DNA of 63,434 nt, counting the filler, from Asterionella formosa (Eukaryota): NCBI GenBank assembly GCA_002256025.1. It is 25 parts of 25 records of this genome, joined end to end, with 100 filler letters (N's around TTAATTAATTAA, not from the genome) between each part and the next. Parts side by side here need not be neighbours in the genome. Positions count along the whole stretch, not along the records: positions 20,930 to 45,753 come from NKIB01002146.1; 24 more parts are not named here. One strand, given 5' to 3'. Positions within the stretch are counted from its first letter, which is position 1, and every line of letters begins with the position of its first letter. The translations under genes and the position numbers were made by a program. The notes beneath the pieces were generated by a model that was given only the letters and a program-made list of their open reading frames with translations, did not search any database and was not told the origin of the DNA. Shown here one piece after another: positions 1 to 63,434 of this stretch.

Positions 1-417
1 AAACACGTACGAGTCCCTACCATAAAAGAGGCATTCTCGTTTTCGGTCATTCGTTTATTATACGAATGAAGTAGAAGAATTTCGTAATTGTTCAGTCACG
101 ACGAGGAAAATGTCTCGTCCATCATCAGTATCTTCTATCATCATAAAAAATTGGTGGGACTTGACGGGAATACCGGTACCGGTATGAAAAATCGATTTCG
201 GATGGCCGGTTAGGATTTATTGGAAATGTCTCTTTAGGATAGAGCGACAATGGCAGCATGTTCGATAGTCGTCCATATCTTTGTAGCGGTAAATGGGGAG
301 AAATATTTCAAGTCTTTACTCAAGAGACATTATTATTTCAACAATTCTCAATCTTCGTCCCTACTTACTACCTGGTAGCTAACCAACTGCCGAACAGCAA
401 CATTTGTTTGTTGGTCC

Positions 418-1511
418 CGAAGTAACTTCGACACAATTACCGTCTCGTCCGTTTCGTCTTTCTCCATATGTAGTCTGTGTAGTACTAGCTTTGTGGGTAC
501 TTAGCTGCAATATATAAAATCGACCCATCAAATACTAGAATAGCGAGCCAGAAATACTAAGTAGAAGTAGCATAAATGGTTTTTGAATTCGGTGCTAAGT
601 AAACGTGTCCTTTTTCCAAAATCCGGGTTCAAAATGCGGATCCAATCTCCGGGTTCTGCGGCAGTCGAGTTGCGCTTTGCCGTGGGAGGGACGTAGGGTG
701 GGTGATTTTAGACTATAAATTGCGAAAGGCTTGGCGATGCTTTAGACTGCTTCTCTGAATTGTTATTCAAAGAATTGTGTGCTTCACCCTTGCACTAATT
801 CACTTGTTTAACCTCGCGTGGTTGCTCTTGTCTTCCCTTGTCTTAGCTGCCGATTCTTGGTTGTTCGATTCAACTCTAAAAGCTAGAACTTAATAGTCGC
901 GTTGTCGCTATATTGAATTCTCAGCTTCGACTCCTTCGATTCGCGTCGCGTGGTTTGTATCATCCGGTGCTCGCCTGATATACTAACTCCATCGCGTCCG
1001 TCCTTGTCCGTAATATCAACGAAGTAACTTCGACACAATTACCGTCTCGTCCGTTTCGTCTTTCTCCATATGTAGTCTGTGTAGTACTAGCTTTGTGGGT
1101 ACTTAGCTGTAATATATAAAATCGACCCATCAAATACTAGAATAGCGAGCCAGAAATACTAAGTAGAAGTAGCATAAATGGTTTTTGAATTCGGTGCTAA
1201 GTAAACGTGTCCCTTTTCCAAAATCCGGGTTCAAAATGCGGATCCAATCTCCGGGTTCTGCGGCAGTCGAGTTGCGCTTTGCCGATCCACTTTCCAGTCA
1301 CGACGAATTATGTTAGATGAGCCGTGGCATGCGCGTCTCGCCCTGCCATTGTCGATCGAGATGTGAATGCTATTGTATTTGCCGGCGGATGGAAGAATGT
1401 CGTTGTCGTGATCATCTTTTGGCTAACTGACTTCGTAAATTCCGCCACTTGCTTACGGATGTAAATTAGAAATGCGTCCGATTTCCAGCGACCAATTAGC
1501 ATGACCATGTA
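418..1511 (-). mobile_element. 3' end of a Ngaro-like tyrosine-recombinase (YR) retrotransposon with split direct repeats (B1-A2-B2)
   Basis: YR C-terminus at 1308-1511 is followed, in element sense, by a 265-bp direct repeat (1020-1284 and 418-682; 2 mismatches seen) flanking a unique segment 683-1019. Confidence 0.75.
1308..1511 (-). CDS. Tyrosine recombinase C-terminus (partial)
   Basis: MLIGRWKSDAFLIYIRKQV matches the GRW-x-S-x-A-F-x-x-Y-I-R catalytic-Tyr box of DIRS/Ngaro recombinases. Confidence 0.85.
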   Translation of the reverse strand, partial: YMVMLIGRWKSDAFLIYIRKQVAEFTKSVSQKMITTTTFFHPPANTIAFTSRSTMAGRDAHATAHLT

Positions 1512-1611
1512 NNNNNNNNNNNNNNNNNNNNNNNNNNNNNNNNNNNNNNNNNNNNTTAATTAATTAANNNNNNNNNNNNNNNNNNNNNNNNNNNNNNNNN
1601 NNNNNNNNNNN
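1512..1611. other. Artificial contig-joining linker (N44-TTAATTAATTAA-N44); first of 24
   Basis: Same 100-bp block with stops in all six frames starts at 1512, 3123, 4734, 6344, 7954, 9564, 11174, 12784, 14394, 16003, 17612, 19221, 20830, 45754, 47363, 48975, 50583, 52190, 53797, 55404, 57011, 58617, 60223, 61829. Sequence on either side is not contiguous. Confidence 0.98.
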
Positions 1612-2456
1612 TCACCATGGTGGTGACCAGCAACTGCCATTCCATCGCCATTGTACACCTCCTTTTGTTGCTATTCCCACTCCTGCTATGACTGCTACTG
1701 CCGATCCAGCATTCTGTGATGAAGTTTGAGATTCTGCAGGTAAGCAATTGGATGCGAAGCTCATGATTTATGTAATGCTCTGACGATGATGGTGCCCTAT
1801 GAAAGTGTAAAATATAAAGTAAAAAGAAAAGAATTTTTGAAGTATAAACGGAGTAGAAATAAACATGGTTCCGGCGGAAAATATATTCATATACAGATAG
1901 AAAAATATGCACTGTAAGCCACCGCTATGCGATAATCTTAGTGACTTTGGAAATTTTTTATCTCATGACTAGATACACTGAATCAACACTGATTCCTTAA
2001 TAGTATAGCAGAGAGCATCGTCTAACAAATACTTTGTACTTGCATCAAGTTTTGATTGTTGTCTTACATAAATATTTTTAGTCGGAAGATAGAGAAAAAT
2101 AACGATGGCATACAGGTTTTACGTGGTACCTATTTTACAGTCCTCAACAGCATGCATGAATGGAACATGATTCTTCCTTTCAGACAGGGAAAAAAAAAGC
2201 GATGCAGGCTTTGAAAAAGCAGCAAGCAAGGAGCAGAGGAACAACACAGGAAATAAATATATGGAAAAAATACTTTGGAGAACAAACAACAACCAAACGA
2301 CGACAAACATTAGTTCTCCATCCATCCATCTATCTATCCATCCATCTATCAGTAGAACTTTGAGTCTGTTGTACCGGTACTAGTCAGTAATAGTACAACA
2401 CACCAGCCACATCAAAAGAAAGACCGAAACAGAACTGAACAAAGCACACACACACG

Positions 2457-3122
2457 ATGTTGTCAGCTTTCATCAAACGCAAAAAGAGTAGCAAAGTTTC
2501 CAATTCCGCGTCCACGATCAATCCTAATTCTGATGATGGCACCATCACGACCACAAAAAAAACGACTGCTACCTCTCGTCTTGGAGCCGTAAGTGTGAGT
2601 GGGAACTCGACTGTCTTTCGTGTGACTGTTCCAGAAAGTGTCCAACCTGGAGAAGAATTTCAAGTCTATGCTGGAGGTCGAATTGTTAGAGTTCGTTGTC
2701 CAATAGATTCTAGACCTGGACAAGCCTTGCAAATTACAGTCCCAGCAGCTCCTCCTCCTACTACTACTACTTCTCCTCCTGATGGCAATACCAACAACAA
2801 TACCAACAACAACAGTCTACTACAAGATTCACCAAATGTTCAACCCATTCAAGATGGACATCAAGGAGGGCCCACTGCTTACATGGTTACCATTCCTGAT
2901 GGCATTCGAGGAGGACAACAGTTCCCTGTCACTATTCAAGGACAACAACTCATGGTAACTTGTCCACAAAATGCTAGACCAGGTATGAATGTTCGAATTG
3001 TACCACCACCAACCAGTACAGACATTACCAGTCGTACCAGTATGAATAGTAATACCAGCAACCACAGCAACAACAACAATAACATGTCATCACCACCGCT
3101 ACCAATTAGAGACCAAGACAAG
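2457..3122 (+). CDS. Hypothetical protein with repeated VTVP-x-G-x-x-PG/GG-x-x-F-x-V...CP modules (3' truncated by contig end)
   Basis: ATG-initiated ORF open to the contig end. Two related modules (FRVTVPESVQPGEEFQVYAGGRIVRVRCP; YMVTIPDGIRGGQQFPVTIQGQQLMVTCP) separated by N/T/P-rich linkers. Confidence 0.75.
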
Positions 3123-3222
3123 NNNNNNNNNNNNNNNNNNNNNNNNNNNNNNNNNNNNNNNNNNNNTTAATTAATTAANNNNNNNNNNNNNNNNNNNNNN
3201 NNNNNNNNNNNNNNNNNNNNNN

Positions 3223-4152
3223 CGAGTCTTGATTTTTAGAAATGACCGCAACGAACAAGTGCTGCGCTTCAGGGTTCATGAAACGGAACAGTGCACATTG
3301 CAATCATCGACCATTGCTACGATTCTGTATTTGGCATGCGATGCTGCTACTGCTGGTGGTGGTGGTGGTGGTGGTTTTGATGATGATTATAATTCAAGAA
3401 CAGCCTTCTTTCAAGAACGTGTGCTGGAGCTCAACTCTCAATTGGGACTTGCAGGATTGTTGGGAGCTCTTTGTGTGGAAGTTGTTACTACCACCAATAC
3501 TAGCAACAACAAGGACAAGGACGAGATTGACATTTTACCCGAAAAGACCAAGAAAACAACGAAATCTCCCTTTCCTTCTACTCTCACCTCCCTCACACTG
3601 TCTGACGATGACCCCAAGGCCTTGCATTTGGCTGCCATGAATGTCAAACAAGTGACAACAGACAATCGTTTGGTCAAACTGCTGGAATTAGATTGGCGTC
3701 ATCATCCTCGGATGCATCCTGGGAAACAATTGTATCGTAGTATTTTGGGATCAGACTTGTCGGAAAACTTTCCCACAGTCAAAGAATTGGCCCGGACTGT
3801 GGCCTATCATCTGGAACCTCAGATTGGTCGATTTGTTCATGTTGGGCCAGATAGTCTGTTGCTGTCCAAATTCTTGAATGAGGGGTACTTGATGCGTGTC
3901 GATGCCAGGTATGTTACTTTGGAATCTCATATTTATCATCAACAAGTCTTGCCAGAGGGTGAAATGCCTGTCAAGGAATTCGAACTACAACGTGTCAAGG
4001 AGCAAACGATGGAAGTGCTCCATGCAACGCATCATCCTGACTATGATGGAATCAATGGTGAATTCTTTTTTCCCATGGAGACGGGGACTTTTGAAAATCC
4101 AGCTCCAGACAAGTATTTGGAAAAGGAACGTGGCCCAAGTCCATGGAAATGA
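3223..4152 (+). CDS. SAM-dependent methyltransferase-like protein (METTL21/family-16-like, degenerate motif I), 5' partial
   Basis: Frame open from contig start. RVLELNSQLGLAG, LTLSD, LELDW and ILGSDL resemble family-16 methyltransferase motifs. Confidence 0.6.
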   Translation, partial: RVLIFRNDRNEQVLRFRVHETEQCTLQSSTIATILYLACDAATAGGGGGGGFDDDYNSRTAFFQERVLELNSQLGLAGLLGALCVEVVTTTNTSNNKDKDEIDILPEKTKKTTKSPFPSTLTSLTLSDDDPKALHLAAMNVKQVTTDNRLVKLLELDWRHHPRMHPGKQLYRSILGSDLSENFPTVKELARTVAYHLEPQIGRFVHVGPDSLLLSKFLNEGYLMRVDARYVTLESHIYHQQVLPEGEMPVKEFELQRVKEQTMEVLHATHHPDYDGINGEFFFPMETGTFENPAPDKYLEKERGPSPWK

Positions 4153-4287
4153 ACAAGAACGATGGATTCCATCACTGAATGACAAACATAAACACTACGT
4201 AGACTCAAGAGTTACCAATGTGATGGTTACAACATTAACGATTCCACAAAATGAATTCTAGGAACGGCTATAGTTAGCTTTCGAGCG

Positions 4288-4733
4288 TTACCAAACGAAG
4301 AACTTCTTCTTATTCAAAATGGCATCCATTTCCCTCTTCATGGCTTCAGTTTCCTCAACTGCAGCTGCAGCCCGATCTTCCAAAAGTTGTACTTGCTCCC
4401 GAGTCTTGGCGAAATTGTCGTTTTGCTCATTCTCGAGTTGTCTAATATGTTGTTGGAAAGCTTCAATAGATTCTTGATACCCTTGCATGGTTTCGATCAA
4501 ACGAGTCACAATCACCCCGGCAGATAAAAGTGCACTGACTTGATCTTGTTCGGTTGTAAGGTTATCTTGCAACTGACGTACCAGCAGTATTTCATCTTCG
4601 GACGTTTGGACTCTACAAGATTCCAATTCCGTAACTTGACTGGCATGTTGCTCGCGAAGGGTCTGGACAGTGCTACGAAGTACTCCAACTTGTTCACCAT
4701 CATCATCATCATCTGCCGCCGCGGCGGCGGCTG
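4288..4733 (-). CDS. Coiled-coil protein C-terminus (5' partial)
   Basis: Frame stays open upstream to the contig edge (AAAADDDDGEQVGVLRSTVQTLREQH...). E/Q/K/L heptad composition; convergent with the previous gene. Confidence 0.65.
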
Positions 4734-4833
4734 NNNNNNNNNNNNNNNNNNNNNNNNNNNNNNNNNNNNNNNNNNNNTTAATTAATTAANNNNNNNNNNN
4801 NNNNNNNNNNNNNNNNNNNNNNNNNNNNNNNNN

Positions 4834-5530
4834 CCAAAACTTTTGCCTCAGTGTGTCGCACCTGTAAATTGAGACGAAGCAAGCCCTTCGAGATGTCCAA
4901 GAGCAATCCTGGACGATCTGGAGCATCAACTCCAACAACGAATGCGCGATCGTGACTATCCGAAACGACAACAATTTTAGAAGGACTTGTCCCTGTCTCG
5001 CCAGCCGCCAAGGGAGTGCGCTCCCTGATTTGGTCGGTAATCTTATTGATACTTCTCTGACGCTCTGATTCGTCATACTCAATCATTGACTCTTTCGTGA
5101 CACCGACTTCAACAGGAAAATCGTCAGCAACTTCAGAAGATTGCAACTGTAGATCGTCCTTCACTTCATTCGTCACGACTTCAAGACCGTGCTCCTCACA
5201 GAATTCTCCAAACTCTTCGATGAGCCCGGTGAAGTACACGATGTCTCCAACAGACAGGACAAAATCTGGACTGACGGCATGATGGACATTGCCTGTCGAA
5301 GCACGGTGTACACTGACGAGATAGATGCCACCAGAGTCTCTCAAGCCAGAGCGCTTGACAGTTCGTCCTGCCGCAGGTGACCATGGTGTCAACCTTGCTC
5401 CCAACAAGAGCTCATCGGCGTCCGTTAGTGGATCCAATGCATGATTCTTGGAGGCCCGACCCCCAGGCAGGGAGAATGGAGCAGCAAGCATAATGTACGC
5501 CAAACCAAAAATCGCAACAGGGACACCATA
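4834..5530 (-). pseudogene. SLC13/sodium-sulfate cotransporter (SLT-like) fragment with TrkA-C and ACT-like domains, interrupted by a Copia LTR
   Basis: TM segment YGVPVAIFGLAYIMLAAPF-LPGG, TrkA-C (SPAAGRTVKRSGLRDSGGIYLVSVHR...VLSVGDIVYFTG), ACT-like DAPDRPGLLLDIS. The frame runs directly into the LTR at about 5530. Confidence 0.8.
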
Positions 5531-5992
5531 TGATAAAATATATGGAATCCAACGAATCGAGAATCAATATTCTTAGTAGTGATTAGAAACCAAGACCCAA
5601 AACATCTCGTCATTTATTGACAAATGACTGGAGATGTTTACTTATTGACAAATGACCGGACTGGAGATGTTTACTTATTGACAAATGACTGGAGATGTTA
5701 CTTATTGACAAGTGAATCAGATGCTCACTTATTGTCAAAAGAATAAGTGCTGCTCACTTATTGTCAAATGAATATGCTTACTTATTGTCAAAGTAAGCAA
5801 GATCATTTTGACGGGATCAAGGAAAGTGTGAGAAGTCTTGTTCGGGATTACATGAGTAATCAGGCAAGAACAAGACTAGATAGACTATTAACAGAAAGCT
5901 CACAATATTACAAAGTGTAAAGTGAAAATACGTTTTCAGCTTTAGAGATCTTAAAAGTAAGATCTGTGATATTTCAACTAGACAATTTAACA
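5529..5992 (+). mobile_element. 5' LTR of a Ty1/Copia (CoDi-type) retrotransposon
   Basis: Near-identical second copy starting TGTGATAAAA at 52025 with different flank defines the left edge. Ends ...TTTAACA 31 nt before the gag ATG (right edge inferred). Confidence 0.75.
5612..5793 (+). repeat. Tandem ~25-31-bp repeats (ACTTATTGACAAATGACTGGAGATGTTT) inside the LTR
   Basis: About 7 progressively diverging copies of the TTATTG(A/T)CAA core. Confidence 0.9.
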
Positions 5993-6023
5993 CGTTTTAA
6001 AACGAACCTACAGGTCTAGAGAC

Positions 6024-6343
6024 ATGGTTACGGCCGATGAGAAATCAGGTGAGACTGTTCGCTTGATCAAGTTTGATGGAAGCGAAGCTGCTTGGCATGA
6101 GTGGAGTATCAAGACTCTTCAGCTTGCGAAATCTAAAGGTTTTAGGCATGTTTATGCCAAAGACACGAAGCCAATCGACGATGATGCCTATTTGGTGTCT
6201 ACTGATGATGACGAGAAGAAGAAGTATGAGTTGAATGACAAGGCATATCAGCTATTGATTCTTAGTGTCAGTGGGATTGCATTTGGGATTGTGAATTCTG
6301 CCAAGACAGATGATTTGATGGATGGAGATGCTTTTCTTGCCTG
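6024..6343 (+). CDS. gag: Copia Gag N-terminus (partial)
   Basis: LIKFDGSEAAWHEW ... NDKAYQLLILSV ... GDAFLA, a typical Copia Gag N-terminus directly after an LTR. Confidence 0.85.
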
Positions 6344-6599
6344 NNNNNNNNNNNNNNNNNNNNNNNNNNNNNNNNNNNNNNNNNNNNTTAATTAATTAAN
6401 NNNNNNNNNNNNNNNNNNNNNNNNNNNNNNNNNNNNNNNNNNNTGATGGATGGAAATGATGAGCCAAATTACATTACTTGAACTGGTTCATTATCCTACC
6501 AAGAAATTCGAATACAGGAATCAAATAGAAACAAAACATATAATAATTAAATATATGTAGTCAAAAGGGTAACTATTTAAATTACAAAGGCATTTATCA

Positions 6600-6690
6600 A
6601 AATTATTAGATGATATAACAAAATATTATGATCAGATGATCACAATCCTATGATGCATCATGGAAATATGATAGTTTTTATTTGCAGACG
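6600..6690 (+). mobile_element. Terminus of the TA-targeting TIR element family (see 32515-35383)
   Basis: Similar to 35299-35383; ends TATTTGCAGACG followed by TA. Confidence 0.7.
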
Positions 6691-7744
6691 TAGCCACCAC
6701 TGGCAGACAAGAAAGATGAAGAGGTTTTGAGGCCTTGTAATGACAAAGGGCTTGTGACAAGTGTGACAAGGCGTGGCGTTGTTGTTCGGTGACAGGAGCT
6801 TTTATGAAGCAATCAAAAATGTGCTTTGGCGGAGAGAGAAAGGTTCCGAAGTTTCAGAGGCAAGGGTTTTGACAAGACAGGCTTCCAGCGGGATTGCCTG
6901 GCTGCTGTACTGAAGGGGAAGACTGTGATGGTCTCCGTTCCGGTCTTACCAGTTGAATGACAGCAATGTGAGTTCACAAATTTATGAAGGTTCCAATTCA
7001 ACAACTAGCAAGTTCTGCGATTTTTTTTTTGGGGGGGGGGGGTGGCTGACGTACACCCATAGGGTGTTTCGCCAATTAAATTTATTCACATTCACTAGGC
7101 GTGGTCCACAAAACAGGAAAAGTACCTGGAGATTTTAAGAAGTTTACGGTATATAGGGGGAGTAACAAAATGGTCCTGGTAAGTAAAAAAGAAACTATAC
7201 AAATAAAGCGGAGCAATCAGAATACCGGTATCCTGGTTGGCTGGTTGGTACCAGGTAATGTCCCTGCAAGATGCGGTCATTTTGAAAGATTATAATGAAC
7301 ATATAGAATAAAGATAGCGGGATGTTTAATTTCAAAACAATTACCAGGTACCGGAACTTGCTGGTACTCTCTGGTACCTCGCTTATTTCTATCCATCGAA
7401 TGATCTTTTGTCGTGTACAAGACCAAAACTATGGTAGGTATTGAGAGAGAAAGAAAATTGTATGCAAGAATTTATTTATATATATATATATAATTCCGGC
7501 ACTCTGCTATTCACAATACTACACCTATGCATTACTGGGCATGAATGCATTTGTAGAGCAAATTACTCATCCATAGATGAAAACTCCATGAGATTTCCGC
7601 AACAAATCTAATCAGCCTACTGGTATACTCTTGTGAGACGTCGACAAGAATCAAAACGAGCACAAAATCAAATTCCAGAACAAAGAGCTTGAAATACCAT
7701 AGCGAATAAGGCTTCCTCGTTTCCAGCAATAACGAAAAGCAGCA

Positions 7745-7953
7745 ATGGACGAGATGAATCCCCTTTGTTGGCCGCGTCAAGGAATCAATAGGCCTCATGC
7801 AAATGATGTCTTGTATGGACGAGGAAGAGGAACCAACCATCGTAAGTATCTTCAACCGCAGAATGATATAACCTCCTTGTACCTCGAACTGATTTCTAGG
7901 AATTCTAGTTCTTAACCTGCTACCTTTCTTGATCCATTTCTCAGATCCAGGAA
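7745..7953 (+). CDS. DUF6824-domain protein, 5' part (exon 7745-7841, intron 7842-7944, exon 7945-)
   Basis: Spliced translation MDEMNPLCWPRQGINRPHANDVLYGRGRGTNH|HPG fits the DVL-x-GRG-x-x-x-N-x-HPGN motif; GTAAGT...CAG intron. Not in the ORF track. Confidence 0.8.
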
Positions 7954-9958
7954 NNNNNNNNNNNNNNNNNNNNNNNNNNNNNNNNNNNNNNNNNNNNTTA
8001 ATTAATTAANNNNNNNNNNNNNNNNNNNNNNNNNNNNNNNNNNNNNNNNNNNNACCTGTGTGTCAGAATGTGTCTGTCAGGCTGTTGATGTTGACAGGTG
8101 TCCGAAGACTAGATGTAGTAGGAATTGGAATATACGGGTATGCTATCACAGCATCAGCAGTTGGTTGCGTTTTGTTAAATACAGGCAATGTCTTGTATTA
8201 TGACAGAAAGTATTCAATTCCTGGTAAAGGGCGGGAGGAGTTCACTCACTACGAGCCATGATTGTATCCTTTGGTGTTGGTAGTAGCATATCAAACCTTC
8301 TTTTGGGAGGAAGACATACTTGCCACAAGGAATTACTTTTTGAAAGTCTGGCTGTGCCAGCCATAGAACAACAAATGACACTTGTGGTCGGATTTTTCAA
8401 TTTCTTGTGATCAAGCACTGTTCAATCAATGCAAATGTTACATTTTCGAAGAGATTTTCGGCATTGAAGAAATGCAATCTCATTGAAACTTTTCTTCAAA
8501 AGAGTACCTTTCCCTTACTAATAGATACCCATCCCTCCAATGTGTTGCCAGAAATCATGAAAAAAATGGAATTAATGTTTCCCGAAACTCCAATTTTTCT
8601 GTACTAATTGATCTGATCTGGAAGTGTGGTGACCATAGTGTGTTGTGTGGTGTTCAGGTACATATTTCCAAACACCACAATGTACTGAAAAAGTTTGCAG
8701 AAATGTGTAAAAAGGCGAGATGGCTTGAAAAATTCAAAAAGATTTATTTGCTATATTCAAGTCCTGAACAATGTGCAGCTAATTCCGTTCAATGCCTTAG
8801 TATTCCTAAAACACAGGGACAACAAATCACAGTTGTTACACTAGTATATCATGCAAAAGCAGTATACCCTGTCTCAGCCAAGTCTCTGCAACGGCCTAGA
8901 AAAGGTTGTGAAGAAGGTAGTTTTTGCAGTATTTGGGGTGAGGGGAGTTTGTCTTCTAGGGGTCATGTACATGTAGTGCTAAGGACCTAATCTAGAGTCT
9001 AGAGACCATTATGAACTGCTTATGAATACACTTAGTACTACCTGGTACCGTTACAGTTCAAGGTTCACTACGGTATGCTGTCCGCAATCTATTTATGAGA
9101 GAACATTGAAAATTAACTTCGTCTGGTAAAATACGACCGGTATACTCCTACGAGTATGACATACCGGTACTCGGACCTGTCCATATTTTTGTGAATGGTT
9201 CACATACATTGTTGATTAATTAATATGTGTTTTGTATACACACATGCGGACAAATATTCGCAAAAGTCGGACTTTCCCGGAACTCCCAGGGTGTACAATC
9301 ATACACGCCACGCAGTAGGATGCTGGATCGCAAGACGAAGTTGTATTCCATATGACTATAAATATATATGTATACAAGATCCTGTATGTAGAAAACAAGG
9401 TTGACAAAAGTACCATGACAGCAAAAGAAAGCATGTGCCGATATAGTAGAGTAACTGGTACATGGTACTGGAACCTGTTTCATGATGGTACATTCACAAC
9501 ATTGCTGACCCTTCTTTATATATTGACAGAAGGTTCTCCTCTCCTTTCCTCTCCTTTCCTCTCNNNNNNNNNNNNNNNNNNNNNNNNNNNNNNNNNNNNN
9601 NNNNNNNTTAATTAATTAANNNNNNNNNNNNNNNNNNNNNNNNNNNNNNNNNNNNNNNNNNNNAGGGTCGTTCTTATCATTTTTTTTCGTGTATCACGGA
9701 ATTTGAATTTTTTTGAAAATGTATCAGCAACGGTAACTCGATTTGAACTGAATTTCATTCATTCCAAAAGTGTCACTGTATCACTAATTTGTGATCACAT
9801 TGTATCATGGAGTAAAATGAATCTTCAACGGCAACAGGCTGGCGAAGATCATGTGTATATCCCTCCAGAATATAATGATGGTCTTGATATCAAGCAACAA
9901 CAAAATATAATTACCGGGAAACTAAATATAATATTAAAAACACACATTTGCATGAATC

Positions 9959-10582
9959 ATGTCGTCGCCATTTGATTTACTTGATGATAATGACGATGAC
10001 AGTAGTGATCTTGATTTCTTCTTCCTCTGTCATTTAACTAAGGAAGCAGAGGAAAAAGAACACTCATCCAAACGACAAAGGCGACGCTGTAAACGGCAGC
10101 TTCAGTCATCTGAACGACGACGACAACGAAGGCACAAGTGGCACCACGAAAGAATCTCCTGGCAATCACATGTCGAGAAACTCAATCACGAGATTGCTTT
10201 CGAGAAGACATACAGAATGTCACACAGAGCATTCAAAAAACTCACCTCCATGCTGGAAATTCAGATTGCAGGGAATTATTCCAAATGTGGCACTTCTGAG
10301 CCCATAATTCCCGAAATTGTGGTAGCCATTGGTTTGCGATGGCTGGCTGGTGGCAGTTACATCGACATTCGTCATGCCTACGGTTGTAGCATTGCTTCAC
10401 TTTATCGATGTCGTGATTTGTTCATTGATGCTGTACTAAACTGTGAAGAACTCGAAATTATTTTTCCAAAAGAAAAAGAAGAATTTATCAAATTGGCTTC
10501 CAGCTTTGAATGCAAAAGCTCAGAGGGCGTGATGAGAGGATGTGTTGGTGCTATTGACGGCTTCCTTGCCACCATCAACCGC
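9959..10582 (+). pseudogene. Harbinger DDE transposase (DDE_Tnp_4/HARBI1-like), truncated after the first catalytic Asp
   Basis: FEKTYRMS-x-x-x-F-x-x-L, GLRWLAGGSYIDI, GCVGAIDG. Sequence after about 10582 is the antisense of ORF2. Confidence 0.88.
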
Positions 10583-10929
10583 ATGAGCGAGTTGACGAAC
10601 TCATCAATATTGGCTAGCCAACCGGGAAAGGGTTTCCTCTTTTCAGGGGGACCAAGAATCTCGTTAATGTCAAGAAGTGTACCAGTAGTAGTTGCAGGTA
10701 CGACATTTTCGGATGGATCCATCTCGTCAATGTCGAGTGTGTCAGCAGTTGGAGGTATTTTCATTTCAGGTGGAGGAACCATCTCGTCAATGTCGGTTGG
10801 ATCAGCAGTAGACAACTCAACAATATCTTCGACGTCCTCATCAGCTACAATGCATTGCTTCTCTTCCGAATCAATGCGAATAGAGGCAGCATCAGAAGTT
10901 TCAGCCGTACCCACTACTTTGCTGCTCAT
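10583..10929 (-). pseudogene. Harbinger accessory ORF2, N-terminal fragment
   Basis: Acidic N-terminus ending IDEFVNSL, homologous to 60339-60668 and to 62420-63434 (VDRFVDSLILPDDF). Confidence 0.75.
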
Positions 10930-11273
10930 TGCGCCAATTAATCGAGATATAGTCGATGTCGGAAGATTGGTATAGAGATGAGCGGACTACTGATTCTTGT
11001 ATGACTCACGAAGCTGAAAGGTAATGTATACAGAGTACCGTAGTATATATATAACAAAAAATAGTTGGCGCAATATTTAATAGTGTTGTGCTTGCGTATT
11101 TACAGTTATTTTATCAGTGGCAACGGACGTGATACACAGTGATCAACGGCTTGATCAGTGATACAGCATTGGTNNNNNNNNNNNNNNNNNNNNNNNNNNN
11201 NNNNNNNNNNNNNNNNNTTAATTAATTAANNNNNNNNNNNNNNNNNNNNNNNNNNNNNNNNNNNNNNNNNNNN

Positions 11274-11715
11274 CTTGTCCGCATCTTTGATACCATCAAG
11301 AGAGCGAAAGCAAGTGGCTCTTTTCATTGTTGTTTGCTCGTAGGAAGGATTTGATATCTGTATCGTCATTTGCTTGTTGGAATTGTCCGTTGCCTCAAAC
11401 TTGCTTGGCGTGTGCGTGCACACACTGTCGACTTGTTTTCAATGGTATGTTGTTCTTTGTATTCACTGTTGAACTTGTCCGCATCTTCTTTACCATCAAT
11501 AGAGCGACAAGTGGGTCTCTTCATTGTTGTTTGCTCCTGAAAAAGTCGGTGTCCGTGTCCGTGTCCGTGTCCGTGTCATCCTCATCAATAGAGAGACAAG
11601 TTCTTTCGTTGGAAAAATTGGTACCGTATCATCATTCGCTCGTTCGAACCACTGTCCATTGCCTCAAACCTGATTAGCGTTTGAGTACCAGTACCCGGTA
11701 TGTGCACTGTCGACT
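11274..11715. repeat. Diverged ~200-bp tandem duplication
   Basis: CTTGTCCGCATCTT...CCATCAA-AGAGCGA...TTCATTGTTGTTTGCTC recurs at 11274 and 11474; TGTCC-TTGCCTCAAAC and CACTGTCGACTT also recur. Confidence 0.7.
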
Positions 11716-12276
11716 TTAGTACATTACAGGCGGAGTGACTTCACTACTAAATTGCGTGATATAATAATATACCTTGTAGCACGATGCAGAATACAGTTGC
11801 TTCCCAATCATCTCATCATGATTGATAAGATGATACTGTGATATCATGATAAGGTTACATCGATGCATACATCACCAAAGTATGATACGTAATAGCTATG
11901 ATACATTGATCCTAAAATTATGATGATTTTATGTAATGTATATGATATAATATTGATCAAAATATGATCATGTAAAAATAGTACAATGACAATAAAATAC
12001 GATAAAATATGTATGCAAATGTTACCAGGACATCATAGAAAATAAATTAAGCAATCATAAAGTATGTTAATTAATATATGTGTTTGTTGTTTAATGTATA
12101 CACTTAAAGTCAACACTTAATATGATAGTATTATACAGTGGATAGGATCTAAGTATACGGATGCATTGATATGTACATCACTATAATATGATTTGTGATA
12201 TGGACTGATGCATATCACATACAGGTATCCTCAACAACCAGCCATCACGTTCATTGTTGTGTCGTCTTTCCTTGTT

Positions 12277-12495
12277 TTAGCTATATATATGCTCAGATCC
12301 GTTCCATTGCAAATCTTCCTTCAATAGGTCAAACTCGTCATCCTTGAGCATTTGCCTTCCAGTGGCATCGTAGGACTGAAGCGCGTCCAGAAAGATACGC
12401 TCCTTTTCGGCTACTGTGAGACGAATGAGTTCCCCACTTTCCGGATCGACGACACAGTATTCCTCGTCAGGACCACTTTCGTTTTTGCTTGATTC
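12277..12495 (-). pseudogene. PGRL1: PGRL1 (PGR5-like 1) exon fragment with early stop
   Basis: Manual translation ESSKNESGPDEEYCVVDPESGELIRLTVAEKERIFLDALQSYDATGRQMLKDDEFDLLKEDLQWNGSEHIYS* resembles the PGRL1 FL-x-ALQS...EFD-x-LKE-x-L-x-W-x-GS repeat. Preceded by a pyrimidine tract and TAG. Confidence 0.8.
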
Positions 12496-12883
12496 CTATG
12501 GGGAAAGATGGAAGTAAGAATTTTTATTTACTCATAAATAGTTACTAACAAAATGGTTATTTGTTTTTAATCAAGTACAGCCATTTGCAAATAACCGGTC
12601 GATGGTGTCGTTTCTTTTGCTCCATCGACCGAGTCGGACAGAAGTGTCATGTTTATGTCAGTTCTTGTCACATCTCTTCGTTCCAACTCCTCTTATTCGA
12701 AACCGTTTGATACAGCGGGATACAACCTTCCTCGCTGTTTCCCAAGTCCAATGGTACCACCAGAATGCAGCAAAGTTTTCTTCNNNNNNNNNNNNNNNNN
12801 NNNNNNNNNNNNNNNNNNNNNNNNNNNTTAATTAATTAANNNNNNNNNNNNNNNNNNNNNNNNNNNNNNNNNNNNNNNNNNNN

Positions 12884-13373
12884 CATAGGCGCTTGTTACC
12901 CAAATGTCGAATCTGATGCGTGCCTTGCATTCCTGCCAGACCCGAACCACTTTCGTCACATGGTCAACAATCGTCGATGCACGACAGAGGTAAGAGAGGC
13001 GTTCCCAGAATATAGTGAGACTGCCCTCTTCCCCCCAAACACACAACTGGACTTGGTCATTTCGGAATGCATCCTGTCGTATGAGCCGCGCCGGGAGCCG
13101 TGTTGGAAACTCCCCATGTGGTCCCCTGTTCTCCCCTACTCTCTGGTCACCACCCTGTGGTCTTCCCATGCTTCTCTCTCCTCCAGGTTCCTGTTCCTCC
13201 TCTCCTTGTGTCCCCCCTTGGAAAGGGCCCACAAACGCTGTTCTGGCAGAATCTCCAGTCTCCTGCACAAATTCAGCTGTCCCAATTTCTTGGTTCAGCC
13301 CCCGAGGAGCTGCGGGTGGAACGACACTCCGTCGATTCCTATAATTTGTCGAAGCACATGTTTGTTTCGGCAC
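12884..13373 (-). CDS. Unknown ORF in a GC-rich segment, possibly ORF1 of a non-LTR retroelement (partial)
   Basis: Open to the contig edge and preceded by a structured GC-rich leader, an A-rich tract and tandem repeats. No diagnostic motif recognised. Confidence 0.3.
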
Positions 13374-13861
13374 TTTTTTGGTCTCCCCGTGCCCGGAACC
13401 GCATCTCGACCTGCCAGGCTTAGAGAGAGGTCCCGCGAGTAGTCACGATAGTGAATACTCGGGTGGGAGTGGGGTAGGAGACAGAACTCCAGTGCATGCC
13501 ACCCATAGCATCAAGAATCCTATCCCCTCCCCGTTGTTCGGTGGGGGAGGTAGTGGCAATCACTTCACTGTTGAGCACAAAACAGTACTAAGTTGTGTTG
13601 CTACTTGCCATTTCCCTCCCAGGGCCGGGTTCCTTTTTCTTCCCCTTTTTTTTTATTTTATTTATTTTTATTTTCTATGCTATTTTTTCAATTTTTCTTT
13701 TCTTTTTTCCTATTTTTTTTATAACTCTTTTCGCACCCATTGTTGTTGGTGGTGCATTCGTACCCAATCTTCTTCGCCCCAAGCTAAGCTTCCACCTAGT
13801 TTAACCACATTTCGGTGAGTGGATAGACATTGGTCACCTTGTGTGGACAAAATACATAGAT

Positions 13862-14033
13862 TCCGCCAGCACATCAAGGGAGAGGGCCCCTCAACTACGG
13901 CCAAGTTTCCATCCCGTGAGGGGTCCGCCAGCACATCAAGGGAGAGGGCCCCTCAACTACGGCCAAGTTTCCATCCCGTGAGGGGAGGGAGAGGGCCCCT
14001 CAACTACGGCCAAGTTTCCATCCCGTGAGGGGG
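13862..14033. repeat. 62-bp GC-rich tandem repeat (2 full + 1 partial)
   Basis: TCCGCCAGCACATCAAGGGAGAGGGCCCCTCAACTACGGCCAAGTTTCCATCCCGTGAGGGG at 13862 and 13924; partial copy from about 13987. Confidence 0.95.
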
Positions 14034-15383
14034 CAACATCCGTGCCTCCTTCCACAGGCCTACTGATGGCACATCCCCTGCCCTCCTGGCCAGGGGAGGG
14101 GTTGCTGCACATGAAGAAACCCGGATTTATTCCTGTAATAGAATTACGGCCAAGTTGAAGTATGGCCAAGTAGTTTCCATCTTTGTGGTTGATTGTTGTG
14201 TATTGTCTTACCAGGATTGTGCACATGAAAAAACCCGGATTTCGATGTTTGATAGACATAATTTTCCTTCATGTGTTTTTATAGTACTGAAGGAGAAGCA
14301 CAACAGGGTGGGCGTTTCTTTTATTTAAGCTTTTTACTTAATTAAGAACAATATAGGAAATATAAGGGGGGGTAACAAGCGAAACGAAATACCNNNNNNN
14401 NNNNNNNNNNNNNNNNNNNNNNNNNNNNNNNNNNNNNTTAATTAATTAANNNNNNNNNNNNNNNNNNNNNNNNNNNNNNNNNNNNNNNNNNNNTCTACTG
14501 AATTATTGAACGACTATGCGAATCTTTATGTGCCAGTTGTTCAATTATTCATTATAAATACAGTAGCAGCTGGCAGCATGACAAACAGCACGCCAAGGCA
14601 CACAAAAAACTCATGATTTACGGAGCCCTGTTATCATATGACATTAACACAGAATCAGAAAGCATCAATACTCAATCCTGGATTTCATCCGAATGCTCCT
14701 GAATTGAAAGGGTTTGCTGCAATGTCAATTGAATCCTTGACTCAAATAAAAGAACTCTGCAATACAGTTGAATGGTGAGTGTGTTCTTGTTGTTTACCTA
14801 AATGCTAGTATGGCTTGTCAGCTCACGCATTGTTGTTGACAACAGGCAGGGACAATGAGGTCCGGAATGAACTGTGTGTTGCTTTCTGCTGTTGCCAGTT
14901 CTATCATATACATTACTGACACACTGTTGATATGAAAATCTCTGCAGGTCAATGAAGAAGTCATTTCAAGTACAAGAAGGAAATCAGTGTGTGAGGATGC
15001 ATTCATGTTGCAACTTCGTAGAATTATGCCTGTTCAAGAGTGAATAATTTCCCCCTTCTGAATTAATGGCTTCTCCTCGTCTTGCAATGTCCTTACAGAT
15101 GTCTCATAATGCCTGCCTTCTCAAGACTGAAGATTCCATTCTGATAGAACAGCTTTGTTTGATTGCATATCGAGATTTGTTTCCCATGTAATGTGAAATA
15201 CCGGTTGTTGAATGAGTAATCAACATTATTTGATAGTACTTTTAAATTACGTAAAAAAATTAATACATTATGTGAACTATATTATAGAATTACGTGAACA
15301 AAAATTTAAGGCAATGTGAACTGAATTACAGAATTAATTGAAGTATTTCAAATAATTATGTGAAGTATTTCAAATAATTATGT

Positions 15384-15582
15384 GAAGGTGATCACGTAAT
15401 ATAGTGATGATCAGGAATGCATGCATGATACTCTGATCAAATAATGAACGTGATGTATTCAGATAATATATAGATATATTCAAGTAAGCATTTTGATGTA
15501 TTCAACTAATTCATGTGATCCATTCAAAATCAACTAGGCTTATTTACGTGATGGTCACTTCACGTAATACGCGGCTTAGATG
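15384..15582. mobile_element. Terminus of a dispersed repeat/MITE-like family ending ...GCGGCTTAGATG
   Basis: Homologous copies at 21717-21913 and 31270-31397 end at the same base with different flanks. Confidence 0.75.
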
Positions 15583-16002
15583 TTCTATGCTGAATGTCAA
15601 TGGTAGATGTAGTATCGGTCATGTGAAAATTGAAAATGTCAACGAGAACAAGTAGAATGTGTTTGTCTACGGGTTGATTGGCGATATGAAATGCCTCAAA
15701 CTCGTCGATGACACCAACAGTTACATTGCACTTTCCTGAAAGAACAAGATCGTAACCCCACCCTATTCTGTTGTCTTCAGTTATCAAGCTTAGCCAACAA
15801 AGCCAAGTGGGTATTGTGAAAACGGAAAACAGAATGTCGGCATAATCCGATCGATGACTAGTGCAGACGCTTCTTCTATGCATTACAGGATAGTGCCACT
15901 GATTAAAGGAAGCGGAGGCCATACCATATCCGGAAATTCTCATCAGATTCAAAAATTGGGTGAAGTGAACTTTACTGACATCAATATCATCAATTAAAAC
16001 GG
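15560..16002 (-). CDS. DUF707-like (glycosyltransferase-like) protein C-terminal part (5' partial)
   Basis: LIDDID...W-x-CW...IGWGYD...C-x-x-x-VGVID-x-x-x-x-x-H pattern. Stop lies inside the adjacent repeat terminus. Confidence 0.55.
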
Positions 16003-16254
16003 NNNNNNNNNNNNNNNNNNNNNNNNNNNNNNNNNNNNNNNNNNNNTTAATTAATTAANNNNNNNNNNNNNNNNNNNNNNNNNNNNNNNNNNNNNNNNNN
16101 NNTAAATTATCGTTCTTCTATATCAACTTAATCTAATCACTCTTTTAACAAACACACCTTCCAATCTCCTTTTGAGCGTGTCAGGTTAGTTATCGGACTC
16201 CCCTCCTCCCTCGTCTCCTTGTTCATCGACCTTGTCGATCTCTCTCGTCCCTCC

Positions 16255-16529
16255 TTCACTGCAATAGATACCAATGGTAGGTTGCTTGTACGACAACGTG
16301 GCATTGCGTACGTTTCATCACGTAATGAATTTCAATTGATTGAATGACTGCTGATTGTTGTAGTATGATGACAAACAATACATAAATATATGGATGTATA
16401 TATATATTTTAAAATATTCTCTTTGATGATAATTATTATACATATTAGATGATATATTGAAATTGTATGATCAAATGATCGTCATTATAAGATAAATCAC
16501 ACAAATAAGATGCTTTATAGTTGCAGACA
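16255..16529 (+). mobile_element. Deleted remnant of the TA-TIR element abutting Copia pol
   Basis: CAATAGATACCAATG...ATTGCGTAC matches 34540-34655. 16444-16529 matches the 35299-35383 end (TTGCAGACA). Confidence 0.6.
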
Positions 16530-17504
16530 AAGTGGATAACAAAGTGAATGATCAATTTTTGGAATGGCTCAAAAAGAAATACGCTTCTGACGAAATTGGT
16601 GAAGTCAAGGTCATGTGTGGAAATAAGCATGATTATTTGGCTATGACACTAGATTAATCTCTTCCAGGAGTGTTGAGAGTGGATATGACTTACTACATGA
16701 AATGAATGATAGACAAGACAATTTCCTAGATAGACTTGAAGGTGTCGAAAAATTTCCTTGGACAGACAAACTATTCACTGTCGATTCCAAATCGAAGAAA
16801 TTCGAATGTGATTGTAAGGCAAAAATCTTCCATGCTTTTGTTATGAATGTTATGAAAGGAATGTTTTTTTGTCAGCGAGGACGACAGAACATTCAGCCAG
16901 GAATCATGTTTCTGGCAACCCAAAGTATTGAGCATAACAGAGGCAATTGGGAAAAATTTATCAAGATTATGAATTTCTTGAAAGCAACTCAAAATGAGGT
17001 TGCATCTATGAGTGCTAATAACACCCAAGTATTAAGTGGCATGTTGATGCGGCATTTGCAGTCCACAAGAATAATGAGAGTCACACTGGAGCTATTTTTT
17101 CACTTGGAAAAGGCATTATTTGTTCTGTGTCTACCAAACAGAAAGTTGACACAAGAAGTTCGACTGAAGTGGAATTGGTCAGTGTCAACAAGATCATATC
17201 GAAGGTGTTGTGGACAAAACTGTTCATCGAAGTGCAAGGACATGAAGTGACCACAAATGTGACCTATCATGACAACACTAGCTCAATGAAGCTAGAAGAG
17301 AATGGAAAAGCAAGTTCAGGAAAACGCATGCACCAACATTTCAACATTAGGTATTTTTGCCTCACTGATCTAATCGAAAGAAGGCAAAAAGTACAGATGA
17401 TGGAGTACTGTTCAATGAATGCAATGATTGCAGATTACATGACAAAACCATTGGTATGTACGAAAATTATGCATTTTCGTGCACAAATTATGAACTCAAA
17501 GTGA
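16530..17504 (+). pseudogene. pol: Degenerate Copia pol (RT C-terminus + RNase H)
   Basis: VNDQFLEWL, W-H-VDAAFAVH, STKQKVDTRSSTEVELV, DNTSSMKLEENGKASSGKR, MIADYMTKPL; several frameshifts. Confidence 0.9.
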
Positions 17505-17515
17505 GCATCGTTGTC

Positions 17516-17611
17516 CAGCAGGAGTGAGTTGGAGAAGTTATTTTAGGAGACATCCCGGTATGAAAATTATCTATCACATACCGGCATAAAAATATTGAAT
17601 TAAATTTATCA
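17516..17611 (+). mobile_element. Purine-rich tract and probable start of the 3' LTR of the Copia element
   Basis: AGCAGGAGTG-AGTTGGAG immediately after the pol stop; a mutated TGTTGG LTR start is inferred. Confidence 0.5.
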
Positions 17612-17713
17612 NNNNNNNNNNNNNNNNNNNNNNNNNNNNNNNNNNNNNNNNNNNNTTAATTAATTAANNNNNNNNNNNNNNNNNNNNNNNNNNNNNNNNN
17701 NNNNNNNNNNNAG

Positions 17714-18368
17714 CAAGTAATTCCTTCTCATTGTTATTATAATTAGGAAATCAAAATGGATAAAACAGAATCGGATCAAAAGGAAATGGGATTTGCAGCA
17801 TGTAGTCAGACAAGTTTCAGAATCAGAGTGGAAGGGACAAGGTGGGAGGTATGCATCAAAAGATTTGAAGGCAGGAGGCAATGCATCCTCAAGAGCATTG
17901 AAGGGAAGCGGGAGGCATGTATCAAGAGCATTGAAGGGAGGTGGGGGAGGCATACATCCTCACAAGCATTGAAGAAGGGAGGCGGGAGGCATGCATCAAG
18001 AGCATTGAGACAATAGAAAAGGGGAACATTGGCTGTTTAAGCAACTGTACAAAATGTAGAAACATAAAAATGACTTCGTGATACAACAGTAAAATTACAA
18101 TCCATTTCAACCTATTTTTAACAGCTATTTCGATTAGAGTTACCATCATATAAGGCAGGATAGGTATGTGGTAAAAGAATAGACATCATAGGATAATGTT
18201 TTGATAATTATCTGGTAGTTTGATTATACAAGTAAGCTTAGCATGTTCACTTTCATAGTATGCATTTATCATACATATAACAAAATATTTATCATGCATA
18301 GAAAAATTCTGTGCCAGTTATTGTATGATACCCCTGATCTTATAAGTACGATATTGTTTTTGCAGATG
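17714..18368 (-). mobile_element. Second copy of the left arm of the TA-TIR element, with ~33-bp internal tandem repeats
   Basis: Reverse complement of about 32515-33208; GCATCAAGAGCATTGAAGGGAGGCGGGAGGCAT units at 17845-18010; ends TTTTGCAGATG. Confidence 0.85.
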
Positions 18369-18769
18369 TGGCCTACTAATCCATCAGAGTGTCAAAGTGC
18401 CCCAGAACATAGTAGAATAGCTAAACATTTTTTCCTACAGCTTGCCATCATTCACCCTGCTTATGAGGTCACAGACACTACTAAACGCACCACCATTGTC
18501 AATCAATTGATTGATTCAGCATTGCTAGTGGTTTTTTCGTTTTTCATTGTGCTCGAGGGTTATGTCAATGGCCGATTTTTCCAAAATAAGCAAGGAGTTA
18601 CATAAAGTACCATAGGTATTTGTTGAGAGACTCCACTAAAATTTCGGTGAAACTCGAAAAAGAAGTTTTACCTATAGGAAAAAGGACTAAAACAACCCAG
18701 AAAATAGAAACATTTAACTACATATGGCGAAGGATGCATGTGGTACACAAACTTTGCAAAAGAATACGA

Positions 18770-18900
18770 ACTTCTCAGAAGTACGCGAACCTCGCAGACA
18801 AACATGCGACCACAGATTCGCATGATATCATGAAAATAAACAGCGTGGTCTGTGCATGATACACATTTGGAATTTTTCAAATAACGAGGAAGTAAGGAGT
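18770..18900. repeat. Dispersed repeat family, also at ~53095-53245 and ~53420-53577
   Basis: Shared AGAAGTACGCGAAC...GTCTGTGCATGATACACA...GGAATTTT...GAGGAAGTA(C/A)GG. Confidence 0.7.
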
Positions 18901-19079
18901 TTCTGTTCGTACCGGGTACCGGTTACTCCGATACTGTCTGTACCAGAACGTACATAAATGTGTTATTACCAGTAGGTATACCCCTTAGTTTCTGTTCGTA
19001 CCGGGTACCGGTTACTCCGATACTGTCTGTGCCAGAACGTACATAAATGTGTTATTACCAGTAGGTATACCCCTTAGTT
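18898..19079. repeat. 89-bp tandem duplication
   Basis: Units start at 18898 and 18987; one mismatch seen. Confidence 0.95.
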
Positions 19080-19321
19080 CTTCCGAAGTTAACTACCGGT
19101 ACCGGTAATCTAAATCCCCAGTTTCTCTGTCAAACAACATCTGTCGGTCCGTTTGCAAGTGCTCGTTCCTCCTTCCGCCCTGATAGTTTCCCGTCCATCC
19201 CAATATACTTACCTTACTGCNNNNNNNNNNNNNNNNNNNNNNNNNNNNNNNNNNNNNNNNNNNNTTAATTAATTAANNNNNNNNNNNNNNNNNNNNNNNN
19301 NNNNNNNNNNNNNNNNNNNNG

Positions 19322-20137
19322 TCACTCAAGACTGCAATGTTATATGTTGAGGATGCAGATGCCCAGCTAGCAATTGCCCACATACACAACAATCATTTAA
19401 ACAAAGTGCGTACATTCAAGTCTATATTTGTCAAGGTGACTACAGCTACACTAGTATTAAACCTACCATCGGTGGTTTTTCAGTGCGAAATTTCGGAGCT
19501 TTCTACAAGGTATGTACATGATCGATTGAATGTCCCAAGGTCACACCCAAGCTCCTTCAGTCCTGCGCACATCTGTACCCTTGCTATGAGCTACGTACGG
19601 CCGCAGAATGCCAATGAACAGCTCGAGTTATTTTTGAACGAGCTAGCTACCCCTCGTGCAGAAAAATTACGCAGCCTGATCAACATTGTGGTACATGCAC
19701 GAGTTATGAAGAATGAAGAAAATCGGATGTATTCTAATGCTATTGCTGCTACTACAAGTTATCAAGATTCAACAAAGGAAAACGGTTCTACTAACACAGT
19801 TTATGCAATTGGAATAACGGATGCTGCTACCATGCCCACAGCACCAAAGAAAAACCGGAAAAGTGGGTCCATAGAATTTGACGAGATTTTTGAGGTTGCA
19901 AAAACGAAAAATTCTCATGAGAAGCTTGAGTTGATCTTGAATCTTGCAAGAAAAATGGAGCGTCTCCTCCACTCAGATGTCACTGAAAGGATGCGACTCT
20001 TTGATGTAAAATTCATCAAGCCGATCATCGCATGCTTCCTGAATCATTGCGACAGCAACAAAGACACTTTCCACAGTCTCCATCCCCAGTTCCTCCACTC
20101 AAAATTCTCCAAAGGTTGCGGATGTAGCAAAGGTTGA
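19322..20137 (+). CDS. Hypothetical protein C-terminus (5' partial), possibly TE-derived
   Basis: Frame open from contig start; Cys/His-containing tail PIIACFLNHC...FSKGCGC. No family recognised. Confidence 0.55.
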   Translation, partial: SLKTAMLYVEDADAQLAIAHIHNNHLNKVRTFKSIFVKVTTATLVLNLPSVVFQCEISELSTRYVHDRLNVPRSHPSSFSPAHICTLAMSYVRPQNANEQLELFLNELATPRAEKLRSLINIVVHARVMKNEENRMYSNAIAATTSYQDSTKENGSTNTVYAIGITDAATMPTAPKKNRKSGSIEFDEIFEVAKTKNSHEKLELILNLARKMERLLHSDVTERMRLFDVKFIKPIIACFLNHCDSNKDTFHSLHPQFLHSKFSKGCGCSKG

Positions 20138-20449
20138 TTGTAGAGTAAATTGGTTAGTAAAACAAAAGAAATTGCATGTTAGCGATAGCAAGAACCAGTG
20201 ACCGCTTTCAATCATCACATTTGGTGAGTTTGCTGTTTATTTGCATTTCTGTGTGGTGATGTGCAAGATGCAACGTTGGAGATGAATATTGAAAAGGTGT
20301 GTTAAAGTGAGCTCATCTACGTAGTTAGGACTCGGAGTCAAACGAGTCAAACGATTCGAATGAGTCCACTTTGATGTACCAAGCTCTCATCAACCACACA
20401 TTATACTTTGCTACTCCGACTATAATGAGCCGGACAACATAAGCTATTT

Positions 20450-20829
20450 CGGAAGACCGATAGTTTGAAATGAATGATCATGGTTAAATACCTATGATCA
20501 GTAAGTGTGAGATAGACATGGGTCTATCTATGATTGTATGTTCCTAGAAATGCAAACAGCATTTGGAGAATAGTTCGTTTGTTTTGTTCAAACAGAACAA
20601 CCTAAACTAGATTAGTAAACTCACAATAAGAATATAGAAACGGAAAGAGAAACGAACGTCTCTATCTATAGTCTTCTTTGTCTAACGATATAGATCTATA
20701 CAAAAAGGTAATACTTTAACACGTTTATAAACGGACTTAAGTGTTTTAACATGTCTACAGAAATGTCTGAAGAGAGCATGAGGCTCATCAAGTTTGATGG
20801 CAACGAAACGAACTGGTACCAGTGGAGCG
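20450..20829 (+). mobile_element. Second Copia family: 5' LTR (ending about 20721; left edge uncertain) and gag start at 20751
   Basis: MSTEMSEESMRLIKFDGNETNWYQWS is homologous to the Gag at 6024, with the same TTTAACA-CGTTT junction 29 nt upstream of the ATG. Confidence 0.75.
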
Positions 20830-21029
20830 NNNNNNNNNNNNNNNNNNNNNNNNNNNNNNNNNNNNNNNNNNNNTTAATTAATTAANNNNNNNNNNNNNNN
20901 NNNNNNNNNNNNNNNNNNNNNNNNNNNNNCTTCTCAGTTTCACGGCTAACGTGCAGGATCTGATCATACACATTGACAAAAGCTTTCATGCCATTGCGAC
21001 TGTAACAAAGAAAGCTTGCTACTTCAGCA

Positions 21030-21390
21030 TACTATCACTGTATAGTTGCTGAGCATTTGAAGCATTCGATGCATTCTTGACAACACTTAGCAGTTGCTGA
21101 GCATTTGAAGCGTTCAATGCGTTATTGATATCATTGTATAGTTGCTGTGCGCTCAATGCATTTGATGGTTTCTTGATCATAATATCACTTTTATAGTGAC
21201 AAGCATTCGATGCGTTCGATGGGTTATTGATAGCACTGTATACTTGCTGAGCATTGCTTCAATGCCTTCTTGATCTCGATGTTACTGTATAGTCGCTCAG
21301 TATTCGAAGCATTCTCAATCTCGATATAACGACTGTATAGTTGCTGATGCATTTGACACATTCTCAATATCACTGTATAGGCGCTGTGCC
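21030..21390. repeat. Degenerate tandem repeats (ATCACTGTATAGTTGCTGAGCATTTGA...)
   Basis: At least 6 diverged units of the CTGTATAGTTGCTG / GCATTCGATGC cores. Confidence 0.7.
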
Positions 21391-21716
21391 ATTGCTGAGC
21401 ATCCTCCTGACACAAATGAGGAGGCTCCTCATCAGGGACAATGAGAGGATGAACCATGATTGGAGTGAAGTATGCAATGTGGTAGTGGTCCAGCATTGAG
21501 CATTTATATGCATTTAAGACCACTATGATGCTGTAAATCGACGCTGGCAAGGTATTATATGAATATTCTCAAACGTATATATTGTATTGGGGTAGGCTAA
21601 GATTCCTTTTAAAAATAAATCATTCTTTTACATGATGACGCGTTTTCAGAACCTTTTATCAGGACTTGAACTAGTTCTAGATTACAGAATTCAGAGAAGG
21701 ATATCAAATAATAACT

Positions 21717-21913
21717 TGAAGATGATCACGTAATATAGTGATAATCAGGAATGCTTTCATGACACTCTGCCTGATAAAATAATTAACCTGTTGTATTCAG
21801 ATAAAATAGATGATGTATTCAATTACGAATTTTGATGTATTCAACTAATTCATGTGAGCCATTCAAAATTAACTAGGCTAATTTACGACTTAACATAACA
21901 TGCAGCTTAGATG
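21717..21913. mobile_element. Copy of the ...GCTTAGATG terminal repeat family
   Basis: Matches 15384-15582. Confidence 0.75.
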
Positions 21914-22464
21914 TGCAACAGTCAGAACAGACAACAATACTGGTACCGGTACCAGTATGGTGCCAAAGATGGATTTGAGCCACTAAACAATATAATATTT
22001 ACTGCTGTGTATACATAGATTTTTCTAATTTTCCAGTTATGATTTTTTTCAGTATGACAACGTTGTTTTCTGATATTGCACCAGATACAAAATATCTTGC
22101 TGTTGATTAGGTCTTGTGTTTCAGATAATCAGATAAATGTGTCAGGGAGTAGCGTGCAATTGGACCGAAAGTGGCAAAAACAATGTCATACCATTGAGCC
22201 AGCATTTCCCAGAAATACACCTACACATTTTTCTAGGAAACTCAATATCTTATATATGTTGATTTGCTTCTAACTGCCATGGACCATGTACTATAGCAAT
22301 AAATGAATCAATTAGCTAGTCACTCTTAGTAAATGAATGCAATATTTCTTGAAGGCCAAAAAATGGAGCCATATTATTATGTCAGAGACTGTAATTCACA
22401 TCAGAGATTGCTTCCGATGCACTACAAAATGAAGCAAATCACGATCATCATTCTTATCATTCCA

Positions 22465-22735
22465 ATTTGCTGTTTCATTTCCGGGTTGTGGGCAAAAAGT
22501 GACGGTCGCTTGGTATCAAAACACGGTATTAGTGATGGTAAGAACTTGATGGTTTCAATTTTGCATCATTGATACAAAACTGATACCATTTTTGCCCCCT
22601 CCAAAAATGGTATCAGTGATACTGACGTTTTCACGTGGATTCATTTCCGTTCTCACAAAGGGTCGTTCTTATCATTTTCGATTTGGTATCATGCAACGGC
22701 TACTCGATTTAAACCGAAAAAATCCATTCTCGACA
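22465..22735 (+). mobile_element. Harbinger subterminal remnant interrupted by another Harbinger TIR at 22660
   Basis: 22465-22656 matches 61988-62176; GGGTCGTTCTTATCATT at 22660 followed by sequence like 9665-9765. Confidence 0.75.
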
Positions 22736-23634
22736 AAAATAATAATAAAATTGCATCACCAAAAAGTACTCCAGTATTGATCTGCTAATTAAATTTACCA
22801 GCCTAGGCAAGTGATGGACAAATATACAATAAACACATTCTTTATACCGGAATGCTCCGGTAAATTGATATAGTAACATATGAATGAAAAGGAAGATTAC
22901 AACACGTCGCAAACTGTTTACCGGTATTCACATTTATGTATGTATGTTTACTTGGAGTACATCATAAGCCCTTCGCCGGCTGAGCACGCGATCGTGCCAA
23001 TTTAGCAATACACCGAAATAAGCAATCATGGGTGTGATGCACTCCAACGTACTATACCGGTAACCGGCATGTAGTCTCCATTGTTTCGCATAAAAGGTGT
23101 ACCTGGTACCGTAGAGTTGTGCGTGTGCGTCGTATATATTTCATTTATTTATGGCTGGATGATTATATATAATTGATAACGCGGTAACTCACATCATTGG
23201 CTATATCAAATTTGTATCGTATTGGAGGGGTCTCTAGTAAACCTGGATACCAGGGAACGGAATGATGTCTCGATATGATACCCTTTTTGTAGTCCAAGCC
23301 GCTCAAGGTTCATTAAATGTATAAGCAGGTCCATTTCTAATCCACGTCGTCATTCATTGAGTCATTCTTGGTCTGAAAAACAAACATTACAAAACGCTAT
23401 CATATTTCTCCATATGTAAAATACCTGTACATTTGTTGATCATTCAATTAAGAGCTTACAGTTTTTGACCAGGCGAAAAGGTGGTCATTGAATGCGAAGG
23501 CAGAGTGGCAGAATCAGTCTCGATAATAAACAGACAAGTGAGAGCTCAGAACAAGAAGAAATAAGGTATCCGTGCTGATCGATCGATTCATTGGTTCCTT
23601 TATTCGTTTCCTCCATCGTTTCGCGCAATTTGCA

Positions 23635-25755
23635 ATGCTCAGGATTCAGTGGATACTGCTATTTTTATATGTAATGCTTCCAATTTCTGTTTGTGGCATG
23701 GCTCCAGTCCATCCAGATGCGCCTGATTATGAAATATTACAAGAATACCACAGCCGACGGCGGCACGGCGTACAACCTGAGCTGCTGCATCCCAGAGTGT
23801 GTCAGGGACTCAGCGATGAGATATGCTTACAACTAGATTATGAAATGAAATCAAATGCCAGAAACTTGCAAAACATTGTTGAAACAGGTGGCTTCCTTCG
23901 AGTCTTGGTCCTCCTGATCAAGTTTACTGATCACGTTGACAGGGAGACGCCGCCATGGGAGAACTACGATATCCTCTTTAACGATTCTGGTGAGACGCCT
24001 TCGATTACTCCAACTCGATCTGTTGCTGCATTTCTGGATGTGAATAGTTATGGAAAACTGCAAATCGAGGCAGAGGTCATTCCATGGCGCCTTACAGACA
24101 ATACGGAGGAATATTATTCGTTCAATCAAAGCGGCCTCTCGACTGAATTTATTCGTTGCATGTACCCCATTCTAGATGAGCTGGAAGCCGAAGGATTTAA
24201 TTTTTCACGATTTGATTTGAACCAGGACGGTGTTATTGATTCTATCGGTACGTGCAGCAGACGGATTTTTGCATCAAGTAATTCTGTTTGCAATCCTCGA
24301 CTAACATTCCCTATGACTGACTTTTTTTGCAAAACAATAGTCGTTTTGCATTCTGGCTATGCTGCGGAGATTGGGGGAGAAGACTGCTATACGAACGCGA
24401 CAACCACAAATCGGATCTGGTCACATACTTTGGCCACTAGTACGGAGCAATGGATTTCATCGGATACCTCAATATCATCAAATGGATATGCGGTGGCCGC
24501 GGCCATGCGAGGCGCGTGCGATAATCGAACAAGCCGTATCGGTGTCATCACACACGAATTCTTGCACACATTCGGATTGCCAGATTTGAATGATAGCTCG
24601 GGTGATTGGATTGGAAAAGGACTGGGAAATTTTGATATCATGTCGAATCCGTTTGGAGTGAATACGGGTCAACTACATCCTCCTCACCTCTCGCCGTGGT
24701 GCAAAGCGCAGTTGAATTGGACCTATCCGTTCGAAATTACTCAAAATGGAGACTATGACGTTGTTGCATCCGAGTTGCAGGATAACATTTACTTGATCAA
24801 GTCTCCCTATCCCGATGGTGAATACATTTACATTGAGAATCGCCAGCCAATCCTGTGGGATGAGCTGTTATGGACGGGTGGTATAATAATTTGGCATATT
24901 GATGACCTGAAACCAAAAGAAAGAGACCGGGGATATCCCGGACAAGATGGGTGGCCAGGGAACAATAATCACTATATGATTGCTGTTGAGGCAGCAGACC
25001 GCAAGTATGATTTAGAGACTGGCGCGAACAATGGGGATGGTGGTGACTTTTGGATCCAAGGAATGGTGTATGGTTCTGGTCCAATTGATTTAGTGGCCCA
25101 AAATTACTCTATGTATCCCAACAGCAATTCGTATCAAAACGGAACGATTTTTCAGACAGGTTTATCGATTGAAATCCTGACCGCCAGCCAAGAAACGATG
25201 CGCATTCGTGTGACTGGCTTTTCCCCAACCCAAACTGTCAATCCAACATCTGAGCCTTCGCCGGAACCAACACTGAACCCCACTTATAGTCCAACGAATC
25301 AGCAAACAACAGAACCAACATCAAGCGGTCCGACCAGAAAGCCTTCGCATAGCACGATACCGAGTTCGGTTCCTTCAGGACAGGAATTACCGACATATAA
25401 ACCGACTTCAAGTCCAGTAGTAGCACCTGCTATTTCACCCACTACAAAGCCAATCACGGCAACCCCAACAATAAGCGGCAACGTATTTGGTAAACCAAAT
25501 TCATCGGTCCCTTCTCCCAGCGCTTCCCCAGAAGCGCCGGTGCCTTTTTCTCCTTTGACAGCGGCCCCAGTCGGTCACAATTTTTTTCATCCCACTATTG
25601 CTGTGAATAATAATACTGGAATTGAAGGCATAGGAGATGATCAGAATGCAAGCACGACACAAGGAACCGGCAGCATCACATCCGCAGGAGATCGATGGAC
25701 ATGGAGTCGATTCGCGGGTGTTTTTATATCGATTTTTGTTTATTGCATGTTTTAG
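23635..25755 (+). CDS. Secreted M6-family (immune inhibitor A-like) zinc metalloprotease with P/S/T-rich stalk and hydrophobic C-tail; intron 24248-24340
   Basis: Signal peptide, VLLIKFTDH, HEFLHTFGLPDL, DIMS, HLSPWCK-x-x-L-x-W, IENRQ, IWHIDD; GTACGT...CTAAC...TAG intron. Confidence 0.93.
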   Translation: MLRIQWILLFLYVMLPISVCGMAPVHPDAPDYEILQEYHSRRRHGVQPELLHPRVCQGLSDEICLQLDYEMKSNARNLQNIVETGGFLRVLVLLIKFTDHVDRETPPWENYDILFNDSGETPSITPTRSVAAFLDVNSYGKLQIEAEVIPWRLTDNTEEYYSFNQSGLSTEFIRCMYPILDELEAEGFNFSRFDLNQDGVIDSIGTCSRRIFASSNSVCNPRLTFPMTDFFCKTIVVLHSGYAAEIGGEDCYTNATTTNRIWSHTLATSTEQWISSDTSISSNGYAVAAAMRGACDNRTSRIGVITHEFLHTFGLPDLNDSSGDWIGKGLGNFDIMSNPFGVNTGQLHPPHLSPWCKAQLNWTYPFEITQNGDYDVVASELQDNIYLIKSPYPDGEYIYIENRQPILWDELLWTGGIIIWHIDDLKPKERDRGYPGQDGWPGNNNHYMIAVEAADRKYDLETGANNGDGGDFWIQGMVYGSGPIDLVAQNYSMYPNSNSYQNGTIFQTGLSIEILTASQETMRIRVTGFSPTQTVNPTSEPSPEPTLNPTYSPTNQQTTEPTSSGPTRKPSHSTIPSSVPSGQELPTYKPTSSPVVAPAISPTTKPITATPTISGNVFGKPNSSVPSPSASPEAPVPFSPLTAAPVGHNFFHPTIAVNNNTGIEGIGDDQNASTTQGTGSITSAGDRWTWSRFAGVFISIFVYCMF

Positions 25756-26141
25756 ATACGATTTGACTTCTGGTGCTGCAACAGGCATTTTGAAAGAGGC
25801 GTCTAACATGGAATGAATGTCCATTAGAATTTGATTGGTAGTAGCGACATTTGGGCTTCAATGAATAAGAACTATTAATCGAGAGCAAAAAGTCAAGGAG
25901 ATTACAATTCACCAGTGAGAGTAAAAAGCATAAGGGTTTGCTGTCAAAGCACACAAATAATTTGGAAGCACAAAGTTCCCAACCGTTTCCGTATTAGGTG
26001 GCTTTTTTGCTAGTGAATTGCTACATCAGTCTGGTCTCGCTAACACACATAATGTGCAAAATCAAAACTCCAATACTTTCTACACAAGTTTGGGTGATTG
26101 CTTTCAACTATAACGAGCGAAAAGTCTCATGTCCATATATT

Positions 26142-27993
26142 CTACTCTCTGCCACCGAATATGTTAATTCCTGTAGAACCTCCAGCACCTCCGCCGCCGC
26201 CTGAGAGTCGTAAAGAAACTTTATCGGCTTGTCGGGATTTCTTTTGCGGCGTAATGGTGACGAGAGGTTGAGCACTTACTGGGTCATTGCGGGAAAGGGA
26301 AATGGAAGGCATCCAAGATGAAATGGGCGACGGAGTGGTGGAAGGTGCCACAGGCGATGTAATGGGGGAGGGGGCTGTCACTGATGCCGATGAAGTCGCC
26401 AGCTGCGATACAGGTATGCCCGAGACTCGAAATGTCATTGTAGTATTCGATGCACTGAAATCGTAAACTTTTAGCTCAGTCTGCTGAATGTTTCCAGACT
26501 GGTAAGAATTCGTATTTGGAAAATACAGTGAATTATTGGTACCCACAGTGCTTAACGGACCAGGTCCAAGTAGCATACCATCGTTCCAAAAGTCGCCATC
26601 GTCTCCGGAGTTTTCTCCTTTTTCGAGGTCGAATTTACGATCCCCTTGTAATAGAGCAACTTGATAGTGCTTGCCATTACCGGGCCACCCGGATTGCCCA
26701 GGATAGCCTCGAGTGCTTTGACCAGTCTGGACGTTGTCATCAATATGATAGATTAGGATGCCACCCATTCCAAGGAGGCTATCATAGGACGAAGGTTGTC
26801 TATTCTCAATCAGTAAATATTCGCCCGTTGGATACATCCAATCAATTCGATAGTATTCACTGGCCTTTTCGCTGGCTGTGATGTCATATATGCCGTCCTT
26901 AACAATCTGGATAGGTTCGATCCAACCCAGTATCCATTTACTCCAAGCACTCAAGTGTCCTGGGCTTGTTCCATCGCCGTTTCTTCCGTATGGATTGCTC
27001 ATTATATCCCAGTATCCAAGGCCCTTTCCAATTCCTTCAGACGACATATCGTGGAGATCAGGTAAGCCTACGATTCGACAGGAGCACAGTTTGTATTAGG
27101 CAGCACATTCTATGATTGTTCCTCGACGCATCACTCCTTCGTCGACAGTACTTACCAAATGTATGCATTAGCTCATGCGTTGTGACTCCAATCCTCGCAA
27201 GTCCCCCATCACATAAACCTCTAAGCCCGGAGGATACAGAGTAACCATTTGCTTGAATGGATCCGTCAGGAGCCGTCCATTGGTCAGTTTGAAATGCCAC
27301 AGTGTGCGCCCAGATTCTCTCTGTCCCAGTTGCACCTGTTTCACAATCATTTCCACCAATCTCAGCGGGATAACCCGAATGAACAATAATAATGTTATCA
27401 ATTAAACCGTCGTTATTGTGATCCACTGCTGAAAAATCAAAATTGTTAGCATAAAGCTGATCCAATACGGGGTACATTGCAAATCGAAAATCCTGCGTCA
27501 AACCAGAAACGGGTACTCCAAATGAGTCCAAAGCAAAGTGCAATTCAGTGTTGTTTGTCATGATCCAATCAACGACTTCCGCTTCAATTTTAATCTGGTT
27601 ATATGAGTTTAGAGCGACCCACTCGCTGATCGAGCCTGTAGGAGTGGCGTCAGATATTCCAACGCCATTGAATAACTTTATGTAGTCCTCCCTAGCGGGC
27701 AAAACTCTGTTGACATGATCGGTGAACCGAATCAATAAGACGAGTGGTTTCAGAAAGTTGGTCGTCAACATAAGTTCCCTTAATAGACGGGCGTTGTTTT
27801 GCATTTCATCTTCCCATGTATCACATCCTTGGGATGACAGTCCCTTACAAATACTAGGATGGATCAAACGAGTCGAAGTGTAGTCGTCAACGTCAATGTT
27901 ATGTAGCCCATCATAACTTGGAGCATCGGGATGCAATGGCGCAATAGCAATAGCCACGGTCGGTAATAGAAGAAAAAGCAACCAAAATTTCAT
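26142..27993 (-). CDS. Second secreted M6-family metalloprotease; intron 27068-27155
   Basis: Signal peptide; HELMHTFG|LPDL joined by a GTAAGT...TAG intron; DIMSNPYG, HLSAWSK, IENRQ, IYHIDD. Paralog of the previous gene. Confidence 0.93.
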
Positions 27994-30944
27994 GATCTTG
28001 ATTGATATTGAACTATGCAGGTATTTCTGAGTTAGTTTGATTTTTCGTTCAATTTATGGCGGGTCGAGGTGAAATGGTGTTCTCTGTCGTGGTTTGTTTG
28101 CTCGTTTGAGACTACATAATGTAGATATATATGGTATAGAGTGTGTGTTTATATTTATTTATCCTATGTACCTGATATACTCATATATATCATAATATTC
28201 ACAATCTTTATTACATAAGACTCCAGCTTCCAAATGATTTTTGTTTACATATTAATACATGAGTATATTGTTATTTTCAAGCAGAATGGATAGCGGTATA
28301 CACAAAGGTAATGTGCGCCATAAGTCCCGGTTCCCCTTTCATAAGATTGGCTGGTAGCCACTGTGCAAGTTGTCCTTGGTAAAATTGGAAATTTTACAAA
28401 ATCTTCCTTCGTATATTTAGTAATGCTGAAGTCGGTACACCTGGTACCAGGTACCATTACTGTTAGCTACTGGTGCTTCGTCCTGTACTTGTATTCTTAT
28501 TTGGCGGTGGTGGTAAACTGTATCCGGTGCTCTCTCGTAAAGTTCTTATACACCGTGAGCACAACATTCGGTCACCCACGACCATATCGCCACCAACGAT
28601 CAGGAAGGCGTACGCTAGCCCTGGTATAGTATTTACGAACTTACATCATTGTTCTCCAGAGGAAGGTCCGCTAATCGAGATATTTAGCTTAATCATAGTC
28701 TGAGTAAATCCGGCAATCGAGATATTGAGCTTTACTGCGTTTACCCGACCTTCCAGCAGAAGCATATTCCACCCCATTAGAGCATATTAGAAATCCCAGC
28801 CGCGATGCTAAATGGTTTCCGTACTAATAATTGACCTACGTATTATATGGAGACTAACATGTGCAGTACTCTATCCAATGAAAAGGTGGTGTACTCTATG
28901 TAGGAAAACAATACTACTTATTGATGGTCCCTGAGTGTCTTAATCTCACTTGGCTTGTCCCAAGTGAAAAAAGCGAATGCACCACCACAGATTAAATTTA
29001 AAACAAAATTGGAAGAAAGAAAAAAGATTAAAAAGGAAATAGTGCAGAATTTGTCCATCATTTGGGAGAAAGTACCCAGCAGGACTGAGAACTCCTGTGT
29101 TGTTGGTGACCAGTGTATTGGGTGTAGTTACCTTTCCTATTTATGTGGTATGTTCCATGGGTTGGCTGCTATCATTGGCACAAAAAAAATTTGGGGCTAA
29201 TGAAGCTAATTGTAATGATTGCCAGGATGATCAGTTGGCAAGTGACCCATTCGCTTGGTGGTGTCTTGTATTGGGTCACATAAAAAGCAATTTTATTTTT
29301 TGAAAATTTTCAAATACCTTAAGTTGATTTTTTTGATTTTCAATGTTACAGTCCAGTTATGATTCAACAATATGTGATTGCACACATGAAACTTTCACTA
29401 GGTTGCTCAAAACTTTCATGCTTGTTGAGTGGTTGGGTAGGATGAATTAATTGTTTTTGAAGCATCAGTTGTCCATGGTATGATCAGCACTTTGAAAGGT
29501 GATTGACTCACCATTCAATAGCAGTTGCCGACATTGTATATGTGTTTTCCAACAATGGTTCTGGGCATATGAATTACTGCTTGCATCCCGCATTGTACTA
29601 GTACTGTACTGTAAAACCAGAATGCATTGCATCTTGCACTGCCGTATTGAGTATTGTTTTCGATGCCATCAAACTCTTGAAACAAATGTGACACATCTCA
29701 CAATCCAATTTTATTGAGGGCCATACAACTGGTGGGCCCATGAATTGCATAGTTTTGATATATTGCTTGATGAGCCCATGATATGCATGTACTATGACAT
29801 CATAATCAAACTGTTAAACAGATTTTAGGATTCTAAAAAATCATAGCAGATTGATTCAATTTCCTCCCAATGTTATGCTTTTGGCCATGGTTGCTGCTAG
29901 TTGATTTTCCTTTGCAGCATGGCTCGAGTGGTGACGATGATGATAACCAAGGTTGTGCCAATTGAATCACTCTACAGGTCAGAATACTTGGTGTTTTAAA
30001 GAATTTCGAATTTAATCTAGCTTTATAATGAGCAAGCATAAAGTGATTTACAGTAAGACCATCATATTATTTAGCGAGGTGACTAGAAATTCTTACAATA
30101 CCATAATGTAGCGACTTGTTCCCCTGACCGACATATTGTGCAAAAGTTGTATTTCTCTTCATACAGCCTGAAGCAATGTTCGTTGTTTCTGTTTTTTGCA
30201 ACTGTGGTCATCGTCACAAACCATCTGTGTGTGCTTACAAGGTCTGGTTTAAAACCAGACACCTTGATCCTTGTATTCTTGAATGCTGACAATTAAGCTG
30301 GTAACTGATTGTCCCATGTCATTATCGTGAATCCCATCTGAAGTTTCATCAGATAAATTATGTCTCAAGAAGGATTTCAAAATATTTAAATGGAACAATG
30401 GTTCCAGTGCCATGACCGACGACTTTGTGATTCCTGGCGCACTGTTAAGAGCATCAGAAATGTTGTACTTGGATCTCTTTCGCTTGCATCGTTAGTAGCA
30501 TTTTCCAAACTGTAATCGACTACCTCGTTTTCACATGCATCATTCCATGCAAATAATGGTAATATTTCTTTCTTCACTTCGCTTATAGCCATTTTTGCAT
30601 TAGCAGAAAAAGGAGTCCCTATCTTGCATGATAGCTGAAATAGTCTTTTCGTGCACTTACAATAGCCACAGCGTCCGTTATAGTTTGAGTGTCCAAAGCT
30701 GCAAAACATGTCAGTCAGGGGAAATCGTCGTGATTGCATTATTTATCTTGATATCTAGCAAATCATTAAAAAATTTATCAATTTTCTATGCAAGTTAAAC
30801 TGCCTACTATTCCTGTTTAGATATCTTGAAACTGGATTGTTTGTCAATTTACTACACATGACTGAATATGTGGTACTAGCTTATCACGCTATTACCTAAT
30901 TGAATACCTGTTCATAAACAAAGCCCAGTATTGCTACTAGTAGG

Positions 30945-31010
30945 GTAATGGATTCTTATTGGTTAGCACGCCTGTTGTGTTGGCGGGTTCGAATCCTGTA
31001 TTATCCGCCT
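30945..31010 (+). other. Degenerate tRNA-like sequence (pseudo-tRNA or SINE head)
   Basis: TGGTTAGCAC (D-arm-like) ... GTTGTG ... GGGTTCGAATCC (B-box); no complete cloverleaf. Confidence 0.35.
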
Positions 31011-31269
31011 GGCTTTCCATGCAGTAGTATCTAGGGTTCGTGTGGCTGACAAAAAAAGGTCCCGTTGTACCATACAGATGAATAAAACAAGTACTCCTTG
31101 TTTCCTTTCAAAACAAGAACATGAGTGCGATTATTGGATAGCTTAATCTACTATATGTTTTGAGTTCAATTTAACCTAGTATTGCTAGCATGTATGAATT
31201 ACACTTTCATGCTAAAATCATATGTAGGTGTATAATGTTTTTATGTTAATTGCAATTTTATCATAAAAA

Positions 31270-31397
31270 TTCAGATAATATATTGATATATTCAAGTACG
31301 CATTTTGATGTATTCAACTAATTCATGTGATGCATTCAAAATCAACTAGGCTTCTTTATGTGAAGGTCACTTCATGTACTAATACGCGGCTTAGATG
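31270..31397. mobile_element. Third copy of the ...GCGGCTTAGATG terminal repeat family
   Basis: Matches 15459-15582. Confidence 0.75.
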
Positions 31398-32514
31398 CAA
31401 CAAGCGGTTCAGCTTGGAAGATGGCAGCAAGTCACATGATAGAGTATGAGCGATCATCTGCACAACAATGATCATACAAAAGACAAATTACCACGAATTC
31501 AGCTGCACTATTTCTACTACACTAGACTAAGTGAAAATGACCTGCATTTAGCAATAAACCTTCTTTTCAGTATCATATCATTTGTCAAAACCCTCAAACT
31601 TAGCTCTCTAGTAACAATTTTGCTAGTATGGATGACATACTCACATGCAACAGGTTTGATTTTGACAGGAAATTCCCTTGCTTCACATGTGATATCACAT
31701 TTTCTTGCAAGGTGACAAACTTTCTCATTTTTACTTGAAAAAAGTGACTTTAATAATATTCACTAACAAATGGTGCACCATCCTAGGCATGCCAGTGATC
31801 ATTTGGGGGTCCAGGACACCAATGTTTAGGGTAAAATTAGAAATATCCTCTTCCTTAGTAGTGCTTATTCGGCTTGCACAGACCAACAGCAAGTAGTCCA
31901 GCATAATTATAGTGCCCAAATCAGCCACCAATCAAAGTAAATCAGCAAAAACCAAACTTGTCATGAATAGTCATCACGCATCTACAACATTGTGAGTATT
32001 CCAAATGTTAAGGCCAAGAGTGTTTCAAAACTACACAGTGGACAAGACGACAAAGTTGGTCCATTAGATGGCCAAAATAGAGCTCCACTGACAGGCACAC
32101 TTGACACCAGAGGTGCCGCTGAAGGTTTGTTGCTGACATAGGAACTTGATGCATAATGGGGTGAATTTAAAATGGCAGGTACACTTGGCAAGATTGATGA
32201 CCCCAAAGTAGTGTTGTTGACAATAGCGCTTGATGGAGAAGTTTCTTGAAACTGCATTAGACAGGAAAGTTCGTAAGTGGCATTGACATTTTGCTTCAGA
32301 ATCTTTATGGGGACAGAGAACCAATCAAGTTGTCCTTGTATCACCTTTCCGTTGTTTTCATGAGTCCAGCTTGGATTGATTCGGGCATTTACAATGTGGG
32401 CTTGAGGAGGAACATCAGGACGCATGTTAAGTGGTTGACTGGCCCAATTTTGATCCACTTGGGCACTTGCTATCACAATGAGTTCATCTCCAAGGGAAAG
32501 TGAAGACACATCTA

Positions 32515-35383
32515 CGTCTGTAAATAAACAATATCGTACTTATAAGATCAGGGGTATCATACGATAACTGGCACAGAATTTTTCTGTGCATGATACATAT
32601 TTCGTTATATGTATGATAAATGCATACTATGAAAGTGAACAGACTAAGCTTACTCATAATAATCAAACCACCATATAATTATCAAAACATTATCCTATGA
32701 TGTATATTCTTTCATCATTTAACTATCCTGTCTTATATGATGGTAACTCTAATCGAAATAGCTGTTAAAAATAGGTTGAGATGGATTGTAATTTTTCTGT
32801 TATATCACGAAATCATTTTTATGTTTCTACATTTTGTGTGGTTAAACAGCCAATGTTCCCCTTTTCTATTCTTGTCTCAACAATGCTCTTGATGCATGCC
32901 TCCTGCCTCCCTTCAATGCTCGTGAGGATGCATGCCTCCCCCAACTCTCTTCAATGCTCTTAAGGATACATGCCTTCCGCTTCCCTTCAATGCTCTTGAT
33001 GATGCCTGCCTTTCCCCCGCTTGCCTTCAATGCTCTTGAGGATACATTGCATCCTGCCTTCAAATCTCTTGATGCATGCCTCCCACCTCCCTTCCACTCA
33101 GATTCTGAAACTCATCTGACTTCATGCTAAAAATCCCATTTCCTTTTGATCAGATTGTGTTTTATCTATTTTGATTTCCTAATCATAACAACAATGAGAA
33201 GGAATTACTCACTCGTTAGCCATGTTTTTTTTACATCTCAACACTGCAGTCCCATTTTAGCATGCTCCACTCACCAGAAATCGATGAACTTTCGCATAAT
33301 TCAGTAAAATAATGTGTCAGTCAATGATCACAGCACAAGTACAAATCAATGAACCGTTCCACCAATGTCATTTATAACTTACAACAAAAATCTTTGATTA
33401 AAATTATCCTGAAAGATTGAAAAACAAACTTTGTGTCAGTGATGTTCTAACAGTGGCTCATTGATCCAACAAGAGCATTTACAAGTTTTTGGTCGACATT
33501 GGTGGTATCCCGCTGAATGCGAAATGTGCTTTTGAATTGCTAGGAAAAGAGGGGATCATTTTGCTAGTCTTTGTGAACCCAACAATTGATCACCTTGGCA
33601 TGTACTCTTGACATACCATAGCTAGATTCCATTCACTCTTCCATTTTCAATCCTTCTAAGCCGCAAAATTTATCATCATTGTGTGCATTGAAGCGTTTTT
33701 CTTTCAGTTTTCCTTGTTTGTCACAGGGCAAAGATGATCTTTCATTTCAGGATCATGTGGTACCGGTAGCTCTAAACATGATTTCAAATGTATAGGCTAT
33801 GTATACATTTATAAAATTTTGAAAACAAACAAATATATACGCATAATGTTTATACTATCATCAATTAAGCTTATACATAATTCAAATATATATAATGCAT
33901 GAGGATATCATTGTTTTCCATTTCCTGATTTACTGTCTTTGATTCTTTCTGCATCAATTCTTGTACCTACAAGTAAGTAATTTAATTAAGCCCCTCAATT
34001 AGCGGGAATCATACGAAATTTTTCATATGGTACAAATCATAAAATATTTACTGGCAGATGAATCACTCGAATCAACCTTTATAATTTACAGATCATACCT
34101 CCTGGTTAGAAATGATTGCCGATAAATAAGATCACATATGACATTTTTTAGCTTTTTCGATCTTACTTTTAACATGAATATATCTTACTACTAAAAAATT
34201 ACAGATCATACTTTGGTTAGCCAATAAATAAGATCACAGATAACAATTTTTAGCTTTTTTGATCTTACTTTTAACATGAATATATCTTACTACTAAAAAA
34301 TTACAGATCACACTTTCTAGTTAGATGTGATTGTCAATAAATAATATCACAGATTACAACTTTTAGCTCGTTTGATCTTACTGTTAACCTAAGTACGAGG
34401 TGACAATAGATATCAATGTCACCTTGTTTGTCCGATAACAATGTGTTATCATTGCGTCCCCTCCCCATCACCAATAGACGATACCAATGTCGTCACCTTG
34501 TCTGTACAAGAACGTGTTGTAGCCTGAGTACAAGGTGACAATAGATACCAATGTCACCTTGTTTGTACAAGGAAGTTTTATTGCGTCCCCTTCATCACCA
34601 ACAGATACCAATGCCACATTGTTGTATGACTACCGGTACGTGATATTGCGTACCCTCAATCACCTTTAGATATACCAAAGTCACTCCCTAACCCTATCCC
34701 TATCATGGGCATGATTCAAATTCAAATCAATCGTACACATAGTACGTTTACATACAAATATCTGTGCAACATACCGGTATATAGGTGTCACTATGATGAA
34801 CATGATTTGAATTCAAATCAATCGTATGCATACTGGTACGTACGTTTACATGCAAAAATATGTGTGCTACATATATACCAGTAGGTATCCCAATGATGGG
34901 CAGGATTAAAATTCAAATCAATCATGTACATACGTTTACATACAAAAATATCTGTGCAACATATTGGTACTACCAGGTACCAGGGTATCAGGTAGTACAA
35001 TAGATGATACAATAGACAGTAGTAACTCACTCACAAGTAGACTTGAACATGCATATGCATATATATGCATTTCTATTATGTCTTCTAAACTATAGATTGC
35101 TACATCAGATATGTACACATACCCATGTACAACTACAGATATGTACACATACCCATGTACAACTGCATACTCATGCAACTTGCATTCAGATTGGAGCGGT
35201 TGTTGATGTTTGCAGCCAGTGATGGTATACATACAAAAATACATGTATCAATATATATATACATACAATATTCTACATGACGATAAATCTTATTCATATT
35301 AGATGATAAATCGAATTTATATGATCATATGATCGCCATTATAAGATGCATCACACGAATTAGATGTTTTCTATTTGCAGACG
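32515..35383. mobile_element. Non-autonomous TIR DNA transposon, 2869 bp, TA target-site duplication
   Basis: TA|CGTCTGTAAATA ... TATTTGCAGACG|TA (TIR 11/12 match). The empty site restores the host ORF. Other ends at 6690, 16529 and 18368. Confidence 0.9.
34085..35165. repeat. Compound subterminal arrays inside the TA-TIR element
   Basis: About 3 units of ~110 bp (34085-34390); GGTGACAATAGATACCAATGTCACC hairpin units (34398-34690); about 3 units of ~95 bp (34710-34990); 30-bp duplication (35106-35165). Confidence 0.8.
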
Positions 35384-36386
35384 TAAGAATGCTGAGAATA
35401 GTGGACCCCGTGTGCTTGCTCCAACAGGTTGAGCTCCACTGGATGAGAAATTCCCACTTCCATATGAGTCAGTGAAAAGGTCAGCTGGAGTAAAGACAGA
35501 CTGAATATCACCAATGTTTGGCTGTGATCTGCAATCGAAATGATCTTTTATGGAGAGATCACTTGCATATGCAGCCCAAACTTGAGTATCATTTATTGTC
35601 AGTGCACCTCTGACAGTCCAATGAACAGCAACTTCCAATTGATCCATGGGCACTACAATTATTGATATGGTGTCGCAAGTGCGTATAATTGATGGAACAG
35701 CATCATCAGAGAATGCAATGTTGTTTACGCCAATTATTGAAACATAGGGTTGGACGATGTCAGAACTTAGTAGTGACAGTCTAACACAGCATGAAATGTA
35801 CCCATTACCACTTGTATCGCTTTTCAATACATTTTCAGTATTTCCCGAAGTTCCCAAGCCAGGAGTCTTGTCATTACTAATCTCAACTAGTATATTAAAT
35901 GCTTGCAAGACAGAGTCATTGTAGACCTTTTTCTCAGAATAGTACCCACCATAGGTACTTGGGTTGCATTGAAGGATCCCAACTTGCTGCATATGCCCAA
36001 TCCTCCATGCCACCCCTTACATCATACACAACTTCATTGCTATTTCCAACCGCGAACACTAGACTGTTTCCAAAGCTACCCCCATATCTTGAGTACGCTT
36101 GGACAATCTCCGCTTGCGAATAGTCATCAGGCCTCAAGAATCCCAACCACAACGATGCGCCTCATTTATATGAAATGACTTCTTGGCCCCCATGAAAGGT
36201 GAAAGCTAGTTGAATGAGGTGTTCCCTAAAGATTTCATTGAGAATCCTTGCGCCTACAGGCAGATATTGGATTGACTTATTATATTGTATGTATACTGAG
36301 AAAAATTGCTTGCGCCATGCTGAAAAAATGACCCCATAAATGTTGTGTGGTTAGCTATTCATTTGGTTATAATTGATATCATTAGT

Positions 36387-37721
36387 TCAGGACCAGTTGG
36401 AAGGGAATTGATGGTTTCCATTCTTCATGCTTCCGCTCATTGAATTCATTCCCCCATTGTTTGTTTGCATTCCATAGTTCATTTGCATACCATTATTATT
36501 CATACCATTGTTGAATTGCTGATTCATGCCCAATCCACTACCAGAGTTCACCATCATCATCTGCTGTTGCTGTTGTTGCATCATGAACATCATTTGTTGC
36601 TGTTGTTGAGGATTCATAGATCCATTGTTCATTTGAATCATCAATTGTCTTTGCATCATGATCAAATTCTGTTGCTGCATTGGATTCATACCACCAGTAG
36701 GGTTCATGTTGTTTGGTTGCTGTTGCATACTGTTATTCGTCATCATCATGTTTCCACCACTACCAGCAACATTAGAATTCATGGGCAGGGTTGGTCCACT
36801 CCCCATCATCATCAAGTTGGAAATAGCACAGCTGTTGGTAGCGGAAGCACCCCCCATGATTGGTTTCTTTGTAGCAGTATTGCAAGTCATAGTGAATGCT
36901 GCAGGTGCAGGTGCAGGTGAAGAACTCACTTCAAGTCCACTAAAGTCGGCGACAAATGAATTGACAGAATTGGTCGCAGCACCAATGCCAGTAAAAGATC
37001 CCTTAGATGGATCCGACATGACAGCTGTTGGTGGCTGGATAAAGGCAAACCCAGATGACGTTGGTGCCGATGGAGGCTGTGCAGGCGGAGGCGTACATAC
37101 AGCAGTCGTCGGAACAGGAAAAAAGGAATCAAAGTTTGCGTGAAATACGTGATTCTGCGCAGGTGCAGTGGTTGTTTCTGCAGCTGGTGCAGAAAAGTCA
37201 AGAAGGTCCATGACAGGGGGAAGGGGAGCAGAAGCGGGTGCAGCAGCGACGGCCGGCGCCTGGATTACGACTCGTTGGGCAGCCGGAACAGGAGCCGATG
37301 CAAAAGCAGGCGCAGGCTTCTCTCCGGCCCCCTCGTCGTCTCCAAAATAATTTCTTCGCTCGTATACATCCACAACGAATGACTTGAAGACATTCAGGTC
37401 CGACCCCGGCTGAGGTCTCCCCCCTTGACCGATCGGAGGCGCGTGCTTCAACCAGGTCCTTCTCGCGACGTCATTGCCTCCCTGCTGCTCCAACTTGTCG
37501 ACTTCTTCATCGGTCCACGCTGACATGGTTGTGGACTTGCATCTATGACTAATGGCCTGATGCGACGACTTGCACTCATTGCACACGAAGGTTAGGTACT
37601 TGATGCAAATGGACGACCACCCAAACTTCTTTTCGTTCCCGCAGTTGGCACAAACGGTATTTCCTGGCACGCGAGCAAGTTTGCGGATCTTTTGTTCCGC
37701 TCTAGTGAGGTTGGATGCCAT
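36387..37721 (-). CDS. ArfGAP-domain protein (AGFG/AGD14-like) with low-complexity M/Q/N C-terminus
   Basis: GNTVCANC-x16-17-CNEC-x-x-x-H zinc finger, W-x-x-EEV, GGN-x-x-AR-x-x-W, DLLDF motif. Confidence 0.92.
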   Translation of the reverse strand: MASNLTRAEQKIRKLARVPGNTVCANCGNEKKFGWSSICIKYLTFVCNECKSSHQAISHRCKSTTMSAWTDEEVDKLEQQGGNDVARRTWLKHAPPIGQGGRPQPGSDLNVFKSFVVDVYERRNYFGDDEGAGEKPAPAFASAPVPAAQRVVIQAPAVAAAPASAPLPPVMDLLDFSAPAAETTTAPAQNHVFHANFDSFFPVPTTAVCTPPPAQPPSAPTSSGFAFIQPPTAVMSDPSKGSFTGIGAATNSVNSFVADFSGLEVSSSPAPAPAAFTMTCNTATKKPIMGGASATNSCAISNLMMMGSGPTLPMNSNVAGSGGNMMMTNNSMQQQPNNMNPTGGMNPMQQQNLIMMQRQLMIQMNNGSMNPQQQQQMMFMMQQQQQQMMMVNSGSGLGMNQQFNNGMNNNGMQMNYGMQTNNGGMNSMSGSMKNGNHQFPSNWS

Positions 37722-38707
37722 GATGCTTGCTGGCTGGTTCGGTTCGGTTCGAGACTTGTTACTTTAACTTGTCGGGGAGCGGAGTGACCAAGATGGTCAA
37801 CACAGTCACGACGATGAAATGTGAACAAGACAGACTGTAGTATTGCTTACCGGTATATGTATTACTCCGGAGTCCGTTTAATACTGGGTACCAGGTACCT
37901 GGTACTACTGAACTGGATTATGTACGGTATTGGAATTACCGGTAGCTGCCGCATTATTTATACCCAACGTCCATGCATCATTTTATTACAAATTACCTGG
38001 TACGTGGTATAGTACCACCAGGTTCTTTTCATTTTTGTCACGAATCAAGTCCACTAACTGCACGGAAACTGCAACTCACAGCCAGAAACGGTACCAGGTA
38101 CCACCTACCGGTACTGGAGTCATACTCACTGTTTTTCTGCGTGAGAGCTGCTTGGGCGTTTCTCTCTCCTGCTGCCGCCTTCTTGTTGTTTGGAAAAATC
38201 AATCCTCTTGTATCATGACATAATAAAAATAATACCAGTAGGATAGGTTAGCTACCGGTATTTCATTTCTTTCCTTCGAGCTCGTCATGCTATGAATATG
38301 CCGGTGGTGGTATGGTACCTGGTACTAGGAGTGAGTACCCTTGTATCTGGTACCAGGTACCAGGTAACAATCGACTCATGCATGCCTTTGAAACAGGAAA
38401 CCGGTTCCAGGTACCGGTTCTCGTACAGTAGGTACATGGTACCCTAGTAGACTACCAGTTTATAGATGCCTCCCAACCACGATCGAAAAAACTGTGTGCG
38501 GTATGTATACGACTTATAGAACAGCCAACAAGCAAAAATGGACGACGACACGAAAGAATTTTAGAAGTTTCGCTAACGCTCCTGAACATAAATTATCGAG
38601 GCCAATGCATGCTCCCACTTTTGCATCTACCGGTACTGCCTCCTATTGTTCTCTCTTTAGAATTTGCTTGATCCGATCCACTTTCCAATACAAGAAACAG
38701 CAGCAGA

Positions 38708-39978
38708 ATGAAGGCATTCTTCGATAAACTAAAGGGCGATGACAAAAACAACAACAAAAACAAAAACAACAACCCATTTGCCAACTTTGGCGGGCCGCGC
38801 ACGTTTGGAGGTCAAGGGCAATCATTGGGTGGTTCTCAACCAGGCAAGGTCCTTTCTGTTACTTTAGAATATCCTGGTACATTGGGAATGAAGGTACGGC
38901 ACGCGATGCGTGTAGACTATACATTTGTATCAATGTTGCGTTGCAGGCCCCTATCCGATTTTGAACCTTCCTTCACATTGACACCATCTTTATCCAAACC
39001 TCCTTTTAGATTGAAAAGAGACCCAATTCGGCAGGAAGTGCCATTGTTGCCATGGTTGTTCCTGGGGGACAAGCCGAACTAGCAGGCCTTTTACGTGGTG
39101 ACATTCTTTGCTGGCATGGCAAGGAAGAAGAGATCAGTTACGATGAATTTATTCAAATGGCCAGCTCGGACGTGCGCCCCTTGACATTTGATATTAGACG
39201 TATCAAGACAAATGCACAATCGTCAGCATCAGATCAAATTGATGTCTCAACAGCAGAGGCATATCAAAGGAAGCAAGCAGTCATTGCAGCTGCTGAAGCA
39301 AGGGACAAGGCGTCGAAGCAACGGAACAAACCTATCCCAAAGAAAAGCAAGGCGACAACGTCTGTACAGAAAATTAACGAGTTAACTGATATGCCCATGT
39401 CAGAAGAAGCCAAAAAGGCAGTTCAAGCTGCAAAGATGGGTGAAACGGAATTCGCAAAGCAGCTGGGCTACAATCCGTATGAAACAAACAAGGCTACGGC
39501 AGGTCAAGCACGGAACGCCACAGTAGCTGCCAAACATGGAAACATTCATTCTAAGAACAAGGATGCTGTGCCCGCAGAAGTAACCCCTCCAAAAGAGGTC
39601 ATCCAACCTGACCTGCCTCCTGTCTCTCCTTCATTTGAAGAGGCTTACATGGTTGTCGTCACGTCCAATCCATCCGATCGTGTTGTGACTAGTTTTTCAA
39701 TTATGCGTAAATTAATCGTCAATGCCACCACTAAGGGGCAAACCTTGGACGACGATACGTCTGCCAAATTCAGAAGGGTCCGATTAGCAAATGACAAGAT
39801 TAAAGCAGCTATTTCTGAGGTTCATGGGGCACTCGACCTCATGATGAGTGTGGGATTTCACTTAGCCGAGGAAGGTGGGGAGTCCTATCTTGTTTATCCT
39901 GCCGGAGAAGCTACGCCATTGTGGATGGAGACTGGTCTGACTCAAATGGAACAATATGAAATCAATTCGACAGCGTAG
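38708..39978 (+). CDS. PDZ + PUB domain protein, putative p97/Cdc48 cofactor; intron 38894-39009
   Basis: Spliced GTLGMK|IEKRP...VVPGGQAELAGLLRGDIL (PDZ); KLIVNA...KFRRVRLANDKI...GALDLMMSVGF (PUB); GTACGG...TAG intron keeps frame. Confidence 0.88.
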
Positions 39979-40058
39979 TAGTCACGGAACGAGTCAATTA
40001 AATTTGAAACTATGAATTTTATCATGTACACAGGATCAGGATTAACATTGGAAGGATA

Positions 40059-41843
40059 CTACCAGTCGTCCCCCCAATCTTCTTCGCCTTCCTGAACGAC
40101 TGCAGACGACGCTGAGACATTCACAGTAGGAGTAGCTGATAATTCTTGTTCTGGAGCAGCGACGATGGTAGGTACGGGAATGTTGTCGTCGTCGCTCTCC
40201 GGAATGGGAATCTGCACACCAGACGAACACGTGTCAAACGATTTTTCTTCGACACTTTTTGCATTTATGGCAGTTCTGATCGATACAAGTTGCGCCGTCA
40301 AATCAACCACCTTTTCATCCGACGCGTCCGCCTTGGATTGCATTTTCTGGAGCTGCAAGTTGAGAGACTCAATTTCTTTGCAGTGGTCTACCGACGCATC
40401 TTCGGCAGCCACTTTGATCTTGGCGGTTTCTTCTTTGAGGAGCTTGTCAAAAGAAGCCTTTTGCGCTTCCATGGCAGCCTTGGCTTCCGCAAGTGCGACT
40501 TTCAACTCATTGCATGACTCTTCCACCAAGGTTACTTGACGCTGCGCATCTCGCAATTGAAGCTTGAGCGATTCGCATTCCTCCTTGGCCCCCTTAGCGT
40601 CTTGCAAGGCAGCTGACAACCGACCATCTTCTTCCGGAGATACCAAGGCTGCCATTTTGGCATCCGCATCTTCAACTTGTGTCGCCATTTGGAACTCAAA
40701 TTGTTCCTTCGCCTTGGCCATGTCGGCAGCCTGTTGATCCATGGATTTCTTCAGCTCGTCGATAGTCGCCTCAAGGTTCTTAATGTTGGCATGATCAAGC
40801 TTGGCTTGCTTGTCATCCATGTGCTTGTCTTCTCCGCTAGCTTTAAAAGCAGCCAGCTCTGCATCCTTTTCAAATAGTTTCATTGTCAATTCCTCTACTT
40901 GCTTGAGAATCGCGGGTGATTCTTTGCCATTTTTTAAGGCAGCCAATTCCTTGGCTTGCAATGCGACCGTTTGATGAAGGGCATCTCTTTCAGCCAATGC
41001 CTCTGTTAGCTTGTCGTCTGCTACGCCCCCGGTAAATTCAATTTCTTCCTCTGGTTCTTTCTGTTCTTCAGGTTCCCCTTCGTCGTGTCCTTTTTCTTCG
41101 TCCTCGAACGATTCATCGTCGTCACCCCAACCTAGCTCCTCTTCTACTTCCTCCTCCTGCTCGTCATCATCATCGTCCTCATCAACTGCCGTGTTCAAAA
41201 CAAACGGTGGTCTACCTCCAAACAAGCTGGCACCAGCATTGAACGCAAATGGACTAGCTGGCACAGGTTCTTGAGCAGACTTGTCGACTCTCTCTACTGC
41301 CTTACTGACAGCCGCCACAGCCCCACCGAACAGGGATGTGACAGTGGCAATGCCGCTACTAATTGCAGCTTCTCTGGCAAGTTTCTTCTCTTGGTACTCC
41401 TGGTCCCATTCCAACTGAATTCGTCCTTCGTCGCAGCGATAAAAGTACCGCATCCAAAAGTCCTTATAAGCGACTTGCTCGGGACATACCATTTCAAAAC
41501 ACTCCTTCACTGAAGCAGAGGTCCCCAGCAAGGTCGCAATCTGGTCTGTTTCAGACTCTAGATCAAACGTTTCCACAAACGCCACCACGTCCGGTCGGCT
41601 CTCGTCCAACGGTTCCGTGTATGTTGCTGTCAGGGTTCGTCTCCTGGCCACTTCGTCAGACACCGAAACCACCATACCAGTGGCTTCAAATCCGGATTCC
41701 AAGGAAAGTCCATCTTCTCCCGTGACGTCGCCCCCAAGTTCCAAGTTTTCCACGGATTGGGTAAGTTTCGTAGTCACAACGGCGGTTTCCTCTTCAACGC
41801 CTGACACAAACTCTTTAAAGTCACTGGTGAGTGCAGCCCACAT
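40059..41843 (-). CDS. BSD-domain protein with acidic linker and long coiled coil
   Basis: CPEQVAYKDFWMRYFY (BSD FW-x-RYF motif), ELGWGDDDE, C-terminal EEDWGDDW; 594-aa intact ORF. Confidence 0.88.
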   Translation of the reverse strand: MWAALTSDFKEFVSGVEEETAVVTTKLTQSVENLELGGDVTGEDGLSLESGFEATGMVVSVSDEVARRRTLTATYTEPLDESRPDVVAFVETFDLESETDQIATLLGTSASVKECFEMVCPEQVAYKDFWMRYFYRCDEGRIQLEWDQEYQEKKLAREAAISSGIATVTSLFGGAVAAVSKAVERVDKSAQEPVPASPFAFNAGASLFGGRPPFVLNTAVDEDDDDDEQEEEVEEELGWGDDDESFEDEEKGHDEGEPEEQKEPEEEIEFTGGVADDKLTEALAERDALHQTVALQAKELAALKNGKESPAILKQVEELTMKLFEKDAELAAFKASGEDKHMDDKQAKLDHANIKNLEATIDELKKSMDQQAADMAKAKEQFEFQMATQVEDADAKMAALVSPEEDGRLSAALQDAKGAKEECESLKLQLRDAQRQVTLVEESCNELKVALAEAKAAMEAQKASFDKLLKEETAKIKVAAEDASVDHCKEIESLNLQLQKMQSKADASDEKVVDLTAQLVSIRTAINAKSVEEKSFDTCSSGVQIPIPESDDDNIPVPTIVAAPEQELSATPTVNVSASSAVVQEGEEDWGDDW

Positions 41844-42629
41844 GATGAATGGAGGGGATGTGGGATGGACTCTATATAAAATGTAGGGAAATGAATGTTA
41901 CTGCCGGTAGTTGATTGGACACCGTGAATGATTTTGTGGCAATAGCGATGGTGCGACGATAACAAAAACCCGTTATATTTTTTCTAAAGAACACAGAAAA
42001 GTTAGAAAAACTTTACGTACAAAAAATAAATAAATATCCAGATATAACCCGTATTCATTGCATGCGTGTATGTAGGGATATAGCGGGGGACCAAGACTTT
42101 CAACTTGCACGACGAACTCCCTCCCCTTCACGAATCAATCAAAATTCTTCAAAACGACACACAAGAAAGCCGCCTTCCCTATCATTGTTGCATGTTGTCT
42201 CCTTTCAAAGAGATGCACTCACCAAGCACGTAAATGATGAAATAATGTAGAATCGAAAAACAAAGAAACGTAATGTAGTATTGAACGAGAAGCAATGATT
42301 CTTGCGAAGATTGAACAATGGTATGTATGTACTGACTACCTGTACATTCCTACAATGTTTTTAGTAAGAATTTAATTTTATCATTGACTGTCTACATATA
42401 CCAGGTACTGGTACCAGGTACCAAGGGAACAGGGGTACTATCTGCTGCTGTATTTCTTAGTCTACTGGTAGTCGTCTACCGGTGGTCTATGTAGACACGG
42501 TATGTGTAGTGGTACATGTAGAAAATATACATCATTTTGAAAGAACAATTCCGTTTTCCTGTGGCTATTTCTACGTTAACTAATACTGGATGAATAGGAT
42601 TTACGTACCAGGCAGGTACCGTTACAAAT

Positions 42630-42915
42630 TTCGACACAATTACTCTCTCGTCCGTTTCGTCTTTCTCCATATGGAGTCTGTGTAGTAGCTTCGTTGGGAC
42701 CCCGCTGGAATACCGGTATATAAAATCGATCCAGAGAAAAATAGAATAGCGACCCAGAAATTCTGAGTAGAAGTGGAATAAATGGTTTTTGAATTCGGTG
42801 CTTCGCTATATTAATATCTCAGCTTCGACTCCTTCGATTCGCGTAGCGTGGTTTGTATACCGGTAGTCCAGTGCTTGCTTGGTATATCTCCATCGTGTCT
42901 GTCCTTGTCCATAAT
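42630..42915 (-). mobile_element. Solo A-B remnant of the Ngaro-like element
   Basis: 42630-42802 matches 427-597; 42803-42915 matches 905-1014. Internal deletion, no coding sequence. Confidence 0.8.
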
Positions 42916-45543
42916 AGACACTGTCGGAGGATGTGCGTAATAAAGGACCGTCTACTGGTACATACGTTGTACCAGGTATCCACCATTACACACAAACGAA
43001 AGTCCCAGTTCCTATATTCTTGCTATTTTTGGAATGATTTCTACTGGTCTTTGGCGAGATTGGCAGGTGGCCAGCAAGGAACAAATAACATTGTGGTTGC
43101 CAGAAGCATCTCTGTCCTAGAACTGGAATTGAATTGAGTTCTTTGTAGGACATTACACTTCTGGATGTTCATGGGGGACAATGAATGGTTGGATATTCTT
43201 CAACAAGCGGCAGATCAAATGATAATGGGTAAAGCCTCACAAAATCTCCGGAATGGATAGTATTGCGTAGATGGTTTGACTTTTTCTCCTTAATCAGCCC
43301 ATCTGCCTCTAATTTACTTGCACCTGTAGCAGTTAGAACTCTTTCCATTTTAGCTGTAATAGTCAAAACATGGTAGAGGTGATGGATTGGATGCCATTAA
43401 ATTGTAAACAACGATGATGATTCTAGTCGAGCTATGCAAGGGCATTCTCGACGTGTCTACTATCAATAAAACAAAATGTAATTTTGCTACTATAGAAAAC
43501 AATGGACAAGCTAAATTAATTTCCATCCTTTGAGGCTTCTTCTACACGTTCCAAGTAGGAACATACGAGAGCAAATCTTTCTGTGAAACCAACTCTGGTG
43601 GGTATTGCTCGAATTCAAGGTATTCCTTCTTTTGGCATGGAAATATCACCCAATACAAGGTTTTCTCTCTTTTGGGCTTTTAAAATTTCCCAATACAACG
43701 TCATAAGTTTCAATACAAGTTGACAATTTTTGGCAATTCAAGGTCGCCTCTGTTTTGGGTTTTGTCAGCAGTAAAACATCATGTACCAATGCAAGGTCAT
43801 AATTTCCAATACAAAGTGACGATATTTTGCAATTAAAGGTCGAACCTTTATTGGTATATAGTCCTGGGAAAGGATAATACGAGATCATATTAATGCGCAT
43901 TGATTATATAACCCCGTCACTTTTTGAAGTATATGATCATCCAGTAATGTGTACTTTCAAAATTTTCTAAACATTTTGGCAATGTGTCTTGCTGGCATAT
44001 CGTGCTACTCAAATTTTTCTGCACTGAGAGTGTAAAGCATACAAATATATATATATGCATACATACTGAGACACATCACTGAGCCAATGGTACTATTTAT
44101 TGAGGTCACAAAAATAATGCCTCCAAGCTGTTTTATATCCTTTACAATGATGTGCGTCAAACATTTTCTCACTGCTTTACTCATCATCTCTAGCTGAGCA
44201 GGGAATGGGCACATGCCTAAATAAAGCGCGCCCCATGGTTGAGGAATTGAAATTCACTCATGACATGCATAGCATGTAGCTCCTTCTACTTTGAATTGTC
44301 TGTGCGTTATTTCTCACCTTTCATCGTGATTTTGTTCACTTCAGGAGTTCTTCAGAAACACCATCATTATCTCAGTACTTCTTTCGATGTAATTGAAGGA
44401 TCGGTGAATTGTTGCATGATTGGAAACGAAAAAGCCAGCTCGGCAAATAATATACATATTCCGAATTTGTGAAGGTTTCGTTGTTTTATTTTGCTTGCAT
44501 GCTATTTCTCAAGCTTGCTCTTGTTTCTGTCATTGCAGTGCTTAACTGTAAGCATTTCTTTCTCAGCAACTCCAATTCGCTTTGACTGATGAAGGATTGG
44601 TGAATTGCCATGAAGGCAAAGCTGGCTGGTGTCTTTGCTCAAGAACTTATAGATGATTCAAACATTTATGGTGTATTTTTTGCTTTTTAAATGAGCAACA
44701 AATAAATTTGCAATTGTTAAGATTATAGTATTTTAGCAATTAGTTTGCTATAAACTGAAAAAGGATCATGCGAAGAATACTGTAATGAGTTTTGCAAATA
44801 AGTTCTTGTTCTTGCATCCAATTTCAGGGCTACCTTGTATTGGATCCAAGTAAATATACCCCTTGTATGGGCGTGTCTAATACAAGGAATGCCTTAAATT
44901 GGAACTGATGTTCTGATTGGTTTACCAATGCAAGGTGGATGTGACAATACTAAAACCCAGTACAAGCAAGGTACTATTCATTTTGGAGTAACTTTTCACA
45001 CCTTGTATTTTAAAAAATCGGGTCATTATGGAACATAGCTTGTTTTGGAAAAGTGTCTATTTCCTGCTTGTATTGGAGACAGCACAGATTCACAACCCTA
45101 ACAACAAAGCTAGCCAATACAACAAGGTCACCTTTGTTGTTCTGGTAAACTACTTTTTCACCTTGTATCAGATGTATTTTTGTTTCGTGTTCAGTGATGG
45201 AATAAAAACATAACAGCCAGTAAGCTAATGACAAACCTCATATCAGATATATGATATTAATTAAACAGAAAACTAATAATAAGGGGTCAACAGGAAACCT
45301 ACATGTCATCATCATGAAACCAACAATTGCTGATAATATATTTACATACGTTCCAGTATGTATGATGTAGGTACTCTCTGGGGATTATGAGGATGCAGTG
45401 GTCGGTGATGCGGCATGCCGCGGGCTTTAAAAAAAATGGGCGCGCACTCCACCAGCGAAATCAGGCGGGGACAAAAAAAAGACTAAGGCAGTCTACTTCG
45501 TTCGTAACAAAACCATCAGCCAGACCCAATGCACCAAAAGACA

Positions 45544-45753
45544 ATGACGAAGGTATCGTCGCTACTGTTGCTGTTGTCATGTACTACCACAATACTCTTG
45601 TGCCAAGGTCTTGTACAAAAGTCGTTTCCATCAGCAGGTAACAGAAGAACTTTCAGAGCGGGTTCAGGTGCTAGTAGAATCGAGAATTCCATCAACCTCA
45701 TCTCGTGCTGGACGAAGGAGATTTCTATGGATGACGACGTTGAAGATGTCTTG
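45544..45753 (+). CDS. N-terminus of a signal-peptide-bearing protein (partial)
   Basis: MTKVSSLLLLLSCTTTILLCQG followed by an S/R-rich segment; open to contig end. Confidence 0.5.
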
Positions 45754-46357
45754 NNNNNNNNNNNNNNNNNNNNNNNNNNNNNNNNNNNNNNNNNNNNTTA
45801 ATTAATTAANNNNNNNNNNNNNNNNNNNNNNNNNNNNNNNNNNNNNNNNNNNNTGCTTCGTCAGCAAAAGGCAAGGTGGCATCAATACTCTTCTTTTTTG
45901 CAGTTAGAGAAGGTTTTACTGCACTTACGTGATCACATTGGCTGCCTTTCTTGATATCCTTTTTATCGTCGTTCATAATGTTGATTGAATATTGTGTTTA
46001 ACGAACAGGATAACCACAACAGTAAGAAAAGATTATGTGAAGAATATAATATAAATAATTAATCAAACCAGCAAAATATCGGAAGCAATATTGCTCAAGG
46101 GAGGTTCGGGAAATGAAGATTGTTGGTTTGAGCTTTTTTGCCGTAAGGTTATTACCATGGGTATAATAAGAAGGCTATGTTTCGCTTTATCCCGGAGGCA
46201 GAAATCTTGAAATCCTTCTTTCAAGGCTTGTTTCTGCAGGGACAGTATATGTAAATTGCACAGTTCTCGGTACCTGGTACCTGGTGAAGGTCCTTTTACC
46301 TGCTAGGAGCACCAGGTTACCCTGGTGTCACCCTGGAACCTGGTACCAGGTACCTGG

Positions 46358-46552
46358 TGAGCAATCCTGCACATCGATACAGATATATATAGAGTTAGGG
46401 TTATATCAAATACATCGGAATTCAATAATGAGAGAACCCGACTAACATCCATTCTATACTTTGATGACAGTTCAGGAAATGAGTTGTACATAAGGATTAA
46501 TTTATAAGCTCATATATTCAATAAATACTACTACTTCTAGTTAGATACTTCA
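46358..46552 (+). mobile_element. Probable 5' LTR of a Ty3/Gypsy element
   Basis: TGA...TCA boundaries, TATATATA and AATAAA inside, 40 nt before gag. Edges inferred from a single copy. Confidence 0.55.
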
Positions 46553-46592
46553 CTTTGAATTCAAAGAGTGGTCGAATTAGAAGACAACAAAC

Positions 46593-47362
46593 ATGGCAAT
46601 GTATTCAAGGGTTCCTGTGATTCCTTTGATCAAAGACTACAATGTATTGACCATCAAGACTAAAACGTTCAGAGTTGCTTTAACCGGTGGAAGGTTTGAA
46701 TCGTTTGATCAAGATATGATCGATGGAAGCTCAGTGGAAGCATTGTTAATTGGAGTGAGTCAATTTCGTGACATGGCTAACACATGTGACTTTAGCCCTG
46801 CAGATACCTTTTCCTACTTTAAGAGGTGTTTGACAGACATTGCCTTATCGGATTGGTTGAATGTGGAAGTACACCCAGAAGATCAATCTTACGATAGTTT
46901 CGAAGAAGCGATGGTTTTATGGTTAGACGATCGTTTACCAAATGAGAGTTTTCAACATCAACGACAATGGATGCTACGTTATTTATCTAAACCCTTTTCT
47001 ATGTTGGTAATGGATTTCGGAGCTCGTATTAAAACTTTAAACAGGCTACTTCAACTATTGCCTCATCCAGAAGATCAAGTTGGATTGTCAAAAGAAGATA
47101 TACGGATTATCATTATCCGTTCTATGCCCGATGAGTGGCAAAAAGAGTTTGAATTAAATCATGCAAAGACTTCAGACCAATCGATTCGCTCGGTTCTCGC
47201 TTACTTCAAGAGTCAACAATCGTTTAAGGATCGAGACAAGCATCTTCCCAAGAACAGTTTTCAAACAATCACACAGAACCGTCTTCGCATTGCTGAAGGC
47301 AATCGTGTGATGCGTCAAGAAAACGAGCGTGTCAGTCGTCAATTCTACAAGGATAATTTTAC
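46593..47362 (+). CDS. gag: Gypsy-type Gag (partial)
   Basis: F-x-x-CL-x-x-x-A-x-x-x-W, KP-x-x-M-x-V-x-x-F-x-x-RI-x-x-LN-x-x-L-x-x-LP, SMPDEWQ resemble diatom Gypsy Gag. Confidence 0.7.
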
Positions 47363-48173
47363 NNNNNNNNNNNNNNNNNNNNNNNNNNNNNNNNNNNNNN
47401 NNNNNNTTAATTAATTAANNNNNNNNNNNNNNNNNNNNNNNNNNNNNNNNNNNNNNNNNNNNGTACTGACATTCAGTCGCTGACTGCTAACTTAAATATG
47501 CTGACGTCAAGCAGCCTACTTTGTACATAGGAAGAGACCAACTACCGGTACCGGAGTACGAATCGTGTTTCCTTTTCATATTTGAATAATGACTGAAGCG
47601 CATCTTTTCGTCGTTGGGATACCAAAAGCGATTCCTTCTACGTTCATACTGGGCGCGCTCTGATAATAAAAAATTATTATATCATGTGTGTATTATAACA
47701 ATTGAGTACCGGTATGTCTCATGCCTTATAAGGGTACCAGGTACCAGGTACCGGTATATCTTTTTGTGTAGTCAAAAATCATGCCGTTGCTAACCGTTGA
47801 CCCAAACCAAAACCCAAAAATGATCTGCTACATAATATTGTCCTTGCGCTCTGATAATAGAGATATTTTAGATTACTTCTCTGACATTATATATATTTTT
47901 AACTTTAATTTTCAACAGTTAAATTTTCATATCGATGCATCCTCTTGTATGCTATGCCGCCTCTTGTTCATTATATGCATGAGTTCTATATATTCATCAT
48001 CGTCGGTCACTGACCATGTCGACTTTCATCTCATCTCCTAATGATGATGATGATGACATTATGATCACATTGCTACTGTTAGCAATGTGCTATCCAGCAG
48101 TAAATAGGACGCCATCGTTCAGGGAAAGTTTGACTGTTGATGAGGTCCGTTAGAATGAATTAATTTAAGGTTG

Positions 48174-48974
48174 TTATTCATCATCACTACTACTGCTACC
48201 ACTGTTGTTTTTTGGTGTTTGACATTGAGTTGAGGCAGACAAAGTTTGTTGTGCATTGGCACCTGCTGTCGAGGTTGGATTTTGGCTTTGCATTGTTTGC
48301 TGCATTGAAATCATGTTTGAAGCAATAATTGAATTCATAATTGCCTGAGTGGCTGGGATTGGCACTGTCAGTGGAGGTGGTTGTTTGAGATACCCCATGC
48401 TGATTCAACAATGATGCCATGATTGACATCATCATCATGTTCATCATGTTCTGTTGCTGCAGTTGTTGCTGCTGTTGTTGTTGCTGCTGCAGGTTATCAG
48501 TATCAGTTCGAGTAGCCTTGTGAAGCAACTGTGTCGAAAGAAGAGAAAGCACTTTTTCAACAGGCCCAGTATTGTTTGACACTGCCTTATCTCTAAATCG
48601 AGGGGACACCATAGGTCGAGGAAATCTTGAACCAGAAAAATTAGCATAAGCGGCAGATGTTGCTCCACCATTGTCTTCACTCTCCCCACCAGAAATCGCT
48701 ATAAAATCATCATCAACATTTGGCTCATCAATATTGGGCTCATTGGGCTCTCTCTCTATTCCAAGATCATTGGAATCAATCTCAGCACTTGCATCTGCTC
48801 GTTGCTCGATTCCTCGAAAAATTTGTTTGGCATATCTCACCTCAGCAGGGCATGTTGGGTCCCCAGTTGGTTTCTTAACTTTGTGCAGTTGTGAAAACTT
48901 TCGGCGAAGTGAAGGTCCTGTCCGTTCTTTGTCTGGGAAATTCTCGTTGTGCTGTGATGCAACAACTTCCCATT
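48174..48974 (-). pseudogene. DUF6818/SANT-like protein (often transposon-associated), 5' partial, probable frameshift near 48400
   Basis: WEVVASQHN...SLRRKFSQLHKVKKPTGDPTCPAEVRYAK read from the contig edge. Q/M-rich middle; the C-terminus reads better in a shifted frame. Confidence 0.7.
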
Positions 48975-51900
48975 NNNNNNNNNNNNNNNNNNNNNNNNNN
49001 NNNNNNNNNNNNNNNNNNTTAATTAATTAANNNNNNNNNNNNNNNNNNNNNNNNNNNNNNNNNNNNNNNNNNNNTGTAGTCATAGTCTTATTTGTTGTGT
49101 GGCTACAGTAAAAGTGTTGCATCTGCTCGTAGCATCATCGTCTAAAAAATTGCGCATCACTAAATTACAAGAAAAAATGTGCCATCAGCGACGTCAATTT
49201 TAGTTGTCAATATTATTGTATTAGGATTATTCTTTTACGATTGTGCTTACTATGTCTTGCTTGATATATGGATCAAGAACTAGGAAAGCTTCGTTCTCAT
49301 TTTTCGTCGAGATATTCGCTATTTTCATCATGGTCAAAGCTGTGACAACACGATGATGAAGGATTCTCCAGTCGCTTGCAACTACCGGTACGACTACTGC
49401 TTCACTATAGCGTCTTCTATATACAAAAGAATAGCAGAATTTCAGCTAAATATTTATATTCCAGAGCGAATGCGCGCCGTATTCTCGGATACTACATACA
49501 CTGCCTGGTGTGGATGAATCAAGCCACACGTAGTACATAATATATGTGCAATGCTATACAGTGTTCAGTTCATCTTACAGCCATTTGTTTATCGGTACTA
49601 TTCAGTATAATTAGCTACATTGTTATGTAGGTCATAGGTGGGTGTGATGGTGGCTGCCTTGAAGTGATGACGTCAAAATAAGAAACAAAATTGCTACTTT
49701 AAGCAAAATGGTCCAACAATAAGCAAAACCAACGACGCAAATGTCAAAATAATCAAAACAGATTGGTTTCTAAATTTCAGGCTAAATCAGATGATAAGTC
49801 AAAATCAGAATGATGTACTATAGGAATTATGAAGGCAGTCTATGATCGATGTCACAACAACAAAACTACTGCAATTCAGGTTACAAATGGGTAACAACCC
49901 ATGATACTCTTTTTGAATTTGGATTAATGATGATGCTAACCTAGCTAGCAGCTTTGGCAGTGAACAAACCTGAATGTGATTACTGTTTCGCTCTTCACTG
50001 CATTGGCAATTGTATTTGGTTGAGGAAGCCAGAGATGATCAAAGTTTGTTGATGGAGACATTAGAGAGCATATCAATATTTCTGTTACTGGAAGCTAACT
50101 GAACCATATAGCTAGTTTCAGTAGTATGAGGAAGCTGTCCAGCAGCAACTGGTAATAGTATAAGCTATTTTACTGAAACTAGTGAGCTATCATAGAACTT
50201 TCCAACTCCTGGTGATTTTGGGATTATGTGTTGCATTCAATTTAAAACTCTATTTGTGTATGGCATTAAGTCAATTGGACAATATATTGGTTAATTGATT
50301 GATCCAGCATGTTTACCTAAGCTGTAGCAGCATGCAATTGATTATGCTACTTTCTCTTTGCACTTTCCTAATACTCAAAAGCAGTTCAGTCAAAGTTGCT
50401 CGACCTAGAAATGATATAGGCAGTATTACTTGTACGAGTAAAGGCCTTTTTGAGAAAAAGAGAGAGAGTATAAGTGTGAGTTCTTGTAAGTGAATACCAC
50501 AAATTCAAACCCAAAGCAGGTATTCTTACCAAGGATGAGGGTCTCATATCCCACACACATGAGATGCCAGCGGAGGTCCAGANNNNNNNNNNNNNNNNNN
50601 NNNNNNNNNNNNNNNNNNNNNNNNNNTTAATTAATTAANNNNNNNNNNNNNNNNNNNNNNNNNNNNNNNNNNNNNNNNNNNNAATGTGAATTTGTGCACA
50701 GTCACAGTAGAGCAAGGGGATTGATTGAATTGTTTGAAGGATTGCCGTGAAGGAGGCATGTGAGAGTCCAAGAAAAGTGTGGAGATGGAGCAACAAATAT
50801 TTGTCTTTTCACCTGGTCGTGCGTTGCAAGACCCATTGGCATTGGCCAGTCTCGTTCTCGTTCTCGGTGTCGGTGTAGGTCTCGCTATTTTTTTGTTGCA
50901 AGTACACGACCATCAAAAGGTTTCGTACAAATCGACATGTAGGTTCATGTTCATATTCCACTAAGTTTGTAGTTTGTTTCTATGTTGTGAGCCAGAGCGA
51001 TCTTTCCCTGATTCCTAAGCATCAAAGTGCATACCGGTATGTTCGGTAAGACTGGCTTGATCATTCTCAGTGATGGTTTCCGACATGGAAGGGATTACAA
51101 GTACCGGTAGAGGCTCCGACATATATTAAATGAGGAATGTTCCGTGGATAATTGATAACTATATGCCCTGATCTTTGGTCTTAAGTCTATCATAGATCGT
51201 TGATCTATTGGATTGTATTGAATTGGATCATCAATTCACTGGATGGCTTGGCTCATTGCTGACTTTAAAAAAAATCTAATTTCAGATTTCAGATTGCAGA
51301 TTGCAGATCAGAACCTTCATCAGTCGAACCGTCAACCGGACAGGCAGTCGGCAGTCGGCAGAGAAGGGTGTGTCGAACAGTCATCGATCCCCAGGTCTTC
51401 CGTCGAGTCACACCCTCGTACTTGATCCAATTCTGTCAATCGATAGGCGATAAAAGAATATAGCGTCGATGTGGTAGACAAAGGACAGCGGTGAGGCCGT
51501 GAGGCCGTCGACAGAACCTCATGGAGTTTTAATTCAACAAGAACAGAAGTGTGTGTGATCTGGTCTGTAAGATATGCATAAGAATACCGGTACCGGTACG
51601 GGAATTCGAATGTCGTCCTGACGCTCCCCAGTCTGGTACCTGGTACCGTACCTGGTACAATACAAGGACAAGTACATACCAGGTACCGGTACCGTCATGT
51701 ACATTCCTCTGTACTCTGTACAAGGGTGGTACTGGTACATGCAAAATATTCAACCCCCACTGCAGGGAACCTTTTACGACCGTAGTGAAAGCTAATGTAC
51801 TACCGGTGCCTGGTACCAGGTACTAGGTAACAGGTAGCAGCAGTCAACTAGCACTGTGTACAAAGGTAGACTACAAGGTACTGGTAGTACCTGGTACCAG

Positions 51901-52024
51901 TAATCTAGCGAAATAGAATTTGTATGGATGGATGTATAACCGATATATCTGATAGCTAGCTAGTATACCGGTAGGTGATGATTATAAAATTGCTTACTGC
52001 CATGCATACCAGTACCGGTACATA

Positions 52025-52189
52025 TGTGATAAAATATATAGAATCCAACGAATCGAGAATCAATATTCTTAGTAGTGATTAGAAACCAAGACCCAAAACA
52101 TTTCGACATTTATTGACAAATGACTGGAGATGTTTACTTATTGACAAATGACTGGACTGGAGATGTTTACTTATTGACAAATGACTGGA
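52025..52189 (+). mobile_element. Second copy of the Copia LTR start (same family as 5529-5992)
   Basis: Near-identical to 5529-5693, begins TG. Confidence 0.9.
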
Positions 52190-53094
52190 NNNNNNNNNNN
52201 NNNNNNNNNNNNNNNNNNNNNNNNNNNNNNNNNTTAATTAATTAANNNNNNNNNNNNNNNNNNNNNNNNNNNNNNNNNNNNNNNNNNNNATGTAGATGAC
52301 GAGCACACGGTACCAGTACCTGGTACCTGGTACAGATTCCATACTCTCAACTCTCAGCGGTTACCAGGTCCCAGGTACTGGTGGCACCTGTGGTACCTGG
52401 TACCTAGCAGGAGTACCCCCCGCTGCTAGACATTCGTAGTGAATCTATTATTTATGTAGGCCTACAGTGCTACAAAATTGAACGCACTTTCTACACATTT
52501 CTGTGGTGAAAATCATCAACATTTTTCCGGAAAGGAGGGGCCGAAAAAATGAATCACGGCGGAAGCAAGCAAAAACCGCTGCTGACAGAACTGGCCTTTA
52601 GGAAAATAAATATGTGGACGAAATCCCCCACAGATTTAGGTACAGAAACTATATATGTTCCACATTATTCCGTTTTCCGGTAGGAACCTGTGTGCTTGAT
52701 ACAAGATTCTTGCAATACTTTATTAGTACCGGTATGTCCCATTACATGTATGCAACGGGCAGCCTACGGCCGTTGGATTCTACAAAATACATATCTTACA
52801 TGAATCTGATCGTGATTCTATGTAGAAAATATCACAACGGTAGTGCAGGCCGTAGCACGGATTTGTATACGGGTAGTCTGATGGTGCAATTTTGGTTTAT
52901 CTAAGTAATAGTGTTGCAATCGGTGCTGCAATTGTGGTTCAAATGCCAATGGGCAGTTGAATTTACGAATAGTTTTCTCTTTTTCAACCCTGTTTGGGAA
53001 AAAAAGTCCCGATACTCGACCTGGTACCTGTTATGGAGTACCAGGTATCGATACCGCTACCGGACAGCGGTATAATCGAATCGACGAAATGGTA

Positions 53095-53577
53095 GTCGCG
53101 CGTACTTTTCAAGTAGTACGAGAACGTCGCAAAAGATCGCGCGACTAAAAGTTCGCAAGATATTTGAGAAAAAGCGAGGTCTGTGCTCGATACACATGAG
53201 GAATTTTCCACGTTGAGAGAAAGTACGGAGTTTCCCGTACCTCCCAGGTAGGAACAACCAGCAATGACTAAGCCGAAAGCCGGGCTAGGGTCGATTGAAT
53301 TGTACTTCGGTACGTATTTAGCCATGCAGTACTTGAAGCAATCTTGTTCTTGCCCAATGATGATGTTAATGCCATTTTTGTGCAGACCTCAAACTCGCTT
53401 TTCAGTAATTAAATAGTGGTTCGTGCTTTTCAAGAAGTACGCGAACTTCGAAGAAACACGGGCGACTAGAATTTCGGAAGACATTCTTCTGAGAAAGAAC
53501 AACGATGTCTGTGCATGATACACAAAAGGAATTTTCAACATAGCGAGGAAGTACGGCGGAGGTTCCCGTGCCTCCCA
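53095..53577. repeat. Two diverged copies of a terminal-repeat family ending GTACGG...CCCGT(A/G)CCTCCC
   Basis: 53095-53245 and 53420-53577 align with each other and with 18770-18900. Confidence 0.65.
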
Positions 53578-53896
53578 TGTTGACTAAGTTGCATAGATGT
53601 CAGCACCAACGCATATATATCATACATAGATCTCTTTAATACCGGTAGCGGTAGTCTAGAAAGTGCCAAGTTCTAGATTTCGACCAACCCTCTGTCACGA
53701 ATGAAGTGACCGTGACAGCATTAGAGTGCACCTGGTCAAGGTTGACCTTGCTCACAACTAACCCTCCAAATAACGGATACAGTATAAAAGTTTTCANNNN
53801 NNNNNNNNNNNNNNNNNNNNNNNNNNNNNNNNNNNNNNNNTTAATTAATTAANNNNNNNNNNNNNNNNNNNNNNNNNNNNNNNNNNNNNNNNNNNN

Positions 53897-54038
53897 CTTT
53901 GAGAAAGCCATACGGAGCCCCAATGGGAGCAATGAGAGTGCGAGCGTCGTGAGTGACCACAAAATTGTGTTTTAGGCCTTCAATCAGTGGCAGCAAGGAG
54001 CCAAACATCAGGATCAGGAAGTACAGAATGCATGTCAT
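53897..54038 (-). CDS. GPR107/108-like (lung seven-TM) protein N-terminus (partial)
   Basis: Signal peptide then LKHNFVVTHDARTLIAPIGAPYGFL, resembling the H-x-x-x-x-x-x-D-x-R...(F/Y)GF start of this family. Confidence 0.55.
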
Positions 54039-55939
54039 GGTGAAGAAGGAAAACGGAGAAAGATTTGTATGACGGAACTTTGCACTCTCTCTATCAATTC
54101 GAGGAGTATAACCAAAAGTACTAAAATCTAATGAGCGAGGCTCTCAATGACAACACTCTTGTGCATGTACATCAAATATAAAATGGGACCACGACAAGAA
54201 ACTACAGAAAGCTGCTCCCCCCGTTCGTTGTTGTGATCTGCCTTACATACCGGTATACCGGTATGCATTTTCAGCTAAAATAATAAACAGTTAGTTTACC
54301 GGCACGTACAGTAATAGTGGTAGGTTGAAGAAAGTAACAAAACCCGTAGACTACCGGTATGATTCTTACTCCGTCGGAGGAGGAGACTTCCTAATCCTTA
54401 GCGGGGTATACCATGCAGTATTCGTACACACATCCATGCAATCATTCTCCTTGTCGCCTTGTGATTGTGTTATTTTAAGGCCCTTCGTATAAATCGATTG
54501 AGAATATGATGATAGGTCCTGTACTGTACCAGGTCCTACTGTACGTAGGCCTTCTCGGAAGGGGAGGAGTTTCGGAGATGGCTGTGATGCATTGAACAAT
54601 GCATTTACCATCATCTGTTTCTTTAACATTTTTTCTACTTGGCTGGCCAACACTACCGGGTATCTCAACTTCTCCTCTAAAATAGCATTGTTTCTGTAGA
54701 TTTACAAATCACAATTATTATTATGACTGCATTATCATAAATCGACAATGGCCAAGAGGACCAGAACCCCCTTCTGGTAATCCAAAAGAGCTACCGGCTT
54801 CACTGAGAAGGACCAAGAGAATGATTTTCCCCCTCCTCACCAACTTGTGCATGTACTTAATTTTTGAGTCAGACATGACACTCTTACAAATATTCCTTAT
54901 GAAAGCATTGGAAATATACCAGAGAGCAAATTGTTCAAATTGTTTCATCAGATAGTCCATGATCATTTATAGTATAGCAGTAATAGGTGTTTTCCTCGGA
55001 TTTCGCAACAAATGTTTATACCAGTCACATGAAATGTAATATAGCACCATTGCGTCATTGCAACAGCACTCTTTGTCATGTCCTGCAGATTTGCCATAGA
55101 CAAATACATCTTTATTGTACGTGTTGTGTTAAATAATCATGGATACATAGTAGCAACAGTAGAAATAGCTTGCAACACACAGGAGCATGTTGATAACATG
55201 GTCATGTCAGCCAGCTTCAGCCCTTTGTTCACCTTGTGTGGCGTTTTTCATCATAGTTTGAATAATCAAGTAGCATTGACAACAATTAATCAAGTTCTGC
55301 ATCATCATGGACTGATGATTCATATATAAATTATTTATCAACATGAAAACAATGTATGAAACCATCTGGTGTATGATACATACAAATGAAATTTTGATAT
55401 GTANNNNNNNNNNNNNNNNNNNNNNNNNNNNNNNNNNNNNNNNNNNNTTAATTAATTAANNNNNNNNNNNNNNNNNNNNNNNNNNNNNNNNNNNNNNNNN
55501 NNNTGGGATCATACCTGCTATGCATGGTATATATTAATTATAAATGTTCGATTTACAACGAAATGTCCTGAAGTGCAATCTATTCATAAGTTAAAGATCA
55601 GGACCCACCGCGATCAAATAATATTCATCTTATGTCATGCATATACAACGCAGCCACCAATACTTGGTTTGCTTATGACATGAGAATGAAATGCAATTAA
55701 GCTTATGCATTCATAGGCAAAGAAAGAATGAGACCGGAATCAGGTCTTGAGATGTGCATATGGAATGATATATTGAATCTACCTTTGCATTTTAAAAATA
55801 TCCCGTGTTAAAATAGCGGTGATATCCAACCTGTAATTATCCTGTAAATAACAAAAGTTATTCAGGTAATGATTGACGTAAGACATATTCAATGTGCTGT
55901 CGCTCATAAATATATATATATATATATATGTATATTATT

Positions 55940-56106
55940 AAAATCATAGCATTGTTGCTATTGTCGCACATAATTCTGTTAAGGCGATATGTTCAGCATT
56001 CTGCTGGTTTTTTTATTAGGCATAAAATCATAGCATTGTTGCTATTGTCGCACATAATTCTGTTTAGGCGATATGTTCAGCATTCTGCTGGTTTTTTATT
56101 AGGCAC
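55940..56106. repeat. 84-bp tandem duplication
   Basis: AAAATCATAGCATTGTTGCT...TTTTATTAGGCA occurs twice. Confidence 0.95.
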
Positions 56107-58716
56107 ATCGGCCACTAACTGACCAACAGGAGGGTTCATGACCACTAAAATTTCCTGGGCAGATTCATAAATAGTCGGCAGGTATGGCCCTCGGCACAGT
56201 ACCCTAACCAGACATCATCATAGGGTTAACCCATGGATTTGCTTGTATAAAACATGCACGGAAGAAAAAACGTGAATAGAGTTAGCTGTGTTAGTATGAT
56301 AATTTGCTCCGCGTAGAATTTCTACGACAGGAGAGGAACAGGAACCACAGGATTCCGAACAGGAACAAGGTTAGTAGTGTTAGTAATGTTAACTCCATGA
56401 ATCTTATGTTTGACCGTTGTTTCATATCCCATGCGTGGTCGGTTGCATTAAAATGCATGTGCCCTGCCATTTCCACTGAGTACAAAATTATCATGTACAA
56501 ATTTACGCTTGAAATGGTGGTTGTACTCTTGATACATCACAGGACTGTATTTAGCAATGCGAAGACGATCTTTTGTTAAAATTGACACCAGTCACGCTTA
56601 TTTTCTTGATGCGTCATGGAATTGTCTTCAACTTCAACTATTTATTTACGATTTTGTGTTAGAAAATTAACACCAGGCACGCGCGTTCTCTCGAAATAAC
56701 ACGATTGCCTTCAACAAGCGATGCGAAGTCGATTTCGGCTTATGGTAGAACTCATGCTTGAGGATGTGCTTGAGTTGATCTTTGAATGATTGTTGACTCT
56801 CGAAGTAAGTCAAAACCAAGTGAATCAATTATTTTTTGTTCTTTTCATTGTTCCACTCAAACACTTGTTGCCACGCATTGTCAATCAAGCAAAATGACAA
56901 TCAACCTCAAATCTTCCTTGGCGGAAACCTCTTGATCTTCTGGATGAGTTATCATGAGTTTTAGGAGCATCTTTAAGGTCTTGAGACAGGCAGCAAAGTC
57001 GATTATAAACNNNNNNNNNNNNNNNNNNNNNNNNNNNNNNNNNNNNNNNNNNNNTTAATTAATTAANNNNNNNNNNNNNNNNNNNNNNNNNNNNNNNNNN
57101 NNNNNNNNNNTCCGAATTTATCATCAAGTATGATTGTACTGTGTTGTATTCATAAATATTTAATATTGCTTACATCGTACACATACCGGTCGTATGAAAA
57201 ATTTACCGATAAATTATGTAGACTACTATAATACTGTGCCAGTATTGACAATTAATTCTACCCCCAATACTACCATTTTTTGTCGTAGTGAAAGCTAGTG
57301 CACTAGTTAACTATCATGATGCACGTACAAAGCATGCACTGTGTATGAGTGGGGGTGCCACCGTGCTGGTACCAGGTACCAGTGTTACCAGGGGCGATGC
57401 TGTTACAATGCATGAAGTACCAGGTACCCTGGTACCGGTACCTGGTACTAGGTACCAGCACCTGGTGTTGCCGGATTTTGCTAGCTTCGTTGTGTCTAAT
57501 GCTGATTCAACTGGTCTGGTATTTATACCGGGTAAGAAGCAGGCAATGAAATAACAAGGTACAGTACATTAAAAATGAAATTTGAATTTCATTTAGTAAG
57601 TATTTATGTTGTTATTTAGTAGTATACGCATTTATCTAGCTTAACACGGCTGTAGTTGTGGATGCCCACCACTGCAACCTTTCAACATTTGGTTGACGAG
57701 AATGTAAGTAACAATCTTATCCAAACCATATGTCTCATAGATTTAATACAGGGCTAGATGTGCCATCTACCCACTCAAACTAGCTAGAGTCGCCACTGCA
57801 TCCCAGACAACCTTGCGCCTGCTGATAGTAGATGCATATTTCCTCATCCTCCCTGCCCTGCTGCTTGTAAAAAGTAGCCTTTCTGGTTTTTTGTTCGGTG
57901 ATTCCAACTTCCCATTCTTACCAAAGAACAAATATAGTTTTGGTGCCTTGGAAGGTTTCTTTCATTATCAGGATCCACATCCATGTTTGCTTGTTTGTCC
58001 GCAATACCTGCTTGATTGTTGGTTTGTTGGTTCCTAGAGCAAGCTGTGTGACATGGACCTATGGTACATTGCTTGGCTGGGTAGCGTACACATAAAGCTA
58101 TTTAAATAGTTACAACAAACATAGCAAATGTTGACTATTCCAAAAGCTCTACTAAAGTAGAACTTTAGCTAGCTCAAGAATGGATCTGACCTATAGGGAT
58201 AGCTATTGTGGCTATGTAAACCAACCCCAGATATATGATTCATCAGCTATAGACATGTTCTACTAACATTTAGCCTAGTAAAAGGCATAACCACACATTT
58301 CAGAACACTTACTACAATGTTTGATTTCGAAGGAGGATATCATACAGTGATTTCCTTAGTATGGTTAAACGGTCACCTCTACAAAGAAAGTAGAACTTAT
58401 ACTCTAGTAACCAGGAGTTCATGAGTAATATATACTTAGTCAGTCTCAAAGTCAGCATTGAACTTGAAATAAATAAACTAAGAGTGGACTATAATCCCCG
58501 ATGTCTTGCACATCATGGGTACTCTGAATAGGTGACTAGAAAGGTTCACAATGACATACAGGGCTCACATAATCATTTTTTCAAGCCCAGCTCAACCAGG
58601 CGATCGAAAATAGATTNNNNNNNNNNNNNNNNNNNNNNNNNNNNNNNNNNNNNNNNNNNNTTAATTAATTAANNNNNNNNNNNNNNNNNNNNNNNNNNNN
58701 NNNNNNNNNNNNNNNN

Positions 58717-60222
58717 ATCTCCAAGATATTTTCAATGCTGAGTAACTGAATACCAACCTACGCGTCGAATCACATTGGAAAGCAGTGTTGAAAAGAAACA
58801 GGCAGCTCATCAACTGCGCCAACAGATTCGAGATTTACAGGAGAAGCTTGCTTCGGCTGAAAAAGAGTATGACAGAATGAATTCCGGAAGTGTTAGTTTT
58901 AATATCAGAACTCAGAGTTCGAAAAAAAGAGATATCCAACACCTAAAAGTTCGGATTCGCGGTTTTGTGAAGACCCTCCGTTCCACTTGTAGAGCTCCAG
59001 AATCTGTTTGTCAACCATTACGGGAGAAGTAAGGGAATTGCCTTCTGGTCCTCAGCGATATTCGGTAGCTCAAGCCTTGCTAGCAGTATTTTTATTCGAT
59101 GAAGAAGTGAGACAATGGCTAGTAAAGCATCCCGATACTGCCACAGTTATCAGCTCCAAAAGGTGCGAGGCTTTCCCCATAATCCGGATAAGTACGGCGA
59201 TACTGTCCGAAAATGACCGTTCCAGCTTCCGTTTGGTCATAGCAGAAGCCCTAGTCAAGAATCCACCATATGAACTTGATTGGCTTGATAATTTGCCATC
59301 AATGATTGATTACATGTTTAAGCCTGAGGCATTTGCCATTTCAATGAAATTACCAGCTGCTCAAATGGAGCAGCTGCTTGCAATCCGAGGATATCTTGCT
59401 GGAGACATGTTGTCACATTGCCTTTCAAAACGGAACCGCGTAGACTATGGGATTAATGAACATGGTATTAAGCGGATTTCAGTTCCTTTCAGGGGAGCGG
59501 ACACACCTTCTTTGCGATCAGAGTTTTCTCATCCGGATTGTACAATATGTTGGACTATTCTCAGCTACTACAGCGATGGACTAATAGAAGAGCAACTCCG
59601 TCAGGCCTTGGAAACTCTTCTTTCGCTTGCTCCCGTGACGCAAACATCATTTTATGATGACTGGCTTAGTATTTCAGCTGGTAGAATGAGTTCTTAAGAC
59701 TATGAGAAACTCAACAGAGTGCAAAAGCTAGACCTTGGAAACATTAAGCAGTTCCATCTGCTGGTTGAGTACTTCTCCTACAACATCAAAACTATCAATT
59801 TTTGGTTGAACGAAAGCGTTTTCCCTGTTGAAATGCAACAGTATCGACAGCGTTTGTCGGGAAATGCATGGCACCTTGCTCAAAATCTAAATGGTGGTGC
59901 TATAGGATTCTCAGGTACAAATGATAACCATCGCCTTCTTCCTCTCGTCGTTAATCAGCACTTTCCGCAGAAGGAGACGGTGATGAGGTCGTCATGGGAT
60001 TCTCGAGTATGGAGAGAAATGCTGAGCACAAATGGCAAGATGATCGATGTCATTATAAAAGAAACCGTTGAAATCATAGAACTCGTCGAAGGACCACCAG
60101 CCATTTACGCAATCTTGTCTCTGGTATCTGAGAATATTATGGAGTACCATGTGCTCATTGATGCCGGCGCCTTGCTTGCAGGGAATGATAACTGTGATAT
60201 TGCATCAAAATTTATTCAACTT
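58717..60222 (+). pseudogene. DUF3638/DUF3645-type giant protein fragment, disrupted
   Basis: KRNRVDYGI...VPFRGADTPSLRSEFSHPD...LSYY, GFSGTNDN, LIDAGALL; frameshift near 59010 and in-frame TAA at 59695-59697. Confidence 0.8.
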
Positions 60223-60322
60223 NNNNNNNNNNNNNNNNNNNNNNNNNNNNNNNNNNNNNNNNNNNNTTAATTAATTAANNNNNNNNNNNNNNNNNNNNNN
60301 NNNNNNNNNNNNNNNNNNNNNN

Positions 60323-61570
60323 ACTCGACGTTGACGAGATGGGTACTCCACCTGAAATGAAAATACCTCAAACTGCTGGTACACTCGACGTTGACAAGAT
60401 GGATCCATCCGAAAATAGTGTACCTGCAACTGCTGGTACACTTCTTGACATTAACGAGATGGGTCCCCCTGAAAAGAGGAAACCCTTTCCCGGTTGTCTA
60501 GCCAATATTGATGAGTTCGTCAACTCGCTCATAGTACCAGATGACTTTATTCTGGATGAAAGTGGGCTGGGATTGATTCATATAAAAGGAATTGACATAA
60601 AACATATATCTGTCGAGGTACTTCGAAAAATTTGCGTGAGATTTAAAGTGTCAGGGTACAGGAATGGCGAAGCCGTCAATAGCACCAACACATCCTCTCA
60701 TCATGCCCTCTGAGCTTTTGCATTCAAAGCTGGAAGCCAATTTGATAAATTCTTCTTTTTCTTTTGGAAAAACAATTTCGAGTTCTCCACAGTTTAGTAC
60801 AGCATCAATGAACAAATCACGACATCGATAAAGTGAAGCAATGCTACAACCGTAGGCATGACGAATGTCGATGTAACTGCCACCAGCCAGCCATCGCAAA
60901 CCAATGGCTACCACAATTTCGGGAATTATGGGCTCAGAAGTGCCACATTTGGAATAATTCCCTGCAATCTGAATTTCCAGCATGGAGGTGAGGTTTTTGA
61001 ATGCTCTGTGTGACATTCTGTATGTCTTCTCGAAAGCAATCTCGTGATTGAGTTTCTTGACATGTGATTGCCAGGAGATTCTTTTGTGGTGCCACTTGTG
61101 CCTTCGTTGTCGTCGTCGTTCAGATGACTGAAGCTGCCGTTTACAGCGGCGCCTTTGTCGTTTGGATGAGTGTTCTTTTCCTCTGCTTCCTTAGCTAAAA
61201 GACAGAGGAAGAAGAAATCAAGATCAATACTGTCATCATCATTATCATCAAGTAAATCAAATGGTGACGACATGATTCATGCAAATGTGTGTTTTCAATA
61301 TAATATTTAGTTTCCCGGTAATTATATTTTATGTTGTTGCTTGATATCAAGACCATCATTATATTCCGGAGGGATATACACATGATCTTCGCCAGCCAGT
61401 TGCCGTTGAAGATCCATGTTACTCCGTGATACAATGTGATCACAAATTAGTGATACAGTGACACTTTTGGAATGAATGAAATTCAGTTCAAATCGAGTTA
61501 CCGTTGCTGATACATTTTCAAAAAAACTTCAAATTCCGTGATTCACGAAAAAAAATGATAAGAACGGCCC
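60323..61570 (-). mobile_element. Internally deleted PIF/Harbinger transposon, copy 2
   Basis: TIR ...AATGATAAGAACGGCCC ends at 61570 followed by TGA. Transposase 61273-60668 (frameshift near 61180) is fused to an ORF2 fragment at 60323-60668. Confidence 0.88.
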
Positions 61571-61828
61571 TGATACACAGTGATCAACGGCTGTATCAGT
61601 GATACAGCATTGGTCAGGGGTCCAAAAACTGTATCAGTGATACACCCATGATACACTTGTGATCAGACCAAAAAAACCGTTGGTGATACACAAAAAAACC
61701 CAAGGGCCGTTCTTATCATTCTGTTATTTGTTGTCATTGGTGTATCATCGCCGAAATATGATACAAAAATGGCGGTTTGGTTTTTTTTTGTGTATCACCA
61801 ACGGTTTTTTTGGTCTGATCACCGGTGT
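61571..61828. mobile_element. Nested Harbinger ends: subterminal segment 61571-61703 and inward-facing TIR at 61704
   Basis: 61571-61614 matches 11130-11173; GGGCCGTTCTTATCATT at 61704; 61659-61698 is inverted relative to 61783-61821. Confidence 0.75.
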
Positions 61829-61967
61829 NNNNNNNNNNNNNNNNNNNNNNNNNNNNNNNNNNNNNNNNNNNNTTAATTAATTAANNNNNNNNNNNNNNNN
61901 NNNNNNNNNNNNNNNNNNNNNNNNNNNNAGTTAAATTTATTTTTACTGTGAGATCAAAGTAATCTAA

Positions 61968-63434
61968 GGGTCGTTCTTATCATTCCGAATTTGCTGTATC
62001 ATTTCCGGGTTGCGGGCAAAAAGTGACGGTTGGTATCAAAACACGGTATCAGCAACGGTAACTTGATGGTATCAATTTTGTATCATTGATACAAAATTGA
62101 TACCTTTTTTTGCCCCCTCCAAAAACGGTATCAGTGATACTGACGTTTTCACGCGGGTATCATTTCCGTTGTCACTAATAAAATAACCGAAAATAAGCCT
62201 GCAAGGCAAGGCACCAGTGATAATATTAATGGCATATACTATTCCTTCAATTTTATGCTGGCTGCGTATGCACATCGTCCAAGCAACACCATTGATACAA
62301 TTATACAGCACCAGACAGAAAGTTATACTTGGCGATCTTATAACTCCCAAGTGTGTTTGTGTATTTGTTACTACAGATCAGTCATTTGAATCTCCCTGAA
62401 GATACTACAAGCAAGGCAAATGGAACCGCATAGTATGGAACCGCATAGTATGGAACCAGTCACACAAATGCAAACAACAACTGTTGATGTGGAGACCACT
62501 GTATGTCAAAATCGACCCACCACCTTCAACGATAGTACAATGCAGTCTCTTGCTACAGATACTGAAGTCGATCGATTTGTTGACTCCCTCATACTTCCTG
62601 ATGACTTTGTGCTTGATAGTGAAAGGACAAAGGTGATTTTCATCAAAGGTGTTGCAATGAAGCAGATCTCGGTCAAGGTTCTCCGAAAAATTTGCGTCAG
62701 ATACAAAGTTTCTGGATACAAAAATGCGAAGAAGGCTTTCACTGTTGCTTTGATTGCTCGACTTTTGAAGAGAGAAAGCTTGTCACAGAGGATATACCCT
62801 AGATCTTTCATTGTCAATGAATCAGACATTGAATTGGATAGTGATAATGACAATCACAAAGATTCATCAATTAATGATGATGAATTCAAAGTCGATGAAG
62901 ATTGCGAAGATGATAATGATGAAAGGAACGAAAAAGTTCAAGAGGCAACAGCAGTGCAGCCACATGAGTCTTTGGTAGATCCTCAGTTTGAACAAGAGGT
63001 AGTGAACCCTCCTGTAAAAAAGGCGAAAAAGAATAAGGCACAGGCAAAGTCAACCCCTCCAGATGCTGTGACCTGCATCAACACATACTTCCGTCTCATT
63101 ATTGTCTACATGTGCAACAAGCATCGCAGTGATGTTTTGCGTCTAGGTCAGCCACCAACTCTGGCTGAACTTGATGCAAGAAGATTTCGACACAAGTTCA
63201 TTTTCGATCGACTTGTTGTCACATATAATGATGATGAGGATGACGACTGCATCATTCTAGCATTTCCCGAAGATGAATACTGGGACCAAGTTGGAATTGA
63301 TGCTGACTACGCAAAAAAATATGATGTCCTCACTTCCAAAGACTTTTCATTGGTAATGGGATACATTAATCATCATTATCAAGTTGCCTATCGAAAAAAC
63401 AAACAATCAGGCAATCATGATGATTTTGTCAAAT
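61968..63434 (+). mobile_element. Harbinger subfamily end carrying an intact-looking ORF2
   Basis: TAA|GGGTCGTTCTTATCATT TIR, GTATCA/TGATAC subterminal motifs, then ORF2. Confidence 0.85.
62420..63434 (+). CDS. Harbinger accessory protein ORF2 (3' partial; absent from the ORF track because it has no stop)
   Basis: Open from ATG 62420 to window end: ...FVDSLILPDDF...ISVKVLRKICVRYKVSGYKNAKK...NTYFRLI...QSGNHDDFVK; homologous to 60339-60668. Confidence 0.85.
   Translation, partial: MEPHSMEPHSMEPVTQMQTTTVDVETTVCQNRPTTFNDSTMQSLATDTEVDRFVDSLILPDDFVLDSERTKVIFIKGVAMKQISVKVLRKICVRYKVSGYKNAKKAFTVALIARLLKRESLSQRIYPRSFIVNESDIELDSDNDNHKDSSINDDEFKVDEDCEDDNDERNEKVQEATAVQPHESLVDPQFEQEVVNPPVKKAKKNKAQAKSTPPDAVTCINTYFRLIIVYMCNKHRSDVLRLGQPPTLAELDARRFRHKFIFDRLVVTYNDDEDDDCIILAFPEDEYWDQVGIDADYAKKYDVLTSKDFSLVMGYINHHYQVAYRKNKQSGNHDDFVK

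Follow-up and report, generated by a model that had tools for sequence, protein, structure and literature searches.

A perfect palindrome at the primer-binding-site position of Copia retrotransposons in an Asterionella formosa assembly and its possible role in self-complementary priming

How reverse transcription starts in Copia elements that lack a primer-binding site (PBS) has been an open question since the report on the fungal GalEa elements (PMC5445492). The same question is raised by a locus in a 63,434-nucleotide stretch of Asterionella formosa DNA (assembly GCA_002256025.1; hereafter the window), which is made up of mini-contigs of about 1.5 kb joined by N44-TTAATTAATTAA-N44 linkers. 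An earlier note on this DNA had described a Copia element with a perfect palindrome, and no TGG, in the place of the tRNA primer-binding site, and had suggested that such a self-complementary site could allow tRNA-independent, fold-back or dimer-mediated priming. The features on which the following analysis draws, all on the plus strand, are listed below.

5531 to 5992, plus strand: 5' LTR of 462 bp, TGATAAAAT...CAATTTAACA, with loose ends leading into varied flanks on both sides (before 5531, behind 5992/5993)
5598 to 5800, plus strand: U3 array of seven repeats of about 24-33 nt with the core TTACTTATTGACAAATGA
5899 to 5907, plus strand: CTCACAATA box, invariant in the alignment of 4/4 families and located 94-129 nt 5' of the LTR end
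5946 to 5965, plus strand: U5 hairpin AGATCTTA-AAAG-TAAGATCT of the minimum-free-energy fold
5978 to 5983, plus strand: 5' strand of the U5-leader stem, CTAGAC, pairing with 6014-6019
5993 to 6004, plus strand: 12-nt perfect palindrome CGTTTTAAAACG, the proposed self-complementary PBS, directly 3' of the last base of the LTR
6014 to 6019, plus strand: 3' strand of the U5-leader stem, GTCTAG, overlapping ACCT-AC-AGGT by 2 nt
6024 to 6343, plus strand: first 106 aa of the gag-pol ORF, which runs off the end of the mini-contig
20300 to 20721, plus strand: LTR of a second Copia element (L006 family), TGTTAAAG...CTTTAACA, matching the L006 LTR at 410/422 positions
20722 to 20733, plus strand: palindrome CGTTTATAAACG of the second element, followed by G, ACTTAAGT and an ATG at 20751

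The element and its LTR-leader junction

The position of the LTR end, which the earlier note had placed at ...TTTAACA (5992), was confirmed both by loose ends in run X1 and by a copy that carries both LTRs (L002). Contigs of run X1 turned to unrelated sequence behind 5992 (n = 17, agreement 0.46) and behind 5993 (n = 10, agreement 0.52), and the 5' boundary was marked by contigs diverging before 5531 in X1 (n = 27, agreement 0.55) and in X16 (n = 7). The partial 5' LTR of L002 (positions 1-102) ends in ...TTTAACA and is followed by CGTTTTAAAACG, while its 3' LTR (4661-5122), just before which lies the polypurine tract GAGATCAGGGAGGG, has the same ...TTTAACA end and is followed by the flank CATACTG. 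The window LTR and the 3' LTR of L002 are identical at 458/462 positions; the window copy itself stops at 6343, with no 3' LTR in the window. The order of features behind the LTR was found to be as originally described, with CAATTTAACA ending at 5992 and the palindrome followed by a single A (6005), ACCT-AC-AGGT (6006-6015) and the ATG at 6024. No TGG occurs within 5993-6023, and a search of the leader, from the end of the LTR up to the ATG, for a tRNA-3'-end-type PBS (TGG...) found none in any of the four families examined.

Assignment to Copia was borne out by L002, as the 106-aa ORF of the window, which by itself gave no Pfam match, shares 99% identity with residues 1-106 of the L002 polyprotein. 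This polyprotein is encoded by an uninterrupted 1509-aa ORF and contains Retrotran_gag_2 (34-210), zf-CCHC (230-245), Pol_BBD (384-462), rve (581-679), SH3_retrovirus (749-809) and RVT_2 (999-1228) domains, giving the gag-PR-IN-RT order of Ty1/copia elements (Pseudoviridae). Other features expected of Ty1/copia, namely two LTRs bounded by TG...CA and a polypurine tract ahead of the 3' LTR, were present as well, and copia-type domains were detected in 11/12 of the longer relatives scanned. The element is a Ty1/copia retrotransposon present in high copy number in a eukaryotic alga, probably a diatom. Leads towards a diatom are the types of sample in which the element occurs and an Atlas neighbour cluster in which Bacillariophyta is the most frequently recorded phylum (score 0.94). 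These elements look recently active, because the 1509-aa ORF is intact, near-identical copies occur across many samples, depth rises about 100-fold and the elements are present in metatranscriptomes. The rise refers to summed word depth at the LTR in run X1, and depth is not equivalent to copy number. The LTR, the palindrome and the first part of gag are all represented in contigs from RNA libraries (X15 record 10 and X16 records 17-19), and such contigs can show neither ends, strand nor transcription. A loose end at 5531 in X15 that carries an adapter and GGG was considered ambiguous, since the polypurine tract likewise ends in GGG.

Within the LTR, the number of U3 repeats differs among copies, aligned contigs showing 33-nt and 5-nt gaps together with replaced segments. 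The CTCACAATA box may mark a promoter, a start site or a poly(A) region. Hairpins or palindromes of the AGATCT type occur at a similar place in the U5 of L004 and L006, the latter family being represented in the window by TATAGATCTATA at 20689.

Conservation of the palindrome and of an enclosing stem

Three related families were found to share the layout in which TTTAACA leads directly into a perfect palindrome of 12 nt, with Gag N-terminal identities of 57-71%; L005 and the window family are 56% identical across the whole polyprotein. The flank upstream of the second LTR in the window (20300) is unlike that of L006. A perfect 12-nt palindrome directly followed TTTAACA in 7/9 of the LTR-leader junctions examined, namely those at window positions 5993 and 20722 and those of L001, L002, L004, the second copy of L005 and L006. 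A protein search of viral contigs returned no relatives, and two Chitinophagales loci (L008 and L009) returned from genome contigs were judged spurious (32% identity over 56 residues) and left out.

Across the four families three versions of the palindrome occur (CGTTTTAAAACG, CGTTTATAAACG and CGCTTGCAAGCG), and these vary at mirror positions only, pairs 3/10 and 6/7 being changed on both sides. Thus 2/6 pairs covary and 24/24 cells are paired, in a comparison that comprises four families and only three versions. Symmetry was lost in two degenerate copies. In one of these (L003) the ORF is in three pieces; the other (the first copy of L005) has a broken palindrome, no ATG and TTGAACA in place of TTTAACA. 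As the latter retains an open frame of 1494 aa, loss of the palindrome is not strictly tied to loss of the ORF.

The palindrome is enclosed by the U5-leader stem, which is found in the same register in 4/4 families and shows covariation, 4/9 of its pairs changing on both sides. RNAalifold recovered this stem independently, and the palindrome is predicted to lie at its apex, with just 5-9 poorly conserved bases between the palindrome and the 3' strand of the stem. When stem and palindrome were taken together, 88% of cells paired as against 27-47% with slid partners, a control that favours the structure in that the structure was partly derived from the same sequences. Their covariation score was reached by 0/500 shuffles, and fold z-scores were -2.9, -2.7, -2.6 and -0.9. 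The ACCT-AC-AGGT segment had been pointed out by the earlier note as a further motif. A hairpin of its own was rejected, a 2-nt loop being impossible, and it is more plausible that the segment overlaps the 3' strand of the U5-leader stem, which accounts better for the region; the equivalent places in L006 (ACTTAAGT) and L004 (CTTTGTA-TC-TACAAAG) are not in a common register.

Comparison of the families, in which the palindrome has been kept through two-sided changes and lost in two degenerate copies, supports the presence of a self-complementary site with a function at the PBS position. This much of the earlier suggestion of tRNA-independent priming has gained support, whereas the priming step itself, whether fold-back or dimer-mediated, is something that we infer. 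The end of U5 is set by the point at which the 3' end of the primer anneals, and the PBS must therefore abut or overlap position 5993. We judge the chances to be about even that the palindrome is a self-complementary PBS, primed by the element's own RNA either in trans (dimer) or in cis (fold-back). Under such a scheme, two genomic RNAs packaged together would anneal at the palindrome to form a 12-bp duplex, or alternatively one RNA would fold back on itself. A cut just 3' of the palindrome, between 6004 and 6005 and perhaps by the element's RNase H, would place a paired 3'-OH across from the first base that follows U5, and reverse transcriptase would extend this end through U5-R to yield minus-strand strong-stop DNA. 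The predicted primer would be an element RNA of 12 nt (or a longer, leader-derived one) ending in ...CGUUUUAAAACG and joined to the U5 complement. In Tf1 self-priming, it is RNase H that makes the cut. Predicted homodimer energies of the palindromes (-11.8, -12.4 and -21.1 kcal/mol) compare with -0.1, -0.1 and -2.5 kcal/mol for the hairpins, and in cofolds of whole leaders the dimer pairs across the full palindrome. Two of the palindrome duplexes are rich in A and U and bind less strongly than a tRNA paired to its PBS over 18 bp. Such a site could drift as long as it stays self-complementary, because both pairing partners are element sequence. Self-priming of this kind needs extra assumptions, in that the long leader primer must be trimmed and the template must retain its own copy of the PBS for the second strand transfer.

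Other explanations for the palindrome

That the palindrome is a chance or neutral feature of a palindrome-rich genome is scarcely credible. Perfect 12-nt palindromes are about threefold commoner in the window than in shuffles (49 in 61,034 bases, linkers and TA runs excluded, against 17.2 +/- 3.9), with a per-position probability of about 3e-4, and since they are not rare, a single palindrome at this locus would be only mildly remarkable. It is the occurrence of palindromes at the same position and of the same length in four families, in three sequences that differ by mirror changes, that raises the feature above chance; in a control, only 4/113 chance matches to TTTAACACGNTTNNAANCG in viral contigs were palindromic, and 0 adjoined a copia polyprotein (tblastn). 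A primer supplied by the host would be a weightier alternative, though we regard it as unlikely. The primer would then be a small RNA or an internal tRNA fragment, as in the half-tRNA priming of copia and Ty5, and the symmetry would serve RNA dimerisation or a similar role or would be incidental. Given the established architecture of tRNAs, an arm with a 7-nt loop cannot be an even-length perfect palindrome, and a host-RNA primer is disfavoured for this reason. At least two versions of the palindrome (CGTTTTAAAACG and CGTTTATAAACG) occur in one window and a third in a relative, so that each would need its own perfectly palindromic primer, and the changes between versions are strictly mirror-symmetric. 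Half-tRNA-primed (hemivirus-type) Copia elements resemble the window family in having no TGG at the PBS, but their sites match the anticodon arm of one conserved host tRNA (initiator Met or Ile), whereas the four families compared here have three mirror-symmetric versions. ARAGORN detected no tRNA in the window, and no RNA family was reported by Rfam at gathering thresholds. Half-tRNA priming is nevertheless established in Copia lineages, one paper listing half tRNA-Met for Osser, Bryco and Gymco-II and half tRNA-Ile for Bianca (PMC6317226), and FunCo1 is described as priming with an internal region of tRNA-Lys (PMC5445492).

It is also rather doubtful that the palindrome acts chiefly as a stem-tip signal for dimerisation or packaging, comparable to the retroviral dimer initiation site, with priming following another route that does not involve self-pairing of the palindrome. 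Its place at the apex of a conserved stem is what such a signal would show, and palindromes are described as driving dimerisation in retroviruses (PMC5445492) and in Ty1 (PMC6844567). The likeness extends to the U5-leader/U5-IR stems, since in both cases a palindrome sits at a stem tip and stems bracket the initiation site; the retroviral dimer site, however, comes on top of and separate from a tRNA PBS (PMC5445492), whereas under self-complementary priming both would be one sequence. A separate PBS was not found, and with the palindrome starting at +1 and only those few bases before the stem closes again, it would seem to have no space. Far less probable still is self-priming of the Tf1 type, in which the first bases of the transcript would fold back onto the site. 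Tf1 pairs the first ~11 nt of its transcript with a non-palindromic PBS, whereas the window site pairs with itself and has no complementary segment in the LTR. Complementarity to the element's own 5' transcript end, which the earlier note had named as evidence that would count against its reading, was not found, as no LTR segment of at least 7 nt was complementary to the palindrome or placed to prime at +1. Copies of a half-site do occur upstream in the LTR (CGTTTT at 5931 and CGTTTA at L004 4270), and plant TAR Copia elements, Houba and Osr-1 among them, have been predicted to self-prime (PMC6317226). Matches between LTR and palindrome were nevertheless no longer than 6 nt in every family and about as numerous as expected by chance, both 7-nt matches (L004 and L006) lay at +20 and beyond, outside the palindrome, no match set a 3' end opposite +1, and L005 and L006 were without a half-site.

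Relation to GalEa and other elements

The closest precedent for a self-complementary PBS is the "Conserved Hairpin Site" of fungal GalEa elements (PMC5445492). The idea of such a site is thus less unprecedented than the earlier note implied, because a palindrome at the PBS position has been described for GalEa (PMC5445492) and self-priming has been proposed for TAR Copia (PMC6317226). Donnart et al. (2017) reported that GalEa Copia elements carry a palindromic sequence at the PBS position, that no known priming model fitted, and that GalEa shares a major branch of Copia with the CoDi clades of diatoms (PMC5445492). As far as that account goes, GalEa and the window family are alike in being Copia elements without a tRNA-type PBS that have a palindrome at the 5' LTR end in its place, in having variants at mirror positions (CTGATCAGT vs CTAATTAGT), and in a possible larger hairpin that reaches across the LTR junction (PMC5445492). 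They differ in that the palindrome of the window family is 12 nt long, has another sequence, and begins after the final A of the LTR instead of including it (PMC5445492), A5992 lying outside because it cannot pair with A6005. GalEa further carries CHSeq2, a second conserved sequence 12-41 bp downstream that is inverse complementary to the first (PMC5445492). A partner of this type was not found downstream of the window palindrome, where the best 9-mers had 3-4 mismatches and were equalled by 429-500 of 500 shuffles. The GalEa strings KARLVA/KSRLVI, TRPDI and ADxxTK were absent from L002 and L005 in a regex search, L002 having ADLLSK. The host of GalEa is a fungus, whereas that of the window family is an alga.

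Priming in Tf1/Sushi elements and that predicted for TAR Copia (PMC6317226) resemble the self-complementary scheme in being independent of tRNA, in using the element's own RNA and in that a nuclease cutting where an RNA-RNA duplex ends would generate the primer end. Among diatom elements, the CoDi elements of Maumus et al. (2009) are like the window family in their length of about 5.5 kb, in LTRs that fall within 153-844 bp and in TG...CA ends (PMC2806351). Tandem CCHC-type Gag knuckles are described for CoDi6.2-6.5 (PMC2806351), and L002 and L005 each show two knuckles of the CCHC type. Primer sites are not mentioned in the main text of that report (PMC2806351). A search of the main texts of published papers turned up no account of a palindromic PBS in Copia elements of diatoms or algae.

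A broader reading may tentatively be put forward, which we hold to be possible but not probable. Co-packaged RNAs would prime each other from a palindromic PBS after a cut at the duplex edge, so that dimerisation and initiation would be one event independent of host tRNA, and the trait would perhaps be shared with, or ancestral to, that of fungal GalEa. The window family presents the GalEa-like feature in simpler form, with one palindrome, no partner sequence and a flanking covarying stem, and it makes a manageable system in which self-complementary priming can be tested. Such elements would probably be lost from LTR annotation wherever a tRNA-type PBS is demanded, as in the LTRdigest filtering step applied to a diatom genome (PMC7466962). 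The finding is also relevant to the idea that tRNA priming was preceded by hairpin or self-priming (PMC3601003). If self-complementary priming is true, these elements would have a further way to start LTR-element reverse transcription, in which the PBS is a perfect palindrome.

Layout of the window and identity of the element

Rather than one contiguous locus, the window is a chain of mini-contigs of ~1.5-1.6 kb separated by 24 linkers with the layout N44-TTAATTAATTAA-N44 (e.g., linker 6344-6443). It is a pseudo-molecule in which the mini-contigs are arranged in roughly falling length, and features on either side of a linker are therefore not physically linked; a single linker-free stretch (24.8 kb) spans 20930-45753. 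Eukaryotic genes with ArfGap, BSD, and PUB domains occur elsewhere in the window, and for the ArfGap protein, the neighbour cluster with recorded taxa in the Atlas was mostly Bacillariophyta (score 0.94). The stretch was present in 20 runs from 16 studies, comprising algae, lake, freshwater, estuary, marine, and drinking-water metagenomes; two of these runs may have supplied the window DNA itself. The host is probably a diatom.

Features of the two Copia elements in the window
4834-6343: mini-contig with the 5993 palindrome; retroelement start in its right part, truncated at 6343
Left part of 4834-6343, minus strand: host gene fragment with TrkA_C and weak ACT matches
5531-5992: 5' LTR, 462 bp, TG...CA, placed by two independent lines (run contigs and the L002 copy)
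5978-5983 (CTAGAC) with 6014-6019 (GTCTAG): paired strands of the U5-leader stem
20300-20829: second element, with 8-bp terminal inverted repeats TGTTAAAG/CTTTAACA
20722: palindrome of the second element, CGTTTATAAACG
20735: 8-nt palindrome of the second element, ACTTAAGT
20751: ATG of the second element

The 106-aa ORF fragment itself had no Pfam match, and 280 relatives were found at E <= 1e-3 in a representative library. A domain scan of 12 longer or closer relatives among the 150 matches listed found copia-type families in 11 (P0001 had none) and Retrotran_gag_2 in 10, with a 1340-aa relative (P0040) containing RVT_2, rve, and SH3_retrovirus. Given these families and the domain order of the polyproteins at two related metagenome-contig loci, L002 and L005 (gag, zinc knuckle, protease, integrase, RT), the element was assigned to Ty1/copia. 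Seven such loci were found: L001 and L002 belong to the window family (99% identity), the Gag N-termini of L003 and L004 (71%), L005 (62%), and L006 (57%) are progressively less identical to it, and L007 lacks the relevant region. Over the whole polyprotein, the identity of L005 was 56%. HVDD forms the RT catalytic box of the window family (L002, ~residue 1179), whereas L005 has YVDD (residue 1141), the former being unusual given the otherwise recently active look of that family. In the L003, L004, and L006 contigs, the two ends overlap by 67-158 nt at 97-99% identity and one LTR lies between them, and L005 carries two tandem ORFs with a common LTR; these could be collapsed repeat assemblies, tandem arrays, or one-LTR circles.

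Boundaries and content of the LTR

Re-reading of the sequence confirmed the junction as described in the earlier note, with the LTR ending ...CAATTTAACA at 5992, the palindrome at 5993-6004, ATG at 6024, and no TGG from the LTR end to this ATG. For boundary mapping, contigs from public sequencing runs were aligned to 4834-6343. In run X1, contigs gave way to unrelated sequence at both edges: 27 of them before 5531 (agreement 0.55), 17 behind 5992 (0.46), and 10 behind 5993 (0.52), the last arising because both junctions of L002 happen to go on with C. The left boundary was likewise seen in X16, X6, and X15, and its loose-end consensus, ...TTTCGAGATCAGGGAGGG, represents the point where the polypurine tract meets a 3' LTR. 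In X1, summed word depth, which does not equal copy number, rose from ~1.5e4 (5446-5496) to ~1.4e6 (5548-5598) and was ~0.72-0.85e6 within gag, showing a highly repeated sequence with greater coverage of the LTR than of the interior. L002 is a whole copy: the terminal 102 bases of its 5' LTR and the palindrome lead into an ORF that begins at the ATG and stays open for 1509 aa, and GAGATCAGGGAGGG is followed by a 3' LTR (4661-5122) that matches the window LTR at 458/462 positions and is followed by unrelated flank (CATACTG...). The earlier note had called for the LTR end to be defined from paired LTRs, and 5992 was upheld by both the loose ends and this two-LTR copy.

Several further features of the LTR were observed. 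The pol ORF crosses the polypurine tract and stops at the first TGA of the 3' LTR (L002 4658-4663; L001 about 2650-2662), so that the coding sequence overlaps both the plus-strand primer and the beginning of the LTR. U3 contains seven tandem repeats (5598-5800, core TTACTTATTGACAAATGA) that look like enhancer-type repeats and differ in number and sequence among copies; one RNA-library contig skips 33 nt, and 101-nt segments are replaced in X1. The only conserved LTR blocks are TTTAACA and CTCACAATA (window 5899-5907, with equivalents in L004, L005, and L006); the latter, invariant in 4/4 families and 94-129 nt upstream of the LTR end, may mark the start site or poly(A) region. Copies of the palindrome's first half lie upstream as CGTTTT (window 5931-5936) and CGTTTA (L004 4270-4275), following the T-to-A family difference; there are none in L005 or L006, and their occurrence is within chance expectation. 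Behind 5973, the same variant of the U5 end, ...GCAAGACAATAAAACAC, occurs in seven X1 contigs (agreement 0.9), which suggests a sub-family with an LTR ending AAAACA. An X15 RNA-library contig starts with adapter plus GGG exactly at LTR base 1 (5531), an ambiguous end that could reflect either a molecule that ended at the LTR terminus or a fragment begun within the polypurine tract.

Conservation of the palindrome and its surrounding stem

The 23-nt junction stretch occurs once in the window. With linkers and TA runs excluded, the window holds 49 palindromes of 12 nt vs 17.2 +/- 3.9 in shuffles (per-position chance ~3e-4), and as 12-letter palindromes are thus fairly common there, a lone one is a mild oddity only. 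Much of the excess is explained by GGTACC/CCTGGTACCAGG-type 12-nt palindromes across unrelated mini-contigs (172, 19095, 21942, 28440, 37891, 46339-46346, 51586-51809, and 57431), possibly a separate repeat family.

In every family, the LTR ends TTTAACA and is directly followed by 12 nt of the form CG........CG. The L006 family is also represented within the window (LTR ~20300-20721), by a copy that adjoins an unrelated host ORF.

Versions of the palindrome
CGTTTTAAAACG: window 5993, L001, L002
CGTTTATAAACG: L004, L006, window 20722
CGCTTGCAAGCG: L005 second copy

All three versions are perfect palindromes, their differences being confined to mirror positions 3/10 and 6/7. The palindrome was perfect at 7/9 junctions examined, the other two being degenerate copies: L003 (TGTTTATAAACT, ORF in three pieces) and the first copy in L005 (TACTTGCAAGCG, ATG lost, LTR end TTGAACA, frame still open). 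The positions lost in these copies belong to the outer CG dinucleotides or adjoin them. The degenerate pattern TTTAACACGNTTNNAANCG, searched in viral contigs as a control, gave 113 matches, of which 4 were palindromic and none lay next to a copia polyprotein.

An alignment (A3) was built with one row per family, using 4 of the 9 junctions (identical and degenerate copies excluded) and spanning, without gaps, the last 24 bases of the LTR and the 38 bases that follow. RNAalifold predicted a stem (columns 12-18/45-51) and a small palindrome hairpin, with 5/11 pairs retained through two-sided changes. For a 9-pair stem plus six palindrome pairs, 88% of cells were paired vs 27-47% with partners slid by 1-3 columns, and six pairs showed two-sided changes vs 1-3 when slid; these slid and shuffle controls use four sequences from which the structure was itself partly derived. 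The covariation score was reached by 0/500 shuffles, although kinship alone can beat shuffles with four related sequences. The stem shape also folded in each family alone (z-scores -2.9, -2.7, -2.6, and -0.9). The ACCT-AC-AGGT motif of the earlier note is present at 6006-6015, but its 2-nt loop rules out a separate hairpin and it overlaps the 3' strand of the stem. Judged by sequence comparison, the palindrome is a conserved, putatively functional feature at the primer-binding site (PBS) position, within a conserved predicted stem.

Priming of reverse transcription

Synthesis from the primer 3' end begins by copying the last base of U5, give or take 0-3 bases trimmed by integrase. As the primer 3' end sets the U5 end, the primer must anneal at or just inside 5993, within the palindrome, from which only 5-9 bases separate the 3' strand of the stem. 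A tRNA 3' end is excluded as primer by the lack of a TGG. Tf1-type fold-back of the transcript start, which the earlier note had listed among known routes, was not supported: LTR matches to the palindrome were <= 6 nt (about chance level), the two 7-nt matches found (L004, L006) lay at +20 and beyond, and no LTR match put a 3' end opposite +1. A downstream partner sequence, as in the fungal Copia clade GalEa, was absent. An internal tRNA fragment is a further candidate, but a separate primer, itself a perfect palindrome, would be required for each version, with two versions in this window alone, and a tRNA arm with a 7-nt loop cannot form a palindrome of even length.

With these routes disfavoured, pairing of the site with itself is the remaining option. 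Predicted homodimer energies were -11.8, -12.4, and -21.1 kcal/mol vs about 0 to -2.5 for a 4-bp hairpin, and whole-leader cofolds paired the full palindrome between both strands. The self-complementary, tRNA-independent priming proposed in the earlier note thus gains the LTR end, a conserved mirror-symmetric palindrome, and dimer energies, from which we infer the priming itself; it is our best explanation, held with roughly even confidence. Under this proposal, two packaged RNAs would pair through the palindrome, and cleavage by a nuclease immediately 3' of the palindrome would leave a 3'-OH opposite 5993. Tf1 self-priming involves a cut by the element's RNase H, and by analogy the element's own RNase H is the candidate enzyme. 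Extension through U5-R would then give strong-stop DNA, with RNase H trimming the remaining leader during copying and an RNase-H-resistant 12-bp RNA duplex staying as primer. Priming in cis, by fold-back of a single cut leader, would be possible yet energetically weak. For the second strand transfer, the model would require that the template still carry a copy of the site.

Predictions for Copia elements include self-priming in the plant TAR group and half-tRNA priming in Osser, Bryco, Gymco-II, and Bianca (PMC6317226). Primer sites are not mentioned in the main text of the paper on the diatom CoDi clades (PMC2806351), and none of the full texts searched describes a palindromic PBS for Copia elements of diatoms or algae. 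The nearest published case is GalEa: according to its description (PMC5445492), these elements have no PBS, carry a 9-bp sequence that is palindromic once the final A of the LTR is counted, vary at positions 3 and 6 (a mirror pair), and carry, 12-41 bp farther downstream, a second sequence complementary to the first, with no known model considered to fit. On that account, position, palindromy, and mirror variation are common to GalEa and the window element, whereas the latter is without the partner sequence and differs in register and length. The GalEa motif strings KARLVA/KSRLVI, TRPDI, and ADxxTK were not present in L002 or L005. GalEa and the diatom CoDi clades are placed on one shared Copia branch (PMC5445492).

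Follow-up and report, generated by a model that had tools for sequence, protein, structure and literature searches.

The window, that is, the whole 63,434-nt stretch of Asterionella formosa DNA analysed here, filler included, is a chain of contigs of ~1.5 kb together with one contig of 24.8 kb at 20930-45753. Contig joints within it are 100-nt linkers, in which runs of N surround TTAATTAATTAA. Two of the short pieces carry the sites under study, site A lying on the piece 4834-6343 and site B on the piece 19321-20829. Read directly, site B consists of TTTAACA (20715-20721), CGTTTATAAACG (20722-20733), a single G (20734), ACTTAAGT (20735-20742) and an ATG (20751-20753), and site A of TTTAACA (5986-5992), CGTTTTAAAACG (5993-6004) and an ATG at 6024. 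The layout that an earlier note had given for 20714-20753, a perfect 12-nt palindrome followed by an ATG at 20751, was thereby confirmed. CGTTTATAAACG and CGTTTTAAAACG are each identical to their own reverse complement and their sole difference is the central dinucleotide (TA versus AT); the note's claim that the centre had changed and nevertheless remained palindromic is borne out as well. The features of the two sites are as follows.

5531..5992, + strand: 5' LTR of Copia family A, 462 nt, TGATAAA...TTTAACA
5993..6004, + strand: 12-nt perfect palindrome CGTTTTAAAACG of family A, directly after the LTR
6024..6343, + strand: gag start of family A, 106 codons, cut at the contig end
20300..20721, + strand: 5' LTR of Copia family B, 422 nt, TGTTAAAG...CTTTAACA, with an 8-nt terminal inverted repeat
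20620..20628, + strand: CTCACAATA motif, which every family's LTR carries 92-127 nt ahead of its end
20715..20721, + strand: TTTAACA at the LTR end, the same in all five intact families
20722..20733, + strand: 12-nt perfect palindrome CGTTTATAAACG at the PBS position, proposed self-complementary PBS
20735..20742, + strand: ACTTAAGT, the "second palindrome" of the earlier note, a perfect 8-nt palindrome that shares bases with the bracket stem's 3' arm described below
20751..20829, + strand: gag start of family B, 26 codons, cut at the contig end (full element, L009)

Sites A and B are the 5' ends of Ty1/Copia elements. The family A gag in the window is 99% identical to a 1509-aa Copia polyprotein (P0001), in which Pfam identified Retrotran_gag_2 (residues 34-210), zf-CCHC, Pol_BBD (384-462), an integrase SH3-like domain (749-809) and RVT_2 (999-1228); the precomputed annotation of P0001 also has an rve domain. 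L009, a circularly permuted contig holding a complete family B element, and L008, which contains complete family E elements, have the same Pfam domain order. The elements thus encode one polyprotein arranged gag-protease-integrase-RVT_2, as Ty1/Copia elements do. The LTRs have the expected TG...CA ends, a short inverted repeat and a polypurine tract beside the 3' LTR; the purine run abutting the LTR start is GGGAGGG before TGATAAA in family A, AAGGAGAG before TGTTAAAG in family B and AGGGAGGA before TGTCAAG in family E, whose LTR runs from TGTCAAG to TTTAACA. A tblastn search with the 1509-aa polyprotein matched the two gag starts only, and no further element copies were found in the window. 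The site B gag ends at 20829 because the contig stops there.

The LTR borders were placed from several kinds of evidence. For family A, the start was set by the match to a second copy at 52027-52189, and the end by L002, whose 5' and 3' LTRs match up to ...TTTAACA and no further, the 3' LTR then giving way to flank. For family B, contigs assembled from four runs pass from the internal end ...GGAACAAGGAGA straight into position 20300 while other contigs leave for the flank at 20299, and the same junction between internal end and LTR occurs in L009. At the other border, 11 contigs assembled from the RNA-library run X16 diverge after 20721/20722. Alternative contig paths at the insertion site, together with the presence of the sequence in six RNA libraries, make the elements appear recently active. 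Family B sequence occurs in algae, freshwater, river, lake, estuary and drinking-water metagenome runs and in two coded organisms. Within the LTRs of all families the motif AGCTCACAATA sits 92-127 nt upstream of the LTR end and is possibly a transcription start or a poly(A) signal; the statement in the earlier note that the LTRs show no other obvious similarity is for this reason not quite right.

Relatives were collected by a single gag-anchored metagenome scan with two gag peptide patterns, which were derived from an alignment of five sequences, and 15 loci were obtained. Being anchored on gag peptides, the scan was blind to the leader. Gag-anchored scans of viral and prokaryotic contigs retrieved no relatives. 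Upstream DNA was available for 14 of the 15 loci; L014, whose contig begins inside gag, was left out of the leader comparison. The leader set of 14 loci, the two window sites and both L008 units amounted to 17 instances with 8 distinct sequences. The start codon is intact in five families, between which the gag N-termini show 57-75% identity:

Family A: window, L001, L002, L003 and L007, 5 instances, CGTTTTAAAACG
Family B: window and L009, 2 instances, CGTTTATAAACG
Family C: L005, 1 instance, CGTTTATAAACG
Family D: L006, 1 instance, CGTTTATAAACG
Family E: L008 unit 2, 1 instance, CGCTTGCAAGCG

A perfect 12-nt palindrome abuts the LTR end in all five intact families, its first base being the first base 3' of the 5' LTR in every case. 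It exists in three variants. In the family E variant, CGCTTGCAAGCG, the T-A pair at positions 3/10 is replaced by C-G and the central AT by GC, and the result is again a perfect palindrome. The ends of the 12-mer, CG...CG, are conserved, and the palindrome does not extend beyond them, as the preceding base is A and the following base is A or G. Between the palindrome and the ATG lie 17-39 nt in which nothing is conserved between families except RAYY. Palindromes of 12 nt are common in the window, 89 having been listed (including 24 copies of the linker sequence TTAATTAATTAA and 15 of (TA)n), so the signal lies in the position and covariation of the palindrome and not in its existence. The 16-mer pattern common to the two sites, AACACGTTTWWAAACG, has only two matches in the whole window, namely sites A and B.

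The variation among families follows the pairing. Across the five intact families, every one of the 30 pair cells holds a Watson-Crick pair, and the variants CGTTTTAAAACG, CGTTTATAAACG and CGCTTGCAAGCG differ by three double changes with no uncompensated one. Eight positions of the 12-mer are invariant and the other four change solely in pairs, while the flanking leader has diverged past alignment. When all 8 distinct leaders were considered, 93.8% of cells were paired compared with 84.9% in shuffles, of which 4 of 500 reached the observed value, and the covariation score was 0.375 as against 0.181 (reached by 3 of 500 shuffles). In controls with the frame slid along the leader, only 31-50% of cells paired in the manner of the palindrome. 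An empirical null was obtained from the pattern TTTAACACGNTTNNAANCG, in which pair 3/10 and the central pair are left free. Chance matches to it numbered 227, of which 113 were in viral and 114 in prokaryotic contigs, and none of the 227 adjoined a Copia gag. Both free pairs were complementary in 12 of these matches (5.3%, with 6.25% expected). This rate gives a chance probability of 0.0028 (~0.003) for two derived variants. The covariation rests on three palindrome variants, with changes in two lineages only, and the sampling behind it, one scan with two peptide patterns, is narrow. These comparisons support the view, put forward in the earlier note together with the suggestion of collecting leaders and scoring their covariation, that the palindrome is selected for its self-complementarity and not for fitting one particular tRNA; the support goes beyond what a pair of sequences could give, as it rests on three variants, the null control and the decayed copies described below.

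The palindrome is broken in 7 of the 17 leader instances, comprising L004 (TGTTTATAAACT), L013 (CGTTTATAAACA) and five instances of a type F that share TACTTGCAAGCG (L008 unit 1, L010, L011, L012 and L015). At least L011 and L008 unit 1 represent one genomic locus sampled twice, as judged from their shared upstream flank. Most of the palindrome-breaking changes are transitions at CpG. The L004 reading frame is split into three pieces. In type F the ATG is lost and the LTR end reads TTGAACA; apart from this, L008 unit 1 keeps an open frame of 1494 codons. We read the palindrome-breaking instances as decayed copies, a reading that for L008 unit 1 has to accommodate a largely open frame and for L013 is drawn from the leader. 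None of them gains a TGG-type site. The observation that would have told against selection on self-complementarity, a family with a broken palindrome and a preserved match to a tRNA, was thus not encountered in this set.

No conventional primer could be assigned to these elements. A TGG is absent from the first 0-5 nt after the LTR in all five intact families, all of which begin with CG..., so no tRNA 3' end fits and the leaders depart from the canonical tRNA-CCA-type PBS of Ty1/Copia elements. A tRNA arm, with its loop of 7 nt, cannot be the complement of a 12-nt palindrome that has no gap. Neither Rfam nor tRNA scans gave a hit in the window or in L001-L015. A partner within the element itself was also sought. 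Apart from its own sequence, the 12-mer has no partner in whole elements with an uninterrupted pairing longer than 10 positions, G.U being allowed; among the matches listed for families A, B, C and E, the longest other than the palindrome are 9-10 nt (G.U allowed). Two matches of 10 nt were seen, one in a coding-region stretch of L009 and the other in the decayed palindrome of L008 unit 1. Among the matches listed there is no complement of at least 8 nt in the LTRs of families A, B, C and E and none of at least 8 contiguous nt downstream of the palindrome. There is accordingly neither a 5' partner of the Tf1 kind nor a second site like the CHSeq2 of the fungal GalEa elements, and the only partner left within the element is a second copy of the palindrome or the palindrome folded back on itself. 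Predicted energies differ greatly between these two forms, being -0.1 kcal/mol for the 12-mer hairpin in families A-D (-2.5 in E) and -11.8 to -21.1 kcal/mol for the homodimer. The central pair, which is unable to pair in a hairpin, is complementary in all three variants (TA, AT and GC). The weak hairpin, the strong homoduplex and the complementary central pair together favour pairing between two packaged RNAs.

The earlier note had described the leader as a double palindrome whose second member differs in sequence but not in position. The first member is kept in all five intact families; the second did not survive the comparison. Its site A counterpart, ACCTACAGGT (6006-6015), is imperfect, with 4-bp arms around a non-complementary AC. 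Shuffled sequences did as well in 229-452 of 5000 trials for family A and in 513-917 of 5000 for family B, neither being significant alone. Only in family C was the second palindrome significant (9-22 of 5000), and there it competes with the bracket stem; the combined Fisher p of 0.007-0.027 is driven by C alone. In families D and E it is absent. As a conserved element the second palindrome was therefore rejected, being at chance level in A and B and missing in D and E.

A different structure is predicted in its place. In all five intact families, a family-specific stem of 6-8 bp between the end of U5 and the leader brackets the palindrome, leaving equal or near-equal internal loops (unpaired nucleotides on the two sides) and reaching scores attained by few of 5000 shuffles:

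Family A: 5' arm CTAGAC (5978..5983, + strand), 3' arm GTCTAG (6014..6019, + strand); 9/9 nt unpaired; 158/5000 shuffles
Family B: 5' arm AATACTT (20710..20716, + strand), 3' arm AAGTGTT (20739..20745, + strand), 7 bp including one G.U; 5/5 nt unpaired; 170/5000 shuffles
Family C: TAGATAC with GTATCTA; 7/7 nt unpaired; 35/5000 shuffles
Family D: GTGTAAGG with CTTTACAC; 9/9 nt unpaired; 34/5000 shuffles
Family E: TGCAGAA with TTTTGCA, plus an inner GAATTT with AAGTTC; 10/11 nt unpaired; 115/5000 shuffles

Combining the five shuffle results gave a Fisher p of 1.1e-5. When upstream and downstream halves were swapped between families, a score of 6 was attained by 1 of 20 chimaeras, compared with all five native leaders (Mann-Whitney p = 7e-4). 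RNAalifold, run on an ungapped alignment, independently recovered the bracket stem as well as the apical hairpin, with 5 of 11 pairs compensatory. In the decayed L004 the bracket stem is lost (2547/5000 shuffles). G.U pairs occur in three of the stems (B, D and E) and assign the structure to the plus strand, in the simplest case as RNA. On these predictions, the leader is better described as carrying one palindrome at the apex of a stem-loop between U5 and leader than as a "double palindrome".

The position of the palindrome bears on its function. In retroviruses and LTR elements, the U5 end of the new LTR is made where minus-strand synthesis starts. The LTR ends one base before the palindrome; minus-strand synthesis should therefore start there, with the 3' end of the primer paired to the first bases of the palindrome. 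These first bases vary by family and always match the palindrome's own 3' half, so the simplest primer would be the palindrome itself. From the LTR border we infer, strongly, that the palindrome has a priming role. Our preferred reading, in which we place slightly better than even confidence, is that the palindrome is a self-complementary, element-encoded PBS and not a tRNA site, and that it forms the apex of a conserved RNA stem-loop extending across the border between U5 and leader.

How such a site might work can be outlined. The genomic RNA would pair through the palindrome, most likely as a 12-bp duplex with a second packaged RNA; a fold-back hairpin is the less likely form. One strand would then be cut just 3' of the palindrome, conceivably by the element's own RNase H if Tf1 is a guide. 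The 3'-OH so created would be base-paired from the outset with the partner's first palindrome base and would prime minus-strand DNA synthesis into U5, and the same duplex would double as the dimer linkage. The cleavage step, its enzyme and the choice of pairing in trans over pairing in cis are inferences. Two further considerations count against self-priming. Priming in trans would sacrifice one of the two packaged RNAs and would need an RNA/RNA cut, an activity that to our knowledge is known from Tf1 only. Symmetric change is, moreover, also what would be expected of a DNA site bound by a dimeric protein. A more general form of the proposal is that a Copia clade dispenses with host tRNA by "reciprocal trans self-priming", in which dimerisation and initiation of reverse transcription are one event and of which the hairpin site of fungal GalEa elements would be another case; this we offer tentatively, as a possibility on which we would not yet rely.

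The most serious competing explanation is that the palindrome is solely a dimer-initiation or packaging signal of the type of the retroviral DIS or Ty1 PAL and that some other, unrecognised primer is used. Its perfect self-complementarity, which extends to the central pair, its predicted display at the tip of a stem-loop and the combination of a strong homodimer with a weak hairpin would all suit such a signal. What makes this explanation unlikely is the want of room for a separate PBS, the LTR ending one base before the palindrome. A TGG does not occur in the first 0-5 nt after the LTR, and the stretch from palindrome to ATG is unconserved apart from RAYY. With the minus-strand start at the palindrome, any other primer would also have to pair with three different sequences. 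A dimerisation role alongside priming is part of the self-complementary PBS that we favour.

It is improbable, in our estimate, that the palindromic hairpin and the bracket stem serve as a structural origin for the reverse transcriptase, with protein or de novo priming in the style of hepadnavirus epsilon. A conserved stem-loop architecture with family-specific arms, and the failure to find an external primer candidate, are what such an origin would predict. A hairpin, however, has no need of central complementarity, and this is kept in three variants; the hairpin alone is barely stable at -0.1 kcal/mol, and plus-strand transfer would have no copied PBS. We know of no LTR element that uses protein or de novo priming.

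Quite improbable, too, is a DNA site for a dimeric protein of the host or the element just inside the 5' LTR, with half-sites that change together. Symmetric change in both half-sites fits a homodimer site, as do the conserved CG...CG ends, but the exact abutment to the LTR end and the absence of a PBS would be left unexplained. So would the G.U-containing stem, which can function only from the plus strand, whether in RNA or in single-stranded DNA, and the protein would have had to co-evolve with its site three times.

An ordinary PBS for a tRNA or a half-tRNA, with incidental palindromy, is very improbable. Copia elements normally use initiator tRNA or half-tRNAs, which is the argument in its favour. 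In no family, however, does a TGG follow the LTR, and three variants would demand three primers, each self-complementary by chance at 5.3% per variant. The same argument from three co-varying variants disfavours complementarity to an internal part of a host RNA or half-tRNA.

That self-complementarity is not selected at all and the 12-mer is an inherited block whose paired changes arose by luck could appeal to the fact that only two lineages have changed and that the central TA/AT swap might be a single dinucleotide event, but is exceedingly improbable given that the flanks are unalignable while the 12-mer keeps 8 positions and changes the rest in pairs, that the empirical rate of 12 in 227 yields 0.0028 for two derived variants, and that decayed copies do lose the palindrome.

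The self-complementary PBS proposed here can be set against four known arrangements. Priming by tRNA is the textbook mechanism of LTR retroelements, and self-priming of the Tf1 type is a known exception. Like a canonical Copia PBS, the palindrome lies immediately after the 5' LTR and is ~12 nt long; unlike one, it lacks a TGG start, is self-complementary and varies by compensated pairs. The canonical form is exemplified by the initiator tRNA-Met PBS of metazoan GalEa, TGGTAGCAGAGC (PMC5445492). According to a plant survey, tRNA-Met is the commonest PBS type and half-tRNA types occur in some Copia lineages (PMC6317226). LTR-annotation tools that require a tRNA-matching PBS would score elements such as those described here as defective.

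With dimerisation signals the palindrome has in common its self-complementarity, its place on a stem-loop of the 5' leader and a strong predicted homoduplex. Ty1 has self-complementary PAL sequences alongside its tRNA PBS, and palindromes occur inside retroviral PBS regions. The DIS and the Ty1 PAL sequences are additional to a tRNA PBS and usually lie in a loop, whereas the palindrome here occupies the PBS position and no other PBS is present. The retroviral DIS is treated as a self-complementary leader sequence in PMC5445492.

With Tf1/Sushi elements the likeness is one of principle, in that priming is independent of tRNA and uses the element's own RNA (proposed here), the PBS co-varies with an element-encoded partner and there is surrounding RNA structure (predicted here). 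The Tf1 primer is made by RNase H activity. The two arrangements differ in the partner: no LTR complement of at least 8 nt exists here among the matches listed. In Tf1 the partner of the PBS is the first 11 nt of the transcript, as stated in PMC5445492. Self-priming of the Tf1 type has also been proposed for the plant Copia lineage TAR (PMC6317226).

The closest parallel is found in the fungal GalEa Copia elements, which, according to a 2017 report, have no PBS and in its stead a palindrome termed the "Conserved Hairpin Site" (PMC5445492). A 9-nt sequence after the GalEa LTR forms a 10-nt palindrome with the last A of the LTR and occurs as CTGATCAGT and CTAATTAGT, the differences being at positions 3 and 6. 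A second, inverse-complementary site with an A/A mismatch (CHSeq2) lies 12-41 bp downstream according to the text, with an interval of 6 in one row of supplement file 3, and in 5 of 8 elements a larger hairpin with an internal loop can form at the LTR junction; the authors stated that no known model fits the hairpin site (PMC5445492). Both groups are Copia elements without a tRNA-type PBS that carry a conserved palindrome at the PBS position, with variants related by paired substitutions, and in both the palindrome is presumed to replace the PBS. In both, too, the palindrome may form part of a more extended hairpin, interrupted by an internal loop where LTR and leader meet, the bracket stem being predicted here in five of five families. 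The differences are that the palindrome described here is 12 nt long and lies wholly outside the LTR, whereas that of GalEa is 10 nt and includes the LTR's last A, and that a U5-leader stem takes the place of CHSeq2, no site like which was seen here among the matches listed. The host also differs, the LTR here ends in TTTAACA, and the two groups are likened by the features of their leaders and not by phylogeny. Literature searches found no published description of a palindromic primer site in algal or diatom Copia elements, and the texts of two diatom papers, PMC2806351 (its supplements aside) and PMC8147415, contained no mention of a PBS, a tRNA or a palindrome. The present elements thus represent a second, unrelated-looking Copia group with the GalEa theme and add compensatory evidence that self-complementarity is selected. 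Their second addition is a constraint of logic: with the palindrome beginning right where the LTR ends, the primer should be the palindrome. The two additions together turn the puzzle into a concrete, testable mechanism. The principle is shared with its hairpin site and the details differ, and the elements described here belong to a known, still unexplained kind.

The elements are very compact. Their polyprotein ORF begins 17-39 nt 3' of the palindrome, the 12-nt self-complementary sequence that starts at the first base after the 5' LTR, and extends to the 3' LTR (4640-4663 in L002, a metagenome locus of family A; 5440-5495 in L008). In family A, the first three LTR bases form the polyprotein stop codon TGA and the coding sequence includes the polypurine tract. 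At positions 447-10419 of L008, the order LTR-internal-LTR-internal-LTR forms a tandem array that repeats every 4964 nt, and its units are 97% identical. Unit 1 lacks an ATG, its palindrome is decayed, and its LTR is longer and contains ATCATGCATATC repeats; unit 2, which represents family E, is intact. In three further gag-related loci, L004, L005 and L009, the first 67-158 nt of the contig recur at its end. These assemblies are circularly permuted, each comprising the internal region and a single LTR; either 1-LTR circles or the collapse of an LTR pair could account for them.

The LTRs of all families keep a AGCTCACAATA-like motif, located 92-127 nt upstream of the LTR end:
window 5897-5907, AGCTCACAATA-like motif
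window 20618-20628, AGCTCACAATA-like motif
L005, L013 and L008, AGCTCACAATA-like motif also present

A small family-specific hairpin follows this motif within ~15-30 nt. The motif, which AATAAA/AATAAG overlaps, could mark the transcription start or the poly(A) signal. Within the U3 of LTR_A, the family A LTR, window 5590-5800 contains several imperfect tandem copies of a ~30-nt unit (…ACTTATTGACAAATGAC…), which may be enhancer-like repeats.

The window (1-63434) is a concatenation of contigs ordered roughly by length, decreasing from 1511 to 1506 nt except for a contig of 24,824 nt at 20930-45753. Adjacency is not to be assumed for features on opposite sides of a linker:
window 1512-1611, 3123-3222 and so on to 61829-61928, linkers of 100 nt each, N runs flanking TTAATTAATTAA

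GGTACC-rich palindromes of 12-16 nt (ACCGGTACCGGT, ACCTGGTACCAGGT, TACCGGTATACCGGTA and others) recur, dispersed across many window contigs and one metagenome relative:
window 170, 19094, 21940, 28439, 37889, 46338-46358, 51585, 51682, 54248 and 57431, GGTACC-rich palindromes
L008 1-120, GGTACC-rich palindromes

They may belong to a further repeat family, or the motif may be constrained in its own right. At window 18898-19075, two 99% identical copies of an 89-nt unit lie in tandem and hold GTACCGG-type motifs, the same as in these palindromes.

At the family B insertion site (20299/20300), one contig departs from the flank after 20299 into other sequence (CACATGCGCAAC...) and others carry the LTR (4/4 runs compared, all contig assemblies). 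The departing contig has the appearance of an empty-site allele or an empty-site path, and the family B insertion may therefore be polymorphic and recent. The insertion-site stretch is present in six RNA libraries.

Follow-up and report, generated by a model that had tools for sequence, protein, structure and literature searches.

Tc1/mariner-type and Stowaway-like MITEs are non-autonomous terminal-inverted-repeat transposons flanked by a 2-bp TA duplication, and exon-inserted transposons such as maize Ds and dSpm or C. elegans Tc1 are removed from mRNA via cryptic splice sites in their termini, with products that were observed experimentally. Transposon ends can also serve as the splice sites of new introns, and introners that carry both sites and add whole codons have already been published, so that the idea is not new: the introners of Aureococcus sp. 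contain the two splice sites themselves and add codons with a 12 bp remainder, and introner family medians range from 30 to 654 nt, the elements being genic and seen spliced (Gozashti et al. 2022, 10.1101/2022.06.06.494994). In Micromonas pusilla, IE1 brings a single splice site of its own and recruits the second from a 3-nt duplication, such that mRNA length is unchanged, and its splicing is documented (PMC11282704). Here we examine an insertion in Asterionella formosa that an earlier note had read as a TA-targeting, introner-like transposon whose inverted ends encode frame-preserving splice sites. We conclude that 32515-35383 of the window (the whole stretch of 63,434 nt that was analysed) very probably belongs to an abundant family of non-autonomous cut-and-paste DNA transposons, and that its splice-like ends are best seen as a by-product.

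The element comprises 2,869 nt (32515-35383), has imperfectly inverted ends (CGTCTGYAAATA...), is flanked on both sides by TA and splits a minus-strand reading frame. On the plus strand, the left end reads CGTCTGTAAATAAACAATATC (32515-32535) and the right end ...TCTATTTGCAGACG (35363-35383); together they form a 23-nt inverted pair that is 83% complementary with 2,827 nt between the arms, the third-longest such pair in 32000-36000. The TA copies at 32513-32514 and 35384-35385, assigned by sequence reading and homologue alignment, directly abut the inverted ends, as is expected of a class II terminal-inverted-repeat element, and the earlier note was right that this is a real transposon of this type, since the termini recur in other copies. 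No coding capacity was detected and no transposase gene lies within the element (longest internal ORF 103 aa), in keeping with a non-autonomous element, and none of its eight internal ORFs of 63-103 aa has a Pfam match at E<=0.01. Nor was a transposase domain found in the 31 ORFs scanned among the window's 55 ORFs of at least 100 aa, the other 24 being overlapping or opposite-strand frames or included in other Pfam scans. Rfam (E<=0.1) and tRNA scans of 31000-38500 gave no match. The interior is largely made up of tandem repeats, with arrays at 32891-33094 (36/74-nt unit, ~5.7 copies), 34118-34316 (102-nt unit, 2 copies, 93% matches) and 34695-34963 (~100-nt unit, 2.9 copies). A transposase encoded elsewhere presumably moved the element.

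The element appears to have inserted into the coding sequence of an M14 carboxypeptidase-like remnant that would be dead in any case. The upstream part of this minus-strand host (35386-36320) matches residues 224-559 of the homologue P0001 by tblastn and the downstream, C-terminal part (31982-32512) aligns to residues 557-634, whereas ~223 N-terminal residues are missing; the host homologues carry PF00246. An in-frame TGA stands at 36162-36164 where homologues have Trp (YK-stop-G versus YEWG), and at 35976-35990, between AASW and QCNPSTYGGY, a frameshift causes the alignment to change frame. Both lesions are covered by RNA-library contigs with no gaps. The host is thus a dead M14 carboxypeptidase gene remnant that is 5'-truncated and carries a nonsense codon and a frameshift, bearing out the caveat of the earlier note that this host copy has other lesions. 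A close parent copy was not found, the best of three matches being 30-40% identical. Directly upstream of the pseudogene lies an ArfGAP-domain gene (36387-37763, minus strand; PF01412, E 1.5e-18), whose stop codon precedes the first aligned pseudogene residue by ~70 nt.

We then aligned the minus-strand host to P0001 under three removal models. Removing the element and one TA gave 0 stops, a score of 411 and a gapless junction (AFLDVSSLS versus ATLDLSSFS in P0001), splicing from GT to AG gave 0 stops and a score of 399 with a 2-residue gap (FLHVDV), and removing both TAs gave 6 stops and a score of 247. This comparison confirms the 2-bp TA duplication as well as the count of 6 nt.

Three of the 24 side segments of the window contain family ends. 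A second copy (17716-18368, minus strand; a left end cut by the segment border) is 84.7% identical over 706 nt, with the end mutated to CAGATG and flanked by TG; a third (16378-16529, plus strand; a right end) is 80.9% identical over 152 nt, with the end CAGACA and the flank AA; and a fourth (6604-6690, plus strand; a right end cut by a gap) ends in CAGACG followed by TA. Chance does not account for the termini: at <=2 mismatches the window has 4 occurrences of TACGTCTGYAAATA versus 0.87 expected, a count that 0 of 100 shuffles reached, and the same terminal base is found in seven DNA ends from six copies (two ends of the main copy, three from side segments and two from metagenome loci). At least two metagenome loci matched a 22-nt left-end pattern, and six database proteins are ORFs reading outward from the left end, of which P0006 is, we take it, locus L002. 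Summed contig depth, which is not copy number, was 162,860-473,089 over the element versus about 1,100-1,400 in the flanks in DNA run X1 and 2,686-5,036 versus about 69-87 in X2. As expected of introners, the family is therefore multi-copy in one genome, judging by the side segments, metagenome loci, database ORFs and DNA depth. Many family contigs are at least 99% alike. A joint in X1 from 32595 to 35077, which skips 2,481 (side 27), suggests that derivatives of about 390 nt may exist, and X2 contigs that end at 32539 or start at 35355 (25 and 29 letters inside the element ends, below the bridging rule of 31 letters) hint that the 32515-35383 insertion is also present in a second population.

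The TA-targeting ascribed to the element by the earlier note applies to the main copy, where the alignment to P0001 indicates a TA duplication, but does not extend to the family: only three of the eight readable flanking dinucleotides are TA (both ends of the 32515-35383 copy and one other), and the remaining five read TT, CA, AA, GT and TC. The metagenome copy L001 lies inside a tandem repeat, the undamaged units of which have the sequence GTGAAACTG, without TA at the target, which we infer from the surrounding repeat to be GTGAA/ACTG. Family-wide, the strict TA duplication of Tc1/mariner elements is thus lacking. The element resembles Tc1/mariner-type and Stowaway-like MITEs in its inverted ends, the TA duplication at one complete copy, the lack of a transposase, the many copies and the internal-deletion variants, whereas it differs from them in being much longer (2.9 kb) and in the often non-TA flanks of its other copies.

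How, then, do the ends come to look like splice sites? On the minus strand the junctions read TTC TTA C/GTCTGC ... TTTATTTACAG/ACG TA GAT GTG (slashes mark the proposed cuts), with the proposed donor GT at 35382-35381 at the start of the right end and the proposed acceptor AG at 32519-32518 in the left end. If these cuts were made, at GT (35382) and AG (32518), 1+3+2 = 6 nt would remain and the frame would be kept. GT and AG are placed in both ends, so that excision would add 6 nt whichever the orientation, and a T-rich tract precedes CAG at both ends, the right one also reading TCTATTTGCAG. Because GT and CT fall within the first six bases and the duplication is 2 bp, an exonic insertion in either orientation could splice out at the cost of two codons. 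All these statements of the earlier note on the sequence, including the acceptor-like tract at the other end, hold true. Set against the by-product reading, the acceptor-like tracts TTTATTTACAG and TCTATTTGCAG are good-looking and the symmetry makes the arithmetic work both ways.

The arrangement is only mildly unusual. We simulated 200,000 random inverted ends with a GC content of 38%: a frame-preserving GT and CT with a 2-bp duplication arose in 1.4% of them when the first 6 nt were considered and in 5.9% with the first 10 nt. GT, AG and a T-rich acceptor tract are all present at the boundaries, but by manual count the proposed donors match the consensus CAG/GTAAGT at only 4/9 (TAC/GTCTGC) or 5/9 (TAC/GTCTGT) positions versus 7/9 for each of two local introns (AAG/GTACGG and TTG/GTAAGT), and they lack the +3 purine that is present in both. 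Moreover, the proposed intron of 2,865 nt is about 25-30 times longer than these local introns (88 and 116 nt; n=2) and hence not of a length typical of host introns, a caveat that the earlier note had itself raised. The GT/AG pair and the 6-nt remainder do exist in the DNA; they are best understood as incidental to an end that consists of CGTCTG and then an A/T-rich tract, rather than as a working intron-making device.

The proposed junction is covered by contigs from two RNA-library runs of one study (P7), X10 and the polyA-selected X14. Record 18 of X14 (1,320 letters, 35304-36623) and record 10 of X10 (327 letters, 35252-35578) both run unspliced over 35383 with more than 31 letters on either side, extending 82 and 134 nt, respectively, past the proposed donor into the element, and the joint from 35382 to 32518 is not among the 15 joints listed (28 more joints lie outside this listing). 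A further X14 contig joins the right end of the element (place 35383) to a different flank, the element being retained at another locus. The same contig analysis recovered the true intron at 38894-39009 in both RNA-library runs. The RNA signal is not DNA carry-over, because two stretches that are covered in both DNA runs, 29000-31004 and 31406-32207, have a depth of 0 in both RNA-library runs. In the RNA assemblies examined the junction stays unspliced, and the insertion therefore looks like an ordinary one. At this copy, the only one tested in RNA and one that lies inside a dead gene, in which splicing might not be brought to completion at all, the removal by splicing that characterizes introners was not seen. 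Since contigs drop rare variants, a minor spliced form is possible. Over the downstream host exon, RNA depth was 0 in X10 and X14 at 31807-32207 and, at 32208-32608, 0 in X14 and 5.79 in X10; missing cover is not evidence.

RNA thus appears to enter the element without splicing at the proposed C/GT donor, and the RNA of the region most likely comes from the ArfGAP transcript, either by read-through or through a long 3' end, the contigs being strandless. An additional role, which is not strictly at odds with an ordinary insertion, is that the element end was taken into the 3' region of the ArfGAP transcript, where it would provide an end or cryptic processing site and shape the 3' UTR. We regard this as unlikely. 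In its favour, RNA-library contigs extend unbroken across the pseudogene from inside the ArfGAP coding end, where they reach 36623 and 36725, these contigs and a second X10 contig reach the first 82-134 nt of the element, and one of the libraries is polyA-selected. However, the contigs give neither strand, ends nor single-molecule continuity, branching of the assembly graph would be expected to make contigs end inside a repeat, and the depth at 35416-36217 (X10 707-1,192; X14 935) is well under that of the ArfGAP coding bins (4,562-21,971).

We consider it very unlikely that the family is introner-like, that is, that an end-borne GT donor and a T-rich CAG acceptor allow exonic copies to be spliced out in either orientation with 6 nt left behind, and that the family spreads through genes in this way. 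In favour of this idea are the offsets of GT and AG fixed in both ends, the T-rich tracts, the abundance and near-identity of family contigs, which may reflect recent activity, the possible ~390-nt derivative and the precedent of Aureococcus. Against it stand the two unspliced RNA contigs and the missing joint, the poor donor and the length, which also far exceeds the published introner family medians. Moreover, GT is gone from at least two of the seven DNA ends (CATCTG and CCTCTG), such that constraint is not apparent. Finally, only one of 12 sampled insertion sites, namely the pseudogene copy at 32515-35383, has a protein-homologous flank. The other 11, a small and biased sample, do not lie in a recognisable gene and their flanks have no Pfam match above cut-off, which is not proof that they are non-genic; copies inside otherwise intact coding genes, a hallmark of introners, were therefore not found in this sample. 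Ten flank ORFs of other copies gave no Pfam match at E<=0.01, P0004-P0009 gave nothing above the Pfam cut-off, and two L002 flank ORFs matched only SH3_retrovirus, below threshold (E 0.049, 14 bits versus 27). On reading the sequence, the flanks at 16531-17500 and those in L002 gave us the impression of being remnants of copia-like retroelements, although no Pfam match passed the threshold. The introner-like label of the earlier note is consequently not supported, given the unspliced contigs, weak donor, length, dead host and the setting of the 11 other sites, and the check that it had proposed at C/GTCTG...CAG/ACG, made here on contigs, spoke against splicing at the main copy. We deem it most unlikely that short family derivatives act as orientation-independent introners in this freshwater alga, of which the 2.9 kb copy is a long, unspliced relative. 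Finally, that the element is not mobile at all, and instead came about through faulty assembly or as unrelated DNA that was inserted only once, is scarcely credible: the window is put together from parts with many N-linker joins and X1 probably is the source data and hence no independent support, but the element lies within the contiguous central block (20930-45753), independent copies with these termini in common occur in three side segments, at two metagenome loci and in six database proteins, and the X2 contigs, under the 31-letter rule, add a hint.

The ordinary transposon that we favour can be set beside the systems introduced above. It is similar to Ds, dSpm and Tc1 in that the termini of a cut-and-paste element are potential accidental splice sites, but unlike with these elements a spliced product was not seen at 32515-35383 in the RNA assemblies examined. 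With the Aureococcus introners it shares GT and AG inside the ends and a remainder that, duplication included, is divisible by three (12 bp versus the 6 nt proposed here), whereas its size of 2,869 nt, its pseudogene host, its unspliced state in the RNA assemblies examined and the location of the rest of the sampled family outside recognisable genes set it apart. Like IE1, whose duplication lies at exon borders, it is non-autonomous and has inverted ends as well as a short duplication of the target, but both sites would sit inside the ends and lengthen the mRNA by 6 nt, and splicing is documented for IE1 and not here.

If the ends worked as splice sites, they would add another lineage with transposon-made introns, in this case symmetric ones that function in both orientations. 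Even then, this would extend a documented phenomenon, since codon-adding introners and introners in diatoms are already known. The case also carries a caution, as in a few percent of families chance produces GT...AG pairs in the inverted ends. On present evidence, the dead gene fragment holds an ordinary transposon, non-autonomous and of high copy number, whose value is that of an entry in a repeat library.

Direct reading of the sequence places the element, a transposon of 2,869 nt, at 32515 to 35383 (start CGTCTGTAAATA, end TATTTGCAGACG) between TA duplication copies at 32513-14 and 35384-85, and a repeat search recovered its terminal pair of 23 nt, 83% complementary at a spacing of 2,827 nt. 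On the minus strand, the frame of the host, an M14 carboxypeptidase-like remnant, runs across it as TTC TTA C/GTCTGC ... TTTATTTACAG/ACG TA GAT GTG, and the sequence text quoted by the earlier note proved exact on re-reading. We tested three excision models by aligning the sequence that each yields from the window with P0001, a homologue of the host. Removing the element and one TA left 0 stops, with a score of 411 and a gapless junction (AFLDVSSLS versus ATLDLSSFS in P0001); splicing from GT to AG also left 0 stops, with a score of 399 and a gap of two residues (FLHVDV); removing both TAs gave 6 stops and a score of 247. These alignments confirm both the 2-bp TA duplication and the claim that GT..AG splicing would leave an in-frame remainder of 6 nt.

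Donor quality was scored by eye as matches to CAG/GTAAGT (of 9). The proposed donors, each opening a length of 2,865 nt, reach 4/9 in the window orientation (TAC/GTCTGC) and 5/9 in the other (TAC/GTCTGT), and the acceptor-like tracts of the element are good. Two introns of the window score 7/9: that of the PUB-domain gene (38894-39009, AAG/GTACGG...TTTTAG, 116 nt, in both RNA-library runs) and one inferred from a paralogue (27155-27068, TTG/GTAAGT...GTAG, 88 nt). The latter splits the minus-strand member of two adjacent Peptidase_M6 (immune inhibitor A-like) paralogues at 23542-25752 (+) and 26145-28053 (-). Inverted ends generated at random with 38% GC contain a GT/CT pair that preserves the frame, given a 2-bp duplication, in 1.4% (first 6 nt) to 5.9% (first 10 nt) of cases, which is not rare for a reader going over many transposon families. 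Of 7 DNA ends of the family, at least 2 have lost the GT to mutation. The resemblance of the ends to splice sites is genuine at sequence level and found no support at the level of function here.

The run listing held 24 runs, 20 with part of the stretch and 8 RNA. Over 29000-41000 we compared the DNA runs X1 and X2 with the RNA-library runs X10 and X14 (the latter polyA-selected), all as contig sets; X10 and X14 come from one study, and contigs lose rare forms and show neither strand nor transcript ends. Two contigs, record 18 of X14 (1,320 letters, 35304-36623) and record 10 of X10 (327 letters, 35252-35578), span 35383 and extend by more than 31 letters to either side of it, so the exon-element junction is present unspliced. 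DNA carry-over into the RNA libraries is an unlikely source of this signal, since depth in X10 and X14 falls to zero over 29000-31004 and 31406-32207, two intervals that X1 and X2 both cover. That the contig method is able to detect introns follows from joint 38891>39008 (GT..AG, cut shifted by 2), found in X10 and X14 and in neither X1 nor X2. A joint linking 35382 with 32518 is absent among the 15 joints listed, of 43, for X1, X2, X10 and X14.

Three database relatives of the host, 30-40% identical, carry Peptidase_M14. As tblastn places only residues 224-634 of P0001 in the window, some 223 N-terminal residues are missing from the host. A TGA at 36162-64 stands where the relatives have Trp, and a shift of frame near 35976 separates AASW from QCNPSTYGGY; RNA-library contigs (records 11 and 18) cross these lesions with 0 gaps, so they are not errors of assembly. 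On the same strand lies an ArfGAP-domain gene (stop codon 36387-89), with the first aligned host residue about 70 nt downstream. The host is a dead carboxypeptidase remnant downstream of the ArfGAP gene, not a working gene. RNA-library contigs continue over 35304-36725 from the ArfGAP coding end through the remnant, and the same contigs and a second X10 contig reach the transposon end; these contigs, which carry no strand or end information, suggest read-through or an extended 3' region of the ArfGAP gene. Between the ArfGAP and PUB-domain genes, a block at 37887-38366 is bounded by GGTACC-rich motifs and shows many loose ends and skipping joints (437-441 nt skipped) in the DNA runs and X10; the motif recurs at 18900-19100 and in flanks of other family copies (tails of database proteins P0008 and P0009).

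The window comprises a contiguous centre (20930-45753) and 24 N-linked segments of ~1.5 kb (1-20829, 45854-63434); the linkers read N44-TTAATTAATTAA-N44, and features close to them are cut. Family ends are present in 3 of the 24 side segments: a left end at 17716-18368 (84.7% identity over 706 nt) and right ends at 16378-16529 (80.9% identity) and 6604-6690. A 22-nt left-end pattern matched two metagenome loci, L001 (92% identity to the element over 618 nt) and L002 (87% over 328 nt). With the 64-aa ORF reading out of the left end as query, we recovered six longer ORFs, each fused to a different flank and none with a Pfam domain; one, P0006, was taken to be L002, both coming from JGI and from contigs 1,807 in length. 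Summed DNA contig depth of the element versus its flanks, which is not a copy number, was 100-400x in X1 and ~35-70x in X2. Inside the element the longest ORF is 103 aa, Pfam matched 0 of 8 ORFs, no Rfam family or tRNA was matched, and four tandem arrays are present. One X1 DNA contig joins 32595 to 35077 (2,481 nt skipped, 9 other letters between, side 27) and hints at a deletion derivative of ~390 nt. A second very high-depth repeat lies at 31005-31405 (321,782 in X1 versus ~1,400 in neighbouring bins; 24,178 in X2), with a copy at 15457-15582 (92%) and a relative at 21688-21914 (81%). Judged by sequence, the flanks at 16531-17500, 6024-6341 and L002 399-999 read like copia-type retroelement remnants (gag-, integrase-, RT-like); Pfam found none above cut-off on them (best SH3_retrovirus, E 0.049).

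The proposal that the element targets TA holds for the copy at 32515-35383 and does not extend to the family. The dinucleotides adjoining the terminal C at seven DNA ends are TA, TA, TA, TT, CA, AA and GT, and a different copy, represented by an RNA-library contig with its loose end at 35383, adds TC as the eighth. The insertion at L001 lies within tandem repeats, GTGAAACTG being the sequence of the intact units, and its flank ends at GTGAA, so this target held no TA. The tandem repeat at L001 1-676, ~120 nt per unit with units containing GGTACTGTGAAACTGTA, is a separate repeat family.

The mechanism proposed by the earlier note is of a known kind, given the published introners (intron-making transposons). 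PMC12130899 derives them from many transposon superfamilies, terminal-inverted-repeat elements included, and gives a validated case in the diatom Thalassiosira oceanica; in the preprint of Gozashti et al. 2022, Aureococcus introners bring the two splice sites with them and leave an extra 12 bp, of which 4 stem from the element and 8 from the duplication, and family median lengths are 30-654 nt; a 2024 review (PMC11282704) describes the Micromonas IE1 mechanism. Of five introner-defining features examined, the element lacks three and shows one, a multi-copy family; at the splice boundaries, GT/AG and good acceptor-like tracts are present, with donors at 4-5/9 versus 7/9 for the two introns. With the junction unspliced in two RNA-library contigs, the description as introner-like is not sustained, and we regard an introner as highly improbable, what little likelihood it keeps lying mainly in putative short derivatives. 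The element itself is genuine and abundant, a non-autonomous DNA transposon whose insertion site is a dead carboxypeptidase remnant.

Follow-up and report, generated by a model that had tools for sequence, protein, structure and literature searches.

TA-flanked CC(W)GG insertions in the diatom Asterionella formosa look like the scars of a cut-and-paste jumping gene that is not found in the window

The window, i.e. the whole stretch of DNA that was analysed (63,434 nucleotides), comes from the freshwater diatom Asterionella formosa and is not one locus but a set of 25 pieces, with 24 artificial N44-TTAATTAATTAA-N44 spacers between them; the counts and searches cover about 61 kb of its sequence. 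An excess of TTAATTAA was rejected as an artefact of the spacers. The window's single long piece (20930-45753) contains an abundant repeat, in which a short tandem array is embedded, an ArfGAP ORF (36387-37763, minus strand) and a PUB-domain ORF (39010-39978, plus strand). It was compared over 25754-45753 with the environmental runs X2, X6, X7 and X8, and the repeat was compared with two metagenome copies, L002 and L001, the latter being 97.9% identical to the window. The features of the repeat are the following (no strand is assigned to the features listed here and below):

32540..35355, high-copy repeat block holding the tandem units, covered in X2 about 40-100 times as deeply as its single-copy flanks
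34631..34638, TACCGGTA, inside a neighbouring repeat of ~60-130 bp (34385-34690)
34695..35000, tandem repeat (TRF period 100, 2.9 copies; alignment A1)
34772..34779, TACCGGTA in unit 1, read as ACA-TACCGGTA-TATAGGT, in which the first TA of ACATATATAGGT has gained 6 bp
34831..34838, TACTGGTA in unit 2, an apparent CpG-transition form of the CCGG core, missing in units 1 and 3
34876..34883, TACCAGTA in unit 2, read as ACATATA-TACCAGTA-GGT, in which the third TA of ACATATATAGGT has gained 6 bp
34966..34998, array closing unit 3, GGTAC-TA-CCAGG-TA-CCAGGG-TA-TCAGG-TA-GTAC

Alignment A1 shows that the three units of about 100 bp (34695-34790, 34791-34893 and 34894-35000) differ by motif insertions at TA, as had been noted: TACCGGTA, TACTGGTA, TACCAGTA and the array of unit 3 are each confined to one of the three units. 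Deleting CCGGTA from unit 1 or CCAGTA from unit 2 gives back an identical ACATATATAGGT. The TACCGGTA at 34772 is missing in units 2 and 3 and in the L002 unit and is present in L001; the TACCAGTA at 34876 is missing in units 1 and 3 and in the homologous unit of L002, which has TACTGGTT at a neighbouring TA instead. The TACTGGTA at 34831 is common to L001 and appears in L002 as TACTGGTG. It had been described as a 6-bp CTGG insertion relative to unit 3; the extra motif is indeed there, but the two units differ by about 10 nt (CTGGTA plus CGTA) and not by a clean 6. At the position of the array that closes unit 3, L002 carries only GGTACTACTACTAGTAC; the window array at 34971 has three CAGG-bearing 7-mers where the L002 counterpart reads TACTACTAG, and this looks like an expansion by tandem duplication of a 7-mer. 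Next to the tandem array, the TACCGGTA at 34631 is found in L001, and the paralogous units at 34385-34489 do not have it.

Similar motifs occur elsewhere in the window:

37848..38635, densest motif cluster, with five TACCGGTA, six TACCWGGTA and further variant motifs
42399..42420, mixed chain, TA-CCAGG-TA-CTGG-TA-CCAGG-TA
42711..42718, TACCGGTA, paralogue-specific gain, GGAA-TA-CCGG-TA-TATAAAAT against GCAA-TA-TATAAAAT
42858..42865, TACCGGTA, gained specifically in this paralogue of a dispersed repeat
51585..52332, second dense cluster, across two window pieces

Besides the block at 32540-35355, the high-copy families include stretches at 31269-31397 and 418-1015. The gain at 42711 is based on self-BLAST against 424-596 and 1026-1198, and another copy, represented by one X7 contig, has GCTGCAATATA. 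The insertion at 42858 can be polarised as a gain, since it is missing in the window's second copy (905-1015) and likewise in five other-copy contigs from three runs (X6, X7 and X8). Gains of 6-7 bp at TA like those in the tandem units are thus seen in other paralogues, two in the window and the two metagenome copies of the repeat; L002 has TACCTGGTA and TACTGGTT where the window has none. In all these paralogue comparisons the letters gained at TA are exactly CCGGTA, CCAGTA, CTGGTA or CCTGGTA. The copy-specific gains and the polarity at 42858 therefore support the original prediction of a recurrent, sequence-specific micro-insertion at TA.

The motifs are strongly enriched. TACCGGTA occurs 37 times, compared to 0.30 expected from 100 dinucleotide-preserving shuffles (the largest count in any shuffle being 3), and TACCWGGTA 33 times, compared to 0.33; the motif is present in 13 of the 25 separate pieces. 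CCGG (134 occurrences) has TA on its left 57 times, on its right 45 times and on both sides 37 times, while each of eleven control palindromes of four or five letters is flanked by TA on both sides 0-4 times. In a survey of all words x between two TAs, restricted to words counted four or more times, CCAGG is enriched 74x, CCGG 62x, CCTGG 59x, CCGGG 53x, CCAG 10x and CTGG 9x. Only CCGG, CCWGG, CCGGG and the CpG-transition forms CCAG and CTGG stand out as a group, which agrees with the predicted excess of CCGG, CCAG, CTGG and CCWGG and adds CCGGG to it. The sole exception is the four-copy word TCAGTGA, whose excess probably derives from a repeat. TACCAGTA and TACTGGTA have 11 and 8 copies, respectively, while the remaining 22 one-letter variants have 0-4 copies each; the two are most simply regarded as CpG-transition derivatives of TACCGGTA. 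None of the 70 strict motifs lies in an ORF of at least 150 amino acids; such ORFs account for 35% of all bases and 22% of all TAs.

The two main forms differ in their surroundings. TACCGGTA is mostly a TA-bounded singleton (the five remaining phases of (GGTACC)n have 5-16 copies, compared to its 37) and shows a weak preference for A-TA-T (A:T of 13:3 at position -1, p=0.07; T:A of 14:2 at position +1, p=0.02). Sleeping Beauty favours target contexts of the ATAT type. CCWGG, on the other hand, lies mostly inside GGTACC-W-GGTACC heptamer arrays and not in TA-bounded singletons: the seven heptamer phases have similar counts (22-33 copies), TACCWGGTA has G at -1 in 26 of 33 cases and C at +1 in 28, the flanks are GG in 19 and CC in 20 of the 33, and the outer cores are often without an outer TA. 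GTAC was rejected as a target, the G at -1 and the C at +1 of the chains being nearly independent (19 joint occurrences against 15 expected). The motif units number 94 on 4081 TAs, i.e. 2.3% of TA sites or about one per 0.65 kb. They form 76 chains, of which 62 are single units; the 18 adjacent pairs compare with about 2 expected, by simple arithmetic, for 94 events placed randomly on TAs. Twelve of these pairs join units of different types and six identical units, and the W of neighbouring units is direct in 8 cases and flipped in 10.

The densest cluster lies between the ArfGAP and PUB-domain ORFs. Its arrays (at 37887 and at 38366) serve as break points that are common to 13-61 other contigs per run, whose loose ends there agree at only 0.37-0.45, and arrays are common to dozens of other contigs across three environmental runs. 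As a side observation, record 3 of X2 has 40 gap letters across the motif-rich stretch 35356-38123, and record 15 of X6 (37275-37864) has 6.

The pattern resembles the scars of cut-and-paste transposition, and its best explanation, although a tentative one, is that the motifs are excision footprints of the Tc1/mariner type, made of a TA duplication and constant terminal letters. While the recurrent gains, their fixed cores, their polarity at some sites and their absence from ORFs are observed, we infer a transposon origin, the ends of the element and a mode of array growth. A TA-specific transposon of the Tc1/mariner/pogo kind, with ends 5'-CC...GG-3', would repeatedly have inserted at TA in this diatom lineage and then excised. 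Each excision would leave the duplicated TA with two terminal letters per end, TA-CC+GG-TA, and an occasional extra unpaired A or T in the middle of the scar would give TA-CCWGG-TA. CpG transitions would then convert CCGG to CCAG or CTGG. Every scar would bring two new TAs, whose re-use, together with tandem duplication of the 6-7-bp unit, may produce the GGTACC(W) arrays, and selection would purge scars from coding sequence.

Several observations fit this scenario. Filled and empty paralogues at 34772, 34876, 42711 and 42858, and also in L002, differ by a single TA that has become a duplicated-TA scar, and the fact that 12 of the 18 adjacent pairs are of different types disfavours simple slippage. 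Tc1/mariner footprints have 2-4 terminal nucleotides between the TAs, and the canonical footprint of Sleeping Beauty is TACAGTA/TACTGTA, according to PMC6943129; the central W of the diatom motif would parallel the central A/T in TAC(A/T)GTA. As in the Tc1/mariner/pogo footprints exemplified by Sleeping Beauty, the TA is duplicated on both sides of a short, constant and symmetric core with an A/T choice in its middle, variants with fewer letters exist, coding sequence is spared and the A-TA-T context is weakly preferred. Unlike C(W)G of Sleeping Beauty, the diatom core is CC(W)GG, of 4-5 nt; unlike those footprints, the diatom scars are strongly clustered in arrays, with a GGTACC context around the CCWGG form.

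The donor, unlike the grammar of the scars (TA duplication, constant symmetric core of 4-5 nt and central W), does not bear out the idea of footprints: neither a donor element nor a transposase is seen in the window. The predicted inverted-repeat elements, flanked by TA and starting with CC(W)GG, were not found in the ~61 kb. A scan for TAC[CT]...[GA]GTA pairs 40-8000 bp apart gives 18 pairs, all of which are motif arrays matching each other; the motif cores are constant (CCGG, CCWGG), and the window offers no element termini to match them. A conserved element body with terminal repeats (MITE-type) was not found around the motifs, whose flanks are unrelated. A Pfam scan of 62 window ORFs (15+47) detects no transposase domain, of the Tc1/mariner type or other. 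No CC(W)GG is seen at the two boundaries of the abundant 32.5-35.4 kb repeat. In L002 the same repeat leads into an ORF for which the closest clusters in the Atlas are transposases of the DDE_Tnp_4 type (score 0.94); the resemblance to DDE_Tnp_4 is a lead only, a search for homologous longer proteins found none for this ORF, and the transposable-element-like ORFs of L001, L002 and the window (35363-36016 and 31985-32539) match no Pfam family at E<=0.01. Among the 12 strain indels listed of 87, none is of the motif type, the sole 6-bp one (42588) being GGATGA. A search of metagenome contigs for orthologous loci through the ArfGAP ORF matched 48 pattern stretches and confirmed none, the array pattern gives 0 matches in viral contigs, and the literature search found no description of such a TA-flanked pattern.

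Against the footprint explanation therefore stand the missing donor ends and Tc1/mariner-type domain in the window, the lack of motif-type indels among those listed, and the very high density, 2.3% of TAs with no donor in 61 kb. To our knowledge, this density is orders of magnitude above the footprint densities reported in any genome. The excess of adjacent units over the random expectation, the G/C context of the CCWGG form, which a plain TA-target model does not predict, the likeness of the 34971 array to a 7-mer expansion when compared to L002, and a 5-nt core that exceeds a simple 2+2 footprint also count against it. The original prediction had placed a candidate micro-insertion process behind the GGTACC-rich DNA. 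Since CCWGG is mostly found in heptamer arrays and the expansion at 34971 is duplication-like, a second process beyond the seeding insertion is probably needed.

Other small mobile repeats are also comparable. Bacterial REP/REPIN and the GC clusters of yeast mitochondria are small palindromic mobile repeats. Like them, the diatom motifs are short GC-rich palindromes in AT-rich non-coding DNA which are gained or lost between copies; unlike them, the diatom unit (4-5 nt plus TA) is far too short to be recognised as an element and belongs to the nuclear DNA of a eukaryote, and the contigs that share arrays have unrelated flanks, as the low agreement of their loose ends shows. The PHIS transposons (PIF/Harbinger, ISL2EU, NuwaI) make short AT-rich or CWG target duplications (TWA, AT, CWG), and duplication of TA is a feature of none of the six groups described (PMC4482050). 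The DDE_Tnp_4-like ORF that adjoins the repeat in L002 recalls this superfamily, but CC(W)GG is not seen at the repeat's boundaries, and a CWG duplication predicts that the W to the left and to the right of GTAC is identical. A NuwaI-like CWG target duplication with a GTAC footprint was rejected, the W being flipped about as often as it is kept.

An alternative, which we consider unlikely, is that the motifs result from palindromic micro- or minisatellite dynamics: the self-complementary GGTACC and GGTACCW would expand by slippage and strand switching, and an isolated TACCGGTA would arise by templated end joining, in which a TA-rich break is repaired by copying one unit from a distant array with TA microhomology at both ends. 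The head-to-tail runs of 2-6 GGTACCW or GGTACC units, some of them decaying, are indeed like slippage microsatellites. TRF detects period-7 arrays at 46332, 47733 and 57417 and arrays of period 12-17 at 51636-51692; the heptamer run GGTACCA GGTACTA GGTAACA GGTAGCA decays along 51810-51840, within the second dense cluster; and the near-equal heptamer phases, the 7-mers at 34971 and the six identical pairs point in the same direction. However, most chains consist of one unit only, set in unique flanks that are unrelated and offer no nearby template, and templated end joining usually copies local sequence. Unlike those of microsatellites, the diatom units mostly lack a prior repeat, have boundaries fixed at TA and often have mixed neighbours. 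The sharp TA bounds of TACCGGTA should be blurred by copying through GG, CC or AC microhomology, the W of neighbours is kept or flipped about equally, and the first arrays would still need an origin. No existing repeat of the same unit, from which slippage could start, is seen at the empty sites, which are of the ATATATA type or unique; such a start fits only part of the CCWGG arrays.

A dedicated process that involves no element, in which a domesticated TA-cutting transposase or a nuclease makes breaks that are rejoined with a fixed CC/GG addition, appears distinctly less probable still. It accounts for the same gains and the same specificity as footprints, and would agree with the lack of a donor in 61 kb, the high frequency per TA and the repeated events at the same place. 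The donor's absence is weak evidence, since the genome is probably a thousand times larger; no candidate enzyme is seen in the window, and we know of no repair pathway that adds a fixed tetranucleotide. In its self-feeding version, which we likewise rate as rather improbable, the repair would write CC(W)GG between duplicated TAs, and no travelling element would be needed; each event would add two TAs, and these, lying in GGTACC-like surroundings, could be cut again, so that palindromic arrays would build up at hot spots and account for a large share of non-coding indels. The frequency per TA (2.3%) would be comparable in order of magnitude to the divergence by base substitution, which is roughly estimated from the scarcity of the non-CpG one-letter variants. 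Finally, it is very improbable that TACCGGTA and GGTACCWGGTACC are binding sites of transcription factors or chromatin proteins, kept and multiplied by selection in promoters. The motifs are palindromic, clustered and confined to DNA outside long ORFs, and two divergently oriented ORFs flank the densest cluster; against this, clean gains of 6-7 bp occur within copies of high-copy repeats and within tandem units, which indicates a mutational signature and not turnover by point mutation, and CpG-decayed copies are common (19 compared to 37), as in unconstrained sequence.

If the motifs are transposon scars, the record of cut-and-paste transposition in this genome lies mainly in footprints, which outnumber any visible donor and would be a dominant cause of short indels, and of palindromic repeats newly formed in the vicinity of genes. 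The diatom would then be a natural system for measuring the outcomes of excision repair, in which the birth of microsatellite-like arrays can be observed from a defined starting unit. Should there be no donor, an undescribed process of sequence-specific insertion would be indicated. Either way, the arrays break short-read assemblies, and the presence or absence of single units could mark strains.

The window is eukaryotic nuclear DNA from a pennate diatom. Its long ORFs encode ArfGap, BSD, PUB, Peptidase_M6 and DUF6818 domains, the best named relatives of the ArfGAP ORF are found in Pseudo-nitzschia, Fragilaria, Nitzschia and Seminavis, and the runs that contain the stretch mostly have freshwater metagenome labels. 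The window does not represent one locus but strings together separate contigs: 24 pieces measure 1506-1512 bp and a single long piece (20930-45753) 24,824 bp, with 24 artificial N44-TTAATTAATTAA-N44 spacers between them. An excess of TTAATTAA/AATTAA is produced by these spacers and was rejected as a real signal.

Two adjacent genes in opposite orientation, 23542-25755 (+), an uninterrupted 737-aa ORF, and 26142-27095 (-) plus 27058-28053 (-), have Peptidase_M6 (immune inhibitor A-like) catalytic domains. The ORF at 48196-49026 (-) has a DUF6818 domain (E 3e-12), whose function is unknown. Perfect tandem duplications of 62 and 47 bp (100% identity) lie at 13862-14032; with a GC of 0.495, the piece that holds them is the richest in GC. 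Segments 60669-61571 and 9664-10564, from different pieces, are inverted copies at 97.2%; 32526-33209 and 17716-18359 are inverted copies at 85-90% and carry 33-36-bp tandem repeats (GATGCATGCCTCCC...). Such near-identity may mean that the segments are repeats, or that the assembly contains alleles or variants of different strains.

The tandem units at 34695-35000, inside the long piece, consist of 2.9 copies of a ~100-bp unit. Features of the window, the last four placed by unit alignment:
1512-1611, first spacer; 23 more, ~1610 bp apart, within 1-20929 and 45754-63434
34772, insertion TACCGGTA (TA-CCGG-TA) in unit 1
34831, TACTGGTA, in unit 2 only among the three units
34876, insertion TACCAGTA in unit 2
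34966-34998, array TA-CCAGG-TA-CCAGGG-TA-TCAGG-TA at the end of unit 3

The insertions at 34772 and 34876 occupy separate TAs within a common ACATATATAGGT, and taking six letters out of either unit restores this core. The alignment bears out the original prediction that the units differ by 6-bp insertions at TA, except at 34831, where units 2 and 3 differ by ~10 nt and not by a clean 6.

The motif is dispersed across the genome, since it is far above chance, is present in 13 of 25 pieces, and forms arrays (37887 and 38366) that recur, between unrelated flanks, in 13-61 contigs of each of three environmental runs. TACCGGTA occurs 37 times (0.30 expected from shuffles, of which the largest gave 3) and TACCWGGTA 33 times (0.33 expected). 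Apart from the spacer artefact, no 8-letter palindrome is as frequent as TACCGGTA; 37 of 134 CCGG sites have TA on both sides, against 0-4 for control palindromes. When all TA-x-TA words were scanned, those that stood out were CCAGG, CCGG, CCTGG and CCGGG, at 53-74 times expectation, and CCAG and CTGG, at ~10 times. None of the 70 strict motifs lies inside an ORF of at least 150 aa, although such ORFs contain 22% of the TAs.

Two behaviours emerge: TACCGGTA is TA-bounded, while the CCWGG form is embedded in arrays. The phase of TACCGGTA has 37 copies against 5-16 for other phases, and its flanks lean weakly to A-TA...TA-T (p=0.07 and 0.02). CCWGG is found mostly within GGTACC-W-GGTACC arrays, whose seven heptamer phases are nearly equal (22-33 copies); it has G at -1 in 26/33 and C at +1 in 28/33 cases, usually GG and CC. 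W is the same in 8 neighbouring pairs and flipped in 10. Of the 24 sequences that differ from TACCGGTA by one letter, the two that arise by CpG transition are present 11 and 8 times and the other 22 only 0-4 times each; since these transitions are far commoner, TACCAGTA and TACTGGTA are best read as decayed TACCGGTA.

Several comparisons favor gain over loss. Within the window, GGAA-TA-CCGG-TA-TATAAAAT at 42711 faces GCAA-TA-TATAAAAT, a clean insertion. A second clean case is 42858, where the motif is the derived state, because the window's other copy and five contigs of further copies, from environmental runs X6, X7 and X8, lack it. A pattern scan of a metagenome collection gave two further copies of the tandem repeat. 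L001 (97.9% identity over 283 bp, gapless) also has the TACCGGTA and TACTGGTA insertions. L002 (82%) lacks TACCAGTA and the array at 34971, but at other TAs it carries TACCTGGTA and TACTGGTT, which are private to it. These L002-only insertions and the copy-specific gains at 34772, 34876, 42711 and 42858 support the predicted TA-directed micro-insertions. By our reading of the alignments, ~6 of ~11 in-window paralogue indels of at least 4 bp are of motif type. In the strain comparison with environmental runs, none of the 12 indels listed out of 87 was of this type, and run X2 has 40 gap letters over the motif-rich single-copy stretch 35356-38123. A search of metagenome contigs with the ArfGAP ORF found no orthologous loci.

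In run X2, depth over the repeat block containing the tandem units (32540-35355) exceeds the level of the single-copy flanks ~40-100-fold; for another family (31269-31397, with further copies at 15457-15582 and 21795-21879) the factor is ~300. In L002 (184-780, minus) the block continues past ...TCTATTTGCAG into an ORF, and the Atlas clusters closest to this ORF are DDE_Tnp_4 (PIF/Harbinger-like) transposases (score 0.94), which is only a lead; a Pfam search of this ORF gave no match. Four repeat copies (35290-35385, 16436-16528, 6597-6692 and L002) all stop at ...TTTGCAG/AC (slash, the end) before total divergence. This end looks like a 3' splice site. The repeat may contain the end of an intron or imitate one, in the manner of introners. 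At 33885-34009, one X2 contig skips 123 bp, with TTAGGGTTAGGG, a telomere-type repeat within a copy of the high-copy element, between the two sides.

The closest known process is Tc1/mariner-type excision. As described in PMC6943129, cleavage of the non-transferred strand falls a few nucleotides within the element, 2-4 terminal nucleotides stay behind between duplicated TAs after end joining, and the Sleeping Beauty footprint is TACAGTA or TACTGTA. The latter shares with our motif a TA-flanked symmetric core with a central A/T, but the core is C(A/T)G there and CC(W)GG here. Excision of a CC...GG-ended element would leave TA-CCGG-TA, and an extra unpaired A/T in the middle of the scar would give TA-CCWGG-TA. 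Such footprints would explain why TA is duplicated around a fixed symmetric core, where the W comes from, why units occur as singletons and in mixed chains, and why the motifs are excluded from ORFs.

Because several observations count against this model or stay unexplained by it, we hold excision footprints to be possible, at somewhat less than even chances. The transposon origin originally predicted agrees with TA-flanked gains of a fixed core; however, the predicted TA-flanked inverted-repeat elements with CC...GG-type ends were searched for in the window and none was found, no Tc1/mariner-type domain occurs in the 62 window ORFs scanned, and no CC(W)GG was seen at the two boundaries of the abundant repeat around the tandem units. 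The density is very high for footprints (94 units for 4081 TAs), and the GG/CC context of CCWGG is outside the predictions of a plain footprint model. The 94 units form 76 chains (62 single, 10 double, 4 triple), with 18 adjacent pairs (12 of unlike type) against ~2 pairs expected by our arithmetic for random re-use of TAs. Slippage seeded by templated repair is a less probable explanation; the array at 34971, with three CAGG-bearing 7-mers in the window and TACTACTAG in L002, looks like a tandem expansion. A dedicated process of unknown kind is more doubtful still, and a selected binding site very improbable.

For diatoms, a literature search turned up no account of either TA-CC(W)GG-TA insertions or GGTACC-rich DNA. 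The phenomenon would be categorically new only if the donor element does not exist; what we rate as new here is the unprecedented density of footprint-like scars, from which palindromic arrays would grow.

Follow-up and report, generated by a model that had tools for sequence, protein, structure and literature searches.

TA-bounded CCGG insertions in a solo Ngaro relic of the diatom Asterionella formosa as probable excision scars of pogo transposons

The relic of a solo Ngaro retrotransposon in Asterionella formosa carries two six-base insertions at TA dinucleotides, each turning TA into TACCGGTA. These insertions are real gains and are most likely scars of a cut-and-paste element that left its TA site. 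Judged by end letters and target bias, TACCGGTA gains in this genome are very probably excision scars of resident pogo transposons that end TA/CCG...CGG/TA (slashes mark element boundaries), with excision as the step that we infer. The window, meaning the whole stretch of 63,434 nucleotides that was analysed, consists of contigs joined by spacers; the relic and the young Ngaro element with which it is compared lie on different contigs.

Results

A solo Ngaro relic has gained six bases at two TA sites

The young element and the relic comprise the following features, in window coordinates.

418..682, minus strand: young Ngaro B2 repeat, with empty site 1 at 508-522; 99.2% identical to 1020-1284
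683..1019, minus strand: young Ngaro A2 repeat, with empty site 2 at 953-970
1020..1284, minus strand: young Ngaro B1 repeat, directly after the recombinase ORF
1308..1511, minus strand: C-terminal end of a tyrosine recombinase ORF (IGRWKSDAFLIY), as read from the ORF
42627..42802, minus strand: relic, B-repeat part of a solo AB Ngaro remnant; matches 424-596 with 82.7% identity over 179 columns and 12.9% substitutions
42711..42718, no strand: site 1, TACCGGTA; gain from TA to TA-CCGG-TA, probable pogo excision scar
42803..42916, minus strand: relic, A-repeat part; matches 905-1015 with 80.3% identity
42858..42865, no strand: site 2, TACCGGTA; second 6-bp gain in the relic, compared with 953-970

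Pieced together from separate contigs, the repeats form the split direct repeats of a Ngaro element: B-A-B at 418-1284, A alone in three fragments (L022-L024) and many AB solos. The stretch 703-1019 recurs in L022-L024 without B and beside a long ORF, and is read as the 5′ A1 copy. A longer recombinase copy (L010, 2-730) matches PF00589 with E=0.0026, below the curated cut-off, and carries R, H-x-x-R, W and Y motifs that we take to be those of a tyrosine recombinase. On the basis of the split repeats and the recombinase beside B1, the element can be assigned to the Ngaro retrotransposons. The labels Ngaro and solo, given in an earlier sequence-only reading of this window, hold on repeat layout, tyrosine recombinase and solo AB copies. 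Ngaro elements are described as having an A1-[ORFs]-B1A2B2 layout, a tyrosine recombinase and scattered solo AB copies (PMC8547959), all three shared by the element here; the relic differs by an internal deletion of 308 bases (597-904 of the young unit) between its B and A parts, and is a mere substrate of the event. Solo AB copies of Ngaro also sit inside elements of the CCA-ended family treated below (L013, G000:C13989:2571-4118; L014, G000:C10000:999-2096).

At site 1 the relic has GAA-TACCGG-TATATAAAATCG (42708-42728), which leaves a clean gap of 6 bp against both young repeats, which read CAA-TATATAAAATCG at 508-522 and TAA-TATATAAAATCG in the second repeat copy. The coordinates and letters reported in the sequence-only reading for relic and young copies were confirmed, as was its central observation that the relic holds two TACCGG-type insertions. 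At both sites the net change turns TA into TACCGGTA, and three readings of the inserted unit are possible, TACCGG, ACCGGT or CCGGTA. The stretch around site 2 (953-970) varies between Ngaro subfamilies, and the relic's likely empty site 2, TGTATAGTCC, has the length and TAGTCC end found in an old copy (L021).

Two genome searches gave loci on 41 contigs, and the best 40 candidates of each were scored, a subset of the family. All 38 other aligned copies were empty at site 1 and all 30 at site 2; of these, 17 and 11 respectively had diverged by 5% or more. None of these copies represents a sister subfamily that carries the motif, and each filled junction occurs exactly once when the whole genome is searched. 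A contig of sequencing run X1 covers 42290-42834, including site 1, with 0 differences, and site 1 is therefore not an assembly slip; this run may be the source sample, and the long pieces listed for it cover site 1 and none of them site 2.

The same alignments yielded 3 gains in 52 aligned segments from 41 contigs. The third lies in L004, a copy 0.8% from the young element, which has its own TACCGGTA gain at another TA; the second repeat of L004 is without it. The process is thus recent and does not require age. The sequence-only reading had proposed a gain in the older relic, and gain was borne out.

The homologous locus carries further gains of the same word

Fragment L033 (G000:C14144) is a homologous copy of the relic locus, in which the solo occupies the corresponding position. 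It is without site 1, and the stretch of site 2 is deleted there, so that it offers no same-locus empty site 2. With 17 old copies and L033 empty, site 1 is polarised as a gain in the relic rather than a loss elsewhere. The argument originally made for this direction, that both copies of the young repeat are empty, is correct as an observation and a weak polariser, as both repeats belong to one element and are not ancestors of the relic. Four nearby positions also differ between the window and L033.

42276..42277, no strand: empty TA in the window; TACCGGTA in L033
42463..42470, no strand: TACTGGTA in the window, absent from L033; probably a scar decayed at its CpG
42477..42484, no strand: TACCGGTG in the window, absent from L033; probably a scar plus one later substitution
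42528..42529, no strand: second empty TA in the window; TACCGGTA in L033

L033 therefore carries two TACCGGTA gains of its own. The filled form at 42276 has a depth of 482/955 in run X1 and full depth in X2, X6 and X7, three runs that show mostly the L033 form. The window form and the L033 form are alleles or else a duplicate, and the about equal depth of both in X1 suggests alleles. When window 41817-43850 is compared with L033, 1 of 194 bases differs at the start of a BSD gene, rising to 11-15% upstream; the BSD-domain protein neighbours the relic and has diatoms as its named relatives.

The word is abundant and recurs among small insertions

Genome-wide, TACCGGTA occurs at 28,528 sites in 68.4 Mb, or once per 2.4 kb, against 1,718 for the reversed control. 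The window contains 37 sites against 0.8 expected, making TACCGGTA its most over-represented 8-letter word apart from the gap spacer, and TACCGG has 102 matches there against 9.8 +/- 3.6 in shuffles. Other TA-bounded words in the window include TACATGTA (4 sites) and TACAGTA/TACTGTA (13 sites). CpG decay was considered as the source of TACCWGGTA and rejected: the window has 33 such words against 5 of TACCSGGTA and 1 of TACTGGGTA, and the flanks differ. The spacers (N-TTAATTAATTAA-N, at 1512-1611 and in every later gap) inflate TTAATTAA counts and inverted-repeat lists, and among the inverted-repeat matches listed for the window gap spacers were the only ones.

Small insertions were surveyed in 700 kb of fetched fragments, chosen around repeats and not a random sample, that were aligned all against all. 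Indels were kept when seen against at least 3 homologues with the minority state shared by at most one quarter as many; 1-bp indels, indels longer than 12 bp, poorly aligned flanks and alignments shorter than 120 bp or below 75% were dropped. Twelve of the 28 polarised 6-bp insertions were exactly TA to TACCGGTA and 3 more were off by one base, whereas this form is expected in 0.01% of cases for random letters and 0.4% for tandem duplication. They fall in Ngaro, pogo and other repeats, in agreement with the earlier suggestion that unrelated repeat families show the same event. TA is present in the majority empty state for 10 of the 12; for the other 2 most empty copies have no TA at the site, and the gaining copy must therefore have mutated first.

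Among three six-base deletions, none was an exact change from TACCGGTA to TA; one 6-bp 'deletion' (C15057) removes a CCGG-type word found in most pogo-A copies and is ambiguous in direction. One-sided 5-bp gains exist as TA-CCG-TA, TA-CGG-TA and TA-CCA-TA, and 1 of 8 polarised 7-bp gains was an exact member of the TACCWGGTA class.

Other size classes showed regularities of their own. Insertions of 2-11 bp outnumbered deletions by 327 to 82. Of 63 unambiguous 3-bp insertions, 59 duplicate 2 bp and place G or C between the copies (null 1%), and 42 of 72 4-bp insertions can be written XY-GC-XY (null 15%). They may be scars left by an element that duplicates 2 bp. One candidate source, a 90-bp repeat, was rejected, no pair showing a 2-bp duplication. 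This 90-bp inverted-repeat element (G000:C9456:1933-2024, C12388, C6657, C14021, C118) is flanked by a CAG or CTG duplication. It often lies inside TACCWGGTA words, from which scars seem to be targets for this small element too.

Resident pogo families end in CCG

The genome contains 93 DDE_1 matches. Families A, C and D end TA/CCGT...ACGG/TA, and family B ends TA/CAG; for this CAG-ended family no clear excess word was found in the window. Family A is ~2.46 kb long, has near-identical young copies (99.5-100%) and encodes a 421-aa frame that matches DDE_1 (PF03184, E=1e-21), in which D321 to D357 give DD35D. Its BrkDBD match is weak (E=0.0067, below cut-off), and it has no HTH_Tnp_Tc5 match. 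CCG-type ends number 515 genome-wide against 77 for the control, which corresponds to roughly 250 elements. TA lies outside 57 of 60 ends of families A and C, and homologous empty sites hold a single TA. With a DDE_1 domain and its DDxD triad, short TIRs and TA duplication, family A can be placed in the pogo superfamily. Searches of the genome for Tc1 (PF13358) and mariner (PF01359) transposases each gave 0 matches, and in the mariner search the controls also gave nothing. A second frame of 145 aa in family A, converging on the transposase, has no Pfam match (L073, 781-1218; L060, 785-1222). Copies of pogo B and C sit inside other repeats.

A further family ends TA/CCA...TGG/TA, with 491 exact ends against 1 for the control. 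Its 2.9-kb form carries a broken DDE-like frame, for which the genome holds 152 protein matches; copies lie at L189 3290-6191 (G000:C1997:17289-20190) and L211 907-2370, and many forms of 730-1550 bp are non-coding. The ORF, as read, has 37 residues between the last two D; it gave no Pfam DDE match and no significant BLASTP match to family A, and in its atlas features the protein is like DDE_1 clusters at 0.95. A decayed CCA-type end with TA outside is present in the window at 2126 on the minus strand (1881-2126).

Flanking bases tie each word to a family

A scar is expected to be flanked by bases that reflect the target bias of its source element. A purine stands 3 bases outside TA at 54 of 65 CCG ends (0.83), compared to 0.50 for background TA, and at 20 of 24 flanks of the 12 fresh gains (p=0.0008). 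The flanks of isolated TACCGGTA words have it in 201 of 306 cases (0.66), a weaker bias than that of element ends (0.83). The relic's two sites have a -3 purine in all four flanks, when the second TA is taken as the target at site 2. Isolated TACTGGTA/TACCAGTA words have a purine at this position in 117 of 186 flanks, which fits decay of TACCGGTA at its CpG. By contrast, GG precedes TA at 39 of 55 CCA ends and 382 of 620 TACCWGGTA flanks, compared to 2 of 65 CCG ends and 1 of 24 flanks of fresh 6-bp gains. These matching biases tie the 6-bp word to the CCG pogo families and the 7-bp word to the CCA family, the latter link resting mainly on flanks together with one polarised 7-bp gain.

The same flanks bear on whether the 6-bp word could instead be a footprint of the CCA-ended family, or of an unseen CC-ended one, with CC and GG as 2-base leftovers. 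CCA ends cut at two bases would also leave CC and GG, and 12 of 232 TACCGGTA sites do have GG context on both sides. We regard this source as improbable, because the fresh gains differ from CCA ends in GG before TA (p=1e-8), both relic sites are without GG context, and inverted-repeat scans of the fetched fragments, which were not exhaustive, gave no TA/CCGG-ended element.

The CCA family nevertheless meets the scars as a target. Directly after a GGTA-ended scar-type word lie 41% of 37 CCA ends, and in L209 two CCA elements occupy the two TA of one TACCAGGTA. The GGTA at a scar's end makes the scar a preferred target of the CCA family, and re-insertion at scars would build the mixed-orientation arrays seen here.

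Excision and end joining as the probable source

The following model would account for the gains. A pogo-type element with CCG...CGG ends, or a short non-coding derivative of one, would insert at TA in a dead Ngaro copy and duplicate the TA, as seen for CCG families at other loci. Tc1/mariner transposases place their cut on one strand 2-3 nt within the transposon (PMC2170065). Once the ends are joined, a footprint of 2-4 bp (PMC7913693) remains between the TA (PMC2874221, PMC7913693). By analogy, later excision of the pogo element would leave 2-3 end bases per flank, from which end joining would yield TA-CCGG-TA. If the overhangs were the three bases CCG, pairing of the terminal CG would give TA-C-CG-G-TA, which would explain one dominant product; a 2-base cut with fill-in would give the same 6-bp letters. 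The one-sided gains TA-CCG-TA, TA-CGG-TA and TA-CCA-TA favour the 3-base cut. CCA overhangs joined over an A-A mismatch would likewise produce TA-CC-W-GG-TA. The Ngaro relic would be a passive target only. Observed in support of this model are TA duplication on insertion, matching end letters, matching target bias and young copies.

Against excision stands the excess of ~28,500 words over roughly 250 CCG elements. A whole element and a scar at one site were not found: flanks of 12, then 25 two-ended elements gave only empty sites against the 700 kb, a comparison of low power, and three junction-pattern searches of the genome gave scarred copies alone. Among the loose ends listed for 35400-45750 in 4 of 24 runs, a set that leaves out runs with small shares, none was an element end. 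Given the ratio of words to elements, element/scar pairs should be rare between old haplotypes, and this miss says little.

An intermediate stage is dispensed with altogether if repair of a cut made at TA by a nuclease or transposase always adds CCGG. Such direct insertion agrees with the very uniform product and with the lack of an observed intermediate, and a majority of 3- and 4-bp insertions likewise share a fixed form (a 2-bp duplication plus G, C or GC) for which no source element was found. It is nonetheless quite unlikely, since the added letters are the ends of resident elements and the two word classes follow the target biases of two different families, one each. We know of no enzyme that cuts at TA and adds a fixed CCGG.

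Least probable of all, and very unlikely, is an origin by slippage or point mutation in which selection maintains the word as a transcription-factor site, the argument made for Phytophthora palindromes: P. infestans promoters contain TACCGGTA as motif M94 (PMC3597505), a footprint origin of TACATGTA was rejected by PMC3520976, and 0 of 26 words lie inside the 8 long ORFs of the relic's contig, but the gains arose as clean 6-bp events within dead repeats and within transposons, tandem duplication gives the TA to TACCGGTA form too rarely (0.4% of the time), ORF avoidance also follows from purging of insertions, and selection could retain some scars but does not make them.

Discussion

Excision scars of pogo elements would place these words among footprints of a known kind. 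Those of Tc1/mariner elements (Tc1 TACATGTA, Sleeping Beauty, ZB and the ISY100 cut geometry) share with them TA duplication and 2-4 leftover end bases between the TA (PMC2170065, PMC7913693, PMC2874221, PMC3520976). They differ in that one product occurs here once per 2.4 kb, whereas TACATGTA is called a rare Tc1 footprint (PMC3520976), and in that the source here would be pogo-type, not Tc1 or mariner. Within pogo, family A resembles the Passer family in DD35D, DDE_1, weak BrkDBD, short TIRs, TA duplication, a length of about 2.4 kb and 421 aa; Fot-like elements are also DD35D. Passer has been reported in stramenopiles (PMC7386202) and leaves 0-4 bp footprints (PMC9976928); putative footprints are known for the pogo-related Emigrant (PMC1636448). 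In rice, 8 of 94 excisions were clean (PMC4423477); with excisions there mostly imprecise, the uniform product here needs its own explanation.

Stowaway elements in Triticeae offer a parallel to re-insertion, where scars bounded by TA consist of end fragments and a later element has inserted at the TA of an older scar (PMC1925063), much as in L209; the account concerns one intron with mixed footprints, in contrast to the uniform words found genome-wide here. Footprints of such a kind are therefore known, including re-insertion at an old footprint, and none was found in print at this density. In the literature covered, TACCGGTA appeared in print only as a Phytophthora promoter motif (PMC3597505, as far as its available text extends), and scar words of this sort were not reported in diatoms; most subscription journals, figures and supplements lay outside the scope.

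The Phytophthora motifs M93 (TACATGTA) and M94 (TACCGGTA) are the same palindromes, abundant in the non-coding DNA of another stramenopile. They were read there as transcription-factor sites, and in the text available a footprint origin was rejected without a filled/empty test; for TACATGTA the reasons given were the motif's abundance and conservation (PMC3520976). We tentatively raise a broader idea, which we consider possible and somewhat doubtful: scars may be the main source of small insertions in the diatom, feeding back through the GG/TA target of the CCA family into mixed-orientation arrays; the abundant TACATGTA and TACCGGTA 'promoter motifs' of Phytophthora may owe their origin to this process and not to transcription-factor binding; and over-represented TA-bounded palindromes in stramenopiles may be a fossil record of past transposon ends. 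If the scar reading of TACCGGTA is right, the 28,528 genomic TACCGGTA words would record past transposon jumps, each scar class could be assigned to a family by end letters and target bias, and past excisions would become countable without the elements. The footprint reading of Phytophthora TACATGTA would be reopened and could be tested by filled/empty comparisons in repeats, and searches for motifs in diatom and oomycete genomes should take excision scars into account.

Other features of the window

A repeat ending AGGG(C/T)CGTTCTTATCATT occurs at window 9664-10975, 60651-61571, 61967-63434 and 22659; its frame has no Pfam match and is presumably Harbinger-like. At 23542-28053 lie two converging head-to-head genes of peptidase M6 type, the first matching PF05547 (E=8e-8) and the second assigned by likeness only.
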